Positions 1 through 64,000 of a DNA stretch of 64,000 nucleotides are shown here, piece after piece. A program made the translations under genes and the position numbers. Positions within the stretch are counted from its first letter, which is position 1. The number at the start of each line of letters is the position of its first letter. The notes below the pieces were generated by a model. It was not told the DNA's origin. It saw only the letters and a list, made by a program, of their open reading frames with translations, and searched no databases. The stretch spans positions 353,829-417,828 of the forward strand of contig CAZREA010000001.1 of assembly GCA_964599455.1 (NCBI GenBank). Direction: 5' to 3'. The stretch comes from an uncultured Gammaproteobacteria bacterium (GTDB taxonomy: Bacteria; Patescibacteriota; Patescibacteriia; UBA9934).

Positions 1-469
1 CGGCGCCAGAGTAGCCGTCACAGTTGTAGTCGCTCGGGTCGCTGCAGTCTTCCTCGAGGGCGCCGGGATTGTAGGCAGCGTCGCCGTCGTCGCAGTCACC
101 CGCGACGCCCGCGAAGCCATCGGGCTGGTCGCAGGCGATCTGGTTGTCAGGTCCGTCGACACCATAGCTGTCGGCGTCGAAGTCCGGGTACCAGATAGAG
201 GCGTCGATTGCGTCCTCGTCGACGATGTTGTCGCAGTCGTTGTCCTTGCCGTCGCACAGCTCGGACGCGCCGGGATGCCGAGAGGCGTCCTGGTCGTCAC
301 AATCCTCCTCGGCGACCACGCCGTCGCGGTCATCGTCGGCGCTTCGGATGGCGTCACACTGTTCCACCGTCAGGCCGTAGCAGAGATCCAGCCGCTCTGC
401 ATGTTCCTTGTCGGAGATATCGACACACGCCGCTGCCAGCAGCAGTCCGAACAGAATGAAAACCCTCAT
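1..469 (-). CDS. Secreted/lipoprotein with MopE-like putative metal-binding Cys/Asp-rich repeats (start codon at 467-469; C-terminus runs off the window)
   Basis: Minus-strand translation MRVFILFGLLLAAAC... shows a signal peptide with a lipobox-like Cys, followed by repeated DCDDxDAxxxPGAxExCDGxDNDCD motifs. Local GC is about 66% with strong GC3 bias. Not in the ORF track because it has no in-window stop. Confidence 0.6.
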   Translation of the reverse strand, partial: MRVFILFGLLLAAACVDISDKEHAERLDLCYGLTVEQCDAIRSADDDRDGVVAEEDCDDQDASRHPGASELCDGKDNDCDNIVDEDAIDASIWYPDFDADSYGVDGPDNQIACDQPDGFAGVAGDCDDGDAAYNPGALEEDCSDPSDYNCDGYSGA

Positions 470-733
470 TTTCGCGTCTCCGTGCGGATAGGAATCCGCC
501 TTATTCCCCAACGTTTTCCGGCGTGGGGAGCGTTATATTTACTGACGAAGGAAGAGATCCGGCTCTCTCTATGTATTCCGTCAAAATCAGAGAAAAAACT
601 ACTTTTTAGCGAGCTTCTCATGATCTTTTCGGAAAAAGAACGGAAGAAAAAAGTTCTTCGGTTGTTTTTCCGCTCCTCCTGTACGGTTTTTGTTCGTATA
701 CTCTTACCAAAAAAGCAAAGAAAAAGCAAGTAT

Positions 734-1378
734 TTACTTAAAAAAGACTCCTATTCCTATAACCCGAACTTGACTGATGATATTCACAATAACAATGGCG
801 AAAATACCTAAAAACCGCGTCATTTCATACATTGGGTAAACAGAAAGCCAATACACGATCGCCGCAGCAACAGGCGGAAGAATACACAACCCCCCCATCA
901 TGATCGTGACAATAATCAATGCAGGAATCGACATCTGCCTCTGTGGTGCAATGAATTCTTTGCCGATACCTCCAAAAAACGTAATCAGCCAAGCTATTGC
1001 TTGTGGCGTTACATACAACATCGCCCCTTCAACAAGCAATTGCGTAGGATCAGCACCGCCATAAAGTGCGTAACCTAAAAACAAATAGTTTGGAATGAGA
1101 AGAACAAGGAGCTGAAAGATCTTTGATGGCAGGCGAAGATAGATGAGATATTCCAAACACAACAAAAAGAACATGGCTACCGGATACATCCCCGCAAAAC
1201 GTAACAATAAATTGCCATTGCCCGCATATGCATCAAACATCGGCAAAATAATTACCATCACCACAACATGCGCAGCGATATTTTGCAAAATGAAAACTAT
1301 TTTTAATATCGTCGTTATTCGTGGATGTGCAGAAGATCCGCCAGACCGTCTCTGTTGATATGCCAACGCGCTGTCCAT
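734..1378 (-). CDS. Hypothetical polytopic membrane protein
   Basis: 214-aa ORF with multiple hydrophobic segments. No recognisable motif. Confidence 0.45.
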   Translation of the reverse strand: MDSALAYQQRRSGGSSAHPRITTILKIVFILQNIAAHVVVMVIILPMFDAYAGNGNLLLRFAGMYPVAMFFLLCLEYLIYLRLPSKIFQLLVLLIPNYLFLGYALYGGADPTQLLVEGAMLYVTPQAIAWLITFFGGIGKEFIAPQRQMSIPALIIVTIMMGGLCILPPVAAAIVYWLSVYPMYEMTRFLGIFAIVIVNIISQVRVIGIGVFFK

Positions 1379-1387
1379 AACAATATA

Positions 1388-2929
1388 TTATGCAGCCTTT
1401 GGCAACGATCGATCGTCGTCGTTGTTATCTTGATTCTGCTCGGTCGCATTCTCAACATTCACCTCTTCCTGATCTTCCACATTCGCCGCCGCCGAACGAC
1501 GCTCATAGCGTGCATCAGCAGAACCAACAGGGTTATAGCGAGATTCTTGATTCCCTATCGCCGCACGTCGGCGTTGCGCACCCGCTTCAGGATCAAGAAC
1601 AATCTGTCGCGCTAATTCCTTTGCTTCCGCGTAGCGCTCCTCAACAAATCGCTGCCGAACTGAACGCGTATCAACACCCGCTGTTCTACGCAACCAAGCA
1701 GAGGCCTTGTCGCGCCAATTCCCTTCTGCAGCTGGCCGCGGAGTGATTAAGGCTAAGTAGTCATCAAAAGAAGTCGTTTCCAAACCACTCACCAGACCTG
1801 CGCGGGCGAGGGTGTCTTTCACTGCTTCAAAATTCCGACGTTCGGTTTGATACTGTTTTTCAGAAGCATCAAAAAACTCCTGTTCCTGCTTCGCCATTTC
1901 CTCCTGTTCTTGAAGCTCTTGAGATGTTTCATCCTGAACATCCACTTCTTCTTGATCTTCTGAATTACTTGCTGCTGAACGGAGCTCATAACGCGCATCG
2001 CCAGCACCAGCAGTCGCAGCAGCAGGATTATAGCGATATTCTTGATTACTTATCGCCGAACGACGACGCGCCGCCGTTGCCTCGGGATCAAGTACGACTT
2101 TTTCGGCAAGCGACTTTGCATATGCATACTGCTCCTCAAGCTTCTGCCGCGGCGAACGCATGTCGGTCGCACCGGTCACTCGACCCAATAAAAATGATGC
2201 TTTCTGACGCCAGCTGCCCGCCGGTAGTTTGGGTTTCTCAGTTGAAGCATGTAAAAATTGATCAAACGTAATATTCTCAAAACCACTCTGTATACCTGCA
2301 CGAGCAAGCGTATCTTTAACCGCATCAAATGCTCGGCGTTCATCACCGAAAGAAAAAAAATCATCTTCAACTTGTTGCCGCTGAAGAGCAAGCTGTTCAA
2401 GTGTTGCCCGAAGAATGTTGGCACGATCAATGGTTTCACGCAAAAATGGCGTATCATCCTCATCAAGATTTTCAATTATTTCTTCTGCGCGTTCCAGAGA
2501 TTGTGTAAGAATCTTTTCTTTTCTTTGTTGATCGTTCCCATATCGCTCCTGTAAATCCTGTAAATAGTCATCAACTGCTTGCGTGACAAGGGGCGTGACA
2601 CGAGGCCTATCAATAACTTCAGTACGCAACGGAGCAGCATGTCCTCGACGCTGCGGATTCTTTCCCACACCATGATGGTCGGCCAGTTGCTGAAAAGCTT
2701 TTTCCATGGAAAGTTGAGCGAGATCAACCTGTCCTTGAGCATCAGCCCCCGCTTCAAGGATTTTTTTTAATTCCCGTCGTCGTTCCCCCAGAACGTTTGT
2801 CCTTGCTTGTTGCCGAGAAAATGATTTACGAGAACGCCTTGGCGTTTCACCTTCATCTTCAGGGCTCTTATTTTCCTGAGTACGCTCGGGAGAGACATCT
2901 TTACTTTGATCAACAATCTTCTGCATCAT
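1388..2929 (-). CDS. Hypothetical acidic/charged protein with two ~165-aa internal tandem repeats
   Basis: The ORF reaches 3142, but its N-terminus would read through two tRNA genes. The first plausible start is MMQKIVDQ at 2929. The protein shows duplicated blocks (F[ED]AVKDTLARAG...NWRDKAS...VLDPEA..ARRR.AI.NQE.RYNP...DARYE.RSAA.N.EDQEEV), mirrored by DNA-level similarity between ~1440-1620 and ~1920-2100. Confidence 0.55.
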   Translation of the reverse strand: MMQKIVDQSKDVSPERTQENKSPEDEGETPRRSRKSFSRQQARTNVLGERRRELKKILEAGADAQGQVDLAQLSMEKAFQQLADHHGVGKNPQRRGHAAPLRTEVIDRPRVTPLVTQAVDDYLQDLQERYGNDQQRKEKILTQSLERAEEIIENLDEDDTPFLRETIDRANILRATLEQLALQRQQVEDDFFSFGDERRAFDAVKDTLARAGIQSGFENITFDQFLHASTEKPKLPAGSWRQKASFLLGRVTGATDMRSPRQKLEEQYAYAKSLAEKVVLDPEATAARRRSAISNQEYRYNPAAATAGAGDARYELRSAASNSEDQEEVDVQDETSQELQEQEEMAKQEQEFFDASEKQYQTERRNFEAVKDTLARAGLVSGLETTSFDDYLALITPRPAAEGNWRDKASAWLRRTAGVDTRSVRQRFVEERYAEAKELARQIVLDPEAGAQRRRAAIGNQESRYNPVGSADARYERRSAAANVEDQEEVNVENATEQNQDNNDDDRSLPKAA

Positions 2930-3059
2930 TTCAGATCCCCGAGAAAATCGCTCAATCATATAAAAACAGTATAACCCAATACAAAAATCCCAGCATGTGC
3001 TGGAATTTTTAAAAGGACACATCCCACATAGCCCTGACGCTAGGAAGGGCGACGTGGGA

Positions 3060-3145
3060 TGGTGGGTTGAGAAGGATTCGAACCTTCGTAGGCGTAAGCC
3101 AGCAGATTTACAGTCTGCCCTCGTTGACCGCTTGAGTATCAACCC
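3060..3145 (-). tRNA. tRNA-Tyr (anticodon GUA), type II with long variable arm
   Basis: Reverse complement reads GGGTTGATACTCAAGCGGTCAACGAGGGCAGACTGTAAATCTGC...GGTTCGAATCCTTCTCAACCCACCA. It has a 7-bp acceptor stem, a CUGUAAA anticodon loop and an encoded CCA. Architecture closely parallels E. coli tRNA-Tyr. Confidence 0.85.
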
Positions 3146-3155
3146 AAATAATGAA

Positions 3156-3232
3156 TGGAGCCGATGGTCGGATTCGAACCGACGACCTGCTGTTTACAAA
3201 ACAGCTGCTCTAACCAACTGAGCTACATCGGC
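3156..3232 (-). tRNA. tRNA-Thr (anticodon UGU)
   Basis: Reverse complement reads GCCGATGTAGCTCAGTTGGTTAGAGCAGCTGTTTTGTAAACAGCAGGTCGTCGGTTCGAATCCGACCATCGGCTCCA. It folds as a canonical cloverleaf with a TTTGTAA anticodon loop. Confidence 0.85.
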
Positions 3233-3349
3233 AACCGTCGACTTTTTGCAGGCGAGATCGTAACACGATCAACGAGACTGGACAAGAGGATACGGGCATA
3301 CCCGTGTCGCACGTCCTCATCCACATTTTCTGCTATACTTCTTTTATCT

Positions 3350-4684
3350 ATGCAATCAAAAACACTTCTTACCGGCGTTGGCGCTATCGCACTAGCCGCA
3401 ATTTCATCGTTTGGAACCGTTTGGTACCTCGACTATCAATCAAAAGTACCAACAGATTCATCAAACAAACAAACGGCTCACTCAAACGATGCCGATATAT
3501 TAAATAAAGAAGATACCCCTTACGCCACCATGCTTGCTTTCCAAAGTAGTCAGGGTTTTATGGGAAACAAAAAAGCTGAAGAATACGCAACGGAAAATGG
3601 CTGGTATGCCTTTACAAAAAGTGAATATTACGAAACATTTTTAAAAAATCTTACAAAAGCACTTTCTGATAATGCAAAGCTCGTGAAAGAGAGTGGTGCT
3701 TCCATGAATCGTGATATTGTTGGTGCTTTTACTTGGAATGTAAGCGAGCCTATACAGGGAACCTATGACTGGACGATCCCTGATATGACCATGTTCGCCG
3801 CAGGTGAAGCCGAAGTCTACGAACTTGGCGTTATTCAACCCTTTGCATCCTGGGCAACAACCAATGAACTTAATCCAGAAAATTGCCAAGGTATCGATTT
3901 TATCTACCATGATTTCAAGGGCGGTCTCCCAAAAGGAACCTCTCTTGAAAATTATAAAATCTGGCTGCAGACTATCGTTGAACGGTACGACGGAGATGGT
4001 ATCGACGACATGGATGGCCTTAAAACAAAAGTATCTGCATGGGAAATCGGCAACGAAATTGAAGGAATGTGCCATGGGTCAACCCTCACTGCAGAAGAAT
4101 ATGCAGACTTCCTTGCGATATCTGCAGAAACCATCAAAAAAGCTGACCCCGATGCAATCGTCATGAATGGAGGGGCGTTGGAAATTGTTGGCGGAAATGG
4201 CCAAGAAATTCCTGAGACGATTACTTTTTGGAAAGCCTTTTTTGCCGCCGATGGCGCCGATGCGCTCGATGTCTTCAATCTTCATTACAATACCGAACGC
4301 TCGGGATCATTATCGTCGACCGATAACTGGAAAAATCTCATCTCGTTCTATCGCGATCTTCTTGATGATGCAGGTAGAGAAGATGTAAAAATCTGGGCAA
4401 CGGAATTTGGAACGTACAGCGGGACACCTAGCTCTCCAAATAACGGCGGTGCGACGATCCAAGTACCGACAGGTATGGAAAATGCTGGCTCAAAAACACA
4501 AAGCGAATCTTTTCAAACGTCGTGGTTTGAAAAATATATCGCTCTTGGCGAAGAATATAATGTAGAAAAATACTTCATCGATCTTATTGGTCCCGACAAC
4601 AGTACGATTGGTGGATCAGCGATATTTAGCGCACAAAGTAGAGAAGCACGCCCATTCCTGAAAGCCTTGCAAGCCATGGAGTAA
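3350..4684 (+). CDS. Glycoside hydrolase, clan GH-A (GH5-like) with N-terminal membrane anchor/signal
   Basis: The track ORF starts inside the tRNA, so the plausible start is MQSKTLLTGVGAIALAA at 3350. It contains SAWEIGNEIEG (acid/base region) and WATEFGTYSG (nucleophile region), typical of (beta/alpha)8 clan-A hydrolases. Confidence 0.55.
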   Translation: MQSKTLLTGVGAIALAAISSFGTVWYLDYQSKVPTDSSNKQTAHSNDADILNKEDTPYATMLAFQSSQGFMGNKKAEEYATENGWYAFTKSEYYETFLKNLTKALSDNAKLVKESGASMNRDIVGAFTWNVSEPIQGTYDWTIPDMTMFAAGEAEVYELGVIQPFASWATTNELNPENCQGIDFIYHDFKGGLPKGTSLENYKIWLQTIVERYDGDGIDDMDGLKTKVSAWEIGNEIEGMCHGSTLTAEEYADFLAISAETIKKADPDAIVMNGGALEIVGGNGQEIPETITFWKAFFAADGADALDVFNLHYNTERSGSLSSTDNWKNLISFYRDLLDDAGREDVKIWATEFGTYSGTPSSPNNGGATIQVPTGMENAGSKTQSESFQTSWFEKYIALGEEYNVEKYFIDLIGPDNSTIGGSAIFSAQSREARPFLKALQAME

Positions 4685-4692
4685 AAACAAAA

Positions 4693-4725
4693 ATCACCCT
4701 CGACAAGCGAAGGGTGATTTTTTTA
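4693..4725. terminator. Bidirectional rho-independent terminator between the convergent GH and helicase genes
   Basis: The hairpin ATCACCCT-N10-AGGGTGAT is followed by TTTTTTT and preceded by an A-tract. Confidence 0.55.
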
Positions 4726-4743
4726 ATCTCGTGCAATGTCTGT

Positions 4744-6039
4744 TTAAATAAACACGCGACGTGGCTTTGCCGAAGAACTGCCCGATGACGTCGATGCAGA
4801 TGCAGTAGGAGCAGTGGTTCGAACCGGGAATCGACGCGGTGCATGACCACGAGGAGCTAACGAACGTTGCTGTGGACGAGAAAAAGGTTTGCGAGGAGTG
4901 GCTGATTCTGTAAAAGATGATGAGCGAGATACCGTTGATTTTCCGGAAACGGGAATCTGTTTACCAATCAAGCGTTCGATGGTGCGAATAAGTTGTTTTT
5001 GATCAGGCGTGACAAACGAAACCGCTTTTCCCTCTTTGCCCGCACGACCGGTGCGGCCAATACGATGCACGTAATCCTCTGGATTATCGGGAAGATCGAA
5101 ATTCACCACTAACGAAAGATCGCGCACATCAACACCACGAGCAGCAATATCGGTTGCAACCAGAACGCGTGTTTTTCCTGACTTAAAGGATTCAAGCGAT
5201 GCCTTGCGTTGCTGCAAAGATAGATTGGCATGCAATTCTCCGGCAGTAAAATTATTTTCACGTAATGCTAACGCAATCTTACGCGCACCATGTTTGGTAC
5301 GAGAGAACACCAGCACGCTGCCCGGATGTTCACGCAAAATAGTTACAAGCATTGTATGTTTATCGAACTTCGGAACGAGAATGATTTCTTGGGCAATTTT
5401 ATCAACCGTTGTTCCTGCAGGCGCAACTTCAATGCGCACCGGTGCACGCATATGATTCTTCGCCAAATTCATGATGGCATCAGGCATGGTTGCCGAAAAC
5501 AACAGTGTTTGACGCTCCTTGGGAACACTCGACAAAATGGTGTTGAGCTGCGGAGCAAAACCCATATCAAACATACGATCTGCTTCGTCGAGAACCAGAA
5601 CGCCCGTATGCGCAAGCGAAACCGTCTTCTGTTGCAAGTGGTCAACCAAACGACCAGGAGTGGCAATAATCACGTGCGGTTTAGCGCGCAATTTTTGCTT
5701 TTGGGCAAACATCGACGCGCCACCAATAAGCACCGCAGTGCGCATACCCAGTCCCGCACCAATACCTCGAAGCTCTTCGTCGACCTGGAGGGCGAGTTCG
5801 CGGGTTGGCAACAAAATAAGACCTTGCTTTTTCAAGCGAGCTAATCGTTCAATGAGTGGCAGGCCGAAAGCAAAGGTTTTTCCGGTTCCAGTCTGGGCAA
5901 TACCCACGACATCGGTTCCTTGTAAAACCACAGGAATCGCCTGCACCTGGATAGGGGTTGGCGTAAGAATATTTCGTTCTGACAAAAGTGAAACCAATTT
6001 CTTGGCAAGGCCAAGATCGGCAAAAGTAGCTTCCTGCAT
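4744..6039 (-). CDS. DEAD-box ATP-dependent RNA helicase with Arg/Ser-rich C-terminal tail
   Basis: Motifs present are AQTGTGKT (Walker A), LVLDEADRMFDMGF (DEAD), SAT, VATDIAARGVDV and HRIGRTGRAG. Start chosen at MQEATFADLG (6039) rather than the upstream in-frame Met. Confidence 0.85.
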   Translation of the reverse strand: MQEATFADLGLAKKLVSLLSERNILTPTPIQVQAIPVVLQGTDVVGIAQTGTGKTFAFGLPLIERLARLKKQGLILLPTRELALQVDEELRGIGAGLGMRTAVLIGGASMFAQKQKLRAKPHVIIATPGRLVDHLQQKTVSLAHTGVLVLDEADRMFDMGFAPQLNTILSSVPKERQTLLFSATMPDAIMNLAKNHMRAPVRIEVAPAGTTVDKIAQEIILVPKFDKHTMLVTILREHPGSVLVFSRTKHGARKIALALRENNFTAGELHANLSLQQRKASLESFKSGKTRVLVATDIAARGVDVRDLSLVVNFDLPDNPEDYVHRIGRTGRAGKEGKAVSFVTPDQKQLIRTIERLIGKQIPVSGKSTVSRSSSFTESATPRKPFSRPQQRSLAPRGHAPRRFPVRTTAPTASASTSSGSSSAKPRRVFI

Positions 6040-6149
6040 AGAGAATACCGCGAATCTCTTCCATATCCACGGTAAACTCAAGGGGACCGATCGGGAAAAA
6101 ATGCGCTGAAGGTAAAAAATGAAAACCCTTTTATCTTAGCACAAATCTG

Positions 6150-6171
6150 AAATAATGTCAATTTTTATCCA
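6150..6171. repeat. Direct repeat copy 1 (AATAATGTCAATTTTTATCCAGA)
   Basis: Near-identical to 7577..7599. The two copies flank a 1.4-kb stretch containing two GC-rich hypothetical genes. Confidence 0.4.
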
Positions 6172-6228
6172 GACATTTAAACCAAAAAGGACCCGTACAC
6201 GCATGCATACAGGTCCCCACGCCCACGT

Positions 6229-6864
6229 TCAAACGCGGGTTGCGGCAAAACGCCGACGATCCCAATTGTCATCGAGCATACAGCAGGCTAAATGCGGCCG
6301 TCCTTCAGAACAGGTGAGACAGCAAATATACACATCCCCAGCCCCGTCCTGAAAGGCAGCTTCCCAGAAGCAAATCAGCGGAGCCTTGCCCTGATCATCT
6401 GGCCGTGTCCAAGCAGGCGGAATGAGGTCAGGACACTCCTGCAGAGCTGCAGCTATGTTCGGGTGCAGCGTCTTCGATCCCCCGCCCCGGAGCTGCCCAT
6501 GCAAATCGTGGCCATATACCTCTCCTGCTGCTTGCTCGACGGTAAGAAAGAGTTCAACTCTCGCTCCGTCGACATAGAGATCGTCCGCTCGACGTTCTAC
6601 CGTAACCCAACCCGATCCCTTATTCCATTTCGTATCCATGTCTCCCAACACCGGAAGCGGCGGGAAACCGGTCAAGTTTACCTGGATTGACGTTTCGGAA
6701 ATCCTCTCCAAAAGCCCAAAATTGCGGTAATAACGAATAAAAGCAAGAGCTTCCGTGGCATGCCAACGAAGCCAGGCAGCGTCCTCGTCGGAGGCGCCCG
6801 CGTCCAAGAGGGCCTGCAGAGCGAGGCCAAACTTGGGATGTTCAAGCTCGATAGAACGTTCCAT
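6229..6864 (-). CDS. Hypothetical protein (GC-rich block gene 1)
   Basis: Start chosen at MERSIELEH (6864) because a GGAGGAGGG Shine-Dalgarno lies 9 nt upstream. The track start at 6900 lacks an SD. Local GC is about 58-60%. Confidence 0.5.
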   Translation of the reverse strand: MERSIELEHPKFGLALQALLDAGASDEDAAWLRWHATEALAFIRYYRNFGLLERISETSIQVNLTGFPPLPVLGDMDTKWNKGSGWVTVERRADDLYVDGARVELFLTVEQAAGEVYGHDLHGQLRGGGSKTLHPNIAAALQECPDLIPPAWTRPDDQGKAPLICFWEAAFQDGAGDVYICCLTCSEGRPHLACCMLDDNWDRRRFAATRV

Positions 6865-7102
6865 TTGGAATAACCCTCCTCGTAAACCATTAGCGTCCAT
6901 GATCCGAGAATCTCAGATCATCACGAACGGTTTGTTGTTGAAAACGGCAGTTTAAAGCCATTTGCATAGCTACAAAATGCCGCATTCAACAAAATAAAGT
7001 AGCAAAAATAAGCCAAAGAGTCAACACACGGTGATTCTAAAAAAAACACCGCTCCCGGAGCACGACCACATCAAGGCGAATCGTATTCTGAGAGCGGTGA
7101 CG

Positions 7103-7483
7103 TCAGGACACCTGCCTGAGCGCGTGAGCGATGAAGTCATCGGGAGGACGGACGGCGTGGTCGCGCACATAGTGCAGGAATCCATCCGGCCACTGGTAGG
7201 TGCCGTCACAATGCTCGCCCGAGCCGTTGCTGCAGCCGCACAGGCGGCAGACCGAGGGACCGCGCGAAGGAGCCTGTACCTTGCCCACAGTCTCGATGTA
7301 CCGCAGCAGACGACGCTGGTCGTTGAGCAACAGGTTGCCCCACCAGACGGGATCGACGTGATCCTGAACTTCCGGGAAACCCACACAGGCCCGCTTGATG
7401 TCCTCGGCCATATCTCGTGCAATGGGGTCATCGGGGATGAACTGCTCCAGCCCCTTGAAACTCCAAAAACCAACCTGTGTCAT
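7103..7483 (-). CDS. Hypothetical Cys/His-rich protein (GC-rich block gene 2)
   Basis: Start at MTQVGFWSF (7483) with GGAG upstream. Contains CRLCGCSNGSGEHCDG...HYVRDH. The opposite-strand ORF 7031..7516 looks less protein-like. Confidence 0.45.
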   Translation of the reverse strand: MTQVGFWSFKGLEQFIPDDPIARDMAEDIKRACVGFPEVQDHVDPVWWGNLLLNDQRRLLRYIETVGKVQAPSRGPSVCRLCGCSNGSGEHCDGTYQWPDGFLHYVRDHAVRPPDDFIAHALRQVS

Positions 7484-7576
7484 TCCTGGCTCCGATGTGA
7501 AAAGGTGGAAGATTGAGCATCGCTTGCCTGAGCTCGCGACATAACACATTCCCATACTTTTATTAGTATGGCAACC

Positions 7577-7599
7577 ATAATGTCAATTTTTTATCCGGA
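7577..7599. repeat. Direct repeat copy 2 (ATAATGTCAATTTTTTATCCGGA)
   Basis: Matches 6150..6171 except for one extra T and one A/G change. Confidence 0.4.
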
Positions 7600-7667
7600 A
7601 ATGAAAGAGCGCGTCTCGTCAGGCAGAGGCCCGACAAGACGGGTGCTCTCTGCCCTACGAAACGCGC

Positions 7668-8219
7668 TTACGTAGGCCACCACTCGGGCCGAGGCGGCGA
7701 GTAGGTCTCGAAACCGCCAAGCTCCTGGACCGCCGCGCACCAGAGCCGGTCGTGCTCGGGCATAAGCTCAGCGATCGCTTCTTTGACCGCCACAATGTTC
7801 CCGATGGTGTAGATAACGTTGCCGTTCAGGGAGTGATACCATCCCACATGCTGACCAGACAAAGCAGCAACGGCCAGTACCCAGCCTTCCATATCGAGGG
7901 GAGCGATGGTATTGGTCACAAACAGGTCGCCATCACCACAGGCGAGACGATCCGCAACGGTCGGCGCCAAGCAAGCGATGTTCAGGTGGTCGTAGACGCT
8001 GTGGACGAGAATACCGAATGCTTCGGCAATAGTCACCACATCAACGCCAGGATTTATCGTGTTCACATAATGAGGCAATTGCTCAGCCAGCTCCACGCTC
8101 AACCTGTGAGCGCAGGCCCTGCGATACGCATCGTCTCCCAGGGCAAGCGAGTGGAGGTCGCTGCCCGCTTGCAGAGCAGCATTGAGGTGCTCTCGCAATG
8201 TCTTTCGCCATCCCTCCAT
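7668..8219 (-). CDS. Hypothetical protein (GC-rich block gene 3)
   Basis: 183-aa ORF with a canonical AAGGAG Shine-Dalgarno 5 nt upstream of the ATG at 8219. GC is about 60%. Confidence 0.55.
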   Translation of the reverse strand: MEGWRKTLREHLNAALQAGSDLHSLALGDDAYRRACAHRLSVELAEQLPHYVNTINPGVDVVTIAEAFGILVHSVYDHLNIACLAPTVADRLACGDGDLFVTNTIAPLDMEGWVLAVAALSGQHVGWYHSLNGNVIYTIGNIVAVKEAIAELMPEHDRLWCAAVQELGGFETYSPPRPEWWPT

Positions 8220-8513
8220 GACAACTCCTTACTAGTGAAGAACGAGTAGCTTTATTGCCGACTCGATCGCATGAATTTGCGACATGACATATTTTCACAC
8301 TTTTATGATGATGACAACTCTATGTACTAGATGGACACTCTACTTTTGAGAATTTAGCTGAATTTCTTAATATTGGATAGTATCATAGCCGGAATTTTAT
8401 TTGTGCGCACTATAGTGTACAGGGTCCAGTCCAGGCCGCTATCAAAACATACAGTGCATCTAGAAGTATGAGACCTCTCCCACAAAATTAGCAGAAACAA
8501 AATATTGCATCAA

Positions 8514-8557
8514 AATCTCAAAAAAACAAAAAACTCTGATACGGTAGAATATCAGAG
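8514..8557 (-). terminator. Rho-independent terminator downstream of the tRNA-Thr 3' fragment (native tRNA terminator)
   Basis: On the minus strand the hairpin CTCTGATA-N8-TATCAGAG is followed by a T-rich tract (complement of the A-run at 8514-8533), immediately 3' of the tRNA fragment. Confidence 0.45.
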
Positions 8558-8562
8558 CCTTT

Positions 8563-8609
8563 TGGAGCCACAGACCAGGATTGAACTGGTGACCTCATCC
8601 TTACCATGG
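8563..8609 (-). pseudogene. 3' fragment of tRNA-Thr(GGU), anticodon loop through CCA (element-junction remnant)
   Basis: Reverse complement reads CCATGGTAAGGATGAGGTCACCAGTTCAATCCTGGTCTGTGGCTCCA. This matches the 3' exon of the intact tRNA at 21736..21776 with two compensatory T-stem changes. It diverges at the 11-bp core CCTTACCATGG. Confidence 0.6.
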
Positions 8610-8823
8610 GGGAGGTCGAGTTCAGAAATCCCAATTATCGGCTAACTGTAGTAAAGAAACCGTGAAAATGAGAAGCTTTGACAATCCGTCTACTCGACCA
8701 CTTCCACAATTAGTTACGACGTAAATTATGCCCCGTGTTTACTCCTTAGTCAAGTACAGATTTCAAGTAGGTACGGCACAAGAGCTACCACACAGAGAGC
8801 CGGCGGACGCTTCCTTTTCATGT

Positions 8824-9414
8824 TTAATTTTTCTTTAGAATTCTCCCAAACCAATAGGAATTCTCATATTTCTTTTCGGTCCGAAAACCAAGTCCCTGCA
8901 ATGCCTGATAAAAATCCTCTCGTCCGAACATTTCCTGATAGGGATGGTCTAAAAAGAGCTTCAGTCCCTTGCCCGGAAGGGATGAAAAGGTTTCGCGCGA
9001 AAGATCTTCGAGAATAAATGAACCTCCGGGTTTGAGTACTCGATTAATTTCCCGCAACGCTTCCCGCCAGTTCGGAATATGATGAAGGATGCCGAAGTCG
9101 AAAACAGCATCAAATGAACCTTCAACAAACGGCAGGTGTGCAACATCAGCTACGGAGAAGGAAACGTTATCGTCATCCACCCGACGCTTCGCACGAGCAA
9201 TCATGTTTTCATCAAGGTCAATTGCATACAGCTTTGCTGGCTCGAAATAGCGCCTGATAAGTTCCGTCCCCCGCCCTTGCCCGCATCCGATTTCAAGCAC
9301 CGTTTTTCCTTTTGGAAGGTCGGACATGCTTTTAAGCTTTCTGGCCTCGAACCCCTGAATAAACCCTCGAATCGGGTTATTCATAAGCCAAAACTCAACC
9401 TTGTTCATCAACAT
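8824..9414 (-). CDS. Class I SAM-dependent methyltransferase
   Basis: Contains VLEIGCGQGRGTE (motif I) and LKPGGSFIL (post-I). Confidence 0.65.
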   Translation of the reverse strand: MLMNKVEFWLMNNPIRGFIQGFEARKLKSMSDLPKGKTVLEIGCGQGRGTELIRRYFEPAKLYAIDLDENMIARAKRRVDDDNVSFSVADVAHLPFVEGSFDAVFDFGILHHIPNWREALREINRVLKPGGSFILEDLSRETFSSLPGKGLKLFLDHPYQEMFGREDFYQALQGLGFRTEKKYENSYWFGRILKKN

Positions 9415-9423
9415 ACCTTCGAG

Positions 9424-9822
9424 TTACTTAAATGCAATTTCAAACCGGTACATTCCCATTCCACACGTTCCTTCAAGGGTTCCCTGCGCTTGGGCTGCGG
9501 TAAGCGCAATAGTTTCTGTACCGGTGGGCTTGAGCATCGCCTGATAGCCGAGAGACGGGATAATTAGGGACGAGGAACAGTCATATGTTCCATTGGTTGC
9601 GACACGAAGCTCTGTAGGCACGCCCGCCTTGGCTTCAACAAACGACGGCGTATAGCCGCCTTTAGCGGCGAGATCGATGACCTGCGTTCCATTCTCGGTA
9701 CTAACCGACCCGTTATCCGTGGCAACCGTCGATGAGCCGTCATTCCTTAAGGCAAAGAAGAGTACCAATAATCCTACGGCAGCACCACAGAAAATTAACG
9801 CTGTTTTTGAATCCTTTTGCAT
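9424..9822 (-). CDS. Small secreted/membrane-anchored cupredoxin-like putative copper-binding protein
   Basis: N-terminal TM helix, then a beta-rich domain with a CSSS...CGMGMY Cys/Met cluster. It is the last gene of the csoR-copA operon. The fold assignment is from memory. Confidence 0.4.
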   Translation of the reverse strand: MQKDSKTALIFCGAAVGLLVLFFALRNDGSSTVATDNGSVSTENGTQVIDLAAKGGYTPSFVEAKAGVPTELRVATNGTYDCSSSLIIPSLGYQAMLKPTGTETIALTAAQAQGTLEGTCGMGMYRFEIAFK

Positions 9823-9837
9823 AAAAGAAGTTAGCTT

Positions 9838-10839
9838 TTAGAGAATGTTGAGTACATGAAGCGAGTTCCACACATTGAAAAGTGCCAACGCTACGACCAC
9901 AATACCCGCCGCTTTGAAGAACACGCCCTTCCACGGCTTGTTGGAGATTTCCAATGCCCCGAATGAAAGGAGCGCTAGCACAGGGAAAGTTCCAAGCGCA
10001 AATGCGAGCATGGTAAGCCCACCCGTCACAAAACTCCCCGTAGTGAGCGTGTAAACCTGCATGGATTGCGTGAAGCCGCATGGGAGGAAGAATGTGCCGA
10101 TCCCCACGAGGAACGGAGCCAGAACGTGTGAGGAACCGCTAGCGCGTACGGTATGCCGTGCAAAGACGCTGGGGAGCTTCGGTTGCAGCCGTTTGAGCGC
10201 CGGGAAGGTATCAAGCAGGTTGAGGCCCAAGATGAGCATAACGATTCCCACAGCTATTCCGAGCACCGCACTCCCCACAAGGCCGAGCTCGAATAACTTT
10301 CCTGCGCTTCCAATTGCGCCGCCAAGTACGAAGAATCCGCCGAGACGACCAACATGGAACATTGCCTGCGAGCGCCAATGTGTTTGGTTTTTGGCGGCGT
10401 TTGCTGAGAGCGACAGGACAAGTCCACCCACGACCGCCAGACACGTTGAGACGGAAGCGATGAGGCCGATCAGAACAGCCGTGCCGTAGGAGACGTTACC
10501 GGACGTAATCAGGTTAACGAGGCCGAGCTGCTGTAGCAGGAGGAAGCCGATAATAGCCGTCAGAGCTGCGGGTATGGCAATAAGAAACTCCCGATGGTTT
10601 TTTCTTTCTTTGGCGCGCTCCAGCGCAAGGCGGTAGCCGTTCCCTGAAACAAGTGTTGTCAGCTTTTCGGCGAGAACGGCAGGATCGCCGTCCAAGTCGC
10701 CAGAAACCGTCACGGCGCACATGGTGAGATCCGCCTTCACTTCTGCCACGCCTGCGTTGCCCTTGAGGGTTTCTTCAAGATAGAAGACGCAGGACGCGCA
10801 ATGCATCCCTTCTACAAAGAATGTGTGTTTACTTTGCAT
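9838..10839 (-). CDS. HMA-domain fused to DsbD_2/CcdA-like thiol-disulfide membrane transporter
   Basis: N-terminal GMHCASC heavy-metal-associated motif, then a 6-8 TM region with STCLAVVGG and FLPCGFT cysteine motifs typical of CcdA/DsbD_2. Confidence 0.55.
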
Positions 10840-13087
10840 ACGAGATTTTCTTCATCTTCAAACGAAGCGAGTTGAGTACGACCGACACGCTCGACATCGC
10901 CATCGCAAACCCTGCAAACACCGGGGAGAGCAGCCAACCCGTGAACGGGTAGAAGACACCCGCAGCAAGCGGGATGCCGATGACGTTGTAGATGAAGGCC
11001 GAGAAAAGGTTTTGACGAACCGTACGCATTGTTGCCTTGGAAAGCTCGATTGCCTGCGAGATTTTACGAATATCGCCCTTAAGAAGCGTCACGTCGCTTG
11101 TCTCGATGGAGACATCAGAACCGGTTGCCATCGCCATGCCAACATCGGCTTGAGCGAGGGCCGGTGCATCGTTTACGCCATCGCCTGCCATCGCCACAAC
11201 CTCCCCCTTGGCTTGTAACTCTTTGATAAGCGCCAGTTTTTCTTGAGGTAGAACTCCCGCAACGTAACGATCAATACGGAGTTCATCCGCAACGGCCTTT
11301 GCCGTTCCTTCATGGTCTCCGGTTGCCATCACGACCTTGATTCCCATGCCATGCAGCTTCCGCACGGCTTCCTTGGCTTCGGGCTTGATCTTGTCGGCAA
11401 CCGCGACAACGGCGAGGACCTCTTTGTCGGTTGCGAGCGCGATCAACGTTGCATTCTTGGATGACGTCTTGCCCTTTGGGAGTGTGAGACCAAGTGACTG
11501 CAAAAGGGCCGGGCCGCCAACGTAATAGGTCGTTCCATCAATGACGCCACGGATACCGCTTCCCGCGATGTTCTCGAACTCAACAACCTTTTTCTTTTTG
11601 GCGTCCTTCGCATAGGCGACGATTGCGTCCGCAAGCGGGTGCTCGGACTTTTCTTCCAAGCTCGCCATAATGGAAAGCGCATCTCCTTCGGGCAGATCTC
11701 CTATTACGGTGAAGTTTGCGACTTCCGGCTTACCCTTGGTGAGCGTTCCGGTCTTATCGATAACAAGCGTCGTGATCTTGTGCATCTTTTCAAGCACCTC
11801 GGCATTTTTAATGAGAATACCTAGCGTTGCACCCCGTCCCACACCGACCATGATCGCCGTTGGTGTTGCGAGGCCGAGCGCACAAGGACACGCAATAACA
11901 AGGACAGTCACGAATGAGGAAATGGCGAGCGGCACATTGCCCAGAAAGAGCCAAACGATAAGGGCAATGAAGGCGACGACCAACACGGCGGGAACAAAGA
12001 CACCGGAAATCTTATCTGCAAGACGCTGAATGGGTGCCTTTGACCCTTGGGCGTCGGCAACAAGAGCGATAATGTGCGCGAGGAGGGTTTCCGAGCCGAT
12101 CCCGGTCGCCTGCATCGTGAACGATCCGCTCGTGTTCATCGTTCCGGCAGAAACCTTGTCACCCGCCTTCTTTTCGACGGGGACAGGTTCGCCGGTAAGC
12201 AGGGATTCGTCGATAAATGACGCACCTTCCGCTACAACCCCGTCCACGGGGATTTTCATGCCCGGTTTTACCAACACAACGTCGCCCTTCTGTACCTGAT
12301 CAATCGAGACCGTTTGTTCTCTGCCCTCCCTAAGAACGGTTGCGGTTTTTACCTGTAGTCCCATGAGCTTTTTAATCGCGTCTCCGGTTTTTTCTTTTGC
12401 TCGGGCTTCAAAGTATTTACCAAGAGTGATCAAACCGATTACGACAATGGTCACGTCGTAGTAGGTCGCCGTAACATCGAGATACGGAGCGAGGACTTCC
12501 TCAAAAGCGGTGAGTGCAAAACTGTATAAAAACGCCGCCACCGTTCCAAGGCCGACGAGCGTATCCATGTCCGCAACACCACGGCGTAGGAACATCCAAA
12601 GACCGCGCAGGTACTGCGTCCCAGTCACGAAGAGAACATATGTCGCCATGATGGGGAGCAAGTGGTGGACGAACTCATAGACCGTTTCCGTCATCGCAGG
12701 GATGACATTAAATTTTGCGAGGATCTCCCAAACCATCATGGCTGCGGCAATAACAACCATGGGCATCGCGACGATAACCTTTTTTCGCAGAGCTCGCGCT
12801 TCTCCGTCAGAAACCGCCGCATGATCGTGCCCCTGCGTCTGATGCGATTCCGGCATTGCGTGAGCAGCGGGGTGTTCCTTAGCGTGGAGCTTGTAACCCA
12901 ATGGCTCAATTGTGCCAGAGAGCTTCTCAACATCCGTTTGGGCGGGATCGAGGGTGATTCGGGCTTCTTCCGTCGCCAAGTTCACCGAAACGTCTTTGAC
13001 GCCCTCTTGCGCCCCAAGTTTTTTCTCAATGCGGGACACGCACGAGGCGCAATGCATGCCTGAAATATGGGCAGTTATTTTCTCCAT
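10829..13087 (-). CDS. copA: Copper-translocating P1B-type ATPase
   Basis: HMA GMHCASC at the N-terminus, TM CPC motif ([12 protein letters not shown]), DKTGTLT phosphorylation site, [10 protein letters not shown] hinge. Confidence 0.9.
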
Positions 13088-13089
13088 AT

Positions 13090-13356
13090 TTATTTGCGCT
13101 TGAGTTTATAGACCTTAAGGATTTCCTCGACCGCCTTACTCTCCTTGCCGTTCTTGATTTGGTTGATGGCACAATGGCCCAAATGGCCTTCAAGCAAAAT
13201 ATCTTCAATGTTCGATAACCCCTGCTTCGCAGCAGAGGTCTGGGTGATGACATCGATACAATAGGTATCTTTTCCAATCATTTCCTGAAGACCACGAATC
13301 TGACCTTCGATGATTTTGAGCCGACGAAGTAAGCCCTTTTTGTCGCCATGTTTCAT
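13090..13356 (-). CDS. csoR: CsoR/RcnR-family copper-sensing transcriptional repressor
   Basis: About 88 aa with the C-x(n)-H-x3-C signature (YCIDV...HLGHCAI). The first ATG is at 13356; the track start at 13362 is a TTG. Confidence 0.7.
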
Positions 13357-13363
13357 ACGCAAA

Positions 13364-13389
13364 CATGATACCCCCTAGGGGGTATCATG
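13364..13389. promoter_or_regulatory. Perfect 26-bp palindrome CATGATACCCCCTAGGGGGTATCATG, candidate CsoR operator
   Basis: It lies immediately upstream of csoR-copA. The TACCC-N-GGGTA core resembles CsoR boxes described for Gram-positive copZA operators, as recalled. Confidence 0.5.
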
Positions 13390-13421
13390 TTAAGAGGCAA
13401 AGTGGATAGCGATTGTTCGGT

Positions 13422-14327
13422 TCAAAAAATAGAGTTAATGGGATTCTTTTCGATACTTGCATGAACCTGCTTTTGGTTGACTTGGGTGTAAATCATGGTG
13501 GTCGTTATTTCTTTATGACCAAGCGCCCGTTGAACGGCGAGAATATCATTGCTCCCCACATATGTTTGCGTGGCGAACGTATGACGGAACTTATGGGGTT
13601 TAATCCGTATACCCGCTCGCTCCCCAATGAGCCGAGTAAGGTGTTTGAGGCCGTTTACCGTGAACCGAGTTCGACCATGATAGGAGACCCAGAGCCAAAC
13701 TGTTTCTACTTTCCGCTTGTCTCGTTCACGCAGGTATCGCTCAAGAAGTTCACGAAGCCGAAAACACATCGGCACAGAACGTGCGGAGCGGCTTTTAGAT
13801 GTTTCGGCTCGGACGCGGATGACGCAGTTTTCCCAATCGAGATCGGTGAGCTTGAGGTTCAGGAGCTCCCCCTTCCGAAGCCCGGCCATAGCCATGACAC
13901 CGAATAAAGCTACATTACGGATACGTTCAAAGTCGGTTTTGGCGCACATGTTAACGTGGTACATGATCGTCTCCATTTCCGTTTGCGAGTAATACTCTGG
14001 CAAGTTCTTCATGAGGGGTGGAACTGGAATGGTATCGAGCGGATTCATGGCCAGATGCCCACGATTAACACACCATTTGAAGAAGGGCGCGAGGTTTTTA
14101 CGGTACGAAATGATTGTCGCTGCCTTCCAGCCACGTTCGCGTTCTCCGCGAATAAGAAACTGCCGCAAAATACCTTCCGTCAACTCGTCAGTTGTTTTGA
14201 CAGGAAATAATTTCAATAGCAGGCGAAAGCTCTCATGGTAGCTTTGCATCGTCGCATCCGAACGACGCGCGAGGGTTCCGTCCTCGCACTCGCGGATGAA
14301 CTGGTTGTGCGCCTGCTGTACATTCAC
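13422..14327 (-). CDS. Tyrosine recombinase/integrase (XerC/D-like)
   Basis: C-terminal catalytic region HKFRHTFAT...LGH...Y with R..HxxR..Y spacing. Confidence 0.8.
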   Translation of the reverse strand: MNVQQAHNQFIRECEDGTLARRSDATMQSYHESFRLLLKLFPVKTTDELTEGILRQFLIRGERERGWKAATIISYRKNLAPFFKWCVNRGHLAMNPLDTIPVPPLMKNLPEYYSQTEMETIMYHVNMCAKTDFERIRNVALFGVMAMAGLRKGELLNLKLTDLDWENCVIRVRAETSKSRSARSVPMCFRLRELLERYLRERDKRKVETVWLWVSYHGRTRFTVNGLKHLTRLIGERAGIRIKPHKFRHTFATQTYVGSNDILAVQRALGHKEITTTMIYTQVNQKQVHASIEKNPINSIF

Positions 14328-14331
14328 AAAA

Positions 14332-14670
14332 TTATTTCATTTCCCACCCGCGCTTTGCGGCAAACTCTTGGCTAATGTCATAAACCATCTGCCAGAGACG
14401 GTCGTCACCCATAAGCTCCACGATGAGCTCCTCCATTTCCGCATCTCCAATTGCAACTCCGTAGTAATCCCGGAAATGAAACCAGAAAGATTCGATAAAG
14501 TCGTACGAAAAGAATTGCTTGCGATCTGGGTGCTCCAAATACATTTGGCGATCTCGCTTTTCGGCTTTATCCGCTCTTGCAAGCATCTCTTCAAATTCTG
14601 GCTTCTCCATATGCTCAAGGGATGCCTGTACCTCCGCCTCCGTCGCCGACTGAATGTTCTCTTGGTTCAT
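14332..14670 (-). CDS. Hypothetical protein (between two recombinase genes)
   Basis: 112-aa acidic ORF, spaced 4 to 14 nt from its neighbours. Confidence 0.4.
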   Translation of the reverse strand: MNQENIQSATEAEVQASLEHMEKPEFEEMLARADKAEKRDRQMYLEHPDRKQFFSYDFIESFWFHFRDYYGVAIGDAEMEELIVELMGDDRLWQMVYDISQEFAAKRGWEMK

Positions 14671-14684
14671 ATCATTTGGGGTTA

Positions 14685-15845
14685 TTAGTTATTTGCTGAC
14701 ATTGCTTTCACGATTTGTGCGATGCGGGCTAAATCTTCCTCGCCAAGAACCGGCTTGGCCTGTAGTGATTCGGGGTCAATGCCGCTTAGCAATTCAATCT
14801 GTCGCTCCTCATCGATCTTGCCGTACCCGTACGAACCGAATGTCGTTGAAACGTGTTCGTGGCCGAGGTTTTGGCTGATTGCCTTTTTCTGCTCCTCGGT
14901 AAGCGGGATTTTCATGAACTCTTTGACGACAAGGTGACGGAATGTGTGAGGATGAAAGTACGGCACTCCGGCGGCCTTGAATCGCTTCTCAAAGATCTTT
15001 CGCGCTGAACTGCTCTTCTCCCAAAATTCTTGGTTAACCTCCCCCGAACTGTAGTAACTGACGTTTTCTTCACCTTGCTCGATTTTTGTTGCCGGGAAGA
15101 TGGGGTCGGTTGCCGCGTACCCTTTCTCGTTCACGAGATAGTCGTACCAACTGAGAAAGTATTCTTTTGGTTTGTCGTATTTGAGCGGGAAGAGGGCTGT
15201 GGTGATGCGTTTGGCGTACTTCGTTTTCACACCCAATGACGGGTCTTGATCGACAACGAGGTCGTCACGATCAAATGCACCGATGGGAAGACTGACGATT
15301 GCCGATATGCGAGCGCCTGTCAGGAGCGAGAAGGAGATCAGTGCCCTGTCTCGACGGTCAACCTCGGTTATTGGCTCGATGAACTCTATGACTGTCTGAA
15401 CCTGCTCAATCGTTGGAATTTTGCGCCGCCCGGACTGACGTGCTTGTCGGCTCTCCTTCTTTCCGAGATTCAGGAAGTCGATGTCGGTTATCTTGATGCT
15501 TTGCTTGTAGGCATCCTGCTCGGCAAGCCACCGGAAGAACGCCTTGAGCTTGCGTAGCGTGTGGTACTGGTATGACACGCTCAGCTTCTCATCCCCTGCG
15601 CCATCACGATCGGCGAGCCAACTTTTGAACTGCATGGCGTTCGCTTTGTTGAACGACCGGAAATCTTCATCGTGCGTAAATTCCTGCCAACGAAGGAGCG
15701 CCTTCTCGTAGGTCTCAATGCTGTTTTCGGCATACCCACCCGAGGCACGTTGATAATCGAAGAAGCGACGCTTCATGATCTCGTTTTGGTAACGAATTTC
15801 CTCGTGGGATTTGCCTTTGATTTTGTCTTCGATGAATTCACTCAT
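14685..15845 (-). CDS. Phage-type tyrosine integrase with N-terminal SAM-like/core-binding domain
   Basis: HPHTFRHLVVKE...LGHEHVSTTFGSYGY. 386 aa. Confidence 0.8.
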   Translation of the reverse strand: MSEFIEDKIKGKSHEEIRYQNEIMKRRFFDYQRASGGYAENSIETYEKALLRWQEFTHDEDFRSFNKANAMQFKSWLADRDGAGDEKLSVSYQYHTLRKLKAFFRWLAEQDAYKQSIKITDIDFLNLGKKESRQARQSGRRKIPTIEQVQTVIEFIEPITEVDRRDRALISFSLLTGARISAIVSLPIGAFDRDDLVVDQDPSLGVKTKYAKRITTALFPLKYDKPKEYFLSWYDYLVNEKGYAATDPIFPATKIEQGEENVSYYSSGEVNQEFWEKSSSARKIFEKRFKAAGVPYFHPHTFRHLVVKEFMKIPLTEEQKKAISQNLGHEHVSTTFGSYGYGKIDEERQIELLSGIDPESLQAKPVLGEEDLARIAQIVKAMSANN

Positions 15846-16291
15846 ATAGTCGTGTTGGGTGGTGATCGATTAATCCCTTTGGGAGATGTACGAAGGAATC
15901 GGCGCATGATCGTGTTGCAACGTCCGCAATGAGCGACATATTGCAATTGATCTTGGTTGTCTTTGCCGACTTTTTTGCCGGTCTTTTCTGTTCGTACTTC
16001 TCTGAGATCAACCCGTATCGCTTCGTGACACTTGAGGCAGTACAGCTCATCCGACTTCAGCTTCACTTCATGGCTCTTTCGCCGCTCACGCAGGAAGGCG
16101 ATCACCGTCTCGCCGTAAAAGAGCAATGGATTTGTATCTGACCTAATGGGCTGTAGACCTTCTTCAATCCATCGATAAACCGTCCCTCGGGTCGCCCCTA
16201 ATCGATCGGCGATTTCCTGTGGCGTATACGTTCGACGCTCCCTGATAATTCGGAGGTTATAGTTGCGCATAGTGGTAGAAGTTAGTTCCAC
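15842..16291 (-). CDS. Excisionase-like HTH DNA-binding protein with C-terminal zinc-ribbon
   Basis: HTH YTPQEIADRLGATRGTVYRWIEEG plus CLKCH...CGRC. The gene overlaps the integrase start by 4 nt. Confidence 0.5.
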   Translation of the reverse strand: MELTSTTMRNYNLRIIRERRTYTPQEIADRLGATRGTVYRWIEEGLQPIRSDTNPLLFYGETVIAFLRERRKSHEVKLKSDELYCLKCHEAIRVDLREVRTEKTGKKVGKDNQDQLQYVAHCGRCNTIMRRFLRTSPKGINRSPPNTTI

Positions 16292-16626
16292 CAGCTCTGC
16301 CCTAGCGCTCCCCGGATTCGACCTTTGACATCCCGAACCGTTGCCCAGAATCGTATCGGCTCCACGATGATCTCTCCCGAGAACAATTGACCCTGTATTT
16401 CCTCAAGCTCTTTAGAGGACACAAAAACTGCCACGGCACGGCGTGGGTTGATAGGATCAGATTCAAATGCCTTGATGGGGATCTCGCGGTAGGCGAGAAC
16501 ACAGATCAAAATAAACTCCGAGGTCTTGAATAGCTTCTCTTTGGATTTCATACAGTCATCTTTTTCATATTGCTTACCACCCCATTTCATCAAAAACGGA
16601 TCACTTAAAATAAGCAGAAACCCCAC
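16282..16626 (-). CDS. Hypothetical protein
   Basis: 114-aa ORF overlapping the next gene by 10 nt. No motif recognised. Confidence 0.35.
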   Translation of the reverse strand: MGFLLILSDPFLMKWGGKQYEKDDCMKSKEKLFKTSEFILICVLAYREIPIKAFESDPINPRRAVAVFVSSKELEEIQGQLFSGEIIVEPIRFWATVRDVKGRIRGALGQSWWN

Positions 16627-16697
16627 CTGCGGAATAACAAAAAAGAGCCGAATGTCCGGGCTCTTAAAAAGTTATCCCCGCTTTAAGTAGAGTTAAG

Positions 16698-17501
16698 TTA
16701 AGCAGTTTTATTTCGACGGGTTTGAAATGCTTTTTGAGTTAAGACTTCCACCGATACCTTGAAGACGACGAAATCGTAGTCCCTCCCAAGAATCTGGGTG
16801 AGCTCATGTTTTCCTTTCGTATAAAGAGGGCACCGACCGTTGGTATTGAAGTAATCCAAAGCTCCTCGAATATCTTGATGACGGAAGCGTTCGCCTTCAG
16901 CGATACGGATCAAGAGATCCCAATACTTTCCATATTTTACCGAAAATGCCCCTGCATAGTTGCCGTTCACAACCACAACTACCTCTCCCTTGCTCCGATC
17001 GGGCAAAAGACCAAGTTGTTGGATCGTTGAATTACAAATATCTTCGTCCTCGTTTTTTGTAGGTTCTCCATCATTTACGCGCCCATCGTTAAGATGTTCC
17101 GCAACCATGAGCGCGATATCCTCCTTGTCTTGCCACCCCATCCGTCGATTGGAAACAATGTACGGAAGGGTTTCTTGTTCTTCTAGGATGTTGGCATACA
17201 GGCCCCCGAATTGCGTGGGTTCGAGAACGGGCAACTGGGGAATTTTTAACACCGCAGTCGCTTGCTCGCTTACTCTCTGAAGTATTTTGTAAGAATCGAT
17301 GATTCCTGAAAAGTTTATCGCTTCAGATATTTGCGTTGCAGTTTTTTGAGCAACGGTCATCGCGCGAGCAATCTGATCAAACTGGCTTTTATGGGCATCG
17401 ACAAAATCCTGAATCACTTTCTGAGATTCAAGGTATGGCTGCATCATTTTTTTCATCTGGCTCTCAACGGCCGGGAGAGCATCTGAATCTAATTCGCTCA
17501 T
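16698..17501 (-). CDS. Hypothetical protein (element cargo)
   Basis: 267-aa ORF with no recognisable domain. Confidence 0.45.
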   Translation of the reverse strand: MSELDSDALPAVESQMKKMMQPYLESQKVIQDFVDAHKSQFDQIARAMTVAQKTATQISEAINFSGIIDSYKILQRVSEQATAVLKIPQLPVLEPTQFGGLYANILEEQETLPYIVSNRRMGWQDKEDIALMVAEHLNDGRVNDGEPTKNEDEDICNSTIQQLGLLPDRSKGEVVVVVNGNYAGAFSVKYGKYWDLLIRIAEGERFRHQDIRGALDYFNTNGRCPLYTKGKHELTQILGRDYDFVVFKVSVEVLTQKAFQTRRNKTA

Positions 17502-17639
17502 ATCGTCATCTTATCTGGGACAAAATTACCAGAAAAAACTGCACTTTTCAATTTGAAGCATGGATAAGCTTGGAGTTGCTTACCCTCAAAAAGTAAGGTA
17601 TTATCTCGGCACAACACCTAAACCCGACCAGTATGGTTG

Positions 17640-17803
17640 GGCATGGTTAAACACCTACACGACTGAGACGGTCTTCCGACTGGCACTTATTCGTGTAGGG
17701 CCCTATTCCGCAAGGATAGGGGGTTGTTGCCGAAAGGCGCAGCCGTCAGCTCGGGGGACCTTTTGAGTTTCCCGAAATCTAATTAACCCCTACACGAATA
17801 CCT
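17640..17803 (+). promoter_or_regulatory. Candidate structured 5' leader/cis-regulatory RNA with mutually exclusive pairings
   Basis: CCTACACGA (17654-17662) and CCCCTACACGA (17787-17797) can each pair with TCGTGTAGG (17691-17699). Between them are hairpins CCCTAT-UCCGCAAGG-ATAGGG and GCC-GAAA-GGC (GNRA). The second CCTACACGA ends 7 nt before the ATG at 17804. Confidence 0.3.
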
Positions 17804-18382
17804 ATGTCGCACGATACGACAGGGACCAAGAACTGGTTCGCCAGACACAAGATACTTAGCGCACTCGGAGGCCTCGTTCTCTTTTTCATAATTATTGGAG
17901 CGGTTTCAGGTGGCTCATCTGATACAAGCTCCTCAAGTGGCTCCTCTGGCTCCAATACCGGCCAACAGAACGCGCCTGCGGCTTACACGCTGAACGATCA
18001 AGTGACCGTGGGCGATGTAAAGTGGGTCGTGACCTCTGCTACGTCCAAAGCTTCGCTTGCGGGAGCGTTTGGCGGAACGGAAACCACCCAAGGAAAATTT
18101 GTGGTGATCAATGTGACTGTTGAAAATCTCGGGAAAGACATGAAAACCATGTCGAACCTAAAATTGGTCGATAGCCAAGGCCGGGAGTTTACGAGCTCTT
18201 CAAAGAGCTACAAGAACCTTGGAGCGGATCAGCTCTATATCCTACAAAACTTGAATCCCAATCTACCGTACACCTTCGCTGATGTGTACGAAGTGCCCGC
18301 CGACGCGGAGGGCTTCTCGGTAGTGGTCGGGGATCTGACCTTCTTCGGAAATAACGAAGCTAACATTGGCCTCGGTTTCTAA
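17804..18382 (+). CDS. Membrane-anchored DUF4352-like (Ig-like) domain protein
   Basis: N-terminal TM helix, Ser/Gly linker, then VGDVKWVV...GKFVVINVTVENLGKD...LKLVDSQGREF pattern resembling DUF4352. Confidence 0.45.
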   Translation: MSHDTTGTKNWFARHKILSALGGLVLFFIIIGAVSGGSSDTSSSSGSSGSNTGQQNAPAAYTLNDQVTVGDVKWVVTSATSKASLAGAFGGTETTQGKFVVINVTVENLGKDMKTMSNLKLVDSQGREFTSSSKSYKNLGADQLYILQNLNPNLPYTFADVYEVPADAEGFSVVVGDLTFFGNNEANIGLGF

Positions 18383-18400
18383 ACCGAAGTGCTCATATAG

Positions 18401-18428
18401 AAAACCTCCCAAAAAGGGAGGTTTTCTT
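18401..18428 (+). terminator. Rho-independent terminator
   Basis: AACCTCCC-AAAAA-GGGAGGTT followed by TTCTTG. Confidence 0.55.
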
Positions 18429-18460
18429 GCTGTACGAATGGCCCTCTGATTGGTAAGCTC

Positions 18461-20788
18461 ATGTCAATTATGATGACAAATGCCTCTCTGAAATACAGGC
18501 CCGTCAGGATCGGTATGCTCGTTAACGAGGGCTCGATTGACGAACTTATTGCCGCCGCAAGTTGGAACAGTATTTTGTGGGGCGGTCTTTACAACCCAGT
18601 CATTCCCTGTGGAGCTAATCAGGAATTAACGCAGAGTTTGATGGAGCTATTTTCTGTTGACGTTCTCTATGCTGTAGGGAAATCAAAAGTGATCACGAAG
18701 GTAATGAACGACCACCCTTTTTTGAGAGAGCAGAGGCATATAGAGGGTCTATTTCATGAAGAAACAGCTCCACGCACAAGAGAGCGTGTTTTAGCTCCTA
18801 CATACCTCAGTTTAAAAGACATCGCTGACTACTTCTGGTACGAAGAGATGCGGCATAAGGATTCCTCCTACAAGAGCGACTTCATCCATCATACATGGGA
18901 ACAGAATGACGATCTGAATGGGTTGATGTCGATGATGTACGGGCGCATACCAAGTGCAGGTTCAGTACCCTTCAAATACTCATTCGACAATATCTTTTTA
19001 AACGGCTTACGAGCTGATTCTTCGACGGTCAAGATTGGCGACCCAATACCTGAACAAGACAAATTTTCGATCATTCAAGCCACGCAAGCACTCCTTCGAG
19101 AACACGGGGATGGTTTCTATCGAAATGGAGGGGGTGTTTATATTGGCTCCCATACCAGTTTTAACGACCTCCTGACTTTTTGGAACTTGCGAGCTTCAGG
19201 TATTGACGTTGCATTCTTTTCGACTGACGCCACAGATAGGACGTTAGGTGCCGCAAAAACACAACTCGATCGTGTTCGTAAAAGGTCGGAGGATACAGAA
19301 ATGCCCTTTGCGGCGTACCCCACCGTCTACCATCAGATTGACGATAAGGATTCAATTGATGCTCATATAAAGCTTCTGTTTTCCGAGGAGGAGAAAAGGG
19401 TGATTCATCACGTCTCGGATCATTCTTGGAACGGTCATAACATTCGGCCCGCGACTTGTAGCTTTTCTTGGGAACAAACAAGTGGAAGTGCAAGCTTGAC
19501 GAATGAGCAGCCAAGCGTGCGTTTTCAGTTACCTCCTATGGACTTCTTACGAGGTCGCGAGGATCTTGATAGCTCAACACTTGCGGTTGATGTTGATGTC
19601 TATTTTGAAGGTGATTACGAGAAACATACCCTCAAGCCCCCATATCTTCGGGGCCTAGATGAATTTTATAGAAGGGGCATACATTTTTCGCCCTTTGGTC
19701 TGCGGGTGCATGGAGGGGGTATTTCATTGCTCGTTGAGACAAACGATCATGATATCCGCCTAAACCCACTTTCAAAAATTGAAACTGTCCACAAAATTTT
19801 TGATCTTGTGGGGCTGCGATCGAAACCAAGCCAGCCGGGTATTGTTGCGCAAAAAATCATTGATCATTTCGGTGGCCTTGAAAAGTTAAGACCCCTTAAG
19901 TTTGATGGGGTGAGAAAATTACTCGAATCCTTAGAGCCGGAAGATACAGTCACGAGGGGACGGGCGACACAAACAATCCATGAATCTAATTTGACGAGAC
20001 ACAGGTTCCTTTCTTCTGCATCAGAGGGAATCAATGCCTCAGAAGTTTTTAACGGGTTGCTCAAGCAACAAGTGTTTAGGCCGGGCTTAGAGCTTACCTG
20101 CGCGAGCTGTACGCTCACCAGCTGGTTTTCACTCGCCGAGTTGGATGACGAGTGGATTTGCAGATATTGCGCCGCAAAGGAACTTACAAGCATTCAATTA
20201 GGGAACCGGGGTGACTGGAAGTTTAGGAAGAATGGTCTCTTTGCGAGGCAAAACAAGCAGGATGGCGCAATCCCCGTCATCTTGACGTTGTTGACCCTGA
20301 ATAGGAGATTCCACGACGGGAAGTTGCTCTGGCTGACGAACACTAAACTCGACGGTGATGGGGTGGACTGCGAAAGCGATTTTGTTGCTATCGTTAAAGA
20401 TAGTAGATCGAGCAAACTAGAAATTTGTATCGGGGAGTGTAAGAGTGGAGGCGGTGAAATCAATCAAGAGGATTGCGACAAGCTAACCGCCGTCGCAGAC
20501 ACGATCAAGAAAAACGATCAGCTTGATTGTTGCATTCTCTTTGCAAAGACGGCTGAAGATTTTACGGATACTGAAAAATCCTTGTTTAAGAGTTTGATTG
20601 AAAAAGGTTACCGAATTGTTCTATTCACCAATAGGGAGCTGGAGCCCTACGAACCTTACTGGACTGACGGAAGTGGAGAAAATCTCCCACAGAAATACGC
20701 CCACTCGCTGGAGGACTTCTCGGCCAATTCACGAGCCCGGTACTTATCCGATCCTGAAGCTAGCCCACAAAATTCAACGGGTGCTTAG
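18461..20788 (+). CDS. Large uncharacterised protein with internal CxxC...CxxC zinc-ribbon and C-terminal PD-(D/E)xK-like nuclease motif
   Basis: 775 aa. CASCTLTSWFSLAELDDEWICRYCAA (zinc ribbon). C-terminal DGVDCESDFVAIVKD...LEICIGECKSGGGE gives a D...ExK pattern. No NTPase motif seen. The 3' end overlaps the convergent integrase gene by 29 nt. Confidence 0.55.
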   Translation: MSIMMTNASLKYRPVRIGMLVNEGSIDELIAAASWNSILWGGLYNPVIPCGANQELTQSLMELFSVDVLYAVGKSKVITKVMNDHPFLREQRHIEGLFHEETAPRTRERVLAPTYLSLKDIADYFWYEEMRHKDSSYKSDFIHHTWEQNDDLNGLMSMMYGRIPSAGSVPFKYSFDNIFLNGLRADSSTVKIGDPIPEQDKFSIIQATQALLREHGDGFYRNGGGVYIGSHTSFNDLLTFWNLRASGIDVAFFSTDATDRTLGAAKTQLDRVRKRSEDTEMPFAAYPTVYHQIDDKDSIDAHIKLLFSEEEKRVIHHVSDHSWNGHNIRPATCSFSWEQTSGSASLTNEQPSVRFQLPPMDFLRGREDLDSSTLAVDVDVYFEGDYEKHTLKPPYLRGLDEFYRRGIHFSPFGLRVHGGGISLLVETNDHDIRLNPLSKIETVHKIFDLVGLRSKPSQPGIVAQKIIDHFGGLEKLRPLKFDGVRKLLESLEPEDTVTRGRATQTIHESNLTRHRFLSSASEGINASEVFNGLLKQQVFRPGLELTCASCTLTSWFSLAELDDEWICRYCAAKELTSIQLGNRGDWKFRKNGLFARQNKQDGAIPVILTLLTLNRRFHDGKLLWLTNTKLDGDGVDCESDFVAIVKDSRSSKLEICIGECKSGGGEINQEDCDKLTAVADTIKKNDQLDCCILFAKTAEDFTDTEKSLFKSLIEKGYRIVLFTNRELEPYEPYWTDGSGENLPQKYAHSLEDFSANSRARYLSDPEASPQNSTGA

Positions 20789-21713
20789 TCATCTGGCCAC
20801 GCAAATGCTCAACGGAGGCCGACAGGTAGATTGTGGTGGTTTTAATGTCGTTATGCCCCAGCATCTTGGAGAGGGAGTAGATATCACAGCCGCCTTCGAT
20901 CATTAGCGTGGCGAAGGTATGTCGGAGCATGTGGATGTAGAAATCTGTCCCAGAGGCCTCAATAATGCGTTCAACGAGACGTTTAAGGCCGGAGTCGGTG
21001 AATCTCCCATCCCGATTCAAAGAAACGAAAAAGTACATGGTCACTTTGTGAAGCCGCTCTCTTTCGGAGAGGTACTTTTGAAGTATGGCAATGAGCTGAA
21101 ACGGCATAGGGACCACGCGATCTTTATTGCCCTTGCCTTGCCGAATACAGATCACCATATTCGTCAGATCCACGTCGGTCATCTTCAGCGTGAGCAATTC
21201 GGTCTTACGAAGGCCACAGTACAGAAACATGGCAAACATGGCGTGGTTGCGGTAGCGAAGAAAAGCATTCGGATACGGCAGACATGCAGCGGTTTCGATA
21301 AGCGTCAGCGCCTCCTGTTTGGTAAGGCGCTTCGGGAGGTTTTTGTCTTGTCGCGGTTTCTCGATTTGTTCAAAGGGATTGTCGATGACAAAGTTTCGCT
21401 CCTTCGCCCACTTGAAGAAGACGTTTAGTCGCTTGTGGTGGGTAATGAAGGTGCTTGGCGTCCACTTTTTTGTTGACCTCCCCCAATAGAAGAATTTTTG
21501 AGCTACCAAAAAAGACACCTCATCAATGCGCTCTACTTCAGGACATGCCTGCAAGAACGTTCTGAGTGTCTCTCGATAACTCTTTACCGTCGTAGGACGG
21601 TAATTCCTGATTGTTTCCTGATACTGACAAAAACTCTCATGGAGCTCTGCGATCTTCATATTCATCTCATTTAGAGCGGAATATGGATCGAGTATCCACT
21701 TCAGGTGGTTCAA
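20760..21713 (-). CDS. Tyrosine integrase adjacent to tRNA-Thr attachment site
   Basis: HMLRHTFATLMIEGG...LGHNDIKTTTIYL. Confidence 0.8.
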   Translation of the reverse strand: MNHLKWILDPYSALNEMNMKIAELHESFCQYQETIRNYRPTTVKSYRETLRTFLQACPEVERIDEVSFLVAQKFFYWGRSTKKWTPSTFITHHKRLNVFFKWAKERNFVIDNPFEQIEKPRQDKNLPKRLTKQEALTLIETAACLPYPNAFLRYRNHAMFAMFLYCGLRKTELLTLKMTDVDLTNMVICIRQGKGNKDRVVPMPFQLIAILQKYLSERERLHKVTMYFFVSLNRDGRFTDSGLKRLVERIIEASGTDFYIHMLRHTFATLMIEGGCDIYSLSKMLGHNDIKTTTIYLSASVEHLRGQMTKHPLNFVG

Positions 21714-21735
21714 TACGAGATTAAGCCATCTGAAG

Positions 21736-22014
21736 TGGAGCCACAGACCGGGATTGAACCGGTGACCTCATCCTTCGTTTACACCTCTGCTTTCTAGGGC
21801 ATATCAGAGGGCTAGACTGTATCTTGAGCTTTCTCTTGCGAGGGAAGCTCCCCTTGTCAGTCGTTCGGGCGTACGCTTTCGCGTTGACGCCACGGTCTTG
21901 ACCTTGCCGGGTCTTTAACCGTAATTCGGGATTCAATCCTGCATTTCTGCGAGGAGGGGCAGGAGACATTACGTCCCACCATGGATGCGCTCTACCAACT
22001 GAGCTACTGCGGCA
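21736..22014 (-). tRNA. tRNA-Thr (anticodon GGU) interrupted by a 202-nt putative group I intron after anticodon position 36
   Basis: Exons (reverse complement) GCCGCAGTAGCTCAGTTGGTAGAGCGCATCCATGGT | AAGGATGAGGTCACCGGTTCAATCCCGGTCTGTGGCTCCA join into a canonical 76-nt cloverleaf with anticodon loop AUGGUAA. The spliced sequence equals the contiguous sequence seen in the fragments at 8563..8609 and 22130..22169. Confidence 0.6.
21777..21978 (-). ncRNA. Putative group I intron in tRNA-Thr anticodon loop
   Basis: The 5' exon ends in U and the intron ends in G. There are R-like (GAACGACUGACAAGG) and S-like (CAAGAUACAGUCUAGCC) elements with a 5-bp P7 (GACUG/CAGUC). A P8-like hairpin (GAGCUU...AAGCUC) and a P9-like hairpin (CCUCUG...CAGAGG) are also present. 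No ORF inside. Confidence 0.45.
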
Positions 22015-22129
22015 TGAATTGTTTGGCTCCGACGGCCACTTCCACGGGGGATGTGGTCGTCTGATTTTTGTTTTCTTGATTTCTTCTTTTACATTAGCGT
22101 GAAACCGCGTTTCTAGGGTAGACCGCCTC

Positions 22130-22169
22130 CTTACCATGGATGCGCTCTACCAACTGAGCTACTGCGGCG
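22130..22169 (-). pseudogene. 5' fragment of tRNA-Thr(GGU), positions 1 to ~41, ending at the 11-bp core (element right junction)
   Basis: Identical over 36 nt to the 5' exon of the intact gene. Sequence upstream of the core is unrelated to tRNA. Confidence 0.55.
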
Positions 22170-22177
22170 AATAAAGC

Positions 22178-23128
22178 GTGCAAATAGTAACAAACGCTCC
22201 TACGAGCGTCAACGAATCTTTTATGACAGGGAAAAAATCTTGGCTACTTGGACTCATCGTTCCGTTGATTTCACTGGCTTTTCTTTTGGGGATAGTCTAC
22301 GGAAATATCTCTCCATTAACACCAGAAGAAGCAGAAAAAGATGAACGTCCCGCCTACAGCAGCGGCTGGTATCCTGCTTCGTTCTATGCAGGCGCTTATC
22401 AAAAAGCAAAAGGTGAAAAGGTGCCCGAAGCGACATCTGGCCTTGTGGCACATCACCTCTTGGTTGCCAACAAGATTGCCGAAGTCTTTGAAAATCTTGC
22501 AAGCGATGAAGTAAAAACCGTCGTCCTTGTCGGCCCCAACCACTTCAAACGCGGCGTATCGCTTGCACAGGTATCAAAAAGAGAATGGAACACACCTTTC
22601 GGAGATGTCGTCGCTGATGATGAGGCAATTGATCGACTTCTCTCTGCCCTCCCCTTTTTACATCATGAAGAAACAGCCTATAAAAGCGAGCACGGTATCT
22701 ACGGCTTAATGCCCTTCATCGCAACTTCCTTCCCCAATGCCAAAGTAGTACCGATCATCTTACAAGAAGATTTATCCGCCGAACGTGCCTGGGAAATAGG
22801 ACAAACGATCGCGCAAACCCTTCCGGACGCAGTATTATTTGCCAGCGTTGATATGACGCATAATCGTGATGCTGAGTTTACCGCATACAATGATGCGCGC
22901 GTCCTCGATCTTTTACACGATGCCGGCATGTGCGACGGGACGCTCTGCATAACAGATCTTGTTATCGATTCAAATACCTCACTGCGTGTGCTCTTTGGTT
23001 TTAACGCCGAACGCGGTACAACACAATGGCAAATGACTCATCACGGCAGTTCTTTGGAAATGGGAGCGACCAAAAATTGGCTTGAAAATACCAGTCACAT
23101 TCTCGGCTATTTCTTGCCAGCGAAGTAA
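22178..23128 (+). CDS. MEMO1-family (AmmeMemoRadiSam system protein B-like) protein
   Basis: HHLLVANKIAE...VVLVGPNHF...ASVDMTHN pattern recalls the Memo-like fold. Alternative start MTGKK at 22223. Confidence 0.4.
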   Translation: MQIVTNAPTSVNESFMTGKKSWLLGLIVPLISLAFLLGIVYGNISPLTPEEAEKDERPAYSSGWYPASFYAGAYQKAKGEKVPEATSGLVAHHLLVANKIAEVFENLASDEVKTVVLVGPNHFKRGVSLAQVSKREWNTPFGDVVADDEAIDRLLSALPFLHHEETAYKSEHGIYGLMPFIATSFPNAKVVPIILQEDLSAERAWEIGQTIAQTLPDAVLFASVDMTHNRDAEFTAYNDARVLDLLHDAGMCDGTLCITDLVIDSNTSLRVLFGFNAERGTTQWQMTHHGSSLEMGATKNWLENTSHILGYFLPAK

Positions 23129-23165
23129 GGTATCATTTCTTCATCTTTCTCTTTTCTTTCTATAT

Positions 23166-25004
23166 ATGAATGACTCTCTATCCGGTCCACAAGGATTACG
23201 CGAGAAACCAAAACTCATTTTTATTCTTCTTGGCGTTACCGTCGTGCTTGCATTGCTGACCATTGCTTTTACTTTTGGCATGCACCTTTCTTCGTTCGTG
23301 CAGCAAGAAGCTTCCACCGAAAAACCCGTAACGCAGAACGATACCCTCAACACAGAAACCGATACTCCATCACCAGATGAAATTGATGATGAGGATGTCC
23401 CCACGCCAACCAATGGCGACGGATTATCCGTTACCTGGTATGCAGTCGACAAACAAGAGGAACGCGACTTTAACTTCTATTTGCGAGAACGTTGGGAAGA
23501 ACAGCAGGGAACCATAAACGATTTTCGTCCCACTAATCGGTACACGGCAAAAATCATTGGGGAAATTCCCGGCGGAGAAACATACGAAGGAAGATATCTC
23601 GTTCAAGCAAATGTTTCTACCGATGCCGAAATTGGTGGCGAAATGGGAACAACGTTTTACCTTCTCGAGGAACAAAAATCCGATCGAGGAGCAATCGTTC
23701 TCAATCGCTATACGGTGCATGAACCATTCTTTAGTCCTTTGGCATATAGTCAAACGGAATTTCTAGAAGCATACGCAAGCGATCAACTTATCGTAAGTGA
23801 CACAAAGGTCAGCGGCATGGATGCCCCACCCGTTCTTTCTGTAGGAGAGGAAAAATTTATTTTCATGGGAATAGGTGGGATTGTTGCCGATAAAACCATG
23901 GTAATGAACGCGTATCCCCCTACAGTATTTGCAAACGAAAATGTAGCTTCTTCTTACGCGTACGCGCTGAGTATCTACACAAGACAAGAAAACAGCGTAC
24001 TCGATGGCAGCCCGAACGATCTTTTCACTATTCTTCCCAATGGTCGAACCGTCTGGTACGCCATAGATCTTCCTGTTTGGGATGAAACCGGAGAAAACAT
24101 CCAGACTCCATCTCTTGTCTGGAATGATAAAGATGAAGTTGCGGAATATATGCGTGGCGCGATTGGCGGATGCGGCTTTGCCTATTCCACGAACGTTGTT
24201 ACCGAAAAACCCTCATTAGCCACCGCCGGCTACGTCAAAGATAAGCCCAGTGAGCTCGTATACATTCCTGCCGATTATGGCGACACCTTGTTGACCAATG
24301 ACTACAACAACTGGTCATCACTACAAAAAGCCCAAGCCGAGAACGTAGACACGAGCATTACCGCCTTCAGTAAGGGTAAGCCGATCTTCTACATGAAGGA
24401 TGGACTTGATCGTTGGGTAAAATTTACCCGCAGTGACGTTATTCCTCCGGGAGAATGCGGCAAACCCGTCATCTATCTCTATCCCGAAACAACAACAGAT
24501 TTAACGGTTACTCTTGCACCTCAAGGCGGCTTTACTAAAACCGAACCTGCATACGGAAATGGTTGGCATGTCACCGCCCATCCAGACGGCAGCCTTATCA
24601 ATCATGCCGACCAGCAAACGTATCCATATCTTTTCTGGGAAGGTCGTGGTGGGCTCTACAGCGAACCACGCAATTTCTGGGTGGTAAAGCGCGACGAAGT
24701 ACACACCTTTTTAACCACCACCCTAGCAAAACTTGGCCTCAACGAAAAAGAAACGGCAGACTTCATGGAATTCTGGGAACCACGTATGCAAGCCGCTCCG
24801 TATTACAAAATCGGCTTCCATGGCACGAGCGCCATGAACCAGATCGCCCCGCTGTCCATCTCACAAAAACCGCACATGCTCCTGCGTATTCTTATGGATT
24901 ACAGTGAATTGCAGTCCCCAATTGCCGCCAATCCCCCGCAATTGCCCGCAACGCCTGTTCGCAAAGGTTTCTCGGTCATTGAATGGGGCGGCGTGATTCG
25001 ATAA
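23166..25004 (+). CDS. Large hypothetical membrane-anchored extracellular protein
   Basis: Start at MNDSLSGPQ, then a TM helix (LIFILLGVTVVLALLTIAF). Long Thr/Asp-rich region, no motif. Confidence 0.5.
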   Translation: MNDSLSGPQGLREKPKLIFILLGVTVVLALLTIAFTFGMHLSSFVQQEASTEKPVTQNDTLNTETDTPSPDEIDDEDVPTPTNGDGLSVTWYAVDKQEERDFNFYLRERWEEQQGTINDFRPTNRYTAKIIGEIPGGETYEGRYLVQANVSTDAEIGGEMGTTFYLLEEQKSDRGAIVLNRYTVHEPFFSPLAYSQTEFLEAYASDQLIVSDTKVSGMDAPPVLSVGEEKFIFMGIGGIVADKTMVMNAYPPTVFANENVASSYAYALSIYTRQENSVLDGSPNDLFTILPNGRTVWYAIDLPVWDETGENIQTPSLVWNDKDEVAEYMRGAIGGCGFAYSTNVVTEKPSLATAGYVKDKPSELVYIPADYGDTLLTNDYNNWSSLQKAQAENVDTSITAFSKGKPIFYMKDGLDRWVKFTRSDVIPPGECGKPVIYLYPETTTDLTVTLAPQGGFTKTEPAYGNGWHVTAHPDGSLINHADQQTYPYLFWEGRGGLYSEPRNFWVVKRDEVHTFLTTTLAKLGLNEKETADFMEFWEPRMQAAPYYKIGFHGTSAMNQIAPLSISQKPHMLLRILMDYSELQSPIAANPPQLPATPVRKGFSVIEWGGVIR

Positions 25005-25064
25005 CCCTCCCATTGACCTTTTCCGCCATTTCTATTATTATTTTGCGGACTTTCTTCCCCCCCT

Positions 25065-25220
25065 ATGTCCCAAGATAATGCCATCAAATTGGAATGCGAG
25101 ACCTGCAAATCGCTTGGTTATCGCTCCCACAAAAATAAGAAGACCATCAAGGCTCGCTTAAACGTCAAAAAACACTGCAAATCCTGCGGTAAGCACCAGA
25201 TGTTTAAAGAGACGAAGTAA
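25065..25220 (+). CDS. rpmG: 50S ribosomal protein L33
   Basis: MSQDNAIKLECETCKSLGYRSHKNKKTIKARLNVKKHCKSCGKHQMFKETK has a zinc-ribbon CxxC...CxxC and the KNKK/KETK hallmarks. It is under 60 aa, so absent from the ORF track. Confidence 0.8.
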   Translation: MSQDNAIKLECETCKSLGYRSHKNKKTIKARLNVKKHCKSCGKHQMFKETK

Positions 25221-25231
25221 TGGTGAATGGA

Positions 25232-25367
25232 TAGACCCTGAGCGCATGCGAAGGGCCTAGAAAAATTCCTTAGCCAAATACGAGAATGAAAAATCCTGAA
25301 AGAATTCTTTCAGGATTTTTGATATCCATCTTATGAATCTGCTAGGCCCTTCCTAACGTCAGGGTCT
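25232..25367. repeat. MITE/REP-like palindromic element with imperfect terminal inverted repeats and a central perfect hairpin
   Basis: Left end TAGACCCTGAGCGCATGCGAAGGGCCTAG pairs with right end CTAGGCCCTTCCTAACGTCAGGGTCTA. Centre AAAATCCTGAAAGAATTCTTTCAGGATTTT (25290-25319) is a bidirectional terminator-like hairpin. A related copy is at 26950..27030. Confidence 0.5.
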
Positions 25368-26160
25368 ATTCTTCCTCCTTCGTACTCTCCCCCAACCTTT
25401 CCTCAAATGCAGCGATCTTCTTATTCTCGGGATTTACTTCTTTTAATTTTTCCAAACCTTTCTTCGCTTCATCAATTTGGTCGACCGCAAGTGCACTTTC
25501 AATAACCGCATCAAGATACTTTGGACTATTGGGCAAGCGCTCAAGTGCAGCAGCATAGGACTTATGTGCCGCATACAAATCTTGTCGAGCCTCATGAATT
25601 TGCGCGAGTAAAAAATGACCTTCAGCTTCTTTTGGCTGCAGCTTGATGAGGTAAGAAACGGTTTCTTTTGCTTCTTCGTATTGTTTCTTTTCTAAATAGA
25701 CACGTCCTAAAAGCTCGTATGCCGGAGCATGTTTTGGAGAGGCACTGATTATCTCCACTAAACGCTCTTCGGCGGCATCATATTGCCCTTCTCGCACCAA
25801 ACGCTGGGCTTCGGCTAACATTGCATGCAATTCTTCAGCGGAAACATGCCCAGTAGCTTCATGACGCTTCTTGGCATACGAGCGCTCCAAAGAAATGAGT
25901 CTTCCTGCAAAGCGACGAAACCCTACCTGCACCATATGCCAGGGAACGAGCAGAGCCTTTTTAATAAAACCAAGATATCTCGCTAAAACGCGATAAAAAC
26001 GCTCTTCCATTAAGCGATCACGAAGTTTACGTTGACGATGGTGTTGAGCGGTTTCGGGATCAATAACCCGAACTTGGGGTATTTTGCGCAATATAAGAAT
26101 AGCTAACGTGAGTATCCCAACTCCACCCAATACTGCCCCTGCAATCATCAAACCATTCAT
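25366..26160 (-). CDS. TPR-repeat protein with N-terminal transmembrane anchor
   Basis: TM helix at the N-terminus, then several 34-aa TPR-like repeats (AYELLGRVYLEKKQYEEAKE..). Confidence 0.6.
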   Translation of the reverse strand: MNGLMIAGAVLGGVGILTLAILILRKIPQVRVIDPETAQHHRQRKLRDRLMEERFYRVLARYLGFIKKALLVPWHMVQVGFRRFAGRLISLERSYAKKRHEATGHVSAEELHAMLAEAQRLVREGQYDAAEERLVEIISASPKHAPAYELLGRVYLEKKQYEEAKETVSYLIKLQPKEAEGHFLLAQIHEARQDLYAAHKSYAAALERLPNSPKYLDAVIESALAVDQIDEAKKGLEKLKEVNPENKKIAAFEERLGESTKEEE

Positions 26161-26162
26161 AG

Positions 26163-26936
26163 TTATTCCTGGAAGGTTAGCACATCAGTAGCGGCTCGTA
26201 CAATGTCTTGAAAAGCATGAATATGCAAACTTGCCGAGCCAACCAACACACCATCAATTTCCGGTTCACGCAAAAACATGTAGGCATTTTGCTCATCAAC
26301 CGAACCACCATACAAAACCTGCACCTTTTCTTTTGTACTGGAGAAGAGATCTTCTGCCTCTTCTTTTATCGCTTGCACCATCAGCAAAACATCAGCAATG
26401 GGTGGAGTCTGTTTTGTACCAATAGCCCACAAGGGTTCATAGGCGAACATGGGCACAAAACCTTTCGGCACTTCGGCAGCCGCACATATTCTACGCATAG
26501 TGCGTCGGACTGCTTCAACTGCTGTTCCGGCCTCATACTCCCCACGCGTTTCTCCAACACAAAGAACAGGCTTGATATGACTTCCCGCAATCGCTTGCAA
26601 TTTCTTACGCAATAATTCTTCAGATTCGCCAAATATTATTCTTCGTTCGGAATGGCCAAGTAAAACCGTGGCGCATCCGATATCCTCAAGATGCCCAACG
26701 CCAACAGCGCCGGTATACGCACCATACCGATCAGGTCCCACATCTTGGGCGCCCAACGTCAGACGAGTTCTTGCTAATACTTTATGCACTTCATACAACG
26801 CAGTAAACGCAGGACAAAGAATAATGTTCGGGATCACATCTTTTCCCTGCACGGTCATAACCGCAGCCTTTGCTAAAGCTACCGACTCGCGGATGCCTAA
26901 ATGCATTTTCCAATTGGCAATGATGGTTTTTTGCAT
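26163..26936 (-). CDS. tpiA: Triose-phosphate isomerase
   Basis: NWKMH, AYEPLWAIGT, GGS motifs. Confidence 0.9.
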   Translation of the reverse strand: MQKTIIANWKMHLGIRESVALAKAAVMTVQGKDVIPNIILCPAFTALYEVHKVLARTRLTLGAQDVGPDRYGAYTGAVGVGHLEDIGCATVLLGHSERRIIFGESEELLRKKLQAIAGSHIKPVLCVGETRGEYEAGTAVEAVRRTMRRICAAAEVPKGFVPMFAYEPLWAIGTKQTPPIADVLLMVQAIKEEAEDLFSSTKEKVQVLYGGSVDEQNAYMFLREPEIDGVLVGSASLHIHAFQDIVRAATDVLTFQE

Positions 26937-26949
26937 AGGAAGGGGAAAG

Positions 26950-27030
26950 ACTCTGAGCGAATGCGAAGGGCCTAGAAAAATTCCTTCGTGACGTAGGAGT
27001 TTTCTAGGTCCCTCCTAACGTCGGGATCTG
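26950..27030. repeat. Second, shorter copy of the palindromic repeat element
   Basis: GACTCTGAGCGAATGCGAAGGGCCTAGAAAAATTCCTT...TTTTCTAGGTCCCTCCTAACGTCGGGATC shares both arms with 25232..25367. Confidence 0.5.
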
Positions 27031-27059
27031 CACATATCTTGTCTCAAATCACCTTCTAT

Positions 27060-28334
27060 CTACACCTTCGGAATCAACTTTTTCAATTCTTCATCACTGG
27101 CAAACGGTCCAATCGCGGCAAGCGACATCTGATCAAAACGTAAATACGTTTGAGCTACACGCAAAACATCTTGTTGTGTTACTTCATCAAACTTCCGTAA
27201 ACGCTCATCAGGATTCTCGACAGCTCCTAAAAAGAGAAGCTGCCGTGCATAAAACTCAGCACGATCGGAAGAATCTTCAAGCGTTAACGAAAGTCCACCG
27301 CGAATATTATCTTTCGCCATCGACAACTCATCAGCGGTAACTCCATGCTCAACAGCCTTGCGAATTTCATCGGTAATTACCTGCATCGCTTCAGCTAAAC
27401 GCGTCGCATCAAGACCGGCACGAACAGTAAACATCCCAACATCTTGATAGGCATCCGTTCCTGCACGCACCGAGTAACACAATCCACGTCGTTCACGCAC
27501 TTCCACAAACAATCGTGAGCTCATCGTCCCTCCCAAAATCGAAGCCAATAATTTTAAGGCTGGCTCATCATCATGACCACGGCCAACCGTCGGGAATCCT
27601 AATGCCAACTGAATCTGCTCCACATCTTTTTGCTGACGACGGATGCGTCCCACCTGCGCCTCATTGCCAATACGCACATCAGCAGGAATTTCCTGACTCG
27701 TTGGCGGAACGGTTCCAAACGTTGCTTCAAGTTGATCAGAAATAGTACTCGGCAAATTTCCCGCAGCAACAATAATCATGTTTTCGGCACAATAAAACGC
27801 ATCACGATATTTCAAGACATCATCGCGCTTCATGGCAAGCATGGACTGCGCCGTTCCAGCAATATTCTTTCCTAACACATGTCCATCAAACATCGCCTCT
27901 TCCAGCAAGTCCTCAATATGCATGATGGGATTTTCTTCGTACATTTTTATTTCTTCGATAATCACCTTCTTTTCCCGCTCCATTTCTTCAGCATCAAATT
28001 TTGAATTGAACAGCATGTCGTGCAACAAATCAATCGCTACTGGCAACTTATCAGCCGCAATCTTTACCCAATACCCCGTCAAATCTTTACCGGTGTAAGC
28101 ATTATATTGCGCACCATAGCGATCAAGCTCACGTGAAATATCAACCGTCTGCGGACGCTTTTCGGTTCCTTTAAACATGAGATGCTCGATAAAATGCGAT
28201 CCACCCCAAACCGTATCATCTTCATTGCGCGATCCGACCTTGAATAATACAAGAATCGCCGCTGCTTCGGTTCCAGAAAAAGGTGCAAGAATAACACGAG
28301 TACCATTTTTGAGATTGGAGAGGGTGTAGGACAT
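27060..28334 (-). CDS. M16-family zinc peptidase (pitrilysin-like)
   Basis: HFIEHLMFKGT inverted zinc-binding HxxEH motif. Confidence 0.8.
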   Translation of the reverse strand: MSYTLSNLKNGTRVILAPFSGTEAAAILVLFKVGSRNEDDTVWGGSHFIEHLMFKGTEKRPQTVDISRELDRYGAQYNAYTGKDLTGYWVKIAADKLPVAIDLLHDMLFNSKFDAEEMEREKKVIIEEIKMYEENPIMHIEDLLEEAMFDGHVLGKNIAGTAQSMLAMKRDDVLKYRDAFYCAENMIIVAAGNLPSTISDQLEATFGTVPPTSQEIPADVRIGNEAQVGRIRRQQKDVEQIQLALGFPTVGRGHDDEPALKLLASILGGTMSSRLFVEVRERRGLCYSVRAGTDAYQDVGMFTVRAGLDATRLAEAMQVITDEIRKAVEHGVTADELSMAKDNIRGGLSLTLEDSSDRAEFYARQLLFLGAVENPDERLRKFDEVTQQDVLRVAQTYLRFDQMSLAAIGPFASDEELKKLIPKV

Positions 28335-28447
28335 AAAAACAGATGAAACGGATCAAAAACGGATGTGACAGATGTATGATGAGTTCCTTCGTGTCATCTT
28401 AAGGAGTCGTACCCTTGAGAGACGACGATGGATCGGTATTTTTCTTC

Positions 28448-29839
28448 TTACTTCAGCCTCTGCGCAAGATATGCCTCCAATTCTGCAATCGGTATACGTT
28501 CTTGCTGCATGCTATCGCGTTCGCGGACGGTGACCGTATCTTTTAATGCCGCATCGCCTTCTCCAAGCGTATCAAAATCAACGGTTACACAGAAGGGCGT
28601 ACCAATTTCATCCTGTCGACGATAGCGCTTACCAATGGACTGCGTTTCGTCGTAATCGACCATGAATGAGGAACGCAGTTGTGTAGTAATCTTTTCCGCC
28701 GCAGCTTGCAGATGTTCTTTCTTGGAAAGCGGGAGAACAGCAACCTTGAATGGCGCCAATGTTCTTGGCAATCGCAAAACAACCCGCGTCTCCCCTTCTA
28801 CTTCTTCTTCGTGATACGCATCCGTCATCACCGCCAGCAGCATGCGTCCAGGGCCGACTGATGATTCAATAATGTGAGGAATGTATTTTTCATTCGTGAT
28901 CGGATCGGTGTAAGTGAAGTCGTGGCCAGAAGCATTTCCATGCTGCGTCAAATCATAATTACCACGCGCATGCACACCTTCAAGTTCTTTGAATCCAAAC
29001 GGGAAATGATATTCGATATCGTAGGCTTCTTTGGCATAGAAGACGAGATTTTCATGCTTGTGCCATTGGAGATTTTCTTCCTTGATCCCCAAATCAAGAT
29101 AGAATTGCCAGCGTGCTTGACGGAGTTTTTCGTATTCTTCCATTTCCTTGTCAGGACTAAGGAAATATTGCATTTCCATCTGCTCCAATTCTCGCGTGCG
29201 GAAAATAAATTGGCGAGCGGTAATCTCATTGCGAAATGCCTTACCAATTTGCGCGATACCAAATGGCAATTTTTTGCGCATCGATGTCATCACGTTATCA
29301 AAATTCACATAAATGCCCTGACACGTTTCACCACGAAGATAAACCGGCTCCTTACTCATGTCATCAGTAAAATTTCCTAGATTCGACTTTACCAGCTGAT
29401 TAAACTTTTTAACTGGCGTAAAATCGTTCTTGCCGCATTTGGTACATTTGATTTTGTCCACGTTTGCAAAAAAGAGATCGTCAATATCAGCTTCGCTCAT
29501 TTTTTCATCAGCGACCACGCCGATATCTTCAAGAAGGTGATCAACGCGATGGCGTGTGTGACAACTTTTACATTCGGTCAATGGGTCGGCAAAACCCGCA
29601 ACGTGTCCGCTGGCTTCCCAGATGCGAGGACTCATGAAAATCGCCGAATCCAATCCAACGATATCCGATCGCATTTGCACCATGGCCTTCCACCAGGCTT
29701 TTTTAAGATTATTCAACAACTCAACACCCAAAGGACCGTAGTCATACACTGCCGCAAAACCTCCGTAAATTTCTGAGCTTGGATACACGAATCCGCGGCT
29801 CTTACAAAGCGTAACTAATTTATCCATGTTTACTGGCAT
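28448..29839 (-). CDS. glyQS: Glycine--tRNA ligase, alpha2 (eukaryote/archaeal-like) type
   Basis: N-terminal LCKSRGFVYPSSEIYGG, class II motifs and insertion domain. Start taken at MPVNMDK. Confidence 0.85.
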   Translation of the reverse strand: MPVNMDKLVTLCKSRGFVYPSSEIYGGFAAVYDYGPLGVELLNNLKKAWWKAMVQMRSDIVGLDSAIFMSPRIWEASGHVAGFADPLTECKSCHTRHRVDHLLEDIGVVADEKMSEADIDDLFFANVDKIKCTKCGKNDFTPVKKFNQLVKSNLGNFTDDMSKEPVYLRGETCQGIYVNFDNVMTSMRKKLPFGIAQIGKAFRNEITARQFIFRTRELEQMEMQYFLSPDKEMEEYEKLRQARWQFYLDLGIKEENLQWHKHENLVFYAKEAYDIEYHFPFGFKELEGVHARGNYDLTQHGNASGHDFTYTDPITNEKYIPHIIESSVGPGRMLLAVMTDAYHEEEVEGETRVVLRLPRTLAPFKVAVLPLSKKEHLQAAAEKITTQLRSSFMVDYDETQSIGKRYRRQDEIGTPFCVTVDFDTLGEGDAALKDTVTVRERDSMQQERIPIAELEAYLAQRLK

Positions 29840-29921
29840 ACCCATATAGATTACCTGAACATGATAAAAATGAAAACGGGCAAACGTGCCCGTTTTCACA
29901 AAGGTTTGGCGTGCAAAACCC

Positions 29922-30467
29922 CTACACCTTCATGATTTCTTCTTCTTTCTTTTCACCAATGGCATCGATTTTGGCAACGTATTCCTTCGTCATTTTATCG
30001 AGATCATCCTGATTTTTACGAATGACATCTTCGCCGACGCCCGTCATTTTACTTATTTCCTTGCGAGCATCTTCACGAATACGACGAATGGCAACGCGCG
30101 CATCTTCTAATTTATCATTCATGATTTTGACGAGTTTCTTACGATTCTCCTCGGTCATCATGGGCATCACCAATCGAATCGTCTTCCCGTCCACTACTGG
30201 ATTCACACCAATATCCGAAATTTGCAACGCCGATTCAATCGCCTTAATCACCGAAGTATCCCAAGGTTCAATAGTGAGCGTGCGAGAGTCTGGCGTCGAC
30301 ATGGAAGCCAAGGCTTTGATCGGTTGCATCGTGCCATAGGCTTCGACTTGCACGTGATCAACGAGCGCCGGTGTAGCCCGACCGGTTCGCAATGTCGCGA
30401 GCTCAGATGACAAATGCTCAATAGAAGCTTCGAACAACTTCTTAATATCGGAAAGATTGGTGGACAT
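29922..30467 (-). CDS. frr: Ribosome recycling factor
   Basis: 181 aa, conserved RRF sequence throughout. Confidence 0.9.
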   Translation of the reverse strand: MSTNLSDIKKLFEASIEHLSSELATLRTGRATPALVDHVQVEAYGTMQPIKALASMSTPDSRTLTIEPWDTSVIKAIESALQISDIGVNPVVDGKTIRLVMPMMTEENRKKLVKIMNDKLEDARVAIRRIREDARKEISKMTGVGEDVIRKNQDDLDKMTKEYVAKIDAIGEKKEEEIMKV

Positions 30468-30512
30468 AGTGCAGGCAGTGTACGAATGAGTTCACCGTTC
30501 GTCAATCAATCA

Positions 30513-31580
30513 TTAATCCTCAATCGCCCGCACACCAAGCCAAACACCATCATTTTCCATAATATGCAAAACCGATGCTGAACGTGTACTTGGCAATTCA
30601 TACGTTGACCACGCGAGTCCTCCGTCATCCGAACGATACACTGCTGTGTCGGTACCGTACATCATGATGTTTGCATCGGTAGGATCGATAGCGATCGTAC
30701 GAATAACCACATCACCACGGGCGGTGAGCAGCGTAAGACCAGTCCAGGTTAAACCTTTGTCGGTAGATTGGACAAGACCGTATTTAGAACTTGCAATCAT
30801 CGTTGAACCGTCAGCAGTTTGCGCAAGGCCATACACGCGATCGGAGTCTTTCAAATCGTCCATGGAGTCTTCAAGTGATACCCAGGTGATACCCATGTCT
30901 TCCGAGCGATGAATACCGGTTCGTGCTCCACCCATGATCACATAACGACTGTCACCTGCATTTACTTCGATGGTGACAACCGCATCCTTGGCGCGATAGA
31001 CCGTTGTCCAACTTCCGCCCGCATCAGATGACTTTAATACTTCTCCAGCTGTGGTACCGAGATACAGAACATTGGGATTGTACCAATCAAGTGCGAGAGC
31101 GGTCAGCGCTTCATTGGTTCGGCCTTCGACATACGTTTCCGTATCAAATGCCCGACCACAGGTTGTTGTTTTCATGAGACGGTCGGCTTTGAGAACGTAA
31201 TACGTACATATATCCTTGTTGCTTACCGCGATATCGAGCACTGCGCCCTTACGCACTTCAGCTTCCTCGGGCCGCATCCATGAAGCACCATCATCAACCG
31301 AATACAAAAGTCCCGAACCCTGCGTACCGATATACAAGGCCGAGCTATCCTGTGGATCGACTGCAAACGACAACACATCAGCGCCGCCAATCGACGCCAT
31401 TTCAGTTGCGGTTGGCAAGACATTCTTTGCCGTCCAGGTCTGGCCACTGTCCGCAGAAAGCCAGACACCGCCCGTCGTTGCCTTTGCCGATGAGCCTCCA
31501 AAACAACCCGCACCGGTTAACAGAAGTGCCATGGCCGCGAAAGCGGCAAAAAAGCGAGAAATACGCATAGATGAATACAT
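30513..31580 (-). CDS. BNR/Ycf48-like beta-propeller lipoprotein
   Basis: Lipobox LLLTGAGC and repeated S-x-D-x-G-x-(T/S)-W motifs. Confidence 0.5.
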   Translation of the reverse strand: MYSSMRISRFFAAFAAMALLLTGAGCFGGSSAKATTGGVWLSADSGQTWTAKNVLPTATEMASIGGADVLSFAVDPQDSSALYIGTQGSGLLYSVDDGASWMRPEEAEVRKGAVLDIAVSNKDICTYYVLKADRLMKTTTCGRAFDTETYVEGRTNEALTALALDWYNPNVLYLGTTAGEVLKSSDAGGSWTTVYRAKDAVVTIEVNAGDSRYVIMGGARTGIHRSEDMGITWVSLEDSMDDLKDSDRVYGLAQTADGSTMIASSKYGLVQSTDKGLTWTGLTLLTARGDVVIRTIAIDPTDANIMMYGTDTAVYRSDDGGLAWSTYELPSTRSASVLHIMENDGVWLGVRAIED

Positions 31581-32329
31581 TATACCGAACTTATTCGGGT
31601 AAGCAGAATTGCAGGGTTATTATTCGCCTCAAGGCCCTCTTTTACAGTCAAAATCTCCTCCATTAATCGAGTCGCCTGCACACCCTGTGTATGAGCGGCA
31701 GCAAGCAATGCGTCCAACCATTCTGCAAGAAGAGGAATATCTTCTTTGGTGCTTTTTAAAAGACGCGTGATAAAGGCGAAGCGTCCGGCACGATCAGCTT
31801 GTAAAAAATGCAAGGGATCAAGTGAAGTATCTCCAGTCCATATTATCTCTCCAAATGGTGGAAAAGCGATATGAGCCATACGCGACCTCAGTGTTGGCAA
31901 CAATCGGTCAGGATACGGGGTAATGAACATCGCAAAAAGCTCACCAGCTGGATCTTCTAACGTTTTTAACATGGCATTTTGTGCCGCGTCCGACAAAAGA
32001 TGAGCTACTTCGACCAATAATACTTTTGTTTGACCAAATGAAGTCAGGGAAACGCGATCAAGCACATCACGAATATCTTCAACAGAAATTAATCGCTGCC
32101 TTCCCGTTCCCGTCACCTCGTCAGACGGAGTCACAAGCATGACATCGGGATGACGAAGAACTTGATCAGGAGATATATCTAAACGCTGCGCGGTAAGCAG
32201 ATGCATAAGCTGTCGCAATGCATTGTCGGGAACGCCTGATAATAACCAAACCGTGTGCGACGGTGATTGCATCGCTAACCGAGAAAGATGATCAATGCGT
32301 GTTTGCCAAGATGGAGGAAAGGACGTCAT
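31580..32329 (-). CDS. holB: DNA polymerase III delta-prime subunit-like clamp-loader protein
   Basis: NAMLKTLEDP and LRSRM (SRC-like) motifs. The Walker A is degenerate. Confidence 0.55.
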   Translation of the reverse strand: MTSFPPSWQTRIDHLSRLAMQSPSHTVWLLSGVPDNALRQLMHLLTAQRLDISPDQVLRHPDVMLVTPSDEVTGTGRQRLISVEDIRDVLDRVSLTSFGQTKVLLVEVAHLLSDAAQNAMLKTLEDPAGELFAMFITPYPDRLLPTLRSRMAHIAFPPFGEIIWTGDTSLDPLHFLQADRAGRFAFITRLLKSTKEDIPLLAEWLDALLAAAHTQGVQATRLMEEILTVKEGLEANNNPAILLTRISSV

Positions 32330-33114
32330 AGGACTGGATGTGCTACCTGCATACGTTGGGCTTCATGTTTGGCCAGCGTAAAAACAACGCGACAAAGCTG
32401 CGCAACTTCAGAAGAAAAAATGATAAGTGATTGTACGGGCGCAGTGTAGGAAACAAAAGCAACGACATCATCAGACACAAACATTTCACCAGGAAGAGAT
32501 CCTATTTCTTGTGGGATACAGGTAAGAGAAAAACGATCTGAAGGCAAACACAATGAAGCCTGTAAACGGCTCAAACTATGCACGGCTTCAATATGTTTTC
32601 CTTGCGAAAGAAGCTCTTCGAAATAGTTTTGTAAAAGCGGCAAAGGCGAAGCAAGAAAAGCATCATATCCGCACAGATGCAGGACATGCTTACCCTCAAG
32701 CGCGCGGAAAATATCACGAACCCTTGCTACACCCTCTTCACCTTGCGCATGCACCACCCGTAAACGATTATCAGATGAAGATGTTGTGCTTGCAAAAAGT
32801 TCGAGCGAGGCAATGTGTTGTTGAGCTAATTCTGCACGATAACGCGCCTCTTCGGCTGACGCCTGCAGTGATTGTGCAATGCATCGCGGCGACTCCGCGA
32901 TATAACGCTTTTGTTCTTGTACGGTTTCTTCGCGAATAAAACCAAGATGAACAAGTTCTTGCAACGCATCATAACAACTCGATCGCGGTAACGATAACGC
33001 ATCAGCTAATTCGCCTACCTTCACCGATGATCGCTCCAAAACACAAAGATACATCTCCGCCTGACGCGCCGAGAAACCAATGCGGATAAGGGTATCTTGA
33101 AGATCCTTGCGCAT
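32326..33114 (-). CDS. TrmB-like winged-helix transcriptional regulator
   Basis: Start at MRKDLQDTLIRIG (33114). HTH ARQAEMYLCVLERSSVKVGELADALSLPRSSCYDALQELVHLGFI. 4-nt overlap with holB. Confidence 0.5.
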   Translation of the reverse strand: MRKDLQDTLIRIGFSARQAEMYLCVLERSSVKVGELADALSLPRSSCYDALQELVHLGFIREETVQEQKRYIAESPRCIAQSLQASAEEARYRAELAQQHIASLELFASTTSSSDNRLRVVHAQGEEGVARVRDIFRALEGKHVLHLCGYDAFLASPLPLLQNYFEELLSQGKHIEAVHSLSRLQASLCLPSDRFSLTCIPQEIGSLPGEMFVSDDVVAFVSYTAPVQSLIIFSSEVAQLCRVVFTLAKHEAQRMQVAHPVL

Positions 33115-33115
33115 G

Positions 33116-34120
33116 CTACGTATTAAACAAACTCCTCTTATACGCCTCCAAATTTTCCAAAGCCAACCCCGTTCCGCGAGCAACACACAACTGTGGCTCG
33201 TCGGCAACGTAGGCGGGAACACCCGTTGCATCAGCAAACAAACGATCGATATTGCGCAACTGACTCGATCCACCCGACAACACAATACCCTTGTCCATGA
33301 CATCGGCTGACAATTCTGGCGGCGTTTGTGATAACACGATTTTCAGTGCCACAATCAAATCTTCCAATAACGGTTGCAGTGCTTCGGTCACATCATCGCT
33401 CGTCACTTCAATGATTTTTGGCAAACCCGTAATCATATCTCTTCCCTTAACTTCAGTGCGCAGTTTGTCGGGAAGATAAAGTGCTGAGCCACATTTCATT
33501 TTAATTTCTTCGGCCGTACGTTCACCAATAGCCACGTTATAGGTACGGCGCACAAAATCCATAATCGCCTGATCAAACTTCACCCCACCAATACGCACCG
33601 ACGTCGAAGCCACGATGCCACCAAGAGACAGCACTGCCATCTCCGACGTTCCCCCACCAATCTCTACAATCATGTGACCGTTGGGGCTACCGATAGGAAT
33701 GTTGGCTCCAATCGCCGCCACCACCGGCTGTTTAATGACATAGGCGACACGTGCACCAGCCATGAGTGCAGCGTCAACAACGGCACGGCGTTCGGTTGAG
33801 GTAATGCCGCCAGGAACCGCAATCATAACCTCGGGCTTAAACAAGCGAATACCGCCCAGTGCCTTGTTCATGAAATAGCGCAACATTGCTTCGGTCGTTC
33901 GATAGTCCGCAATCACGCCATCACGAAGCGGTCGGCGGGCAATAATGGTTTCCGGTGTGCGGCCAAGCATGTCTTTTGCTTCTTTTCCAACCGCCAAAAC
34001 TGATTTATCCCCCTTGGAAACCGCAACCACCGAGGGTTCATTAATAATAATGCCTCGCTTGGGAACATAGACCAAAACCGTGGTCGTTCCTAAATCAATC
34101 CCAATTTTTTTACCAAACAT
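33116..34120 (-). CDS. mreB: Rod-shape determining actin homologue MreB
   Basis: KIGIDLGTTT and DIGGGTSE actin-fold phosphate motifs. Confidence 0.85.
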   Translation of the reverse strand: MFGKKIGIDLGTTTVLVYVPKRGIIINEPSVVAVSKGDKSVLAVGKEAKDMLGRTPETIIARRPLRDGVIADYRTTEAMLRYFMNKALGGIRLFKPEVMIAVPGGITSTERRAVVDAALMAGARVAYVIKQPVVAAIGANIPIGSPNGHMIVEIGGGTSEMAVLSLGGIVASTSVRIGGVKFDQAIMDFVRRTYNVAIGERTAEEIKMKCGSALYLPDKLRTEVKGRDMITGLPKIIEVTSDDVTEALQPLLEDLIVALKIVLSQTPPELSADVMDKGIVLSGGSSQLRNIDRLFADATGVPAYVADEPQLCVARGTGLALENLEAYKRSLFNT

Positions 34121-34128
34121 ACAAAAAG

Positions 34129-36120
34129 CTACAGCTCGATCCTGAAGACTTTATCGGTAGAAAGCGTCGTATCGACGGTATAGTTCGTATCACCGAAGTA
34201 TTCTTCCTCTTCTGCAGGCTCGGCAGCTGTGAGGTTGGTACCAAAATGCAAGTCCAGGGTCAAAAGGTTATCCCCTGCTCCAATCTGTTTCAGCGCCGAA
34301 AGCGTATATACGCCGCGTTCAATAGCATGCACCACCGACGCCGGAAGATCATACGTAAAGGTGAGTGTACGCTCCTTTCCTGGCTCGATGGCAATAAACG
34401 TGCCAAAACTCGTCATGCCAAACGCATCTTCGGTCACCACCGGCCCCGGAAGTCCGGCAGGATTTTTTGTCAGGTCATTCAAAAGCGAGCCATCAACGCC
34501 AACGAGTTTGGATCCGAGCGGAACATAGACTCGCGTATAGGAACGGTATCGCGTTGTTTTCCAATCAAAGGAACCCTGATGAACGTAACGAATCACAAGC
34601 GTGGCACGATAGGTATCACTCTGTGGCTGAAGCGTGTAGGTAACAAAACGTTGCACGACCGGGTCAGTTTTGAGTGCAGCTAAATTCGCATCCACCACCA
34701 TGATCGCATCATCGGCCGCAGCGGGATTTGGCGTTCCCGCCCAACCTGCATCAACGAGATGTGCTTGCGTGTCTTCGTTAAAGCTTGCAAAAACAACATC
34801 TTTTTGTGCCAAACTTTGTTCAAAGAGCGAGAAAAAGGAGAGCCATTTCGCTGGAGGCAACTCAAGCAAACGCGAGACCATTTCTTCGGTCAATACTTTC
34901 AATACTTTCTTACGCTCTTCGTACGCCACTCCCGCATCAACAAAACCTTGCTCAACTTGATACTGCAACAGATCATACAAATTCTCGGCCGTATAGGTAG
35001 AGCCTTCGACCATGATCGGTCCAATAAATCGCAACACATCCTGGATAAAAACGGGCGTAATTCCCACCACGTCATGAATTTCAGGAATAGACTGCTTGCC
35101 AACTGCTAATTCCTGTCGCAACAATTGTCGTGCATCACGCGCGGTCTCGTAAAAACTCGGTGACCAGGCGGCATCACGAAAATACCAATCCGGTACACCA
35201 AGCTGTTCGGTAAGCGGATAAGGCGGCGGCAAAATATAGTTCGAATCATCCATCACATATTTGTCGGCAGTGTAACTATCTTCGGTCTGCACCGAGACAA
35301 TGTCACCATCACGAACAAGCACTAAACTATACGCACCAATAAACCCTCCGCCCGGGCGCAATTCTGCATTATTCAAAAACAACACTAAGAATTGCCGATC
35401 AGCAGACAGTCCCGCAAACTCCGAAGCGATCGCGGAAAACGGCGTGAGAATATCCAATGTCGTCACGAGCTTTGGTAATGCCGCCTGCATCTGTAAAACT
35501 CCCGCACGCACTTCAGCTAAAGGAATCTGCGCAGGATCAAGTCGTGCCGCATCTTGGGCAGCAAGAGCGAGTGCAATACGCATCGCACGCATGTCATTTT
35601 CTGCTTTGGCGAACGCCTGCAACGCAGCTTCTTTTTCGCTGTCAGAAAAATCAGAGAATGGCCGTGGGTCATCAAGAAAAGAAGGCTCAGCAACGTCATG
35701 GGCACGATCAACAGCCGCCAAAACATCTTGCGCGATCTCTAACGCGCTCTGCCCCACATCTAGCACTTCAACACCCACATGCAGCGTATCTTGCAATTGT
35801 CCATACCCTTCACCAATAACCGGTGCTGAACCTAAAAAAGGAAACCCCGAGGACAGTTGCTCCAAACGCTGGGCATGCTCTTTTGCTTGTGCGAAGGCGG
35901 CCGAAGCATCTGCGACCCGATATTCTTCCAGTGCCGTCTGTCCTGCAGTCAACGCTTGCTTAAACGCAATCACTTGCGAGGCTGCATACGCTCCAACCAC
36001 ACCAACGCTCAAAAAAATCACAATCAGCACGATTACTACCGTGTGATACCAACGAAAACGCCGTCGATTTTTTTTCGACGGAGGATGCGGATGAGATGGG
36101 GATAGATGATGTGATTCCAT
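34129..36120 (-). CDS. DUF4012 domain-containing membrane-anchored protein
   Basis: N-terminal TM helix and the hallmark FLVLFLNNAELRPGGGFIGAYSL motif. Confidence 0.65.
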   Translation of the reverse strand: MESHHLSPSHPHPPSKKNRRRFRWYHTVVIVLIVIFLSVGVVGAYAASQVIAFKQALTAGQTALEEYRVADASAAFAQAKEHAQRLEQLSSGFPFLGSAPVIGEGYGQLQDTLHVGVEVLDVGQSALEIAQDVLAAVDRAHDVAEPSFLDDPRPFSDFSDSEKEAALQAFAKAENDMRAMRIALALAAQDAARLDPAQIPLAEVRAGVLQMQAALPKLVTTLDILTPFSAIASEFAGLSADRQFLVLFLNNAELRPGGGFIGAYSLVLVRDGDIVSVQTEDSYTADKYVMDDSNYILPPPYPLTEQLGVPDWYFRDAAWSPSFYETARDARQLLRQELAVGKQSIPEIHDVVGITPVFIQDVLRFIGPIMVEGSTYTAENLYDLLQYQVEQGFVDAGVAYEERKKVLKVLTEEMVSRLLELPPAKWLSFFSLFEQSLAQKDVVFASFNEDTQAHLVDAGWAGTPNPAAADDAIMVVDANLAALKTDPVVQRFVTYTLQPQSDTYRATLVIRYVHQGSFDWKTTRYRSYTRVYVPLGSKLVGVDGSLLNDLTKNPAGLPGPVVTEDAFGMTSFGTFIAIEPGKERTLTFTYDLPASVVHAIERGVYTLSALKQIGAGDNLLTLDLHFGTNLTAAEPAEEEEYFGDTNYTVDTTLSTDKVFRIEL

Positions 36121-36157
36121 GGAAATAAGAGAACATCATCAGTGTATCACGCAGCCT

Positions 36158-36676
36158 TCATTCCTGAACACGCAAAAGCTCATGCACCTCTTGCACAAGA
36201 GGCGTAGCCTCAAAATCATAGATGCAATCCGAAAATTGAACGATCTCTCCTGTGTTCAAGCGGAAACGGATCTCACGATCAACACCATCCACTGCGCTGC
36301 TACAAAATTCCCTCTCCTTCTTAACGAACGTTTCTAAAACCACAGTTTCATTCAGATCATCACGCAACGACATCACTTCACTCCGAGAAATCTTTTTTAT
36401 CAATTTCCAACGCCTCACATTTGTCACTTGATAAATGTAACCATCGTCATACAGCGCCACAAACGCAACCGGATCAGCATACCCCGTATACCATCCGCCG
36501 GAATACACGATCTGCACTAATGGATCATTCGTAAAATGCCGATCCACCCGATGAAAACCAATGTCATACGCCCAAATAATTCCTATGATAAAAAGCAGAA
36601 CGAGGACCACTTTTTTGTAGACGCGGAAAAATGCAGGGGACATAGAATTTTCTACGGTACTCTTGAACGCAATCAA
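36158..36676 (-). CDS. Hypothetical membrane-anchored protein
   Basis: 172 aa with one TM helix. Confidence 0.4.
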   Translation of the reverse strand: MIAFKSTVENSMSPAFFRVYKKVVLVLLFIIGIIWAYDIGFHRVDRHFTNDPLVQIVYSGGWYTGYADPVAFVALYDDGYIYQVTNVRRWKLIKKISRSEVMSLRDDLNETVVLETFVKKEREFCSSAVDGVDREIRFRLNTGEIVQFSDCIYDFEATPLVQEVHELLRVQE

Positions 36677-36708
36677 GAGCGTGACGCCGTATCCTTCTTG
36701 CGAAAAAT

Positions 36709-38223
36709 TTAGATGGTAGGTGTCTTCGTTCGCGATGAAGCGAGTTTCTCTGTCACATTAAATCCAAGATATTTCCCAAGCATCATGCGTGTCTGTGCAT
36801 CAAGTGCCGGAAAAGCACCAAAAAGTAAGAAGGTGATCGGCAACAAAAACCATTGCACCAGCATCATCAACCACTGATGACGAGGTGTGTTGGATGGACG
36901 AGGCGGCAACAAGAAGAAGCTGATCGCACCCGTGATAAACACACCAAACGTAGCACCACGCATCATCCACTCCAGTGTATATGGAGAATTCACAATAAAC
37001 ACGCTCTGCGCTGCCGTGGCGCTAGCCGTCCAAAACGGCAAATAACCGAGCACGAAAATCATAAGTGGCGCGGTCGCCCAGGTGAACATCCCTTCCACAT
37101 GATTAAAGAGATAACGAAACTTCATACGCCAATGAATCTCCGGATGCTCTTGAAATTTCGCAATCATGTACGGAAAGTGTTCAACTCCCCATGCCCAGCG
37201 TCGCTGCTGTTTATAAAGCGCCGCCAAACTTCCTCTATAGGTTCCAGACGCCACCGTATCCATCGACACCGGCAAAAACACCGGTGTTACTCGATAGTCG
37301 CCGCTATAGCGAAGAAATCCTTGCATAAAAATACGCGAATCTTCACTGACTAAATCCGGCTCCCAAAAGCCGACATCGACCAACATGCGCCAGGGCATTG
37401 AGTGAGAAGAGAACGTCCACAATCGCTCATGACGCACTAATTCTCCAAGTAACCAAAACGTTGTTCCAAATGCGGCAATACGAACCGGTGCGGTTGCCGA
37501 CCAAATGTTGTTCGAAAAAACCGTAACCGGTTGAAAAGACGTACGTGTAGGATTGGGGACCGTTAAAAATAATTGCGTCAGTTTGGCAAAGTATTGAGGG
37601 TGCGCAATGGTGTCGACATCAAAAGCCGAAACAATGATGTCGTTATAAGGGATTTGCTCTGCATCAATGAGCTTTTGTAATTCCGTAGCCATGTGGCGCA
37701 GATTTGATCCTTTTCCAATAATTTCTCCGGGAATATTCGGAGGATGAACAGTAAAAACCAGATGCGCAAACAGATGCTGATAGCGTTCACGAATAACTTC
37801 CACACATGAAGCAAAATGCTCTGCTTCGCGTCCTTCGCCACCCAGTACCACGATCATGCGATCTTTGCGATATGCCGTTTGTAAAAGCGATTCAAAAGCA
37901 GCAATGAGAATAGGAAGCTCCTCTTTTACCGTGGGTAGCATGACGACGTGATAAATACGATCAGCGCCAGCCACGCCCTGCACCTTTTGCCACCAATCAA
38001 CGTTGATTGTTTGGCGATATTGCCAATATGCGGCAATGACATGAATCACGAAATAAAAGACGCGCAACATCCAATATAAGTCAAAAATGATGATAAAAAT
38101 AATCGCTGCGGTCGGTGCAAAAAGCGAAAGAACAATACAACCAAAAATAACACTCCATGACAATGCTCCGGGAATAATTTCCCAAAAACGATATTTTCCG
38201 TATTGACCAAAGACTGCAGGCAT
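36709..38223 (-). CDS. Family 2 glycosyltransferase, processive polysaccharide synthase-like integral membrane protein
   Basis: Multiple TM helices flank a GT-A domain with DxD and the QQRRWAWG (QxxRW) motif. Confidence 0.7.
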   Translation of the reverse strand: MPAVFGQYGKYRFWEIIPGALSWSVIFGCIVLSLFAPTAAIIFIIIFDLYWMLRVFYFVIHVIAAYWQYRQTINVDWWQKVQGVAGADRIYHVVMLPTVKEELPILIAAFESLLQTAYRKDRMIVVLGGEGREAEHFASCVEVIRERYQHLFAHLVFTVHPPNIPGEIIGKGSNLRHMATELQKLIDAEQIPYNDIIVSAFDVDTIAHPQYFAKLTQLFLTVPNPTRTSFQPVTVFSNNIWSATAPVRIAAFGTTFWLLGELVRHERLWTFSSHSMPWRMLVDVGFWEPDLVSEDSRIFMQGFLRYSGDYRVTPVFLPVSMDTVASGTYRGSLAALYKQQRRWAWGVEHFPYMIAKFQEHPEIHWRMKFRYLFNHVEGMFTWATAPLMIFVLGYLPFWTASATAAQSVFIVNSPYTLEWMMRGATFGVFITGAISFFLLPPRPSNTPRHQWLMMLVQWFLLPITFLLFGAFPALDAQTRMMLGKYLGFNVTEKLASSRTKTPTI

Positions 38224-38229
38224 AGAAAT

Positions 38230-38643
38230 TTAGATGCTACGGCGCAAGGAATCTTTCGTTGATGTCGTGATACGTGCCTCGTGGAGATAGAGGGGGAGAA
38301 CCGTTTGGTTATGCGCGAGAGTTCCGCGCCGAAGAACATCGTCAGTATCTTGTTCGTTTGGATCCTTTTGCACTTCGTAGAAAGGAATTTGGAGACTCAT
38401 CGCAAGTGTATTAAGCAAACTCAGCGTGCCACGCAATGCCGTTGCTGAACCTGGTCCACGAACGGTTATTATCGCCAAGATTTCCTGAATACTCGCATGA
38501 CGAGCTGCGAGAAATCGTTCAATAAGCGCAAGTTCCTTCCCTACTTCACGATCGTAGACGAACGGCACATCCACAAAATTTGTTTCGTTCACCTCCCCCA
38601 CCACTAACTTCCGAATATCCTGCCCATTCACATACAACATCAT
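38230..38643 (-). CDS. Short TsaB(YeaZ)-like protein
   Basis: RGPGSATALRGTLS resembles the TsaB GPGSFTGLRIG loop. Only 137 aa, so N-terminal domain only. Confidence 0.45.
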   Translation of the reverse strand: MMLYVNGQDIRKLVVGEVNETNFVDVPFVYDREVGKELALIERFLAARHASIQEILAIITVRGPGSATALRGTLSLLNTLAMSLQIPFYEVQKDPNEQDTDDVLRRGTLAHNQTVLPLYLHEARITTSTKDSLRRSI

Positions 38644-39338
38644 ACGGACAGCAGATCGAAAAGAATCACGCGCTTGCCCTGAAAAATGCTTGCCAAAAAA
38701 CGATCGCCGACATTCTTGCGATAGGTAAATTCTTCAGGTGTAAACACCGTATAGCTAATCTCACGACCAATATCATGTTCGAATTCCATAATCATCGTGC
38801 GCAAATCATCTTTTTCCCAACGACCAACTAACAACAAATCAGTAGGGATGTGTGGAGCCTCCACAAATCTTCCCGTCAACACTACCAATGCGGTTTGACC
38901 TTTTTTCTGTAGCGACGCCACAAATGTTTGATGCAACAATAGGCCGATCTTATTCATGACTGCTCGCAATTCTTCAAATAACGGGAATTCGGTATTAGCA
39001 CGATAAAACTTTTTGTTCTCAGCCCGAGATTCTTCTTCACCTTCCGGCTGTCCTGACACGCCTCCCGGACCGCCTTTTTCATCCTCACTCAAAATACCCA
39101 CATCAAGCAAGTTCTTCAGTTCACGACGAACGGCATGCAACTGCGCATCAACACGACGAGCGACCTCGCGCACATAGAACGACTGGTCGGCATGCAACAA
39201 GAATAAACCAAGCAAACGCGCACGCGTTCGTGAACCAAAAAGCTGTTCGATCTGAAAAACATCGTCCGCTTCCTGTGTGTCTTCAAGGGGCACAATGTCT
39301 TTTTCTTGGCTGATATCAGAAGTATTTTCTTCTTCCAT
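38640..39338 (-). CDS. Hypothetical winged-helix-like protein
   Basis: Start at MEEENTSD. The acidic N-terminus is followed by an arginine-rich helix-turn-helix-like segment. Confidence 0.4.
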   Translation of the reverse strand: MEEENTSDISQEKDIVPLEDTQEADDVFQIEQLFGSRTRARLLGLFLLHADQSFYVREVARRVDAQLHAVRRELKNLLDVGILSEDEKGGPGGVSGQPEGEEESRAENKKFYRANTEFPLFEELRAVMNKIGLLLHQTFVASLQKKGQTALVVLTGRFVEAPHIPTDLLLVGRWEKDDLRTMIMEFEHDIGREISYTVFTPEEFTYRKNVGDRFLASIFQGKRVILFDLLSV

Positions 39339-39406
39339 AGGAACGAACACGATTTTTAATCCTCTATTGAGTATACTGTATCCAAGAAGACCCCTTACCC
39401 GCAACC

Positions 39407-41554
39407 ATGGACACCCGTCATCCCTCCATCAAAAGTGCCGAACTCACCGTGCGCCGACCGCGCAGTGAAAGCGAAGCACGCAGCTATCACCTCCCCATCG
39501 GCAAACATCATGCCGTGGTGTTGGGAATTTTTGGGATTGAATCACAGGATGAAACCGTGCGAGAACAATTCTTTCAGAAGTTTGGAAGTGAATTAGAACA
39601 CATGGGTAGTGCGCTCAATGAAAAACAGAATCCTGCACGTGTACTCGAAAAAACACTTGCTCGCCTCAATGAAGGATTGGGTAATTTAGGAGGTAGCTTG
39701 AGTTTGCGCCCAGAAAAATGCCACGCAGTCGTTGCCCTGCTCATCCGTGGTCAATTATTTTTGGCGGGCTTCGGGAATTTACTTGCCTTATTCCTCCATA
39801 AAACCGCTGACCGTCGCTTTAGCATTTACGAACTTCATACCCAATTTTCTGAACAACCTCCAACCTGGGAGAAATTATTCAGTTCTGTCTTGGATGGCGA
39901 TCTGCATGAAGGTGACATTTTCTATGTCGCTACACATATCCCCCAACACGTCCTTTCACTTTCCGAATTGCAAGACATGCTCGTCACCCTTCCTCCACAA
40001 GGCGCACTCGAACGTCTGGAGGGATTTATTCCGCCTGCCATTCCTTTTGCCGGTGTCACGGCCCATATTCTTGCAAAAGATACCTTCCGTTCAGCTCCAC
40101 GCATGAATCCCATGGGTTCGCTCGAGCTTCTGAATAAAACACAGGATCGTACCGCTGAACTTTTAGGTGAGCAACGAAGCGCGCCGGTTACTACCGTCAT
40201 TCCTGAACGGGAAAAATTACAATGGCTTGGTCGCCAAGAAGCAAGCGCGGCCTTCATGAAGGCATTTACCTTTGTTTGGCACGGACTCCAACAAGGAGGA
40301 GTGGTCGTATTTGAATATCTCAAAAAAGGTGGAGGTGCGGCTTATCAAGCTTGGTCGCAGCGAAAAAAGCGGGGAGCACGACATAGTAGCGAATATCAAA
40401 GCACACCCGAAAAAGCCTCGTTTGTGATGCGTGCAAAAAAAGCCAGCGCCTCACCGCTTGGTGTACTGCTCCTTGTAGGTGCCTTAGCTATCGCGGGAAT
40501 TGGTTCGTTCTTTATCTTCGGCACCAATACAGAAGAAGAAACACGCCAAGTAACTTTCACAACGACGGTGCAAATTATTGAAGAAAAAATCTCCTCGATT
40601 GAAGCAAGCCTTATCTATCGTAATACCATTCAAGCAAAGCAAGACCTCACCGCTGCGCTCACCGCCTGGGAAACCCTCACACCAAAAACTGATAACGAAC
40701 GTCGCCAAGCAGAAAACCTCCGAACATCCCTCGCGACCCTTCAGCAAAAATCACTAGGCATTACTCCGGTAACGCCCACAGTTATTGCAACCATGCCATC
40801 AGGAGAGGCTTTAAATACGGCGACCGCTATTGGCACGCAGTTGTTTGGAACCTCAACAACACTTGGTGTATATCGTCTAAATAGTTTAGAAAAAACATGG
40901 ACAAAAGAAACTTTCACGAACGGCGTAGTCGGTACGCCGCGTATCGCGGCTGCTGAAAATGCTACTTCCGCACTCTTTATCGATGCCACTCAACGACTTG
41001 GTCGATTATCAACCACTAATTCTACGCTCAATCCTCTCGCAAGCGGCGTCGATGGCTTAGCCAGCGCCGAAGATCTCACAGCCTACAACGACACACTCTA
41101 TATTCTTACCGCCAAAGGACAGCAAGTTGTCAAAATGCGTCCGCAAGCCGACGGCTACGAAGCGGGTACCCTCTGGATCACCTCGCTCCAAAGCGATCTC
41201 ACCAAAGCACGCGCACTGGCCATCGACGGCACCGTTTATATTCTTACCGACTCAACCATAAAATCATTCTTCTCTGGTCGCGAACAAACCTGGCAAGCGC
41301 CAACATTCGATCCGCCACTGAGTAACCCGATCGATCTCTTCACCAATACCGATACGCCGTATCTCTATATCCTCGATCCCGGCAGTACGCGGGTAATCGT
41401 TATCAAAAAAGCAGATGGAGGCATCGTCGCACAATATGTGAGCGACATGTTTGCCACCGCCATCGCCTTCAGCGTCGACGAAACCGCCAATCTCATGACC
41501 GTCGTTACTACTACGCAAGCACTGCAATTTACGCCGACACATTTAGTGGAATGA
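39407..41554 (+). CDS. Large hypothetical protein with central TM helix and C-terminal repeat-rich extracytoplasmic domain
   Basis: 715 aa with a TM segment (LLLVGALAIAGIGSFFIF) at ~aa 350. No catalytic motif recognised. Confidence 0.5.
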   Translation: MDTRHPSIKSAELTVRRPRSESEARSYHLPIGKHHAVVLGIFGIESQDETVREQFFQKFGSELEHMGSALNEKQNPARVLEKTLARLNEGLGNLGGSLSLRPEKCHAVVALLIRGQLFLAGFGNLLALFLHKTADRRFSIYELHTQFSEQPPTWEKLFSSVLDGDLHEGDIFYVATHIPQHVLSLSELQDMLVTLPPQGALERLEGFIPPAIPFAGVTAHILAKDTFRSAPRMNPMGSLELLNKTQDRTAELLGEQRSAPVTTVIPEREKLQWLGRQEASAAFMKAFTFVWHGLQQGGVVVFEYLKKGGGAAYQAWSQRKKRGARHSSEYQSTPEKASFVMRAKKASASPLGVLLLVGALAIAGIGSFFIFGTNTEEETRQVTFTTTVQIIEEKISSIEASLIYRNTIQAKQDLTAALTAWETLTPKTDNERRQAENLRTSLATLQQKSLGITPVTPTVIATMPSGEALNTATAIGTQLFGTSTTLGVYRLNSLEKTWTKETFTNGVVGTPRIAAAENATSALFIDATQRLGRLSTTNSTLNPLASGVDGLASAEDLTAYNDTLYILTAKGQQVVKMRPQADGYEAGTLWITSLQSDLTKARALAIDGTVYILTDSTIKSFFSGREQTWQAPTFDPPLSNPIDLFTNTDTPYLYILDPGSTRVIVIKKADGGIVAQYVSDMFATAIAFSVDETANLMTVVTTTQALQFTPTHLVE

Positions 41555-41568
41555 TGACCAAAACAAAA

Positions 41569-41597
41569 AGCTCTGGAGAAATTCCAGAGCTTTTTTT
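41569..41597. terminator. Bidirectional rho-independent terminator
   Basis: AGCTCTGG-AGAAATT-CCAGAGCT followed by TTTTTTT, between convergent genes. Confidence 0.55.
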
Positions 41598-41636
41598 GAT
41601 CCGTCACATCCGTTCAAGATCCGTTTTATCCGTCAC

Positions 41637-42044
41637 TTATTTCAAGGTAACCTTTCCACCAGCAGCTTCGATTTTTGCTTTCATGTCTTCAGCTTCAGCT
41701 TTGGCAGCATTTTCCTTCACGGCTTTCGGAGCAGCATCAACAATGTCCTTTGCTTCCTTCAAACCAAGACCGGTGATTTCACGAACAACTTTGATCACAT
41801 TGATCTTGTTGTCACCAGCGGCCGTAAGCTCAACGGTAAACGAAGACTTTTCTTCAGCAGCAGCGGCACCTGCGCCAGCAGCCGGAGCAGCCATCATCAT
41901 GGCAGGAGCAGCGGCAGAAACGCCAAATTTATCTTCAAGAACCTTTACAAGTTCAGCGAGGTCCAAAACAGACATCTTTTCAATTTCGCTGACGAGGGAC
42001 TGGAACTTTGCCGGTACCTCGACGTTTTTCATTTCATCGGACAT
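41637..42044 (-). CDS. rplL: 50S ribosomal protein L7/L12
   Basis: Ala-rich hinge and conserved C-terminal domain [16 protein letters not shown]. Confidence 0.9.
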
Positions 42045-42076
42045 AGGGAAAAATTAAATAGATAAGTAATAGGGTT

Positions 42077-42144
42077 GGCCAGTTGTGCCAGAGGGCTAGC
42101 CTTCAGAAAAATGATCTGATCGCCGGCCCTCTGGCCTACTGGCC
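42077..42144. repeat. Nested inverted repeat in the rplJ-rplL intergenic region
   Basis: Arm GGCCAGT/ACTGGCC encloses arm GCCAGAGGGC/GCCCTCTGGC with a ~28-nt loop. Confidence 0.4.
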
Positions 42145-42148
42145 TTCT

Positions 42149-42673
42149 TTACGCTTTCTTCTCTTGCACAGCCTTCAAGACCGTGACGAGACCGCGTAAG
42201 TTACCAGCCAGCACATTGACGAACCCTGAGACAGGGGCGTTAAGCGTGCCAACCAATTGACCAAGGAGTTGTTCTTTGGAAGGAAGATCGGCAAGACGCT
42301 TCACTTCGCTTTCGCTGACCATCTTGTTCTCGAGCACACCAGCCAAAAGCTTGATGGTCTCTTTTTCTTTTGCTAACTCTTTTAAGAGTTTTGCTGCAGC
42401 GACTTCATCGCCATACGAAACGGCAACAAGTATTGAACCATCAACCGTATCGCGAACAAGACCTTCAATCCCCGCTTCTTTGGCAGCGATAGCAAGAAGT
42501 GTCTTTTTAGCCACGAAGACGTCAACGTTCTTTTCGGCAGCTTTGGCGCGGAGCTTATCGGCATCTTCCATGGTGTAACCGGAAGCCTGCGAAAAGGCCG
42601 CACCTTTCATACGCTTCAAACGATCCGTGATTTTTGCCACGATATCTTTTTTCTGCGCGCGTGTTTTTGCCAT
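42149..42673 (-). CDS. rplJ: 50S ribosomal protein L10
   Basis: Start at MAKTRAQKKDIV (42673). L10 family sequence, directly upstream of rplL. Confidence 0.8.
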   Translation of the reverse strand: MAKTRAQKKDIVAKITDRLKRMKGAAFSQASGYTMEDADKLRAKAAEKNVDVFVAKKTLLAIAAKEAGIEGLVRDTVDGSILVAVSYGDEVAAAKLLKELAKEKETIKLLAGVLENKMVSESEVKRLADLPSKEQLLGQLVGTLNAPVSGFVNVLAGNLRGLVTVLKAVQEKKA

Positions 42674-43098
42674 AATGATTATCTTTTGCGAAAAAGCTGT
42701 CGCAAGCAGCATATTTATCCCTCGTAGCTCGACTACGGAACAGTATCGAGCGAAGAGGGACCGACCTTTAAAAAAAGAAACCGACCACACGAAATGGGTC
42801 GCAATTCTTGAAATTCTCTCTAAAATCTAGAGAAAAGTTCGGAATTCTCGGCGAGACTTACGTGCGGATATACGCACCACTCGGCGTCTGCGAATTTCGA
42901 TGGTGCCCATAGGGTAATAGAAAGAAGCCTTTTCGTCAAATTGTGTATAACTATCTTTGACGGCATCTTTTTGGGCGTGATGAAATAGCAATGCAGATAG
43001 GTGGCAACTCCCCTCCCCATTCAAAAAAGCTTTTGGATTTGGGAGTTTTTTATTTAGGGATCACGAGTGTATACTTATTATTAATAACGACATCGTCT

Positions 43099-43419
43099 AT
43101 GACAAAACAGGACAAGAAAGAAATGGCGGAAATAATCAGAGAACATTTTGCAGAATTTGGAACGATATTCACTCAAAAACTTCTCGAACAAAAAGAAGAG
43201 ATTAAACGTGAGTTCCGTCACGATTTTCGTGTTGTGCTTGAACAAACCAGACAAGATCTTAAACGAGATATTCGCGAAGAAATGCACGCCGTTGTCGAAG
43301 CATCACGTCAAAAAATCGTGCTTGATCTTGCTGACTTCTTAACCACAAATACCACTCCCCGCATTTGCGATCTTGAAGACGATATGAAACGGGTCAAAAA
43401 TCACATTGGTATTATCTGA
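43099..43419 (+). CDS. Hypothetical coiled-coil protein
   Basis: Start at MTKQDKKEM. Charged helical sequence. Confidence 0.35.
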   Translation: MTKQDKKEMAEIIREHFAEFGTIFTQKLLEQKEEIKREFRHDFRVVLEQTRQDLKRDIREEMHAVVEASRQKIVLDLADFLTTNTTPRICDLEDDMKRVKNHIGII

Positions 43420-43607
43420 AACATATCCGCCACCTCAATGAACCTTTTACAAAAGCTTCACTCAGGTAGCCCGAGAAATCATAGTGTTGATCACTCGTAC
43501 GATCTTTTTATCAACCTCGGGCTATAAAAAGTGAAAAAGCAAACACCCGGCCATCCCGTCTCTCGCGCAGGACTGCGCAAGAACTACTAGGATAACCGGG
43601 CAACGAT

Positions 43608-43826
43608 TCAGCCTCCCCGCTGCGCGACCGACCAAGCGACATAGGCGATGACCGCGAATAGAAACATCTTACCAAAGAAAACGTCGCGCTCAAGGGCAAG
43701 AAGCCGTTCCTTCAGCTCCTCTTCGGTCTCAGGAGCACGAGTGGTGAAAAGTCGAAAGAGAGAGTGCAAAGACCCCACTCCCATGAGGATTGCAAGCACA
43801 TGACCAAGATTCATGTTCACCTCCAC
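43608..43826 (-). CDS. Small hypothetical membrane protein
   Basis: 72 aa with two hydrophobic helices. Confidence 0.3.
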   Translation of the reverse strand: MEVNMNLGHVLAILMGVGSLHSLFRLFTTRAPETEEELKERLLALERDVFFGKMFLFAVIAYVAWSVAQRGG

Positions 43827-43852
43827 CCTCGTGGGTTTGTTCGAGGGGTTAT

Positions 43853-44539
43853 TTACTGTAAAAGAGTTCCCTCAATCTCGCAAGTTTGTAAAAATTTCTG
43901 TAAGCGATGAATATGCGTTCCATTGATAATGGGAACGCGGAGTTTATTTTTCTGACAAAATCGCGAAGCGATAGGATCAAACGGTGCTGACATACCCGGA
44001 CTCCAGACATCGCCAATCATTGCGCGATACTGTTTCCAACTCATTTCATCCACAGGTTGTGCGTTGGAATCAATGCGCGGATCGGCAGTAAAAACTTTAT
44101 CAATATTGGAAAGATTCACGACCGTATCAACACCAAGTCGTTTTGCAATTCGACAAGCAACATAATCCGTACTCCAACCCGGTTTCCATCCTGCAACTAC
44201 AAGTACACTTCCCTTCCAGGCATCCAATTTTGGAGTGACGAGCGGATTCTTAATCACATTAGGGTGCGCGACATCACGAAAGATAGTACGTAAGAGATGT
44301 CCATTGAGTCGCGTTGCATGAATACCCAGCCAATCCAAATCATCAGCAACAAGTTCAGTCACTGCACGCGCTGCATCAATATAATGACGTGCCGTTTTGC
44401 CACCACCCGAAACAAGCACAAACTTTTCGCCTTTTTGGATGAAAGGAAGAAGAGTTGAACGGAGATTTTGCAAAAAATCTTTATCCGGTCGGTCGTTGGG
44501 AACGATGAGAGAACCGCCAATAGAGAGAATGTGGAGCAT
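43853..44539 (-). CDS. pyrH: Uridylate kinase-like amino-acid-kinase family protein
   Basis: ILSIGGSLI (N-terminal glycine loop) and VSGGGKTAR. Confidence 0.6.
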   Translation of the reverse strand: MLHILSIGGSLIVPNDRPDKDFLQNLRSTLLPFIQKGEKFVLVSGGGKTARHYIDAARAVTELVADDLDWLGIHATRLNGHLLRTIFRDVAHPNVIKNPLVTPKLDAWKGSVLVVAGWKPGWSTDYVACRIAKRLGVDTVVNLSNIDKVFTADPRIDSNAQPVDEMSWKQYRAMIGDVWSPGMSAPFDPIASRFCQKNKLRVPIINGTHIHRLQKFLQTCEIEGTLLQ

Positions 44540-44555
44540 AGAAAAAAGCTGTCGA

Positions 44556-44915
44556 TTACTCGACAGCTCGTTCATCTGCTTCTTGTAAAAACCAATTCGT
44601 TAACGTACTCACTGCCCACAAGAATAAGGCAACCATGAGTGCGGGCCAAAAGCCAGCCACCACAACACCCTTCACAAATGAACTCATGAACCAAATAAGC
44701 AGTGCATTGATCACAAAAGTAAAGAGTCCCAGTGTCACAATCGAAACCGGTAATGTTAGTAAAATCAGAACCGGACGGATGATGGCATTCAACAATCCAA
44801 GTACCAACGCTGCAATCAGAGCTGCGTAAAATGATTCAACTACGAATCCGGAAACAATATGCGTCGCCGCAATGAGTGCGATTGCATTAATGAGCCAACG
44901 AAGAAGTATTTTCAT
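44556..44915 (-). CDS. DUF360/YvlD-like 4-TM membrane protein
   Basis: 119 aa with four TM helices. Confidence 0.5.
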   Translation of the reverse strand: MKILLRWLINAIALIAATHIVSGFVVESFYAALIAALVLGLLNAIIRPVLILLTLPVSIVTLGLFTFVINALLIWFMSSFVKGVVVAGFWPALMVALFLWAVSTLTNWFLQEADERAVE

Positions 44916-44921
44916 AGCGTT

Positions 44922-45173
44922 TTAAAAAAGAGCAGTTTCTTCTTGTGTTTGAGCAGGAATATCTTCATCAGATTGTTCGTATTTTTTCTTCAGTTCAATA
45001 ACTTTGTTCTCGGTTTCTGACAATCGTTTTTTGCAAATTGCCGCCAAAGCCAAACCGCGTTCAAATCTTTTCAATCCTTCATCAAGATCATTTTCTCCCT
45101 GTTCAAACCATGAAATAATCTCCTCAAGTTCCGCAAACATGTCAGCAAAAGCCGTTCCTTTTTTTCCAGCCAT
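44922..45173 (-). CDS. xseB: Exodeoxyribonuclease VII small subunit
   Basis: FEQGENDLDEGLKRFERGLAL helical hairpin. Confidence 0.75.
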   Translation of the reverse strand: MAGKKGTAFADMFAELEEIISWFEQGENDLDEGLKRFERGLALAAICKKRLSETENKVIELKKKYEQSDEDIPAQTQEETALF

Positions 45174-45185
45174 ACGTTTTCGATA

Positions 45186-46397
45186 TTATAACAATTTCTT
45201 CTGCAAAGGAATACTCCTGTCTCCCACCACTTCCGCCTCAATATGTCCTTTCGCAAATTGCACCGAAAGATAATCGCCAAGATTAGCCTTCTTGGCGTCA
45301 GCAATCACGTGCCCATCAGCCGAACGCACAATGGCATAGCCGCGCGCCAAAACGCGCTGTGGATCGAGATTTTGCAATGTCCGTTCGTAGGTTTTTAGGG
45401 TGAGTGACGAACGCTCCAAAAGTCGACTCATATGCTCTTGCAAACTTTCGCGATAGGCCGCCACACTGGCCGACAACATCGTGAACGTATGATCAACAAC
45501 CACCATTGCTCGCTCAACACGCGCACGAAACACACCAATTTCTCGCAATAACCGCCCATCCATCCGCATCACCATCGATGACACATCACGAAGCATATCA
45601 TCACGATGCGGTACCAAACGCTCAGCGGCATTCGACGGGGTTGACGCCCGGACATCAGCAACAAAATCACACAGGGTTTCATCTCGTTCGTGGCCAACAC
45701 CAACAATGACGGGAATTGCCGAAGAAAAAACGGCGCGCGCGACTCGTTCATCATTAAACGCATGCAGTTCTTCAAAACTTCCTCCACCTCGCGACAACAC
45801 AATCACTTCAGGACGTTCATCAACGGGCAATGCATGCAATGTTTTAAAAGCACCGATAATATCCTCAACTGCATGCTGACCCTGCACGTGCACATCAACA
45901 TGCAAAATGTCGATGCCGCCCATGCGATTATGCAAAATACGCAAAAAATCTCCATACGCCGCCGCTTCTCTTGAAGTGATGAGTGCGATGCGCTGTGGCA
46001 GCATGGGCAATGCACGTTTACGTCCTGCATCAAATAATCCTTCGTTCGCTAATTTTTCTTTCAATGCAAGATAGGCTTTCGCGAGCGCTCCTTCACCCAC
46101 AGGCTCAGCTGTTTCGACGTTAAAAGACAGTTTGCCAAAACGTGCAAACACGGAAGGATAACCGGTCAGGCGCACCCGCATACCATCTTCGAGCGGTGGC
46201 AAACCTTTATAGATCGTTGAAAAACACGGCAAACGCGCATCCGCTTGTTCGTCTTTAAGCGAAAAATGAATCCATTTTTGTTGTGCGACTTTGTATTCAG
46301 TCACCTCTCCTTCAACCACAAACGCACCCGTGGGAATCATGGCCAGTGTGTCGTTGACGAGCGTGACGAATTGTTGGACAGAAAGAATGGGGGGCAT
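45186..46397 (-). CDS. xseA: Exodeoxyribonuclease VII large subunit
   Basis: OB-fold N-terminus and conserved catalytic region. Confidence 0.85.
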   Translation of the reverse strand: MPPILSVQQFVTLVNDTLAMIPTGAFVVEGEVTEYKVAQQKWIHFSLKDEQADARLPCFSTIYKGLPPLEDGMRVRLTGYPSVFARFGKLSFNVETAEPVGEGALAKAYLALKEKLANEGLFDAGRKRALPMLPQRIALITSREAAAYGDFLRILHNRMGGIDILHVDVHVQGQHAVEDIIGAFKTLHALPVDERPEVIVLSRGGGSFEELHAFNDERVARAVFSSAIPVIVGVGHERDETLCDFVADVRASTPSNAAERLVPHRDDMLRDVSSMVMRMDGRLLREIGVFRARVERAMVVVDHTFTMLSASVAAYRESLQEHMSRLLERSSLTLKTYERTLQNLDPQRVLARGYAIVRSADGHVIADAKKANLGDYLSVQFAKGHIEAEVVGDRSIPLQKKLL

Positions 46398-46404
46398 AGA
46401 TCTG

Positions 46405-47373
46405 TCACTCTGCCTCCATCACCATCACTCTCTTCCCTCCATCCGGACTATCCCCATCCCAATCCCCAATAGCATTCATGAGCACATCAATATCGTATTG
46501 ATAATTATTTCCTTGGCGCGTGCCCGGATCGTTGGTGATAAAGGTTGTTTCCGTGTACCCACGCAAAACCAGCATATGATAGAGCGGTCCTTCGCCAGTA
46601 AAGAAAGGATTTCCTAAACGCCGACCATAGGCAGGAACAATAATTGGATCACCACCGGCAAGAATTTCTTTTAAATCCTCAACGCTTGGATTTTCCACAA
46701 TACGTACCGTTGAACCGTCATATGTTTTGGCAAAGGTAACGAATTGCTCAGCGGAGATGCTATATCCATAACCCATCTCGTCCTGTACACGCACCATGTC
46801 GTATAGCACCTTATCGGTTGTGGTCGGGTCCATTTTTCCTTCAGGATGACCAGAGTAATACCGATACGTCATGTAAAAAGAGGCTTCCTCGCACGTATCT
46901 TCATGAATGACGTCCCAATCACCAAACGGAGCTTGCGAGGTAAACGGAACCGCAAGATTAAAAGAAGTGGGAATCTCAGCAGACACTTCTGCGTCATCAG
47001 TATTTGATGGCGGCGTGGATGGTGGAGCGTCAGTTGTTGTATCGAGAGAGGGTTCGAGTTGCGTTGGAGTATCGGACGTATCCGATGTGTTACTGGTTAC
47101 AGGCGAGTTCGGATCTTCTGTATCTTCTTCTTTAGGCTCAAGACCTATGCGATTGGGATTTTGAATCGGATTTTCCGCATCAAATTCTTCATAACGCAAA
47201 GAAGGCACATCGGCCGTAGGAACATCGGGTCCCTTTGCCCAATCCCAAAGACGCAAACCACCAGCCGTCAACACGATCACGCCCAAGGCAATGAAAGGCG
47301 TCCAAGGGAAATCTGGTGATGCCCTTTTTTTTGGAAGAAATTTTCCTATCATAGAGATTGTTTTTCTGCCCAA
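46405..47373 (-). CDS. Membrane-anchored C39-like cysteine peptidase domain protein
   Basis: TM helix, Thr/Ser/Asp-rich linker, then a FTSQAPFGDWD...EDTCEEAS Cys region and a YHMLVLRGY His region. Confidence 0.4.
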   Translation of the reverse strand: MGRKTISMIGKFLPKKRASPDFPWTPFIALGVIVLTAGGLRLWDWAKGPDVPTADVPSLRYEEFDAENPIQNPNRIGLEPKEEDTEDPNSPVTSNTSDTSDTPTQLEPSLDTTTDAPPSTPPSNTDDAEVSAEIPTSFNLAVPFTSQAPFGDWDVIHEDTCEEASFYMTYRYYSGHPEGKMDPTTTDKVLYDMVRVQDEMGYGYSISAEQFVTFAKTYDGSTVRIVENPSVEDLKEILAGGDPIIVPAYGRRLGNPFFTGEGPLYHMLVLRGYTETTFITNDPGTRQGNNYQYDIDVLMNAIGDWDGDSPDGGKRVMVMEAE

Positions 47374-48743
47374 CGTAACAAATGAAGCGTCGCTCGAACA
47401 TCATCTTCATTATAATCGATGACGTCCTGGAGCGCTTTTTCATCGTGCTTGGTAAGCCACTCTTCATACCATAACACAGAATTCAAACCCGAGGCATCAT
47501 CATGTCGCCAACGAAAACCCAAGTGCTGCGCAATATCTTTTAATGAATAAAAAGAGAGAGGGAAAATAACAGCTTCACGCACTCTTTCCAACAAATCAAC
47601 ACCTTGCTCACTAAGTTGCGTAAGGATTTGCACATCCGTTGCGTATTTCTCGCCAAGGTGACGAAACGTATCCTGTTCCGACGAGCCGTAATGATATAAC
47701 GGGTAGCCGATATAATCTTTAATGAAGGCGACGAATGTTTTCCAAGCTTGCTCTTCTTCAGACGGATCTTTCGCCAGAAAAGCGTGATAAACAGCCTTAT
47801 CGCCTTCAACAACCAACACTCCAAACAAATAATCAACGTTACGCAACGGATCACTTTCAATATCCACAACCAGACATTGATGCGACTCGGGTACATCAAT
47901 CGTTCGCAACACCGTAATGCGATCATGCACTAATGCTTGCGCCTGCAAATGTAAAAAATTCAAACGTTCACGAGTAATTCCATGCACACGTGCAACCACA
48001 AGATCGAGATGCGTTTTGGCAAATTCGGTAACTGTCGCAAATCCTGCTTCAACCAACTCTTTCGCTTCACTACGCCAAATGCGATTTAAACGAGAAATAT
48101 CGTCACACTGCACCGCATCAGCTTTGCACGCATGAAACCACGGCGATTGTTTGCAGTCTGACGTAAGAAAATGCGGCTCATCTTCGCCATCAAGAATGCG
48201 TTCGATAGCATCGAGCGTCAGTCGATATTCTCCTTCGGTTTCGGCAACAAGATAGGCATTAATGCCTCCGTTGGGATGCATCACATATCCCTGCACCGGC
48301 TTAACCTTTTGCACCTTTTCCAAAATATCCGCATAAAAACAGCCCTGCATTTTGTATTCCGGTTTTACAGCACGTGAACGCTTAATATCACACGCGACAT
48401 AGTAGTAATCACCAAACCCCGACTTCCCTTGTACCTTTTCCAAAAAATCTGGCTGTGCCACAAAATGATCGAGAATGAGTGTGGCGCCGTAAATGGTTTG
48501 TGCACCCGAACGCATAAATTCGAGCGTTTGGAACGCCGCAGCATCGATATCATCTTTGTGCACTTCAACAACACCCTTACCACGTTTTTCCAAAAGCTCG
48601 CGCTGCACCTGGCGCAACAAGCCATCTTCTTGCAATCGAACACGGAGCGCATGTTCGGCATGTTCGCCCTTGGCATCGTGCGCCACCCAGGACGGGCATT
48701 TGAGGTAGCGATAAAACGTGTGTTTGGTAATTTGATGAGACAT
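47349..48743 (-). CDS. TM0106-family RecB-like nuclease fused to RNase H-like (YprB-type) domain
   Basis: N-terminal PD-(D/E)xK region (YYYVACDIK) and C-terminal LVVDIESDPLRNVDYLFGVLVV exonuclease-like motif. Confidence 0.5.
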   Translation of the reverse strand: MSHQITKHTFYRYLKCPSWVAHDAKGEHAEHALRVRLQEDGLLRQVQRELLEKRGKGVVEVHKDDIDAAAFQTLEFMRSGAQTIYGATLILDHFVAQPDFLEKVQGKSGFGDYYYVACDIKRSRAVKPEYKMQGCFYADILEKVQKVKPVQGYVMHPNGGINAYLVAETEGEYRLTLDAIERILDGEDEPHFLTSDCKQSPWFHACKADAVQCDDISRLNRIWRSEAKELVEAGFATVTEFAKTHLDLVVARVHGITRERLNFLHLQAQALVHDRITVLRTIDVPESHQCLVVDIESDPLRNVDYLFGVLVVEGDKAVYHAFLAKDPSEEEQAWKTFVAFIKDYIGYPLYHYGSSEQDTFRHLGEKYATDVQILTQLSEQGVDLLERVREAVIFPLSFYSLKDIAQHLGFRWRHDDASGLNSVLWYEEWLTKHDEKALQDVIDYNEDDVRATLHLLRWAEKQSL

Positions 48744-48818
48744 AGCTACAGGGTACCTCCCTTTTTATAAAAAGAAAACGCACTATCTGCGTTTTCTTTT
48801 TTGATATTTCTTTAAAAT

Positions 48819-49436
48819 CTACTTCACATCCTCAACCACAACCTTCGTCATTACGCTTCCTTTTGGCAATTCGTCAACAACATCCATCCCTTCAATGACT
48901 TCGCCAAAGATCGAATATAATTTCGGAAGAGCCATGTCATCAAGCATGATGAAAAACTGACTACCATTGGTGTCGGGTCCGCGATTGGCCATAGCGACGA
49001 TACCGCGCGTGTAGGTTCGCTCATCTTCCAATTCATCGGCAAAGGTATAACCCGGTCCACCGGTTCCCGTACCATTCGGGTCCCCTCCCTGCAACACAAA
49101 TCCCTCTTCGCGACGATGAAATGTCAGACTGTCGTAGTAACCATTGCTGATAAGGTAAACAAAGTTAGAAACGGTCATCGGTGCAGTATCAGGGAAAAGA
49201 CGAATGACAATATCACCTTTGGCAGTGGTAATGCGCACCTGCTTGTTTTGTATCTGGTCATCGGGCAAGGTACCAGGAAAAATCCACTTCATAGACGAGC
49301 GTTTTTCAAGATCGAGAGAGACAGATGATGCCGAATCAGAGGCCGAGCTGTCAATTGAAGACGGTTCAGCTATAGGAGAACAACCCGCGCCTAAAAGCAA
49401 AAGAAGGCCTCCGAGTAAACCGATAGCCTTCTGCAT
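48819..49436 (-). CDS. Cyclophilin-type peptidyl-prolyl cis-trans isomerase, lipoprotein
   Basis: Lipobox LLLLGAGC, then FHRREEGFVLQGGDP...GYTFADE cyclophilin signature. Confidence 0.8.
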   Translation of the reverse strand: MQKAIGLLGGLLLLLGAGCSPIAEPSSIDSSASDSASSVSLDLEKRSSMKWIFPGTLPDDQIQNKQVRITTAKGDIVIRLFPDTAPMTVSNFVYLISNGYYDSLTFHRREEGFVLQGGDPNGTGTGGPGYTFADELEDERTYTRGIVAMANRGPDTNGSQFFIMLDDMALPKLYSIFGEVIEGMDVVDELPKGSVMTKVVVEDVK

Positions 49437-49441
49437 AGGAT

Positions 49442-49732
49442 TTATTCAAGATGTTGATAAGCGGAAACTTGTGCTTCCAGGGCCGAGACCTTGGCACTTT
49501 GAACTTTGGTAGCGTACACCGAGGTAAATAATACCGCCGACAACGAGAAAACGAGCACGAGCAGCAATGCGGCAACCTCCATACTGCCAGCAGGAAGATG
49601 CTCACAATTTTTGCAAGTGGTTTGGTGACGAGCGGCAGGCGTAATATTGTATACCGCAGCGACAGAGGCCTTGCGTGGTGCGCGCGTGCGACGAACGGCA
49701 CGTGGTGGCAATGGAGGAAGTGGTGATGACAT
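49442..49732 (-). CDS. Small hypothetical protein with basic N-terminus, CxxC...H motif and one TM helix
   Basis: 96-aa ORF. Confidence 0.3.
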   Translation of the reverse strand: MSSPLPPLPPRAVRRTRAPRKASVAAVYNITPAARHQTTCKNCEHLPAGSMEVAALLLVLVFSLSAVLFTSVYATKVQSAKVSALEAQVSAYQHLE

Positions 49733-49741
49733 AAAAAGATA

Positions 49742-50503
49742 TTAAAACGATGATGATAGTGTAGCACGATTTTCAATCAGCTGAAGCGGACTATCCGCAG
49801 CACAACCTGCGTCATCATTTTCCCACTGGGCAATAAAATGAAACGTCGTTGGCGTCATCACATCATTCACCAAAACCGCTGCTGTGCGATCAACTTCTGA
49901 CCACGTCACCTCCCTTCCATTTCCCGGCACGCCCCCACAGCCACCGGCCATAAACGCATCATTGAGCACGATCGGCGCACCGCCTTCTGATGTCGCCGAT
50001 AGTGCAACGCGATAAGCCACCGCTTTCACCGGAGCTTTGGCAAGAAGTTCATCGAGCGCATCAAGAAAAAGCGGTGCATCGACGCGATAGGGTGAACCGA
50101 GCGCAAAGATTCCTAGCTGATCCGTGGTAATAATCAGACTCTCTTGCACGCGCTGCACATCACTCGCGGGCAACGGCGCCCAATATCCCCAGCGTTCATC
50201 CCATCGATACACCATCGCTTGTTCAACAGCCTGACTCCAGGAGATTGTCACCGGTACGTCAAAAATTTCATCATCAGGCAAAAGGTGATACGCCTGGCCA
50301 ATCAAAGGCGAAGCAATCGTGGGAGACGTAGGTGAAGCGATAGAAAAAATCTGAGCCTGGCGAGCCAAACCTTCGATGCGTACAACACCATCAGTGCTCG
50401 CAATACTTTCGAGCTCAGGATCATCAATAAAAAACAGATGCGCTGAGAAAAAAACAACCACCAGCACCACCGTCATTTGTAATATTTTTTCTAAAGAGAT
50501 CAT
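49742..50503 (-). CDS. Hypothetical secreted protein
   Basis: Start at MISLEKILQMTVVLVVVFF with an N-terminal hydrophobic anchor. Confidence 0.4.
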   Translation of the reverse strand: MISLEKILQMTVVLVVVFFSAHLFFIDDPELESIASTDGVVRIEGLARQAQIFSIASPTSPTIASPLIGQAYHLLPDDEIFDVPVTISWSQAVEQAMVYRWDERWGYWAPLPASDVQRVQESLIITTDQLGIFALGSPYRVDAPLFLDALDELLAKAPVKAVAYRVALSATSEGGAPIVLNDAFMAGGCGGVPGNGREVTWSEVDRTAAVLVNDVMTPTTFHFIAQWENDDAGCAADSPLQLIENRATLSSSF

Positions 50504-50520
50504 GACACCAGTATAGCGCA

Positions 50521-50958
50521 TCACGTCGATCGAAACTCTTCCCGTAATTCCATCCAAATTTTTCCCATCACATTTTGTCCCGATCCGTCCGCACCACTTC
50601 CCCAAAAAAAATCGTCGGGATGATTTTTCACGATCTCGATCTCTCCAGTAGACAAAAGCATCTCCCTGACGTCTGCATGTTGCAAGGCCTTGGCACGCAT
50701 AATCTCTTTCATTACCGCAACTTTTTGTTCCTCCCAGTTAGACTTCTTTCCTTCTTTGGTTTGACCGAACTCGCGAGATAAAAACGCGCTCGGGGCACGT
50801 TTCACTTTTTCACGAATGTTGAGATCAAAATATTTCGCGGCTTGATATGCGTGCTCGGAAGTCATCCACGTTTCGCCATCATATTCGATCGCATGCGCAG
50901 AAAAATTCGATAACAAATAATATTTCCCTTCGTAAAAATTGATGACCTCTTGTTGCAT
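50521..50958 (-). CDS. NADAR (YbiA-like) domain protein
   Basis: FSNFSAH...EHAYQAAKYF...LLSTGE...FWGSGADGSGQNVMGKIWMELR. Confidence 0.6.
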   Translation of the reverse strand: MQQEVINFYEGKYYLLSNFSAHAIEYDGETWMTSEHAYQAAKYFDLNIREKVKRAPSAFLSREFGQTKEGKKSNWEEQKVAVMKEIMRAKALQHADVREMLLSTGEIEIVKNHPDDFFWGSGADGSGQNVMGKIWMELREEFRST

Positions 50959-50967
50959 AAAGATCTT

Positions 50968-51993
50968 TTATTCCTCCCACGGCACATCCTTTCTGCCAAA
51001 CATACCGTAATGCACACAGTGTTCGTAGATCGGACGACGCAAATTAAATCGCTCCACAATGGCCTCGGGACGAAAATCAAATCGCTGTTTTACAATGGAC
51101 GTCAGATCTTCTCCGTCATTACTCATCGCTTGCAGCACCACTGGCTCGGCCACACCAACGGTGTAAACCGCTTGTACCAATACATGCTGGGCCAAACCTT
51201 CTTTCACCAGCTGCCGCGCCACAAAACGCGCCATATAGGTTCCGGATCGAGCGGGTTTTAGTGGGTCTTTCCCCACTAACGCAACGCCACCATGCGGAAT
51301 CAATCCTCCATACAAATCAGATAACACTTTCCTTCCCGAAACGCCCGCATTCAACAAAAATCCACCCGTTGTAAACGATCCCACGGGATTAATAAAAATT
51401 TGCGCCTGTTCAATAGTGCCCAATATCGGCTTAATGGCATGTTCAAGCAAAAGCGACTGCACATGCGGCATGTCCATTTGTGGATCATGCGCCGCAATGA
51501 CCGTCACTTGCACAATCCGATCACCGTCCATAACCAGCTGCACTTTGCCGTCGGGGCGCAACCAGGAAAAGCGTTGATCTTGCATGCGCAGCATATCAAT
51601 CTGCCGAGCAAGTGCATTCGCAAACACCACACTTGGTGGCAACAATTCACGCGTTTGATTGGTTGCGTAGCCATACACAATCGCCGTACCTTGCGCACCG
51701 CTTTGTTTTGATCGACCAGGCTCAGGTTTTGGCTTTTCTCCATTTACAAAAAACTCGGGCATGTCGGTATACCCAAGATCAGCATATGATCGACGCACAA
51801 TATCAATCACAGCAAAATCAGCTGCAGACTCGATCATGCCGCCGATCATGACCATGCCATTAGTCCCCAGCGCCTGCACATCTAATTTCGCAAATGGGTC
51901 ACGACGAATATATTCATCAACAATACTTTCAACCAGACGATCGCAAATTTTATCGGGATGACCAGCAAGAGGTGCCTCAACAGCTTTGAACAT
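50968..51993 (-). CDS. metK: Divergent S-adenosylmethionine synthetase
   Basis: Start at MFKAVEAPLAGHPDKICD. Matches GHPDK, GYATNQT, WLRPDGK, FINPVGSF, DLYGG and a C-terminal FGR..VPWEE. The usual glycine-rich P-loop reads HGGVALVGKDPLK. Confidence 0.7.
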   Translation of the reverse strand: MFKAVEAPLAGHPDKICDRLVESIVDEYIRRDPFAKLDVQALGTNGMVMIGGMIESAADFAVIDIVRRSYADLGYTDMPEFFVNGEKPKPEPGRSKQSGAQGTAIVYGYATNQTRELLPPSVVFANALARQIDMLRMQDQRFSWLRPDGKVQLVMDGDRIVQVTVIAAHDPQMDMPHVQSLLLEHAIKPILGTIEQAQIFINPVGSFTTGGFLLNAGVSGRKVLSDLYGGLIPHGGVALVGKDPLKPARSGTYMARFVARQLVKEGLAQHVLVQAVYTVGVAEPVVLQAMSNDGEDLTSIVKQRFDFRPEAIVERFNLRRPIYEHCVHYGMFGRKDVPWEE

Positions 51994-52161
51994 ATAGGGG
52001 AATTGTAGGAGGCAGAGTGGCAGAGTGGCAAATAGAAGCACAACGGTTAAAGCGGTTAAAACGTTTAACCGGTTAACCATTTTAAACGTTTTAACCGATA
52101 ATTCTTACCTACTTGTTTGATATTTTTCATTTATCCACACCTTTTCTTTGTTCGTATTCTG

Positions 52162-52177
52162 TTCGGGTATACTAGAA
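52162..52177. promoter_or_regulatory. Candidate LexA operator (imperfect palindrome TTCGGGTATACTAGAA) upstream of lexA
   Basis: 16-bp near-palindrome centred on GTATAC, ~50 nt upstream of the lexA ATG. The consensus for this lineage is unknown. Confidence 0.25.
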
Positions 52178-52228
52178 GAAATTTAACATCCGTAATATCC
52201 GTCGCGATCCGTCTTAATCCCCTACCCT

Positions 52229-52849
52229 ATGTCCACCCTTCCTCCCCTCACCAAACAACAACGTCGCGTGCTCGATGCCGTTGAACACTTTGTTCGCGAA
52301 CACGGTTATACACCGTCGTATCGAGAAATTGCTGTGCATCTTGGCCTTTCTTCTCCTGCAACCGTTCATCAACACATTCAAGCACTGTGCGAAAAAGGTG
52401 TTATTAACACTGGCGAGCATGGAATCGCGCGTTCTATCGAGGTCGTCGAAACCGAACAACTCGTTCCACTTGCAATCATGCTCCCTCTTTCCGGAATCAT
52501 TACTGCGGGCGAACCAATCGAAGCGATTGAAGAACGAGAAGCAATTGGTGTACCGGCGGATTTTGTCGTTGATGCGGTGAATTCCTATGTTTTAAAAGTA
52601 AAAGGATGCTCGATGATTGAAGATGGGATTTTCGACGGTGATTATGTAATCGTTGAACGTCATCCCTCGCCCAAAAATGGTGATATCGTCGTTGCACTAC
52701 TCGATAACGCCTACGCCACCCTCAAACGTTTTTATCGCGAGCAAGGCCGTATTCGCCTCCAACCCGCCAACAGCACCATGGAACCAATCTTTGTGTACGG
52801 AGATATTAATATTCAAGGCATTGTGCGAGCGGTGCTGAGAAAATTTTAA
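52229..52849 (+). CDS. lexA: LexA repressor
   Basis: N-terminal wHTH, Ala-Gly cleavage region, S24 peptidase KGCSM...K catalytic dyad. Confidence 0.85.
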   Translation: MSTLPPLTKQQRRVLDAVEHFVREHGYTPSYREIAVHLGLSSPATVHQHIQALCEKGVINTGEHGIARSIEVVETEQLVPLAIMLPLSGIITAGEPIEAIEEREAIGVPADFVVDAVNSYVLKVKGCSMIEDGIFDGDYVIVERHPSPKNGDIVVALLDNAYATLKRFYREQGRIRLQPANSTMEPIFVYGDINIQGIVRAVLRKF

Positions 52850-52968
52850 TAAAAATACTATCCTTCAATATTAATACGCAAAGAGAGTGGTATCAGGAAT
52901 GAATATAATTAATCGTGTGGATAATTCATCGTATCCTGAAATATCTTTCCAGGATATAATTTAAACAT

Positions 52969-53901
52969 ATGCAAGCTCTCATGATTCGGGACAAGGCGTG
53001 GGAGAAGACTGACCGAATACCTCACTGGGTGCGCGGACGAGAAATTGGCTTAGATCAATATAATACTTTGCCACAGGTTGCCGAGCATTGTTGGAATTCG
53101 TTTCAAAAAACCTTGGAAAAGGATGGGGCTAATTTAAGCAATTATAAAATAGTTGAGCCGAGTGCAGGAACGGGATCGTTTTATAATCTTCTTCCAAAGA
53201 GATCTCGCATTGGCATAGATGTAGAAAAGTATAAAGATGAATACATCCAGCAAGATTTTTTAACATGGGAACCAAATAATACTGATCAACGACCATGTGT
53301 AGCGATAGGGAATCCCCCATTCGGCTACAGGGGCTGGCTAGCGTTGGCTTTTATGAATCGCGCCTCAGAGTTTTGTGATTATGTTGGTTTTATTCTCCCG
53401 ATGTCATTTCAAAGTGATGGTAAAGGAAGTCCAAAAAACCGAGTCAAGGGAATGAGATTAATACATTCAGAACATCTGTCTGGAGATATGTTCATGTTGC
53501 CAAACGGAGAAATGGTTCAAGTTAACACACTATGGCAAATATGGAAAAAAGGCGAAGCTGAACCTCTGCCTGATTTAAGTGAAGCTGACGAATATATTGA
53601 CCTTTTTACTGTTGATTATCGTAAAGAAAGATTATGCGGGATGGAAAAAGTAGAAAATTGTAATACTTTCCTTCAAAGAACATATTTTAATGAACCGCCC
53701 GAAATAGTTGATGACTTTTCTAAAGTAAAGTATGTATGTGGTTACGGTATTTTAATAAAGAAAGAAGTAAAAACGATTCTGAATCTTTTAAAGAAGGTGA
53801 ATTGGAACAAATATAGCAACCTAGCTACGCATAATTGTCGCCACATTTCCATGTACCACATTAAGTTAGCTTTAATAGAAAGCCTGCATGTCAAATCTTG
53901 A
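52969..53901 (+). CDS. N6-adenine DNA methyltransferase (gamma-class order: motif I then NPPF)
   Basis: EPSAGTGSF (FxGxG-like) then GNPPFG. The gene sits in a ~38% GC patch. Confidence 0.65.
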   Translation: MQALMIRDKAWEKTDRIPHWVRGREIGLDQYNTLPQVAEHCWNSFQKTLEKDGANLSNYKIVEPSAGTGSFYNLLPKRSRIGIDVEKYKDEYIQQDFLTWEPNNTDQRPCVAIGNPPFGYRGWLALAFMNRASEFCDYVGFILPMSFQSDGKGSPKNRVKGMRLIHSEHLSGDMFMLPNGEMVQVNTLWQIWKKGEAEPLPDLSEADEYIDLFTVDYRKERLCGMEKVENCNTFLQRTYFNEPPEIVDDFSKVKYVCGYGILIKKEVKTILNLLKKVNWNKYSNLATHNCRHISMYHIKLALIESLHVKS

Positions 53902-54418
53902 TTATAAAAGCCTATTCGTAAAGGCATTAGAGAAAAACGTAGACAATCCAAAATGGAAAGAAGGTGATTTTGTTGGCATTAAAACAGTTTCAAATACAAA
54001 GGTAGGCACTATTGGACAGGACTTTATTGAGGGTCTTTGTAACGCTCTTTCTGTACCATGTAATTTTCCGTTAAGAACGGACAATACCAGAATGACACAG
54101 AGTCCTTGGGACATTGAAATTTTTAGTGTTAAATTTGAGCTTAAAACCGCCACGGAAGATGTTGGTGGATGTTTTCAGTTTAATCACATTCGATATCATA
54201 GACCTTATGACGCCGTATTGTGCTTAGGGGTAACTCCAAATGCACTATATTTTGGAGTGTGGTCTAAGGCAGATGTCGTAACAGGGAAGGCTGGCAATCT
54301 TGTATCTATGGAGAAAGGCGGAAATGCATCTTATAAAATGACAAAAAGGCCACGAGATCTTTCTCCTATTATTGAATTTGAACAAAAAATCAAAGATTTT
54401 ACCGCTCGATTTAAATAG
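53888..54418 (+). CDS. Candidate Type II restriction endonuclease partner (PD-(D/E)xK-like)
   Basis: Overlaps the MTase gene by 14 nt with the same low GC. SPWDIEIFSVKFELK gives PD...ExK spacing. Confidence 0.35.
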   Translation: MSNLDYKSLFVKALEKNVDNPKWKEGDFVGIKTVSNTKVGTIGQDFIEGLCNALSVPCNFPLRTDNTRMTQSPWDIEIFSVKFELKTATEDVGGCFQFNHIRYHRPYDAVLCLGVTPNALYFGVWSKADVVTGKAGNLVSMEKGGNASYKMTKRPRDLSPIIEFEQKIKDFTARFK

Positions 54419-54469
54419 CTGTTTGTTCGTAAAGGTTACACAAGATTTTACGTGAACGAAGTGCACACG

Positions 54470-55741
54470 TTAAGAAAGCGCATTAAGTTCCTCCTCAATT
54501 TCCAAAAGACGATTGTACTTCGCAAGTCGTTCTGATCGAGATAACGATCCGGTCTTGATGTACTGCGCGTTCACCGCAACAGCGAGATCAGCAATGGTCG
54601 TGTCCGGCGTCTCTCCCGAGCGATGCGAAATCACGATGTCGTACTTATGCTTTTGCGCAAGTGTGATCGTATCAATAGTTTCACTAAGTGTACCGATTTG
54701 ATTCACTTTGACGAGCACTGCATTAGCGACGCCAAGTTCGATCCCTTTTTTCACACGTTCAACATTCGTAACGAAAAGATCATCACCAATAAGGAGAAGA
54801 TCTTTTCCGAGACGTTTGGTAAGTGTTTTCCAATTATCCCAATCATCTTCTGCAAGTCCGTCCTCGATCGAAAGCATGGGATATTTTTCCAGCCACTCTT
54901 CGTACAAATCAATCATCTGTGATGAAGTGAGCTTGCGGCGATCGGTGTGGATGATGTACTTCTCGGTGCGCTCATCATAAAACTCGCTGGCAGCAACATC
55001 GATACCGAACGAAATTTCTTTGCCAAGTTTATACTTTGCTCGTTTAACTGCTTTCACCAAATACTCAAGTGCCGTTTCGGTTTTGCCCACATCTGGCGCA
55101 TACCCACCTTCATCACCCACATCTGTATCAAGACCATCCTCTCGCAATACATCACCCAACGCATGAAAAATTTCGCTTCCTGCTTGCAGCTTCTTTACAA
55201 ACGATTTAATACCGTGTGGCACGATAATAAATTCCTGCATGTCCAAATTCGTATCCGCATGCCGACCACCATTAAACACATTCATGAGTGGCGTAGGTAA
55301 CGAAAAACCACGGTATGACAAACTGTAGATATCACGCAAATACACATAGAGCGGCATCTGTGCTCGCTTCGCTCCTGCATGTGCGCACGCAAGCGAAACA
55401 CCAAGAATTGCATTAGCCCCGAGTTTTCGTTTATTTTCCGTACCATCAAGCACCCGCATCATGTCATCAACGCCCCGCAAATCCACAACATCTTTCCCTC
55501 GCAAAGCCGGCGCGATGATGTCGTTCACATTACGAACCGCCTTGAGCACTCCCAATCCCCGATAGCGTTTCTTATCGCCATCACGCAGTTCAAGTGCTTC
55601 ATGCGTACCGGTCGATGCACCCGATGGCACCGAGGCACTCCCGCGCATGCCATTTTTTAAAACGACCGTCACATGCACCGTAGGATTGCCACGCGAATCA
55701 AGGATTTCATGGGCATGAACAAGGTCAATACGATCGAGCAT
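54470..55741 (-). CDS. eno: Enolase
   Basis: [11 protein letters not shown]-terminus and conserved catalytic residues. Start taken at [10 protein letters not shown]. Confidence 0.9.
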
Positions 55742-55835
55742 ATAGGTATAGCATAGCAAATAAAAAAGTAGGCTAGGTGGACAAGCTGAGCTAGGTAAAT
55801 TACCTAGCTCAACCAGCCCGCCTAGCCCAACTTCA

Positions 55836-56624
55836 TTATCTCAACGAATAACTAATATAGACCTGCATCTGTACTTCGCTTTGACCAGGAGAAATGCTTG
55901 GCATCGCGCCTTGAGCTGAATCAACAGACAACGCACGCTCGTAATACGGATACATATCGCTACCCTTGTTTTCAGAATAGCTCACCACGTCACCGAGCGT
56001 AGCACCCATTGCTTTGGCGATTTCTTCAGCTTGCTGACGAGCTTTCGCGATAGCCTCGGCACGCGCATCAGCTTCGGCGCCACTATCGTCATCAGCTTCA
56101 AAGCGCAAACCACCGATATTTGTTGCACCCACGTCCCCGGCCTTTTCCAAAACCTTCCCCACTAAATCACTATTGCGAATTTTTACCGTTACGGTTTGGC
56201 TCGCTTCATATCCCACGATTGTAGGAGGCGCCTGGTCGTAATCGTATTGGGGATAAATGTTGTATGAAGAGGTTTTCAAATCCTCGGCGGCAATACCCAA
56301 CTCCTTCATAGCAGCCATGATGGCATTCACCTTCACAGTATTATCATCTTGCGCCGTTGATGAATTGGCGGCGCTATTGGTAACTCCAAGATCAACGGTC
56401 GCAACATCGTTTGCGCTTGTTCCCGTACCCAACGCGCTCACCGTAATTGATGGCGGCATCTGATCGGCATAACCAGTGCGTCTTGCCTTGGCAATTCCTT
56501 GCCACGCCATAGCCGCAATCCACACAATAGCAACAAGTAAAAGAAGTGAAACCAGTACCGTAAACAAACGATTATCTTCCCAGCTTGGCCAGAAAGAAGA
56601 TGAAGATGATGAAGACATATACAA
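55836..56624 (-). CDS. SIMPL/DUF541-like membrane-anchored protein
   Basis: Ser-rich N-terminus, TM helix, then Ala/Asp-rich domain resembling BP26/YggE-like proteins. Confidence 0.35.
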
Positions 56625-56644
56625 AGAGTATAGCAGACGATACC

Positions 56645-57637
56645 TTACGCTTTTCTTAATCCGGTGGAATCGCGATGTTCTTCAGCTTTCACGAATGCAT
56701 CAGGCATCTCTCGCGTTTGCTTTTGTAGTTCATATAAAAATTCTTTGCGTAATTCTTTCTGATTTTCTCTATATGCTTCAATGTAACGATCGTACAGTTT
56801 CGATTCCTTCAACGCCTCTCGCAGTTCATCAGCCGTAAGACCCATAAAATCAAGTACGGTTCCCTTATCAATATCGGTCAAAACATCATCTCCCGCTTCA
56901 TTCACAAAGCCATATGCTAAAATCATCGTCTGCATTTGCCAATCAAGCCACTGATCTTCGGTGAGAGGGATTTCTCCGAGTTTACTCGCCTCAACGGCAT
57001 CATCAATCTTTTCCCATACTTTGCCCGGAAATCGAGCATACAGACCACACGGATACGGGACATCACGCTCTTCTATAATCGTTGTTTGAAATTGTGGATC
57101 AAGAAAATAGTCTTTGTATCCCCGTTCTAGCGCATCTTCTTCTGCACGCGACACCGCACGATTGTGCGTCAGTTGCTGCGCATGACAAGCCTCGTGAAGG
57201 GTATATTCAAGGGTCCACTGAGCAGAAAAATCTGAGACATCGGGAAAAGCGATAAAAGGATCTCCTTCACTCGGCCCGCGCTGGCAACGGGGATCTTCAT
57301 GAAAGCCTCCCGCATCAGTATCTCTTTCGCTAGGTTCATACGTAAAGATATTTCCCTTCGCAACATATTCCACTAATGTATCGACACCTTGGATTAAAGA
57401 CTGCTCCGCTGCCGCAAGTCCTGTTTCTTGCCCCTCTCCAAATTGTAATTCTGGCTTTACACGCTTTGCGAGCTCAATCATAAAACGTTCCGAGTTCACC
57501 AAACGCTCAGTCACCTTTTCAATATGCGCCTGTTGCTCGGGACTTATTTTATATACGTTTGTTGCGCATCCACCTAACATGACCGTACCCGCCAAAACAA
57601 GAGAACGAATGCCATCCATATGCCGGAAGTTTATCAT
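56645..57637 (-). CDS. Putative lipoprotein metallopeptidase (HExxH)
   Basis: Lipobox VMLGGC and LHEACHAQQ HExxH motif. Confidence 0.35.
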   Translation of the reverse strand: MINFRHMDGIRSLVLAGTVMLGGCATNVYKISPEQQAHIEKVTERLVNSERFMIELAKRVKPELQFGEGQETGLAAAEQSLIQGVDTLVEYVAKGNIFTYEPSERDTDAGGFHEDPRCQRGPSEGDPFIAFPDVSDFSAQWTLEYTLHEACHAQQLTHNRAVSRAEEDALERGYKDYFLDPQFQTTIIEERDVPYPCGLYARFPGKVWEKIDDAVEASKLGEIPLTEDQWLDWQMQTMILAYGFVNEAGDDVLTDIDKGTVLDFMGLTADELREALKESKLYDRYIEAYRENQKELRKEFLYELQKQTREMPDAFVKAEEHRDSTGLRKA

Positions 57638-57659
57638 AAGATTTCCTGACCTCGCTTGT

Positions 57660-57677
57660 CCCCCTCGGCCATAGCCC
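57660..57677. repeat. GC-rich 18-nt repeat CCCCCTCGGCCATAGCCC, copy 1 (intergenic)
   Basis: Identical 18-mer at 62389..62406. Followed by GC-rich stem-forming sequence. Confidence 0.4.
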
Positions 57678-57752
57678 GTTATCCCCTGGCCTACGGGCGA
57701 GGCTTTGTGCCCCTTGTCCCCCTTTGCTATACTCCGTTTATGTCACCAGCTT

Positions 57753-59381
57753 ATGGACGATCACGATCATATTGACTTTCTTCGGCCAAAATCCGAAATC
57801 ATTGCCCCTGCCACCCCCGTTCAACCCCCGCCCAAAAAACCACGTGTAGCACCGTGGATGAAATTGGCATTTTTTGCAGGAGCGATTGTCATCACCGGCG
57901 GTTTTTTGTTTTCTTACGGTATTGCCCGCACAACCCCCAGCGACATTGATGACGCGCATACGCTTTTTGGATCGTTACGTCGCCTTATCACCTCCAACGA
58001 CCGACAAACCGACGCTGCAGCCGACGATCGCATTAATGTCCTACTCCTGGGCATTGGGGGCGCCGGACACGACGGCGCGCAACTTACTGACACCATGATT
58101 TTTGGGAGCTTTAAACCCTCAACCAGTGAACTCGGCATGATTTCTATTCCTCGCGATCTTGTCGTGACTATTCCCGGACGCGGATACAGCAAAATCAATG
58201 CCGTCAATGCCTATGCTGAGCAGAAAAAAAACGGTAGTGGTCTTGAGGCAACCACCGAAACCGTCAACGGCATGCTTGGTCAAACGATTGATTATACGAT
58301 CAAAGTAGATTTTAACGGGTTTGAAAAAATCATTGATGCCATTGGCGGTGTTGATGTGTATGTCGATACCTCCTTTACTGATTACGAATATCCCGTAAAC
58401 GGTATGGAAGATGCGTCGTGTTCTTCCGCATCAGTAGCAAACAGTGATGAGCGTACACGAGATGAAAACTCCATATCTTCATCTTCCGAAGTCTCCTCAA
58501 ACACCGATACAGGAAGCGAGGAAGGGTCCCCTTACGGCTGCCGCTACGAAGTGCTTTCCTTCACTCAAGGCTCAACGCACATGACTGGTGCCACGGCACT
58601 CAAATACGCTCGCTCACGACATGGCAATAATGGCGAAGGTTCAGATTTTGCCCGCGCCGCCCGTCAACAAAAAATTCTTTTAGCTGTTAAAGAAAAAACT
58701 CTTTCTCTTGGCGTGCTCTTAAATCCCGGAAAGCTCCAACAAATTGTTTCGGTTATCCAAAAACATATCAGCACCGACATGACCGCTTGGGACATGCTGC
58801 AGCTTGCAAAATACATCGATGACATTTCGTTGGAAAAACTGGCCATGCATGTCATCGATGGCAGCGGTGGCTTGGCATATAGCAGTTTTATTGATGGTCT
58901 TGGCTACGTGGTGTTGCCAAAAAAAGACGATTGGAGTGATTTTCAATCCCTAGCCCAACATATCTTTACTCCCGATGAGCAAGGCGTCACCACTCCCACC
59001 ATTGCGACGACGGTCGTACCCACCATTGCGGTCGAAATTCAAAATGGTACAAGCCAGGCCGGGCTCGCCGCCCAAACCGCACAGCTTCTTGCAAGCTCAG
59101 GCTATGACGTCATTACCATTGGCAATGCGATCGACCGAACCGTAACACAAACCACCATTTACGACTTTACTGATGGTCAAAAAGATAGCGAATTAGCCAT
59201 GTTAAAGGACTATTTGAACGCGAAAGTGATTATGACGGCTGCCGGAGCAGTACGCGCAGAAGATATTTCTCCGGACACGATTACCGAAACGGAAACACTT
59301 ACTTTACTTAAAACGGGTGAAGACATTGATTTTTTGATCATTTTAGGAGAGAATTTCGGGAAACTCGTGTTCAACCGCTAA
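57753..59381 (+). CDS. LytR-CpsA-Psr (LCP) family cell-wall glycopolymer transferase
   Basis: TM anchor then NVLLLGIGGAGHDGAQLTDTMIFGSF...ISIPRD core. Start taken at MDDHDH. Confidence 0.7.
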   Translation: MDDHDHIDFLRPKSEIIAPATPVQPPPKKPRVAPWMKLAFFAGAIVITGGFLFSYGIARTTPSDIDDAHTLFGSLRRLITSNDRQTDAAADDRINVLLLGIGGAGHDGAQLTDTMIFGSFKPSTSELGMISIPRDLVVTIPGRGYSKINAVNAYAEQKKNGSGLEATTETVNGMLGQTIDYTIKVDFNGFEKIIDAIGGVDVYVDTSFTDYEYPVNGMEDASCSSASVANSDERTRDENSISSSSEVSSNTDTGSEEGSPYGCRYEVLSFTQGSTHMTGATALKYARSRHGNNGEGSDFARAARQQKILLAVKEKTLSLGVLLNPGKLQQIVSVIQKHISTDMTAWDMLQLAKYIDDISLEKLAMHVIDGSGGLAYSSFIDGLGYVVLPKKDDWSDFQSLAQHIFTPDEQGVTTPTIATTVVPTIAVEIQNGTSQAGLAAQTAQLLASSGYDVITIGNAIDRTVTQTTIYDFTDGQKDSELAMLKDYLNAKVIMTAAGAVRAEDISPDTITETETLTLLKTGEDIDFLIILGENFGKLVFNR

Positions 59382-59384
59382 TCT

Positions 59385-60758
59385 ATGTTCCATCAACCGC
59401 CACGTGTGGCACTCGTTGGTCGTGCCAACGTTGGCAAGTCCTCGCTGTTTAATCGTATGATTGAAGAGCAAAAATCGTTAGTTTCAGAAGTCCCTGGCAC
59501 AACCCGTGATCGCCATGAAGCCGATTGCATTTGGCGTGGTATGGTGATTCGTTTAATCGATACTGGGGGACTCGATGTCAACCGCGCTGATGAGATTGAG
59601 AAAAATGTTATCGAGCAATCCTACCTAGCAATGAAAGCTGCAGACGCCATCTTTTTCTTGGTTGACCTTACCACTCCGCCCACAACTGAAGATCTCACCA
59701 TTGCTCGCGAACTGCAAAAAGCCAAAAAGCCGGTTATCGTTTTAGGAAATAAAGCCGATACAAAAACCATCCGCAACGCCATTCACGATCAAGCATGGCA
59801 CGCCTGGCCGCTCGCAAAACCTCTGCCGCTAAGCGCTAAACAGGGGACCGGCGTCGGCGATGCGCTTGATGCCATCACCGAAGCACTGACAGCCAAGGGA
59901 ACGCCGCCCGTGGAAATCTCAAAAATAGCACCGATGCGCGTAGCCGTATTTGGCGAACCAAACGTTGGCAAGTCAACATTACTCAATGCACTTCTTGGCG
60001 AACAGCGCTTTATTACCGCCAACGCCCCCCACACCACTCGCCAACCAAACGACGTACTGTTTACCTACGAAGACAAACTCTATCAATTCATCGACACTGC
60101 CGGTGTACGCAAGCATGCGAGCATGATGCGTTCAGGCACACGACTCGAAAAAATCGGTGTTGATCAAACACTCGAAACCTTGGGACGTGCCGACGTCGCG
60201 CTTTTTATTCTCGACATTACGCGCGGCATTACCGCACAAGATCGTCATCTTGCTGGTGTGCTGTCACAAAAAGGTATTTCAACCATCATCATCGCCAACA
60301 AATGGGATCTTATTCCCAACAAAACCACCAACAGCATCAACGATCACGAAAAGATCATCAAAGGCTTTTTGCCGCAATTAAAATTTGCTCCCACACTGTT
60401 CACTTCCGCGCTTACCGGCAAACGAGCAAAAGATGTCTTCGACCTCGTGCAAAAAGTATTTCAAACGCGCTTCACCCAACTCAGCGACGAAGAGGCGCAT
60501 AGCTTTATTTCGCGCGCCATTGCTCGTCATAAGCCAAGTCGCGGCAAAGGCGTGAAGCATCCGCATATCATCAAATTTTATCAGGAACGAGTAAATCCTC
60601 CCACCTTTGCGTTGCGCGTCAACCTTTCTCGTAAGGACTCGCTTGCCGATTCCTATCTGCGTTTCCTAGAAAATCTTTTGCGTGATTATTACGACTTCAC
60701 CGGCACGCCTATTCGCCTTCGCGTGGTTACCGCTCGCAAGTCGCATACCACGTATTAA
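59385..60758 (+). CDS. der: Ribosome-associated GTPase Der/EngA
   Basis: Two GTPase domains (GRANVGKSSLFN, GEPNVGKSTLLN) plus a KH-like C-terminus. Confidence 0.9.
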   Translation: MFHQPPRVALVGRANVGKSSLFNRMIEEQKSLVSEVPGTTRDRHEADCIWRGMVIRLIDTGGLDVNRADEIEKNVIEQSYLAMKAADAIFFLVDLTTPPTTEDLTIARELQKAKKPVIVLGNKADTKTIRNAIHDQAWHAWPLAKPLPLSAKQGTGVGDALDAITEALTAKGTPPVEISKIAPMRVAVFGEPNVGKSTLLNALLGEQRFITANAPHTTRQPNDVLFTYEDKLYQFIDTAGVRKHASMMRSGTRLEKIGVDQTLETLGRADVALFILDITRGITAQDRHLAGVLSQKGISTIIIANKWDLIPNKTTNSINDHEKIIKGFLPQLKFAPTLFTSALTGKRAKDVFDLVQKVFQTRFTQLSDEEAHSFISRAIARHKPSRGKGVKHPHIIKFYQERVNPPTFALRVNLSRKDSLADSYLRFLENLLRDYYDFTGTPIRLRVVTARKSHTTY

Positions 60759-60846
60759 AGATTTGCTGCACGAGTGATGAACAAAAAGACTACTTCGGTA
60801 GTTTTTTTGTTTGGAGACCCGTATACTGCGAATATTCAAAAAGCAT

Positions 60847-61440
60847 ATGCATCTCATCATTGCCCTTGGTAATCCAGGATCACAATACACACATACCCGC
60901 CACAACGCAGGTTTTCTTGCTATTGATATACTCGCCAAACGTTTAGGAATTGTTTGGAAAGAAAAACCAGATCTCAAATCCGAAATCGCGACCTATACCG
61001 ATGAAAAAACCTCGTGTATTTTTGCAAAATCTACAACATTCATGAACCTCAGCGGTGAAGCAGCAACGAAGCTCATCAAACGCTATCAGGTCGAAGCACA
61101 CCATCTCCTGGTTATCGTTGATGACATTGATCTTCCTCTGGGGACGATTCGTGTTCGTCACGAAGGTAGCGCTGGTGGACACAATGGATTAAAATCCTTG
61201 ATTGCCCATTTGGGAACGCAGCAATTTTCTCGCATCCGCATTGGTGTTGGTGCTCCGCCACCACGTATTCCGCTCGAAGCCTGGGTGCTACAAAAATTCA
61301 CCAAAGATGACATGGTAATACTTGAACCCACACTTATCCGCGCCGCCGATCTTGCCCAGCACTTTTTGCATGGTACAGTGAAAGAGCAGACAGTGGTTGT
61401 GCCCGCCTCTCTTCCCCCAAACCATGGCCACACCCTTTGA
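60847..61440 (+). CDS. pth: Peptidyl-tRNA hydrolase
   Basis: LIIALGNPG...HNG motifs. Confidence 0.85.
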   Translation: MHLIIALGNPGSQYTHTRHNAGFLAIDILAKRLGIVWKEKPDLKSEIATYTDEKTSCIFAKSTTFMNLSGEAATKLIKRYQVEAHHLLVIVDDIDLPLGTIRVRHEGSAGGHNGLKSLIAHLGTQQFSRIRIGVGAPPPRIPLEAWVLQKFTKDDMVILEPTLIRAADLAQHFLHGTVKEQTVVVPASLPPNHGHTL

Positions 61441-62668
61441 TATTGCGCTTGCCTATTGCCCAGCTTTTACCCCCATCATTGGCAATCGCATGCGCGAAAT
61501 CTTCACCTCAGCTGAAGATTTTTTCCGCGCGTCGGCTAATACACTTCACGAGCAAAAATTTCGAAAAGAGTTTATTGAAAGATTTCTTCTTTGGCGTCAG
61601 ACCATTCGTCCCAATGCACTCTTAGACGTATTACGCGCACGAAACATACAATGCGTGAGTTTTTACGATCCCGAGTATCCGCCCCTCTTGCGCCATATTC
61701 ACGATCCACCTCACATACTCTTCGTGCAAGGAAGAATGCACGCAAAACCTGCCTGCGCTGTTGTTGGTTCACGCAAAGCAACGCCATATGGCATACAAGT
61801 AACAAAAGAAATTGTGGATAACCTGTGTAAACAAGGTGTCATGATGGTGAGTGGGCTGGCGCCAGGAATTGATACAACCGCACATGAAGCGGCAATACGA
61901 GCAGGAGCACCAACGATCGCGGTTTTAGCTGGCGGACATCAGGCCGGTATCTCACAAACCCAACAGCTGCTCATGCAGGCCATCCTCAAAAATAACGGCA
62001 CACTCATCTCCGAACATCCACCACACATTGCACCAAATCGCTTTCATTTTCCTCGGCGAAATCGCCTCATCGCCGGCATCGCCAAGGCAACACTTGTTGT
62101 TGAAGCGGCACAAAAAAGTGGATCACTCATCACTGCCTATTGTGCCGTTCATGAAAATCGCGACGTGTATGTCATTCCTGGTCCTATCACCTCAAAAACG
62201 TCCGAAGGAACAAACCTACTCATCCGACAAGGCGCTCGCCCCTGCCTCACGGCTGATGATATTCTCGATTCGTTTCCGGACTTAAAGGAGAAGAAGAAAC
62301 TGACGGTAAATTCAACCTTACAGAATGCCGAAAATTCCGCATCTTTATCCATCGCTTCGTTCCGCAAAGAAGGGTCGGGCATGCCCAACCCCCTCGGCCA
62401 TAGCCCTATGGGCGAGCCGGGCGAGGCCTATACCGCAATCACATCCACATCTTCTCCTACCCCCCTGACCCCGCTTCCTCCACTATCTCCCTCCCTCACC
62501 ACCCTCCTTTCCCACCTCTCCTCTACACCCATCCACTCCGACGACTTATGCGACAAGATTCCGCTAACATCAGATAAGATTCTTGGTGGTCTCAGTACCC
62601 TCGAACTCATGGGTTATGTGCAGATGATCGGAGGCATGTATTATGTACCCACCAGGCCCCCGGTTTGA
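61424..62668 (+). CDS. dprA: DNA processing protein DprA with low-complexity Pro/Ser/Thr-rich linker
   Basis: Rossmann-like GLAPGIDTTAHEAAIRAGAPTIAVLAGG. The linker is encoded partly by the GC-rich repeat at 62389..62406. Confidence 0.8.
   Translation: MATPFDIALAYCPAFTPIIGNRMREIFTSAEDFFRASANTLHEQKFRKEFIERFLLWRQTIRPNALLDVLRARNIQCVSFYDPEYPPLLRHIHDPPHILFVQGRMHAKPACAVVGSRKATPYGIQVTKEIVDNLCKQGVMMVSGLAPGIDTTAHEAAIRAGAPTIAVLAGGHQAGISQTQQLLMQAILKNNGTLISEHPPHIAPNRFHFPRRNRLIAGIAKATLVVEAAQKSGSLITAYCAVHENRDVYVIPGPITSKTSEGTNLLIRQGARPCLTADDILDSFPDLKEKKKLTVNSTLQNAENSASLSIASFRKEGSGMPNPLGHSPMGEPGEAYTAITSTSSPTPLTPLPPLSPSLTTLLSHLSSTPIHSDDLCDKIPLTSDKILGGLSTLELMGYVQMIGGMYYVPTRPPV
62389..62406. repeat. GC-rich 18-nt repeat copy 2 (inside dprA coding sequence)
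   Basis: Identical to 57660..57677. Embedded in a palindromic GGCCATAGCCCTATGGGC context. Confidence 0.4.
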
Positions 62669-62704
62669 CGAAGAGCGAATTTCTTGGCTTGATATCCTTC
62701 TTTT

Positions 62705-64000
62705 ATGGCAAAACTTCTCATTGTTGAGTCACCGACAAAGGCCAAAACAATTAGCAAATTCCTTGGCAAAGACTACGAAGTCTTGTCGTCTTTTGGCCAT
62801 ATTCGTGATTTGCCGAAAAAGAAAATCGGCGTTGATGTTACTCATGGTTTCGAGCCAACCTACGAAGTTCCGGCTGATAAAAAACCGCGCGTCAAAGCCC
62901 TGCAAGATGCCGCCAAAAAAGCTGATGACATTTATCTTGCAACTGACGAAGACCGCGAAGGAGAGGCGATTGCTTGGCACATTGCGCATGTCTTAAAAGT
63001 AAAACCATCTCAAGCAAAACGCATTACCTTCCACGAAATCACTCGTCCGGCCATTGAAGCAGCCCTCACTCACGCCCGGACTATCGACGAAGCACTCGTA
63101 AACGCGCAGCAAACGCGCCGCATTCTCGACCGACTGGTGGGTTACGAGCTCTCGCCACTGTTGTGGAAAAAGATTCGTCGAGGTCTTTCGGCAGGACGCG
63201 TGCAATCGGTGGCGGTACGTATGATTGTCGAGCGCGAACGTGAACGACAAGCTTTTAAACCCCAGGACTACTGGACCATCGAAGCGGACTTCATCAAAGA
63301 CAAACAACCTTTCACCGGCAAACTCTTCGCAATTGAAAACAAAACCATCGACAAACTCGACGTTAACAGTCAAGAGATGGCTGATACCATTGCAGCCGCC
63401 ATCACGGGTCAAGATTTTGTCGTGCAAACCAGCGAACAAAAAGAAGTTAGCAAAAAGCCCCCAACACCACTTACCACTTCAACCCTGCAACAAGAAGCCT
63501 ACAATCGCCTGGGCATGAGTGCAAAACAGACCATGACTCTTGCGCAAAAGCTGTATGAAACAGGACGTATCACCTATATGCGTACCGATTCACTGAACCT
63601 GAGTGATGAATTTTTGACTGCTGCACAAACCTATATCAAACAAACATGGGGTGAGCAGTACGCTGCAGGTTCGGTACGCTATAAAACCAAAAAGAAAGGC
63701 GCGCAAGAAGCTCACGAAGCTATTCGACCTACAAATGCCAGTGCCTCTCCCGAAAGTCTCAAAGGTGCCGACATCGATAACGGCATGCGCAAATTGTACG
63801 AGATGATTTGGCGTCGAACACTTGCTTCCCAAATGCCCGCCGCCAAAATTCGCCGCACTGCCGTTGATCTTGATTGTAAAAACTACACCTTCCGTGCCAC
63901 CGGTGCCACGGTCGTCTTTCCTGGGTACATGAAAGTATGGAAAGCGACCGATGACAAAATACTTCCCACGCTTGTAGTTGGAGACAATGTCGGCAAACCC
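62705..64000 (+). CDS. topA: DNA topoisomerase I (3'-partial)
   Basis: Toprim MAKLLIVESPTKAKTISKFLG...EGEAIAWHI. The gene runs off the window end. Confidence 0.85.
   Translation, partial: MAKLLIVESPTKAKTISKFLGKDYEVLSSFGHIRDLPKKKIGVDVTHGFEPTYEVPADKKPRVKALQDAAKKADDIYLATDEDREGEAIAWHIAHVLKVKPSQAKRITFHEITRPAIEAALTHARTIDEALVNAQQTRRILDRLVGYELSPLLWKKIRRGLSAGRVQSVAVRMIVERERERQAFKPQDYWTIEADFIKDKQPFTGKLFAIENKTIDKLDVNSQEMADTIAAAITGQDFVVQTSEQKEVSKKPPTPLTTSTLQQEAYNRLGMSAKQTMTLAQKLYETGRITYMRTDSLNLSDEFLTAAQTYIKQTWGEQYAAGSVRYKTKKKGAQEAHEAIRPTNASASPESLKGADIDNGMRKLYEMIWRRTLASQMPAAKIRRTAVDLDCKNYTFRATGATVVFPGYMKVWKATDDKILPTLVVGDNVGKP

Follow-up and report, generated by a model that had tools for sequence, protein, structure and literature searches.

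Prophage morons, tRNA-associated islets and islands, integron cassettes, and the orphan immunity-gene arrays of polymorphic toxins are the described systems closest to the locus reported here. Morons of the Hendrix type are single genes that have their own promoter region and terminator. The position downstream of a tRNA 3' end is the classic one for genomic islands. Integron cassettes, short ORFs set in series, are usually promoterless, and the genes of orphan immunity arrays are small, fast-evolving and arranged in tandem.

The locus is a 2.3-kb block of three genes in a window of 64 kb, the window being the whole stretch of DNA that was analysed. We consider it rather probable that the block is an islet of horizontally acquired accessory genes, made up of moron-like units in a tRNA plasticity zone. 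The islet would sit downstream of the tRNA, between the tRNA-Thr(GGU) terminator and the promoter of a resident helicase gene. Phages or other mobile DNA are the most likely source from which the three genes would have been acquired, and as a guess, their products may serve mobile-element accessory functions that are dispensable to the host. A sequence-only reading of this DNA had already proposed a separate acquisition, and this proposal is supported by the foreign GC, GC3 and tetranucleotide composition of the genes, by the mobile-element relatives of genes 2 and 3, and by the tRNA hot spot at which they lie.

Organization and Expression Signals of the Block

The three genes all lie on the minus strand: gene 1 at 6229..6864 (P0001, 211 aa), gene 2 at 7103..7483 (P0002, 126 aa), and gene 3 at 7668..8219 (P0003, 183 aa). 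The sequence-only reading had taken these coordinates from an ORF list, and they were borne out by independent gene callers, which made identical calls on two Logan contigs; genes 2 and 3 are backed by homology as well. The Logan contigs match the window at 100% identity and hence hold no polymorphism. The left-hand limit of the block is the gene of a DEAD-box RNA helicase (4744..6039, minus strand), which is host-like in composition, and the right-hand limit is the displaced 3' half of a tRNA-Thr(GGU) gene. Together with the helicase and the tRNA half, the neighbours of the block comprise a glycosyl-hydrolase-like protein and a SAM methyltransferase. The spacers around the three genes measure 147, 238, 184, and 604 nt and have a GC content of 41-50%.

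Each gene has its own SD site, as had been claimed: GGAGG at 6875-6879 with a spacing of 10 nt for gene 1, GGAG with a spacing of 6 nt for gene 2, and AAGGAG with a spacing of 5 nt for gene 3, all read from the sequence. Gene 1 is followed by an intrinsic terminator with a 14-bp stem and a T-rich tail (6177..6218, minus strand; fold z-score -3.5), and gene 2 by a terminator in which a long hairpin precedes a T8 run (7039..7099, minus strand; fold z-score -4.2). At gene 3, a terminator-like hairpin of 61 nt overlaps the stop codon and leads into a T-rich tail (7597..7668, minus strand; z-score -5.6, fold energy -42.6 kcal/mol). For each of the three, none of 200 shuffles folds as well. At all three 3' ends, the hairpins are of the ordinary GC-rich type with a T-tail, and they have no sequence in common.

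Candidate promoters at the consensus level are the TTGACA-containing repeat described below for gene 2 and TGTACA-16 nt-TAAAAT for gene 3; a weak candidate, TTGACT-17 nt-TACTTT, was read by eye for gene 1. Based on these signals, the three genes would form three units that are transcribed independently, each consisting of an AT-rich upstream region, an SD site, a GC-rich ORF, and an intrinsic terminator.

Base Composition

The GC content is 55.7% in gene 1, 61.4% in gene 2, and 58.3% in gene 3, which is 8 to 14 GC points above the window mean of 47.7%; the figure of about 60% that had been given for the whole block fits genes 2 and 3 and does not fit gene 1. The corresponding GC3 values are 0.55, 0.74, and 0.67, compared with about 0.38-0.50 in core genes, and all three ORFs have the GC1/GC2/GC3 pattern expected for genes. 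In 1-kb windows, the block reaches 51% and 57% GC. High GC is not confined to the block, and 9838-15845 and 1-520 of the window are also GC-rich.

The composition-normalised tetranucleotide signature of the block correlates with that of the core at r = 0.64, lower than for any of the 200 core pieces of the same length that were drawn at random (mean 0.805, sd 0.048, minimum 0.656), and the sliding-window z-score over the block goes down to -6. The atypical tetranucleotide signal is unbroken from about 6.5 to 10.5 kb. GC, GC3 and tetranucleotide z-scores had been suggested as a check on foreign origin; after windowing, the block stays foreign and its signature is not uniform with the surroundings. 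The block is in this respect as atypical of the core genome as is expected of a tRNA-integrated island. The AT-rich spacers resemble the host, which would be unexpected if one block had been imported from a high-GC donor.

The tRNA Neighbourhood

The block had been described as adjacent to a tRNA island. The 3' half of tRNA-Thr(GGU) adjoins the block, and tRNA-Tyr and tRNA-Thr(UGU) lie 3 kb off at 3060-3232. The displaced 3' half (8563-8615) and its terminator (8527-8564) occupy 8527..8615 on the minus strand, with the att core CCATGGTAAGGA at 8598-8609, and 343 nt separate the half from the start of the block. The same half forms the left-hand end of a 13.5-kb island, which splits the host tRNA-Thr(GGU), is flanked by tRNA-derived direct repeats, and carries three tyrosine recombinases of the generic Phage_integrase type. 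The segment 8566-8720 was considered as a tRNA or tmRNA gene and was rejected by ARAGORN and Rfam; it consists of the tRNA 3' half and the island end.

The 13.5-kb island brings its own replacement tRNA-Thr(GGU), in which a group-I-like intron of 202 nt sits exactly inside the att core. If this is general, an intron-bearing replacement tRNA would suggest that the element restores the tRNA that it destroys while shielding its own copy from targeting.

The block might also be the decayed distal part of an older island at the tRNA-Thr(GGU) 3' end, from which the integrase and the distal att have been lost. It starts immediately past the 3' end and terminator of the tRNA, at a locus whose hot-spot character is demonstrable, and the continuity of the atypical tetranucleotide signal would fit such an island. 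However, no second tRNA-derived repeat and no remnant of a tRNA-Thr att site was found between 3233 and 8560, where no alignment scored outside the range of the shuffles; no recombinase ORF or pseudogene is present between 6082 and 8562, the block included; and the tetranucleotide signature of the block does not resemble that of the island segments (r = 0.37-0.60). An older island is therefore regarded as unlikely, and it overlaps with the acquisition of moron-like units that we prefer, differing solely in the entry route.

A search for a closely related genome that would allow an empty-site comparison found none. Among 80 helicase loci, the best of which are at most 61% identical, there was no synteny, no nearby tRNA-Thr, and no relative of the block, and the neighbouring 444-aa protein had no relative in genome and metagenome collections, in which the protein itself does not occur either.

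The Repeat and the Shared Leader

A 22-bp direct repeat had been reported at 6150..6171 and 7577..7599. The repeat is real, is present in two copies, and brackets genes 2 and 1, but it carries an indel: the sequence as originally written has a single match in the window, even at 3 mismatches, because copy 2 has an extra T. Copy 1 (6151..6177, minus strand) reads ..CTGGATAAAAATTGACATTAT, and copy 2 (7576..7603, minus strand), with one extra A/T, reads ..CCGGATAAAAAATTGACATTAT. The alignment of 6152-6177 with 7577-7603 has 26 columns with 23 identities, 1 indel, and 2 mismatches, and includes an exact core of 15 nt, ATAATGTCAATTTTT; as a search sequence, the 23-bp repeat is GGATAAAAATTGACATTAT. 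Its local-alignment score of 35 was reached in none of 2000 Markov shuffles (maximum 28).

On the coding strand, the repeat has the form GGATAAAAA(A)TTGACATTAT, that is, an A-tract and a TTGACA -35 box. Copy 1 is promoter-like and supplies the A-tract and -35 part of the predicted canonical promoter of the DEAD-box helicase gene, in which a spacer of 17 nt follows TTGACA (6156-6161) and the -10 hexamer, within TGcTAAGAT, occupies 6133-6138. Both copies precede a gene on its coding strand, at most 10 nt from a terminator tail. For copy 2, which directly follows it, this is the tail of the gene 3 terminator, and the start codon of gene 2 is reached about 95 nt downstream. No well-matching -10 hexamer lies 16-18 nt from its -35 box, and the promoter scan missed copy 2; its -35 box and location suggest that it may function as a promoter. 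An identity of 23/26 exceeds what a shared -35 box needs, which counts against a plain promoter reading and leaves some probability to common descent or a role in recombination.

Sequence similarity was also found between the leaders of gene 2 (7520..7575, minus strand) and gene 3 (8263..8318, minus strand), which are homologous and would be paralogues. They have about 71% identity over 56 nt without a gap, the similarity runs on to the SD site, and the homologous leader upstream of the two genes has a length of about 60-100 nt. A 30-nt IUPAC consensus of the leader, ATAAAAGTRTGRRAATRTGTYATGTCGCRA, has exactly two sites, one at gene 2 and one at gene 3, with 0 expected by chance. No convincing RNA structure common to the two leaders was found.

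In terms of the acquired islet, the repeat would represent two occurrences of the A-tract and -35 part of a sigma-70 promoter, and not a recombination site. Copy 1 would drive the helicase gene, and copy 2, upstream of gene 2, would be fused to the leader that genes 2 and 3 have in common. Since the repeat and the leader each occur in two places, the upstream regions would have been duplicated or recombined while the genes built up.

The bracketing repeats would have another meaning if genes 2 and 1 (about 1.4 kb, 6174-7576) were a cis-mobilisable cassette inserted site-specifically into the helicase promoter. The 23-26-bp repeats would then be a duplicated att core, possibly used by an island recombinase, and gene 3 would be an earlier cassette. 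The significance of the repeats against shuffling, their exact bracketing of two complete gene units, and their restriction to two copies in 64 kb are all consistent with such an insertion; the leader homology of genes 2 and 3 is reminiscent of a conserved 5' end of cassettes, and three tyrosine recombinases lie within 14 kb. However, an A-tract and a -35 element, in the right position and on the right strand for both downstream genes, account fully for the repeat, which resembles neither the island att core CCATGGTAAGGA nor an attC site. Further copies that would mark it as a cassette boundary, which the sequence-only reading had proposed to look for, were not found: the 64-kb window holds no third copy, and gene 3 is flanked by a degenerate resemblance at most. 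Inverted repeats are absent, and there are no attC-like folds besides the ordinary terminators. At the block, no attC fold, IntI, or attI was found, the nearby recombinases being assigned by protein family to the generic Phage_integrase type.

Based on these comparisons, we judge a site-specific cassette insertion to be quite unlikely. A small non-integron cassette system appears very improbable. In it, gene units with promoters and a conserved leader of some 100 nt would be taken up by site-specific recombination at a ~23-bp core that overlaps a -35 box. If it were true, each capture would duplicate a piece of promoter and bring a further foreign gene in upstream of the helicase, and an island tyrosine recombinase might act in it.

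Relatives of the Encoded Proteins

The three proteins are singleton clusters among 5.8 billion proteins in a word-indexed search, and sequence searches of NCBIfam, PHROGs, PADLOC, and PDB matched none of the three. Gene 3 encodes a unique N-terminal part of about 90 residues and a C-terminal domain at residues ~95-183. An exhaustive phmmer search found 83 cluster representatives related to gene 3 at E <= 1e-3, and about 78 of them, all small proteins, align solely to residues ~85-183; the long repetitive proteins P0005 and P0046, which were also listed, were spurious multi-stretch matches. Judged by these alignments, the C-terminal domain belongs to an uncatalogued family of ~100-aa proteins, which is covered by no model in Pfam, PHROG, or PDB. 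Five members of the family lie on IMG/VR contigs among PHROG-positive genes, and their neighbours include a PHROG integrase, HNH endonucleases, and phage-only families. With about 78 genuine representatives, some of them on phage contigs, the family could be catalogued, which would be of modest value.

Gene 2 appears to encode a diverged DUF7919 zinc-ribbon protein. It contains a zinc-ribbon-like CxxC motif, and its C-terminus has the pattern WPxGFxHYVxxHxVxPPxxF. Against the DUF7919 profile (PF25535), it scores 22.1 bits (E 1.8e-4, residues 94-120), below the gathering threshold of 27 bits. Full-domain similarity connects it to accepted members by transitive homology: over 87 aa, its identity to a Chitinophagales protein (L010:5950-6597) is 41% (pairwise E 9e-19), this protein passes the DUF7919 cutoff with 28.7 bits, and a relative in Tenacibaculum reaches 28.0 bits. 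Gene 2 is like DUF7919 in its length of 126 aa, its CxxC motif, and the C-terminus WPxGxxHYVxxHxVxPPxxF, and unlike it in that the profile score comes from the last 27 residues only and that the N-terminal half is divergent. A match to a Saccharibacteria sequence (L013) was spurious, as it covers 23 residues. Because of its homologues, the reading frame of gene 2 is settled against an overlapping plus-strand ORF of 161 aa. To our knowledge, no function has been assigned to the DUF7919 family, and a literature search on it found nothing useful.

A full-length relative of gene 2 is encoded on a Bosea conjugative plasmid, in an unannotated ORF next to an IS5 transposase, and a Streptomyces plasmid carries a weaker one beside an integrase. 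DUF7919 relatives in Bacteroidota have ordinary chromosomal surroundings, and a scan of viral contigs with the single gene 2 protein found nothing. In a Nostoc protein with an eCIS_core domain, the C-terminus is a gene-2-like module. Two of the three ORFs, genes 2 and 3, would accordingly represent families that also occur on phages, plasmids, and integrative elements, the phage-borne relatives being those of gene 3 only.

The protein of gene 1 has six Cys within its C-terminal 50 residues. It had no relative among the 5.8e9 proteins of the word-indexed search, on plasmids (tblastn) or on viral contigs, and no match in Pfam, NCBIfam, PHROGs, PADLOC, or PDB. Plasmid matches of genes 1 and 3 in tblastn (E2-fold, ParB, StcE) were noise with E >= 0.4. 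Genes 1 and 3 are unrelated by BLASTP, and gene 1 is unrelated to the gene 3 family profile by hhalign. AF2 models from single sequences had a pLDDT of 40 for gene 1 and 38 for gene 3 and were unusable; a low pLDDT from a single sequence without an alignment is uninformative. It is the ORF length, the SD site, and the terminator that suggest that gene 1 is a functional gene.

The sequence-only reading had compared the block to an array of orphan immunity genes, that is, of immunity proteins left from, or stockpiled against, polymorphic toxins. The genes are indeed small, variable, tandem, co-oriented, compositionally foreign, and lineage-restricted, with their own expression signals. However, no Imm, SUKH, SMI1_KNR4, or defence match was obtained in Pfam (E <= 10) or in NCBIfam and PADLOC (E <= 1), and no defence model applies; a SUKH-like character of genes 1 and 3, seen by eye in GxGD and hydrophobic stretches, was backed by no tool and was dropped. 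No toxin, Rhs, CDI, LXG, or secretion gene is present within 5 kb, and the relatives, which lie in phage early-type regions, on plasmids, and at chromosomal sites, have no adjacent toxin, so the expected homologues downstream of toxin genes were not encountered. The one link with a toxin system points in the opposite direction: the C-terminal end of eCIS_core proteins usually bears a variable effector domain, and a gene-2-like module at this end is not in an immunity position. The comparison with an immunity array thus lacks support, and we hold it to be very unlikely.

That some or all of the ORFs are chance ORFs of GC-rich DNA or decaying pseudogenes, as might be argued from long ORFs in other frames (7031-7516, plus strand, 161 aa; 7752-8249, plus strand, 165 aa), the lack of homologues of gene 1, and the low-confidence AF2 models, is most improbable in view of the significant homologues of genes 2 and 3 in the called frame and, for all three, the SD sites, the expected GC1/GC2/GC3 pattern, and the terminators just past the stop codons.

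Comparison With Known Systems

An acquired islet at this locus would be one more case of foreign orphan genes gathering by a tRNA hot spot, here in a small and poorly sampled genome, and carries little weight in itself. Compared with the orphan immunity arrays of polymorphic toxins, the block is similar in its tandem, small, fast-evolving, and co-oriented genes of atypical composition, and differs in having no toxin gene or C-terminal toxin fragment, no known immunity family, and no shared toxin remnants between its genes. Integron cassettes are likewise short, unrelated ORFs in series on the same strand with a repeated sequence at the unit boundaries, whereas the units of the block have their own promoter-like region and terminator, and their repeat is a -35 promoter element.

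With tRNA-associated islets and islands, the block shares the location directly downstream of a tRNA, an integrase-bearing island at the locus, and foreign GC, GC3, and oligonucleotide composition; unlike them, it has no integrase and no flanking tRNA-derived repeat, and it lies outside the att-delimited island. Compared with prophage morons, the block differs in being without a recognisable prophage, as profile searches including PHROGs found no phage structural or replication genes beside it, and in its arrangement of three units in tandem, bordered by a tRNA half and a housekeeping helicase gene. Like morons, its units are single genes with a putative promoter region and a terminator of their own, deviant composition, functions of an accessory or unassigned kind, and phage-borne relatives.

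Position and Composition of the Block

The GC-rich block probably represents an islet of three foreign, moron-like units derived from mobile elements; such units would have gathered at a tRNA hot spot. A duplicated piece of a promoter would account for the repeat found beside them. The three minus-strand ORFs, gene 1 (6229-6864), gene 2 (7103-7483) and gene 3 (7668-8219), are present as the sequence-only reading had placed them, and gene calling gave the same three genes on two Logan contigs, assembled independently and matching the window exactly. Each gene has its own SD site, as had also been claimed (GGAGG, GGAG and AAGGAG, respectively), and the spacers measure 147-238 nt with 42-50% GC. 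GC contents of 55.7, 61.4 and 58.3% and GC3 values of 0.55, 0.74 and 0.67 were obtained for genes 1, 2 and 3, against a window mean GC of 47.7% and a GC3 of ~0.38-0.50 for the genes at 22-64 kb; in 1-kb windows, the block reaches 51% and 57% GC. The earlier estimate of about 60% GC is therefore right for genes 2 and 3 and too high for gene 1 (55.7%).

After normalisation for composition, the block's tetranucleotide profile has a correlation of r = 0.64 with that of the core, below all of 200 random block-sized core pieces (mean r 0.805, sd 0.048, minimum 0.656), and the sliding z-score drops to about -6 over the block. The signature is thus non-uniform after windowing, in line with the separate acquisition proposed from the sequence alone. 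Other deviant stretches in the window are 9838-15845, 15-22.5 kb and 1-520. The last, on the minus strand and truncated by the window start (64-66% GC), holds the 5' portion of a gene whose secreted product has Cys/Asp-rich "DCDD/CDGxDNDCD" repeats; this is a further compositionally foreign gene close to the tRNA cluster. An outlier opposite in direction to the block is the low-GC patch at 53001-54400 (37-38% GC, GC3 0.28-0.34), with plus-strand ORFs at 52969-53901 and 53888-54418.

A host-like DEAD-box helicase gene borders the block on the left, and the 53-nt 3' half of a split host tRNA-Thr(GGU) (8563-8615, minus strand), which has its own terminator, borders it on the right. The 5' half lies at 22128-22168 on the same strand, with a promoter-like site, read by eye as TTGACG-17 nt-TACTAT, just upstream. 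The halves overlap in the 12-nt core CCATGGTAAGGA, and ARAGORN calls the joined sequence, a perfect 76-nt tRNA, as Thr(GGU). An integrative, att-delimited island fills the 13.5 kb between the halves, so the block lies just outside it, immediately downstream of the original tRNA 3' end. The island carries three tyrosine recombinases, an excisionase-like HTH protein (HTH_17), a CsoR/CopA/HMA-DsbD copper-resistance module and a methyltransferase gene. A LOOT RNA (Rfam RF03000; 17615-17744, plus strand; 52.3 bits, gathering score 46.4) is also located in the island, flanked by a 267-aa ORFan and a DUF4352 protein.

No further tRNA-derived remnant was found flanking the block, and its tetranucleotide signature is unlike that of the island. 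It is unlikely that the block is itself an older, decayed island; such an origin would differ from the gathering of moron-like units solely in the route of entry. The Logan contigs L001 and L002 end at 3196 and 8589, inside tRNA-Thr(UGU) and in the T-arm of the tRNA-Thr(GGU) 3' half, probably reflecting tRNA sequence common to other community members. Because of the break in the 3' half, these assemblies give no independent confirmation of the island junction. Close relatives of the source genome were not found in the collections searched.

Repeat and Upstream Leaders

A 22-bp direct repeat had been reported around genes 1 and 2. As written, its string matches once in the window, even at three mismatches, because copy 2 has an extra T; when an indel is allowed, 6152-6177 and 7577-7603 align with 23 of 26 positions identical and a 15-nt exact core (score 35; maximum 28 among 2000 Markov shuffles). 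No third copy was found within the 64-kb window. In the orientation of the genes, the repeat sequence is GGATAAAAA(A)TTGACATTAT. Copy 1 forms the -35 box of a predicted near-consensus extended -10 promoter (TTGACA, 17 nt, TGcTAAGAT) that precedes the DEAD-box helicase gene, copy 2 precedes gene 2 by about 95 nt, and both start no more than 10 nt from the T-tail of the preceding terminator. The leaders of gene 2 (7520-7575) and gene 3 (8263-8318), a similarity absent from the sequence-only reading, share ~71% identity over 56 nt and remain similar on to the SD site, with no convincing common RNA fold. With repeat copy 2 distally and this leader proximally, the upstream region of gene 2 is a mosaic of helicase-promoter-like and gene-3-leader-like parts. 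The copies precisely bracket two complete units and are more alike than promoter function alone would need, which would suit a cassette boundary or att site; we nevertheless regard that role as improbable and prefer a duplicated promoter segment. The strongest intergenic repeat of the window (score 71) is a direct repeat of 43 nt whose copies, 93% identical, lie in two intergenic regions (25229-25271 and 26944-26986) that flank TPR-like and triosephosphate isomerase genes.

Relatives of the Three Proteins

Each of the three proteins forms a singleton cluster among 5.8 billion proteins. Gene 1 has no detectable relative in any collection searched, and AlphaFold models built from the single sequences of genes 1 and 3 gave no useful information. 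An exhaustive phmmer search with gene 3 returned 83 representatives at E <= 1e-3, nearly all aligning solely to residues ~85-183; a few long repetitive proteins among them were judged spurious. The relatives are about 100-110 aa long, with the consensus CDxxV..G..VF.T.TI..E.WV.KVA..SGQ.VDWH..GGRA.V.ALGDL..V..AI..LMPEHD......PPRP.WW, and no entry in Pfam, PHROG or PDB covers the family. Five members are encoded on IMG/VR contigs, where profile matches identify a PHROG integrase, HNH endonucleases and phage-only families as neighbours.

Gene 2 matches DUF7919 below threshold and shares 41% identity (E 9e-19) with a Chitinophagales protein that clears the DUF7919 cutoff. On a conjugative Bosea plasmid, an unannotated ORF adjoining an IS5 element is a full-length relative; a weaker one adjoins an integrase on a Streptomyces plasmid. 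The CxxC...WPxGFxHYVxxH module of gene 2 also forms the C-terminus of a 499-aa Nostoc eCIS_core (DUF4157) protein (L012:4768-6267, Nostoc sp. MAG, JAVRCH010000039.1), which ends CRLC...WPEGFKHYVEKHNV; this hints that an eCIS-associated protein can have a DUF7919-type module as its C-terminal domain. The orphan immunity-gene array suggested earlier has no positive evidence, since the three proteins match no immunity family, no toxin gene lies nearby or adjoins any relative, and the sole link to a toxin system, this module, occupies a C-terminal end, which is not an immunity position.

The Intron-Bearing tRNA of the Island

The island's complete tRNA-Thr(GGU) (21736-22013, minus strand) contains a 202-nt intron (21776-21977, minus strand) after nucleotide 36, placed exactly within the 12-nt att core, between CCATGGT and AAGGA. 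In the T-stem, a compensatory pair sets this tRNA apart from the host copy. The Rfam group I model did not detect the intron even at E <= 10, so its classification as group-I-like is based on manual reading and an MFE fold. The hallmarks, read by eye and consistent with the computed fold, are a U.G pair at the 5' splice site in P1, three GNRA loops, P7 (GACUG/CAGUC), J8/7 (AAGAUA), P8, P9 and a terminal G. Bacterial group I introns are not known to occur in tRNA-Thr. The three-gene block is in itself ordinary, and the island that carries the intron-bearing replacement tRNA-Thr(GGU) is the more unusual of the two.

Follow-up and report, generated by a model that had tools for sequence, protein, structure and literature searches.

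Given that each end of a ~13.5-kb stretch (8610-22127) of the 64-kb DNA analysed here, which we refer to as the window, abuts only part of one tRNA-Thr(GGU) gene, we asked how this gene came to be divided and what might take its place. The preliminary description had reported an 11-bp core at both ends of the stretch. The sequence CCTTACCATGG is indeed present in exactly two copies in the window, at 8599-8609 and, one position away from where it had been placed, at 22129-22139 rather than 22130-22140. The chance expectation is 0.02 copies, and two or more matches were obtained in 0/100 shuffles. The identity in fact extends over 12 bp (TCCTTACCATGG on the plus strand at 8598-8609 and 22128-22139; CCATGGTAAGGA on the tRNA strand) and takes in the 7-nt anticodon loop, the final two base pairs of its stem and nucleotide 41. 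Read on the minus strand, 22168 to 22129 corresponds to tRNA positions 1-40 and 8609 to 8563 to positions 30-76, including the CCA. Fused through the core, as had been proposed, the two halves yield a 76-nt intron-less tRNA-Thr(GGU) split in its anticodon stem-loop, with a perfect cloverleaf in ARAGORN; the joined attB sequence is GCGCATCCATGGTAAGGATGAGGTCACCAG. The terminator described after the 3' half is likewise present, running from 8564 to 8527 on the minus strand (previously 8514..8557), and the site at 22184-22212 is the sole promoter-like match within 21500-22400.

Neither junction is a tRNA gene, in agreement with the preliminary description. On the Rfam tRNA model, attL (22103-22168) reaches 16.9 bits and attR (8566-8610) 13.9 bits against a threshold of 29, ARAGORN identifies no tRNA at either junction, and at attL the T-arm and acceptor pairing is absent. 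Because the shared sequence is only 12 bp long, integration splits the host tRNA. The best explanation of the locus as a whole, which we regard as probable, is that 8610-22127 is an integrated mobile island that splits a Patescibacteria (CPR) tRNA-Thr(GGU) gene and carries an intron-bearing replacement. The anatomy suggests that the Xer-like integrase (20760-21665) recombined the core of the element with the identical 12 bp of the host gene, which would have been cut in two, its 5' half now lying at attL and its 3' half at attR, with neither junction functional. The loss would be offset by the complete tRNA-Thr(GGU) of the element, situated ~115 bp inside attL and directly upstream of int, and probably expressed from the host tRNA promoter. 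Recombination of core with core, probably aided by the HTH_17 protein, would restore the host gene exactly.

The internal tRNA-Thr(GGU) gene is real and adjoins the Xer-like integrase, as first described, except that it occupies 21736-22013 and does not reach 22014. Default ARAGORN and an Rfam gathering search both miss it, and ARAGORN with the intron option places a 202-nt intron at tRNA position 36/37. Once the intron is removed, the gene forms a perfect cloverleaf that is 74/76 identical to the host gene; the sole difference is one compensatory pair in the T-stem, which reads ACCGG/CCGGU in the element copy and ACCAG/CTGGT in the host 3' half. Comparison of eight intron sequences defines a group I fold of 46 pairs, in which 98.1% of cells are paired and 15 pairs show compensatory changes, located in P1, P2, P6, P8 and P9; P3, P4 and P7 are invariant, and P3, of only 3 bp, is a tentative part of the model. 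Slid controls of the same alignment gave 25–45% paired cells and at most four compensatory pairs. The splice-site U.G pair and the 3'-terminal G are found in 8/8 sequences. The Rfam model RF00028 (Intron_gpI) does not match the intron even at E<=10, which we read as a limit of that model since the same miss is reported for this type of intron, detected by tFind (PMC13011429). Position 36/37 falls within the 12-bp att core, so that the replacement gene contains no contiguous core in its DNA. In replacement genes of this intron-bearing clade, the intron between U36 and A37 would be spliced out of the RNA, and the transcript of the element tRNA gene should self-splice to a normal tRNA.

Table 1. 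Features of the integrated element and of the divided host tRNA gene (window coordinates; L numbers denote related loci).
Feature	Coordinates	Strand	Basis or remarks
Intrinsic terminator of original host tRNA-Thr(GGU) gene	8527..8564	-	16-pair stem and T-run directly after CCA end
Host tRNA-Thr(GGU) 3' half, positions 30-76 with CCA; right junction attR	8563..8609	-	Sequence; perfect tRNA when joined
Common core, copy 1	8598..8609		TCCTTACCATGG on +, CCATGGTAAGGA on tRNA strand
Element arm P, beside attR	8610..8823	-	CCACTTCCAC at 8698-8707; promoter-like site 8753->8725 (promoter scan)
SAM methyltransferase (cargo 2)	8824-9414	-	Pfam
Cupredoxin-like protein (cargo 2)	9424-9822	-	Pfam
HMA+DsbD_2 membrane protein (cargo 2)	9838-10839	-	Pfam
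Copper P-type ATPase (cargo 2)	10829-13087	-	Pfam
CsoR-type repressor (cargo 2)	13090-13362	-	Pfam
Tyrosine recombinase, 301 aa (backbone)	13422..14327	-	PF00589 E=1.7e-31; R, K, HxxR, H, Y motifs in translation
112-aa protein (backbone)	14332..14670	-	No Pfam family; 104-112-aa gene at equivalent place in L006, L007, L082
Divergent tyrosine recombinase, 386 aa (backbone)	14685..15845	-	PF00589 E=1.6e-8 and SAM-like N-domain
HTH_17 (excisionase/MerR-like) DNA-binding protein, 149 aa	15842..16291	-	PF12728 E=6.6e-7; PHROG excisionase/regulator matches
DUF5659 protein (backbone)	16282-16626	-	Pfam; order kept in L006, L007, L082
267-aa protein (backbone)	16698-17501	-	Order kept in L006, L007, L082
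LOOT RNA (Rfam RF03000)	17615..17744	+	52.3 bits, gathering score 46.4; 5' of same-strand DUF4352 gene
DUF4352 protein, N-terminal membrane anchor (backbone)	17804..18382	+	PF11611 E=3.3e-12; phrog_806 (unknown function)
775-aa protein (cargo 1)	18461..20788	+	No Pfam, PADLOC or PHROG match; variable slot
Xer-like tyrosine integrase, 301 aa from ATG 21665; candidate tRNA-Thr(GGU)-specific integrase	20760..21665	-	PF00589 E=1.8e-34
Conserved hairpin overlapping element tRNA CCA end, between tRNA and int	21696..21738	-	CCACTTCAG...CTGAAGTGG
Element tRNA-Thr(GGU) 3' exon, positions 37-76	21736..21775	-	ARAGORN -i
Group I intron, 202 nt, tRNA position 36/37	21776..21977	-	U-1 in P1 U.G pair, omega-G, P1-P9 fold, P3/P7 pseudoknot
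Element tRNA-Thr(GGU) 5' exon, positions 1-36	21978..22013	-	Identical to host 5' fragment over 36 nt
Spacer and element arm P'	22014..22127	-	P' ~22092-22127; conserved hairpin 22029-22061 with CCACTTCCAC at 22036-22045
Common core, copy 2	22128..22139		Sequence match to copy 1
Host tRNA-Thr(GGU) 5' half, positions 1-40; left junction attL	22129..22168	-	Sequence; ARAGORN join
Promoter-like site of host tRNA gene	22184..22212	-	TTGACG-17-TACTAT with TG; consensus match only

Pfam searches bear out the gene content first described, namely three Phage_integrase proteins, HTH_17, CsoR, a P-type ATPase, HMA/DsbD_2 and a cupredoxin. The conserved backbone consists of the DUF4352, 267-aa, DUF5659, HTH_17 and 112-aa proteins, the 386-aa and 301-aa recombinases and the LOOT RNA, which recurs at the equivalent position in L006 (48.2 bits), L082 (52.3 bits) and L007 (45.3 bits, just under the threshold of 46.4). 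Orthologues of the backbone recombinases in L006 and L007 are 77–82% (13422..14327) and 67–72% (386 aa) identical, and all three recombinases of the element are full-length with their catalytic motifs. Recombinase-in-trio (RIT) elements carry three adjacent tyrosine recombinase genes as one unit; we rejected this assignment because the 20760-21665 integrase lies ~5 kb from the other two, which are themselves separated by the 112-aa gene. Two cargo slots are variable and hold here the 775-aa protein and a copper-resistance cluster (8824..13362) with a GC content of 54–56% versus ~47% in its surroundings; the first slot is occupied by different genes in L006, L007 and L082. Matches to PHROG families are confined to the integrases, phrog_806 and weak regulator, excisionase and terminase-small-subunit hits on the HTH_17 protein. 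The element contains no capsid, tail or terminase genes and thus cannot be classed as a temperate phage.

The arms of the hairpin at 21696..21738 vary in L006, L076 and L082 but remain complementary. Both arms of the reconstructed attP carry the 10-mer direct repeat GTGGAAGTGG; since the Xer-like integrase is short and has no obvious arm-binding domain, these repeats may not serve as sites for it. Arm P' is identical to the 3' half of tRNA-Thr at 18-19/36 ungapped positions (~50%; shuffle p=0.0004-0.0014) and is a decayed tRNA 3' half, which fits a classical reconstituting ancestor.

The left-junction architecture of the window recurs at eight independent metagenomic loci whose integrases are 52–92% identical. 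The shared order runs from the host 5' fragment and the core through a conserved element arm and a spacer of ~110 bp to the element tRNA and the integrase, and homologues of the 20760..21665 integrase in this range of identity always adjoin an equivalent junction. An intron is present in the element tRNA at L006, L076 (=L075/L077), L078/L079 and L082/L083/L085, and is absent at L007, L008-L010 and L052. At L081 an intron-containing tRNA lies beside int, with the sequence cut inside the 5' exon and the junction outside the view, and L080 shows the 3' part of the intron only. The host 5' fragments vary among loci (anticodon stems CATCC, CGTCC and CTTCC, with different D-loops) and the sequences upstream of them are unrelated; among elements of the intron type, 73–87% identity is seen over the P' arm and spacer. 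Comparison across loci strengthens the tRNA-splitting reading beyond the evidence of the single window, and the same type of element with different hosts, flanks and cargo implies that mobility of the family is recent. The host gene order at L007 and L008, RRF-GlyRS-M16-TIM-TPR, is that of the window.

The preliminary description had proposed looking for empty sites and circular junctions in related genomes. At ~36 orthologous metagenomic loci, all from distant relatives (TPR protein 24–38% identical), an intact intron-less tRNA-Thr(GGU) gene lies just downstream of the TPR gene without an integrase; for the same species, neither an empty site, a circular attP junction nor an excised form was found. 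A genome scan returned no close relative, IMG/VR and INPHARED likewise contained none, and neither the attL junction nor the intron was matched when viral contigs were scanned. In the related loci attR is not visible, as contigs or flanks end first. Clustering of the integrase at >=90% identity gathered 25 sequences, in contigs of up to 536 kb, one of them named 'Patescibacteria group bacterium'. The related integrase module of L008 sits in a prophage-like element with a terminase.

These data allow other accounts of the locus to be weighed. The repeated 36-40 nt of tRNA sequence could have produced a chimeric join during assembly, and short-read contigs do break exactly there (L001 begins with the shared ACCATGG, L006 and L075 inside the tRNA). 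However, the junction of host flank and element was assembled in several independent samples and with different assemblers (L076, L078, L079, L082, L083, L007, L008, L052), including in contigs of 462 kb, and we consider an artefact extremely improbable. Scarcely more credible is a classical tRNA island, in which the junction restores the tRNA and the internal gene is an incidental extra: the resemblance of P' to a tRNA 3' half and the extension of the L076 tRNA identity 20 bp beyond the core start would suit it, but the low attL score, the missing pairing and the ARAGORN result at both junctions oppose it. There is a modest chance that the island integrated as described and is now immobile, the intron-containing tRNA serving as the working gene of the lineage and the fragments remaining as inert scars. 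The failure to find an excised or empty form in this species points in that direction, as do the large chromosomal contigs that harbour close relatives of the integrase and the two differences between element and host tRNA, an identity suggestive of long co-residence or gene conversion. On the other hand, both 12-bp cores are intact, no recombinase is truncated or lacks its motifs, and the element type is found across hosts with different flanks and cargo; we favour a mobile island that splits the host tRNA gene and brings its own replacement.

What the intron contributes to this island is a separate matter. We incline slightly towards a neutral passenger, acquired by homing or by capture of an intron-containing chromosomal gene and without a role in integration or self-avoidance. 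Chromosomal tRNA-Thr(GGU) genes that have no integrase nearby contain homologous introns at this position too (L044/L050, L029), the L044 copy adjoins a weak LAGLIDADG-like ORF, and such introns occur in 3/95 complete Patescibacteria genomes (PMC13011429). Related elements, moreover, work with intron-less tRNAs that retain the 11-bp core; together with the chromosomal copies, these indicate that the intron is neither specific to the element nor needed for its strategy. Against a mere passenger stand the location of site 36/37 inside the core and the pair 29:41. This pair is T29:A41 in 34/37 uninterrupted chromosomal genes, T29 is present in 8/8 disrupted host genes, and the intron-bearing element tRNAs retain T29:A41. 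Only the intron-less element tRNAs (L007, L008, L052) differ from the targets, with A29:U41 or G29:C41, as selection against self-targeting predicts, in a pattern that rests on two or three independent lineages only. A more tentative suggestion is that the group I intron is a device of self-immunity against site-specific recombination, the core being split in the DNA and the intron gone from the RNA, so that the integrase would not treat the tRNA gene of the element as a further target. If so, the element could harbour a perfect copy of the sequence it targets and its integrase would not recombine with it, and the intron-less relatives would achieve self-avoidance by altering the 29:41 pair. 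The intron-holding chromosomal tRNA-Thr(GGU) genes (L044/L050, L029) would then be immune to this family of elements, and the archaeal hypothesis that introns protect tRNA genes from integration would have its bacterial, self-splicing counterpart in this intron.

We compared the island with known systems of tRNA-directed integration. Williams reportedly distinguished, in 2002, an anticodon-loop sublocation class of tRNA integration sites. Classical tRNA islands and prophages, where the 3' tRNA segment comes from the element (PMC10865867, introduction), share with the window a tyrosine integrase beside a tRNA, crossover in a symmetric anticodon stem-loop and terminal direct repeats. Their core measures 30-45 bp and the gene is restored, whereas here it is 12 bp long, the gene is unrestored, and P' is no more than a decayed remnant of such a segment. 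The preliminary description rightly saw a departure from 3'-end reconstitution, which is unusual but has a precedent in the tRNA-dependent lysogeny of actinobacteriophages (Fionnbharth, Cluster L and others; Guerrero-Bustamante & Hatfull, mBio 2024, PMC10865867), alongside which that paper cites the Lj965 prophage of Lactobacillus johnsonii. Common to both are a tyrosine integrase (with predicted catalysis here) and an attB overlapping a host tRNA gene, a short core (~10 bp there, 12 bp here) from which no tRNA is rebuilt at the junctions, and a complete tRNA carried by the element. The need of the tRNA for survival has been shown for those phages (PMC10865867) and is putative here. The systems differ in that the present element is not a phage, having neither structural nor packaging genes, and its host belongs to the Patescibacteria; in that the integrase here is short, Xer-like and shares <=33% identity with integrases of phages or plasmids, whereas those of the phages are lambda-like with an arm-binding domain; and in that attP and int directly adjoin the replacement tRNA, which in this clade has a group I intron in the core.

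The intron, too, has published relatives. Table 1 of Nakagawa et al. (mSystems 2026, PMC13011429) lists 36/37 introns of tRNA-Thr(GGU) in Patescibacteria that RF00028 misses; tFind (Williams 2020, bioRxiv 10.1101/2020.01.27.920355) detects this type with a bacterial tRNA-intron model. The tRNA, the position, the phylum, the length of ~200 nt without an ORF, the RF00028 miss, U-1, omega-G and the P1-P9 fold are all shared. The published introns are listed as genome features, the word 'integrase' occurring 0 times, whereas the intron-bearing gene described here belongs to the cargo of an integrative element whose target is the intron-less allele, at that very position. Randau & Soll, as cited in PMC4390854, hypothesized that archaeal tRNA genes, when disrupted or interrupted by an intron, are shielded from integrating elements, and there as here the recombination site is no longer contiguous once an intron sits in the anticodon loop. 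The archaeal introns are spliced by proteins and would shield host genes; the bacterial intron described here is predicted to be self-splicing and would shield the element's own tRNA, and possibly some host copies (L044, L029) as well. We found no report in the literature of a tRNA-splitting island combined with an intron-bearing replacement tRNA. Disrupt-and-replace integration into tRNA genes and the tRNA-Thr(GGU) intron of Patescibacteria are each known separately; new here are a non-phage family of such elements in Patescibacteria and the presence of an intron in a replacement tRNA.

The host tRNA-Thr(GGU) gene is split between the two ends of the element, and an 11-bp sequence, CCTTACCATGG, occurs in two copies in the window (8599-8609 and 22129-22139), where 0.02 would be expected by chance; two matches were obtained in 0 of 100 shuffles. 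The preliminary description had located the first copy correctly but placed the second one base too far to the right, and the common core extends one base beyond the 11-bp identity it gave, to 12 bp (TCCTTACCATGG, 8598-8609 and 22128-22139; CCATGGTAAGGA on the tRNA strand). Fused via this core, the 5' and 3' parts form a 76-nt tRNA-Thr(GGU) with a perfect cloverleaf, so the proposal that the fragments belong to one intron-less gene holds, as does the terminator hairpin said to follow the 3' fragment. It had also been noted, correctly, that no tRNA is regenerated at the junctions: these score 16.9 and 13.9 bits with the Rfam tRNA model (threshold 29), and ARAGORN calls no tRNA at either. The finding is real and the earlier interpretation is supported; the main explanation, a tRNA-splitting integrated element with its own replacement tRNA, is in our judgement very probable.

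Features of the split tRNA locus and gene content of the element, in the orientation of the tRNA
Feature	Position	Strand	Detail
Promoter-like site just 5' of host 5' half	22212->22184	minus	TTGACG-17-TACTAT; consensus scan
Host tRNA-Thr(GGU), 5' part	22168->22129	minus	tRNA positions 1-40
Element tRNA, 5' exon	21978-22013	minus	
Element tRNA, intron	21776-21977	minus	202 nt
Element tRNA, 3' exon	21736-21775	minus	
Integrase			301 aa, ATG at 21665
775-aa protein (after the integrase)	18461-20788		without family match
DUF4352 protein			LOOT RNA in front (RF03000, 52.3 bits)
267-aa protein			no assigned function
DUF5659 protein			
HTH_17 excisionase-like protein	15842-16291		
Divergent tyrosine recombinase			386 aa
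112-aa protein			no assigned function
Tyrosine recombinase			301 aa
CsoR			cargo after the 301-aa recombinase
Copper P-type ATPase			cargo
HMA/DsbD_2 protein			cargo
Cupredoxin-like protein			cargo
Methyltransferase	8824-9414		cargo
Host tRNA-Thr(GGU), 3' part	8609->8563	minus	positions 30-76, CCA encoded
Intrinsic terminator, 3' of host 3' half	8564->8527	minus	16-pair stem and T-run
Rebuilt attB (host tRNA gene rejoined)			contains GGTAGAGCGCATCCATGGTAAGGATGAGGTCACCAGTTC
Reconstructed attP (element ends joined)			contains GAACTCGACCTCCCCCATGGTAAGGAGGCGGTCTACCC

The preliminary description had proposed running tRNA models on all copies and had predicted a complete, intron-containing tRNA-Thr(GGU) inside the element. 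With its intron option, ARAGORN calls precisely such a gene at 21736-22013, with a 202-nt intron at 36/37; with default settings it misses it. The spliced product, with the predicted exon junction ...CAUGGU|AAGGAUG..., is identical to the rebuilt host tRNA at 74 of 76 positions, the sole difference being one compensatory pair in the T stem (ACCGG/CCGGU in the element copy). On structural modelling, the intron is predicted to be a self-splicing group I intron. The final base of the 5' exon is a U, placed in a U.G wobble of the P1 helix, the last base of the intron is a G, and P2 is capped by a GAAA loop. P4/P6, P7 (GACUG/CAGUC), J8/7 (AAGAUA), P8, P9 and a P3/P7 pseudoknot, typical of group I introns, can all be drawn, P3 tentatively, being just 3 bp in the model. 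For a test of the fold, eight homologous introns were used, six from elements and two from chromosomes (a smaller version used five sequences). Over these, 98.1% of cells were paired, with both-sided changes in 15 of 46 pairs, located in P1, P2, P6, P8 and P9, as against 25-45% paired and at most 4 covarying pairs when the 3' partners were slid by 1-3 columns. P3, P4 and P7 are invariant in the eight introns, and covariation therefore neither supports nor contradicts them.

Rfam searches of the junctions and the intron, at gathering thresholds and at E<=10, returned no group I match and only sub-threshold tRNA matches. The group I miss is exactly what is reported for such introns by Nakagawa et al. 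(2026; PMC13011429), who list tRNA-Thr(GGU) 36/37 introns in three Patescibacteria genomes (GCA_001029635.1, GCA_016700375.1 and GCA_030583745.1; Table 1 footnote) that RF00028 misses and the tFind bacterial model (Williams 2020) detects. Standard tRNA and group I annotation thus overlooks the intron-containing gene, which matters when the completeness of genomes like this is estimated. In a simple consensus scan, the one promoter-like site in the vicinity of the element tRNA is that of the host tRNA, 5' of the 5' fragment, so the replacement tRNA may be transcribed from the host promoter once the element is integrated. The element tRNA is flanked on the minus strand by two conserved hairpins, one in the spacer about 16 nt 5' of the tRNA (22029-22061) and one that overlaps its CCA end and extends towards the integrase start (21696-21738). 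Their arms vary among elements with complementarity kept, for example GACCACATCC/GGAAGTGGCC in the window and GACCGCATCC/GGATGCGGTC in the related locus L007, and neither is followed by a T-run.

We traced integrase homologues to their source contigs and compared the neighbourhoods. Wherever the DNA extends far enough, the same order is found: host flank, tRNA-Thr(GGU) 5' fragment ending in the core, conserved P' arm (the element arm beside the left junction), spacer (about 110 bp) containing a conserved hairpin, complete tRNA-Thr(GGU), integrase. Relative to the window, integrase identity is 90% or more in L082/L083/L085, 83% in L076, 82% in L006, 80% in L078/L079, 72% in L007, 68% in L008-L010 and 52% in L052. 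L081 (79%) has the same intron-containing tRNA beside the integrase on a contig that begins within the 5' exon, the junction lying outside it, and L080 retains the 3' part of the intron only. The 5' fragments vary by host, with anticodon stems CATCC, CGTCC or CTTCC and differing D-loops, and the upstream flanks are unrelated between loci (8-65% identity, values that are noisy for unrelated DNA and used qualitatively), whereas intron-type elements share 73-87% identity with one another in the P' arm and spacer. The switch from variable to conserved sequence thus falls at the core, as an att junction predicts, and this rules out that the 5' fragment is itself part of the element. The element's GGAGG follows the host stem in L082 (CGTCC) and L078 (CTTCC), placing the crossover at or before position 41. 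No second core (attR) was found within the DNA examined at related loci. Contigs from Logan/ENA short reads break within the duplicated tRNA 5' sequence (L001 1-40, L006 1-30, L075 1-20), so a k-mer assembly will usually split such an element and lose its junctions.

The host gene order RRF-GlyRS-M16 peptidase-TIM-TPR is common to L007, L008 and the window, and metagenomes were scanned with an alignment of the TPR proteins. About 36 loci carry an intact, intron-less tRNA-Thr(GGU) shortly 3' of the TPR gene and no integrase, usually followed by tRNA-Tyr and tRNA-Thr(UGU); L052 is an occupied site in the same scan. These empty loci show the ancestral state of the locus, in distant relatives (TPR 24-38% identical) rather than as the empty allele of the source species. 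The search for empty sites advocated in the preliminary description thus yielded the uninterrupted tRNA in distant relatives but none for the source species. The 11-bp sequence CCATGGTAAGG is nearly universal in the tRNA-Thr(GGU) of the empty loci, which accounts for the ability of a single integrase family to exploit many hosts. A scan of genome collections with the Memo-like host protein that flanks the element gave, as its only match, a 26%-identical Omnitrophota protein, and so neither a close relative nor an empty site of the source species. The closest Memo homologues (L003-L005, 56-58% identical) do not keep the synteny upstream of Memo and are uninformative on the site. An exact Memo match lies on a 3.2-kb contig that is cut off precisely at the tRNA repeat. 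The protein also recurs, 100% identical, on an NCBI contig of 480,967 bp, its next relatives (58%) being located on contigs of about 1 Mb. Many host proteins in the window are without an NCBIfam match, and viral contigs gave no matches to the attL junction or to the intron segment.

Pfam and the ORF list bear out the three tyrosine recombinases, the excisionase-like gene and the copper resistance genes that had been described in the enclosed DNA. Inspection of the translations identified the R, K, HxxR, H and Y motifs in all three recombinases; a recombinase-in-trio reading was ruled out by the gene arrangement. Comparison with PHROG found no phage structural or conjugation genes in the element, and GC content is not discriminating except in the copper cluster (54-56%). 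PADLOC matched mad1 to the HTH_17 protein (E=2.7e-11) and, partially, mad2 to the methyltransferase (E=4e-24); both look like matches at domain level, and we do not take them as a methylation-associated defence system. The two genes lie 7 kb apart. The 10-mer GTGGAAGTGG occurs once per arm of the reconstructed attP (plus strand, 8698-8707 and 22036-22045). An accessory protein may bind these repeats; a role as arm-type integrase sites was not adopted, because the Xer-like integrase is without an obvious arm-binding domain, and they are kept as candidates only. A promoter-like TTGACT-17-CATAAT (10/12; 8725-8753, minus strand) in the P arm, beside attR, faces outward to the tRNA 3' fragment and, past the terminator, host genes.

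L006, L007 and L082 share a backbone comprising DUF4352, LOOT RNA, proteins of about 270 and 90 aa, HTH, a 385/386-aa recombinase, a protein of about 110 aa and a recombinase of about 300 aa, with two cargo slots at the same places and differing contents. LOOT RNA (RF03000, gathering score 46.4) lies at 17615-17744 (plus strand) in the window, and at 6794-6922 in L006 (48.2 bits), 12971-13099 in L082 (52.3) and 14015-14139 in L007 (45.3). In all four it shares the strand of the DUF4352 gene and lies just 5' of it, in a divergent intergenic region facing a gene of about 270 aa. It is a fixed backbone part of the element family, which gives this orphan Rfam motif a genomic home. Between integrase and DUF4352 lies a hot spot for cargo, seemingly a slot for defence or accessory functions, whose genes are unrelated from one element to the next: the 775-aa protein in the window (no match in Pfam, PADLOC or PHROG), a serine recombinase, ParB and unassigned proteins in L006 (1409-6100), CHAT-like and SHOCT proteins in L007 (10884-13377), and a 434-aa protein of no assigned function in L082 (10969-12273). 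L008 (7123-18031) combines the 68% integrase, the same kind of split-tRNA junction and an intron-less tRNA-Thr(GGU) of its own with a prophage-like body (large terminase, DEAD/SNF2 helicase, methylase). Different element types thus have the integrase/att/tRNA module in common, and it seems to move between them. The names attached to close relatives of the integrase are Patescibacteria, Uhrbacteria or Parcubacteria; taken with the matches of the host proteins, this places the host in the Patescibacteria (CPR). Many metagenomes contribute to a set of more than 100 protein clusters (for example, P0089 and P0125) with 52-57% identity to the integrase, which covers a 5.2-Mb contig and a MAG with the label Polaribacter. 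Since L052, at 52%, still has the split-tRNA architecture, the integrase family may extend past Patescibacteria.

Aligned without gaps, 18-20 of 36 positions of the P' arm match the tRNA-Thr 3' half in most elements (shuffle p ~0.0001-0.004), and in L076 the identity persists for 20 bp from the core start. This fits an ancestor that would have restored the tRNA classically, the segment becoming free to decay once a complete tRNA gene adjoined it; the same decay route is raised in the discussion of Guerrero-Bustamante & Hatfull (PMC10865867). The intron is present in all six distinct loci with an integrase of at least 79% identity and DNA reaching it (L006, L076, L078, L080, L081 and L082), and the elements at 72%, 68% and 52% have intron-less tRNAs. 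Homologous 36/37 introns also occur in chromosomal tRNA-Thr(GGU) genes at native loci without an integrase (L044/L050 and L029), so the element tRNA either was captured with its intron or was invaded by one. In L044 (10964-11829) the intron is 196 nt long; L050 (4422-5285) has an identical tRNA gene and the same 201-aa ORF, which ends inside the first bases of the tRNA. With its N-terminal HTH and weak similarity to LAGLIDADG_3 (E=0.0075), the product of this ORF may be a free-standing homing endonuclease that acts together with the intron. At L029 (11270-11720), a second tRNA 5' copy lies upstream of the intron tRNA; about 100 nt appear to interrupt it in the D-loop, and its end is CTTGG. It is preceded by a small ORF, which we take to resemble the four-helix-bundle proteins of rRNA intervening sequences. 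ARAGORN miscalls the L029 intron tRNA as Arg(GCG) 34/35, a miscall also reported in PMC13011429.

The intron is inserted at the site of the recombination core. Position 29 is T in 8 of 8 disrupted host genes, and 34 of 37 uninterrupted chromosomal genes have T29:A41 in the anticodon stem, A41 falling within the 12-bp core. Intron-bearing element tRNAs retain T29:A41, but their core is split by the intron; the three intron-less ones carry A29:T41 (L007, L008) or G29:C41 (L052). With a non-T:A background of about 3/37, two independent lineages both non-T:A give roughly p = 0.007, which is suggestive in a small sample. We propose, as a hypothesis somewhat less likely than not, that the intron, or else a changed 29:41 pair, would keep the integrase off the element's own tRNA gene. 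The old idea that introns shield tRNA genes from integration, put forward for archaea by Randau & Soll (as summarized in PMC4390854), becomes directly testable in bacteria.

Patescibacteria have reduced genomes (~1 Mb), often with single tRNA gene copies, so a disrupted tRNA could be lethal. Their tRNA group I introns and tRNA-targeting integrases, so far treated separately, are now linked: PMC13011429 already lists the intron type and does not mention integrases, and our literature search turned up no integrative element whose replacement tRNA contains an intron. The best integrase match was 34% identical in an IMG/VR scan of the family, and 33%, generic XerC/D-like, by tblastn against phage and plasmid collections (INPHARED, PLSDB). 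[quoted passage not shown] In contrast, the element described here is not a phage and resides in another phylum, its integrase is unrelated and Xer-like, and its replacement tRNA is interrupted at the recombination site by a group I intron. The strategy of disrupting a tRNA gene and bringing a replacement is thereby extended beyond actinobacteriophages to a non-phage island family of Patescibacteria.

Follow-up and report, generated by a model that had tools for sequence, protein, structure and literature searches.

A third segment complementary to stem P2 of LOOT RNA recurs beside the start codon of the next gene, a possible translational switch

The structured leader of a DUF4352 gene in a 64,000-nucleotide stretch of DNA (the whole of which is called the window here) is a member of the LOOT RNA family, RF03000, and the 3' arm of its long stem P2 (A') has two possible partners, the usual 5' arm (A) and a third segment (A2) placed directly before the start codon. 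This third copy is neither a matter of chance nor specific to the window locus, as it recurs, each time matched to the P2 of its own locus, in about one in six of the LOOT loci that we collected. The best reading of these data, to which we give an even chance, is that LOOT is combined here with a cis-acting translational switch on the next gene.

As to the identity of the leader, an Rfam scan of the whole window, a check that the first-pass annotation had proposed, returned RF03000 (LOOT RNA) at 17615-17744 on the plus strand, with 52.3 bits (E 5.6e-7), above the gathering score of 46.4. The match is full-length (model positions 1-121 of 121), and LOOT was the sole match to the region of the leader when Rfam was searched at a permissive E-value. 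The CCUAAAC ... GCAUGG internal loops of P1 are present, as CCTAAACC at 17617-24 and GGGCATGG at 17639-46, in columns that are invariant in 21 aligned LOOT loci. P2 of the window possesses an outer stem of 9 perfect pairs and an inner part with several non-canonical pairs in the Rfam alignment, and this long stem is followed, as is characteristic of LOOT, by two GNRA-capped hairpins, P3 (GCAA) and P4 (GAAA), which account for the tight hairpins, one of them with a GNRA loop, that had been noticed between the repeats from the sequence alone. The isolated 164-nt RNA is predicted to fold into exactly the P2, P3, and P4 helices, with a folding z-score of -5.35. LOOT was described in the supplement of a 2017 paper (Weinberg et al., 2017; PMC5737381), it is composed of six helices, of about 43 bp, with many cross-covariations (Rivas, 2020; PMC7657543), and it is typed by Rfam as an sRNA gene. 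In the literature that we searched, a function for LOOT was not found, nor was any paper joining Patescibacteria, noncoding RNA, and riboswitch. The coordinates of the features are collected in Table 1.

Table 1. Elements of the LOOT locus in the window (positions are those of the window)
Feature	Position	Strand	Description	Basis
Putative LOOT promoter	17576..17604	+	-35-like TTGCTT (17576-81), 17-nt spacer, -10-like TATTAT (17599-604)	read from sequence
LOOT RNA core	17615..17744	+	P1, P2, P3, P4 as in Rfam	RF03000
P1	17616..17647	+	invariant CCUAAACC (17617-24) and GGGCAUGG (17639-46)	
A	17654..17662	+	5' arm of LOOT stem P2, CCTACACGA	
B	17670..17679	+	GGTCTTCCGA, apical part of P2; complementary to B', ten pairs	read from sequence
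A'	17688..17700	+	3' arm of P2, TATTCGTGTAGGG; shared strand for A or A2	
P3	17701..17721	+	hairpin, GCAA (GNRA) loop	
P4	17722..17744	+	hairpin, GAAA loop	
B'	17751..17764	+	TCGGGGGACC (17751-60), then UUUU (17761-64); LOOT 3' tail outside the Rfam model	
B2	17767..17775	+	GTTTCCCGA, decoy for B' (9 pairs, local hairpin)	hairpin in predicted folds
J'+A2	17785..17800	+	AAC + CCCTACACGAATA; LOOT linker and P2 5' arm copied; covers -16..-4 of the start codon	
DUF4352 gene	17804..18382	+	DUF4352-domain membrane-anchored protein; start region under the A'–A2 helix if formed	

To our knowledge, LOOT has been known only from marine metagenomes. When one genome per GTDB species was scanned with the pattern CCTAAACC-N10-16-GGGCATGG-N1-4-AAA, at least 119 loci were returned, and about 95 of the 119 GTDB matches listed possess the complete LOOT architecture (nhmmer). 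To judge by their record titles, the LOOT matches listed belong overwhelmingly to metagenome-assembled genomes (MAGs) of Patescibacteria/CPR (Saccharibacteria, Gottesman-, Doudna-, Uhr-, and Kaiserbacteria, Paceibacterota, and others), while the matches to the pattern listed from other phyla in the same scan are without the LOOT structure. In the JGI metagenomes the same pattern was met on 120 contigs, 104 of them with LOOT. All of the 20 loci that were re-tested pass Rfam's own LOOT threshold, at 52-94 bits. Viral contigs were considered as carriers of LOOT and discarded, as none of 120 matches to the P1 pattern had the architecture and most were matches in coding regions. The set analyzed below consists of 167 distinct LOOT loci among the matches listed, 84 from GTDB and 83 from metagenomes.

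In the window, the three segments lie where the first-pass annotation had placed them, with one strand having two possible partners: CCTACACGA is found on the plus strand at 17654-17662 and again at 17789-17797, and its complement TCGTGTAGG at 17691-17699, these being the 3 occurrences in all of the 64 kb, against 0.24 expected and with none of 100 shuffles reaching 3. The downstream pairing is stronger than had been described. By a repeat finder, TATTCGTGTAGGG (17688-17700) and CCCTACACGAATA (17788-17800) are complementary at 13 of 13 positions, whereas A' pairs with the upstream arm over 14 nt at 86%, with 9 perfect pairs; A has diverged at its own 3' end, and A2 retains the AATA that faces TATT. 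The downstream copy had been said to end 7 nt before the start codon; CCCCTACACGA ends at 17797, with 6 nt left before the ATG at 17804, and the complement in its full length of 13 nt reaches to 17800, with 3 nt left. The open reading frame that begins at this ATG, the first possible start, encodes 192 aa with a match to Pfam DUF4352 (E 3.3e-12), and, as had been remarked before, no Shine-Dalgarno (SD) sequence is visible ahead of it. The first codons of the gene (17804-17830, ATGTCGCACGATACGACAGGGAC) form a small hairpin with a weak likeness to the interior of LOOT P2 (local alignment score 23), which may be a trace of the origin of A2 or may be due to chance. Two loci from other species (L124 and L237) are syntenic with the window (recombinase, HTH, small ORF, a protein of ~267 aa, LOOT, DUF4352), their DUF4352 orthologues, in the same position, being 88-91% identical; in both, all three segments are identical to those of the window, while the spacer and the P1 loop differ. 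The nearest relatives among the matches listed, L124, L265, L301, and L309, stem from Hainich wells.

To find such third segments elsewhere, the best ungapped complement of A' was sought within 120 nt after the U run that follows B', with a cut-off score of at least 22. This search, with cross-locus controls, was adopted because RNAduplex runs of the whole LOOT against its flanks, since dropped, did not discriminate between own and foreign flanks. Among the matches listed, A2 is present in 14 of 84 GTDB loci (0.76 expected from the cross-locus controls) and in 12 of 83 metagenome loci (0.45 expected), thus in 26 of 167 loci overall (~16%), against an expectation of about 1.2. In the upstream flanks, used as a further control, 2 of 84 loci reached the same cut-off and none the next. 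In all of the 26 A2-type loci the segment lies 158-180 nt from the start of LOOT, its end is almost always 0-9 nt before an ATG, and an A-rich stretch like the LOOT linker precedes it; no further copies of A2 were found elsewhere in the LOOT loci.

The A2-type loci possess 20 distinct 10-nt P2 cores, and the A2 of each matches its own P2. In a plain MAFFT alignment, the variable stems of the extended loci fell out of register, and pairs were therefore counted on 10-nt blocks set in the pairing register, together with the constant linkers. Across 20 loci with different P2 sequences, A' and A2 are 99.5% paired, with compensatory changes in 10 of 10 pairs, against 35-44% paired in slid registers, counts that are inflated by the choice of the register with the best pairing and for which the cross-locus control corrects in part; an unbiased test is given by the cross-locus controls of the search for A2. 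A'–A2 has a covariation score of 1.23, where shuffles give 0.21 and none of 500 attains the observed value, and the figures for canonical P2 (A–A') are equal to those for A'–A2. A2 is sometimes a better partner for A' than A is, as in L160 and L155, where A makes a G·U pair and A2 a Watson-Crick pair. Thus both things whose absence from homologous leaders was to count against the first-pass reading have been observed: the segments are conserved, being identical in L124 and L237, and the third of them covaries with P2 in 20 loci.

A second set of alternative pairings involves the sequence that follows P4. A long-range helix between B and B', scoring at least 22, is found in 125 of the 167 loci among the matches listed, versus 19.6 expected from cross-locus pairings, and, judged from the complementarity, B–B' and P2 together would form a pseudoknot. 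The TTT columns after B' show little or no variation among 21 aligned loci, and B–B' followed by the U run looks like an unconventional terminator. B2 has its counterparts 2-10 nt after the U run in many loci: a B'–B2 stem scoring at least 20 is present in 68 of 167 loci (~40%; matches listed), against 19 expected, and, at a score of at least 16, in 24 of the 26 A2-type loci versus 81 of the 141 others. In one locus (L179), B2 (CCCTCCAGCT) has a choice of two partners, B' and a downstream SD (CTGGAGGG). Because B2 precedes A2, J-A-B has not simply been repeated in tandem in the extension, and a simple tandem duplication is disfavored as the origin of A2; the order found is the one that a nested alternative fold calls for. 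An origin at the level of DNA, through duplication or recombination, is nonetheless likely, since A2 is largely a direct copy of linker and A, even if the copy is now kept by selection.

The strands follow each other along the RNA in the order A, B, A', P3, P4, B', UUUU, B2, J', A2, AUG, and two competing folds can be drawn from them. In the canonical one, P1, P2 (A–A'), P3, and P4 would be joined by the pseudoknot of the apical loop of P2 (B) with the 3' tail (B'). In the alternative one, the nested decoys B2 and A2 would take B' and A', respectively, resulting in a four-way junction in which A'–A2 closes P3, P4, and B'–B2. For a 219-nt transcript of the window, the minimum free energy (MFE) structure computed with ViennaRNA (-86.3 kcal/mol) keeps P2, while the centroid is the four-way junction; with A2 blocked the energy is -86.3 and with A blocked -85.4 kcal/mol, a difference of 0.9. 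Over 25 A2-type loci the median difference between the folds is +0.9 kcal/mol (range -4.7 to +9.6), and the alternative fold is the MFE structure in 7. By these energies, which exclude the pseudoknot, the two folds are predicted to be near-equal. The pairings are mutually exclusive and one of them would occlude the start region, as in an expression platform, though the form with A2 is found in only 16% of the loci.

The switch that we propose would operate as follows. LOOT would be transcribed from its own promoter, and the transcript would read past the U run into the gene. Whenever the canonical LOOT fold is stabilized, B2 and A2 would be left free, the start region open and the gene translated; otherwise positions -16 to -4 relative to the DUF4352 start codon, which has no SD, would be buried in the A'–A2 helix and the start region would be sequestered. 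In this scheme we infer the read-through of the U run, the co-transcription with the gene, the effect on translation, and both the existence and the nature of a trigger. A complementarity that is independent of sequence, fixed in position, nested, and spread across many lineages points to RNA base pairing on one molecule. As 84% of LOOT loci are without A2, switching of this kind is not the core function of LOOT. Against the switch, an efficient B–B'/U-run terminator could leave A2 only rarely on the same molecule, and the typing of LOOT as an sRNA by Rfam could speak in the same direction.

The gene context of LOOT resembles that of a leader. Among the matches listed, the downstream gene is co-directional at 140 of 154 loci (91%), its start lying at a median of 42 nt after the U run; at 103 of the 140 it is within 75 nt, and at 44 loci within 30 nt, which is too close for a separate promoter. 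The start codon may be as near as 2-12 nt after the U run (L220, L222, and L131 are examples), and in these cases the start region would be covered by B–B' itself. At 106 of 156 loci, the gene upstream of LOOT is divergent. A TATWAT box is found within 60 nt upstream of P1 (mostly at 25-30 nt) in 58 of 165 loci, versus 12 of 159 in a control interval. With a close co-directional gene downstream, a divergent gene upstream, and a -10-like box, LOOT stands at the head of transcription units. The promoter boxes of the window are conserved in L124 and L237, and transcription likely starts near the CACAA at 17610-14. A simple scan for consensus promoters and terminators called no promoter and no canonical terminator hairpin, the putative LOOT promoter of the window being missed because its -35 box matches at only 3 of 6 positions. 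A (C)ACAA(T) motif (17610-17614 in the window) is conserved in most LOOT loci, 8-17 nt upstream of CCUAAACC and 3' of the -10-like box; transcription probably starts there, and the RNA would then possess a short 5' extension beyond the Rfam model. The first-pass annotation had seen in the leader the topology of a riboswitch or attenuator, and this topology it read correctly. Its interpretation is supported in part: the strand alternatives, the covariation, B2, the near-equal energies, and the tight co-directional spacing are all in its favor, while the notion of an anonymous leader has to be given up in favor of LOOT, with its own -10-like box, a tail, and a U run.

As to the genes themselves, both flanks of LOOT abound in genes of mobility and defense. 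Those downstream of LOOT are heterogeneous (a variety of small membrane proteins and zinc-ribbon proteins, with two reverse transcriptases among the rest), and they share no pathway that would point to a ligand. The upstream neighbors (n = 75) include 7 large serine recombinases, 5 MerR-type regulators (4 of them HTH_17), and Abi/toxin-antitoxin genes. The A2-type loci present a more specific picture. Their 18 non-redundant downstream proteins comprise 6 N6_N4 DNA methyltransferases, 2 Eco57I-type restriction-modification (R-M) enzymes, 2 SNase nucleases, 1 VRR-NUC/HNH protein, and the 1 DUF4352 protein of the window; methyltransferase, R-M, or nuclease genes are thus downstream in 11 of 18, versus at most 1 methyltransferase in the 61 A2-negative loci scanned, and genes for methyltransferases and nucleases behind A2 would fit a need for tight control. 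From these observations one may go further and tentatively propose, while holding it somewhat more doubtful than probable, that LOOT is not a trans-acting sRNA but an orphan sensor domain heading transcription units of Patescibacteria, and that the B2/A2 strand-exchange platform has been repeatedly recruited to it to gate the translation of R-M methyltransferases, nucleases, and envelope proteins. Such a sensor domain, in the reduced, episymbiotic bacteria that are its hosts, might be a riboswitch or else an RNA responsive to a protein or to another RNA, a suggestion that we make with the same reserve.

The first-pass annotation had stated that no partner enzyme is adjacent to the repeats; this proved incorrect, as three tyrosine recombinase genes (13422-14327, 14685-15845, and 20760-21713) lie within 4 kb. 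They are part of an 8.7-kb block (~13424-22168) that consists of two tyrosine recombinases, an HTH_17 protein, a small ORF, a 267-aa protein, LOOT, DUF4352, a 775-aa protein, the third recombinase, and a tRNA-Thr. The block is syntenic with L124 and L237, with the exception of the gene for the 775-aa protein, absent from L237, and its flanks, a P-type ATPase on the left and a Memo-like protein on the right, are unmatched within the sequence available there; the block as a whole may be mobile. The tRNA-Thr(GGU) gene (21736-22013, minus strand), adjoining the recombinase at 20760-21713, carries a 202-nt insert after position 37, and was found by ARAGORN with introns allowed, having been missed by ARAGORN at default settings and by Rfam; no group I intron was matched by Rfam in the insert. 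An exact second copy of the 36-nt 5' half of this tRNA stands 155 nt from the first (21978-22013 and 22133-22168). The outer of the two continues like a fragment of an intron-less tRNA, and L237 possesses both. The gap between the genes for the P-type ATPase and the first recombinase is occupied by a perfect 30-nt palindrome (AACATGATACCCCCT/AGGGGGTATCATGTT, 13362-13391).

Similar observations can be made for LOOT loci elsewhere. A large serine recombinase (Resolvase + Recombinase + Zn_ribbon_recom) adjoins LOOT in L148, L225, L173, L192, L128, L130, L238, L175, and others, and upstream ORFs of 425-445 aa fitting such recombinases lie on the opposite strand, with starts mostly ~90-140 nt ahead of LOOT. 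An arrangement of this kind suggests that integrative elements use LOOT or its promoter region for attachment. One contig (L121) carries two convergent LOOT copies (3618-3765 on the plus and 4267-4412 on the minus strand). L231 and L228 each have, ~10 nt downstream of LOOT and on the opposite strand, a gene for a reverse transcriptase (Pfam RVT_1). In L224, two identical truncated 5' parts of LOOT (P1, linker, and the 5' arm of P2), 898 nt apart (at ~889 and ~1787), are each followed by an ORF resembling a NYN-domain protein, with a complete LOOT, whose P2 pairs poorly, downstream at ~3862; the truncated copies may be the footprint of recombination within LOOT.

Given such surroundings, the repeats could be seen as products of recombination or partial duplication, with the LOOT gene serving, like a tRNA gene, as an integration hot spot and with A2 being an att core or a scar of no function as RNA. 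The three tyrosine recombinases about the locus, the 7 large serine recombinases and 5 MerR-type regulators among 75 upstream neighbors elsewhere, the variable cargo downstream, the truncated P1-J-A copies fused to ORFs in L224, the copying of the unpaired linker along with A, and the tRNA-Thr with its 36-nt 5'-half duplication are all consistent with this. The geometry, however, is not: the distance between the copies is always about 120-140 nt, and what they flank is the remainder of LOOT and in no case an island; a further copy at the far end of an island, as an att site would have it, is missing from these loci; integration at J-A predicts a split LOOT or a J-A-B... remnant and not a complete LOOT followed by J-A2 and ATG; and B2 before A2 reverses the order in which A and B stand. 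Decay would also be expected of a scar, yet A2 is fully complementary across ~20 sequence types and fixed beside the ATG. An att site or island boundary was thus rejected as the main explanation of the repeats, on account of the missing further copies and the unfit geometry, and the recombination scenario as a whole appears quite improbable to us. Chance has nothing in its favor other than the shortness of the repeat, and a 9-mer present 3 times versus 0.24 expected, a perfect 13-nt complement, and 26 of 167 loci against about 1.2 expected leave it with a negligible probability.

Two further explanations grant A2 a role in RNA. LOOT may be a terminated, trans-acting sRNA, with A2 as its antisense target on the neighboring mRNA, in the manner of a type-I antitoxin or of a cis-encoded pair of sRNA and target, so that pairing of A' at the start region of a separate or a rare read-through mRNA would repress it. 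The sRNA class assigned by Rfam, the promoter-like box of its own, the GC-rich helix followed by a U run, and the position of the complementarity across the translation start region, with targets that in many cases are nucleases or methyltransferases, classes commonly under antisense control, would all suit such an RNA. But in the free RNA A' is locked in a stable P2, the 10-40 nt from the U run to A2 leave no room for a separate promoter, the pairing of B2 with the tail of LOOT is sensible only on the same molecule, and the 64-kb window holds no other site complementary to A'; we thus consider an action in trans unlikely, if less so than any of the other alternatives to the switch. Finally, J'-A2 could mimic the junction of J and P2, so that a factor recognizing or cleaving LOOT there, be it a nuclease or, with A' as guide, LOOT in the role of a ribozyme, would likewise act on the mRNA leader, processing it immediately ahead of the start codon. 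The copying of the A-rich linker along with A, the fact that A' is the sole element able to “read” both of the variable segments, and a compact pseudoknotted core with invariant single-stranded nucleotides may hint at it. This proposal is purely inferential, A-rich leaders are general in A2-negative loci too, and we know of no cleavage activity for LOOT, all of which makes it a rather remote prospect, more so than recombination.

Overall, the analysis places LOOT at the heads of transcription units in a very large and poorly understood bacterial radiation, adds a pseudoknot and a 3' tail to its structure, and links the A2 variant to genes for DNA methyltransferases and nucleases. Should the switch fail, the finding is one more copy of a known orphan motif. 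The covariation of three strands leads to a concrete and mutable hypothesis, namely that the choice of A–A' versus A'–A2 governs the start site. If this is true, LOOT would join the small number of regulatory RNAs known from CPR bacteria, with a new design of expression platform.

When set beside LOOT as defined in RF03000, the window locus shares the invariant CCUAAAC/GCAUGG of P1, the long variable P2, and the two GNRA hairpins, while the Rfam model ends at P4, without the B' tail, the U run, and the B2/A2 extension found here; and in place of the sRNA of Rfam, the loci analyzed here resemble a 5' leader (91% co-directional genes, at a median of 42 nt), widespread in MAGs of Patescibacteria. 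As far as we have found, the literature searched describes neither the covarying strand-swap extension of LOOT, nor its B–B' pseudoknot, nor its leader-like context. With the integration sites in tRNA and tmRNA genes, LOOT has in common a conserved small RNA gene, integrases with variable cargo, and short direct repeats of a part of the RNA gene; it differs in that its repeats are ~130 nt apart, enclose only the 3' part of LOOT, and bracket no island. The trp and erm attenuators, with their 1:2, 2:3, and 3:4 pairings, present a similar chain, B–B' versus B'–B2 and A–A' versus A'–A2, and the B2 of L179 is a further link of this kind in pairing with the SD as well, but the LOOT locus is without a leader peptide, and in its alternative fold a four-way junction takes the place of a row of neighboring hairpins. 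There is also a likeness to the platforms of translational riboswitches (the add adenine riboswitch, SAM-II, and preQ1-II), in which a conserved pseudoknotted domain is likewise followed by exclusive helices sharing one strand, one helix lies over the translation start region, and the two states are near-equal in energy. In SAM-II and preQ1-II, the 3' strand of the pseudoknot overlaps the ribosome-binding site. We know of no ligand or trigger for LOOT, and, unlike in metabolite riboswitches, its downstream genes are heterogeneous (methyltransferases, nucleases, envelope proteins) and a minority of the family possesses the A2 platform; where translational riboswitches sequester an SD, the window locus would sequester an SD-less start region, through a strand that LOOT otherwise employs in its own stem P2.
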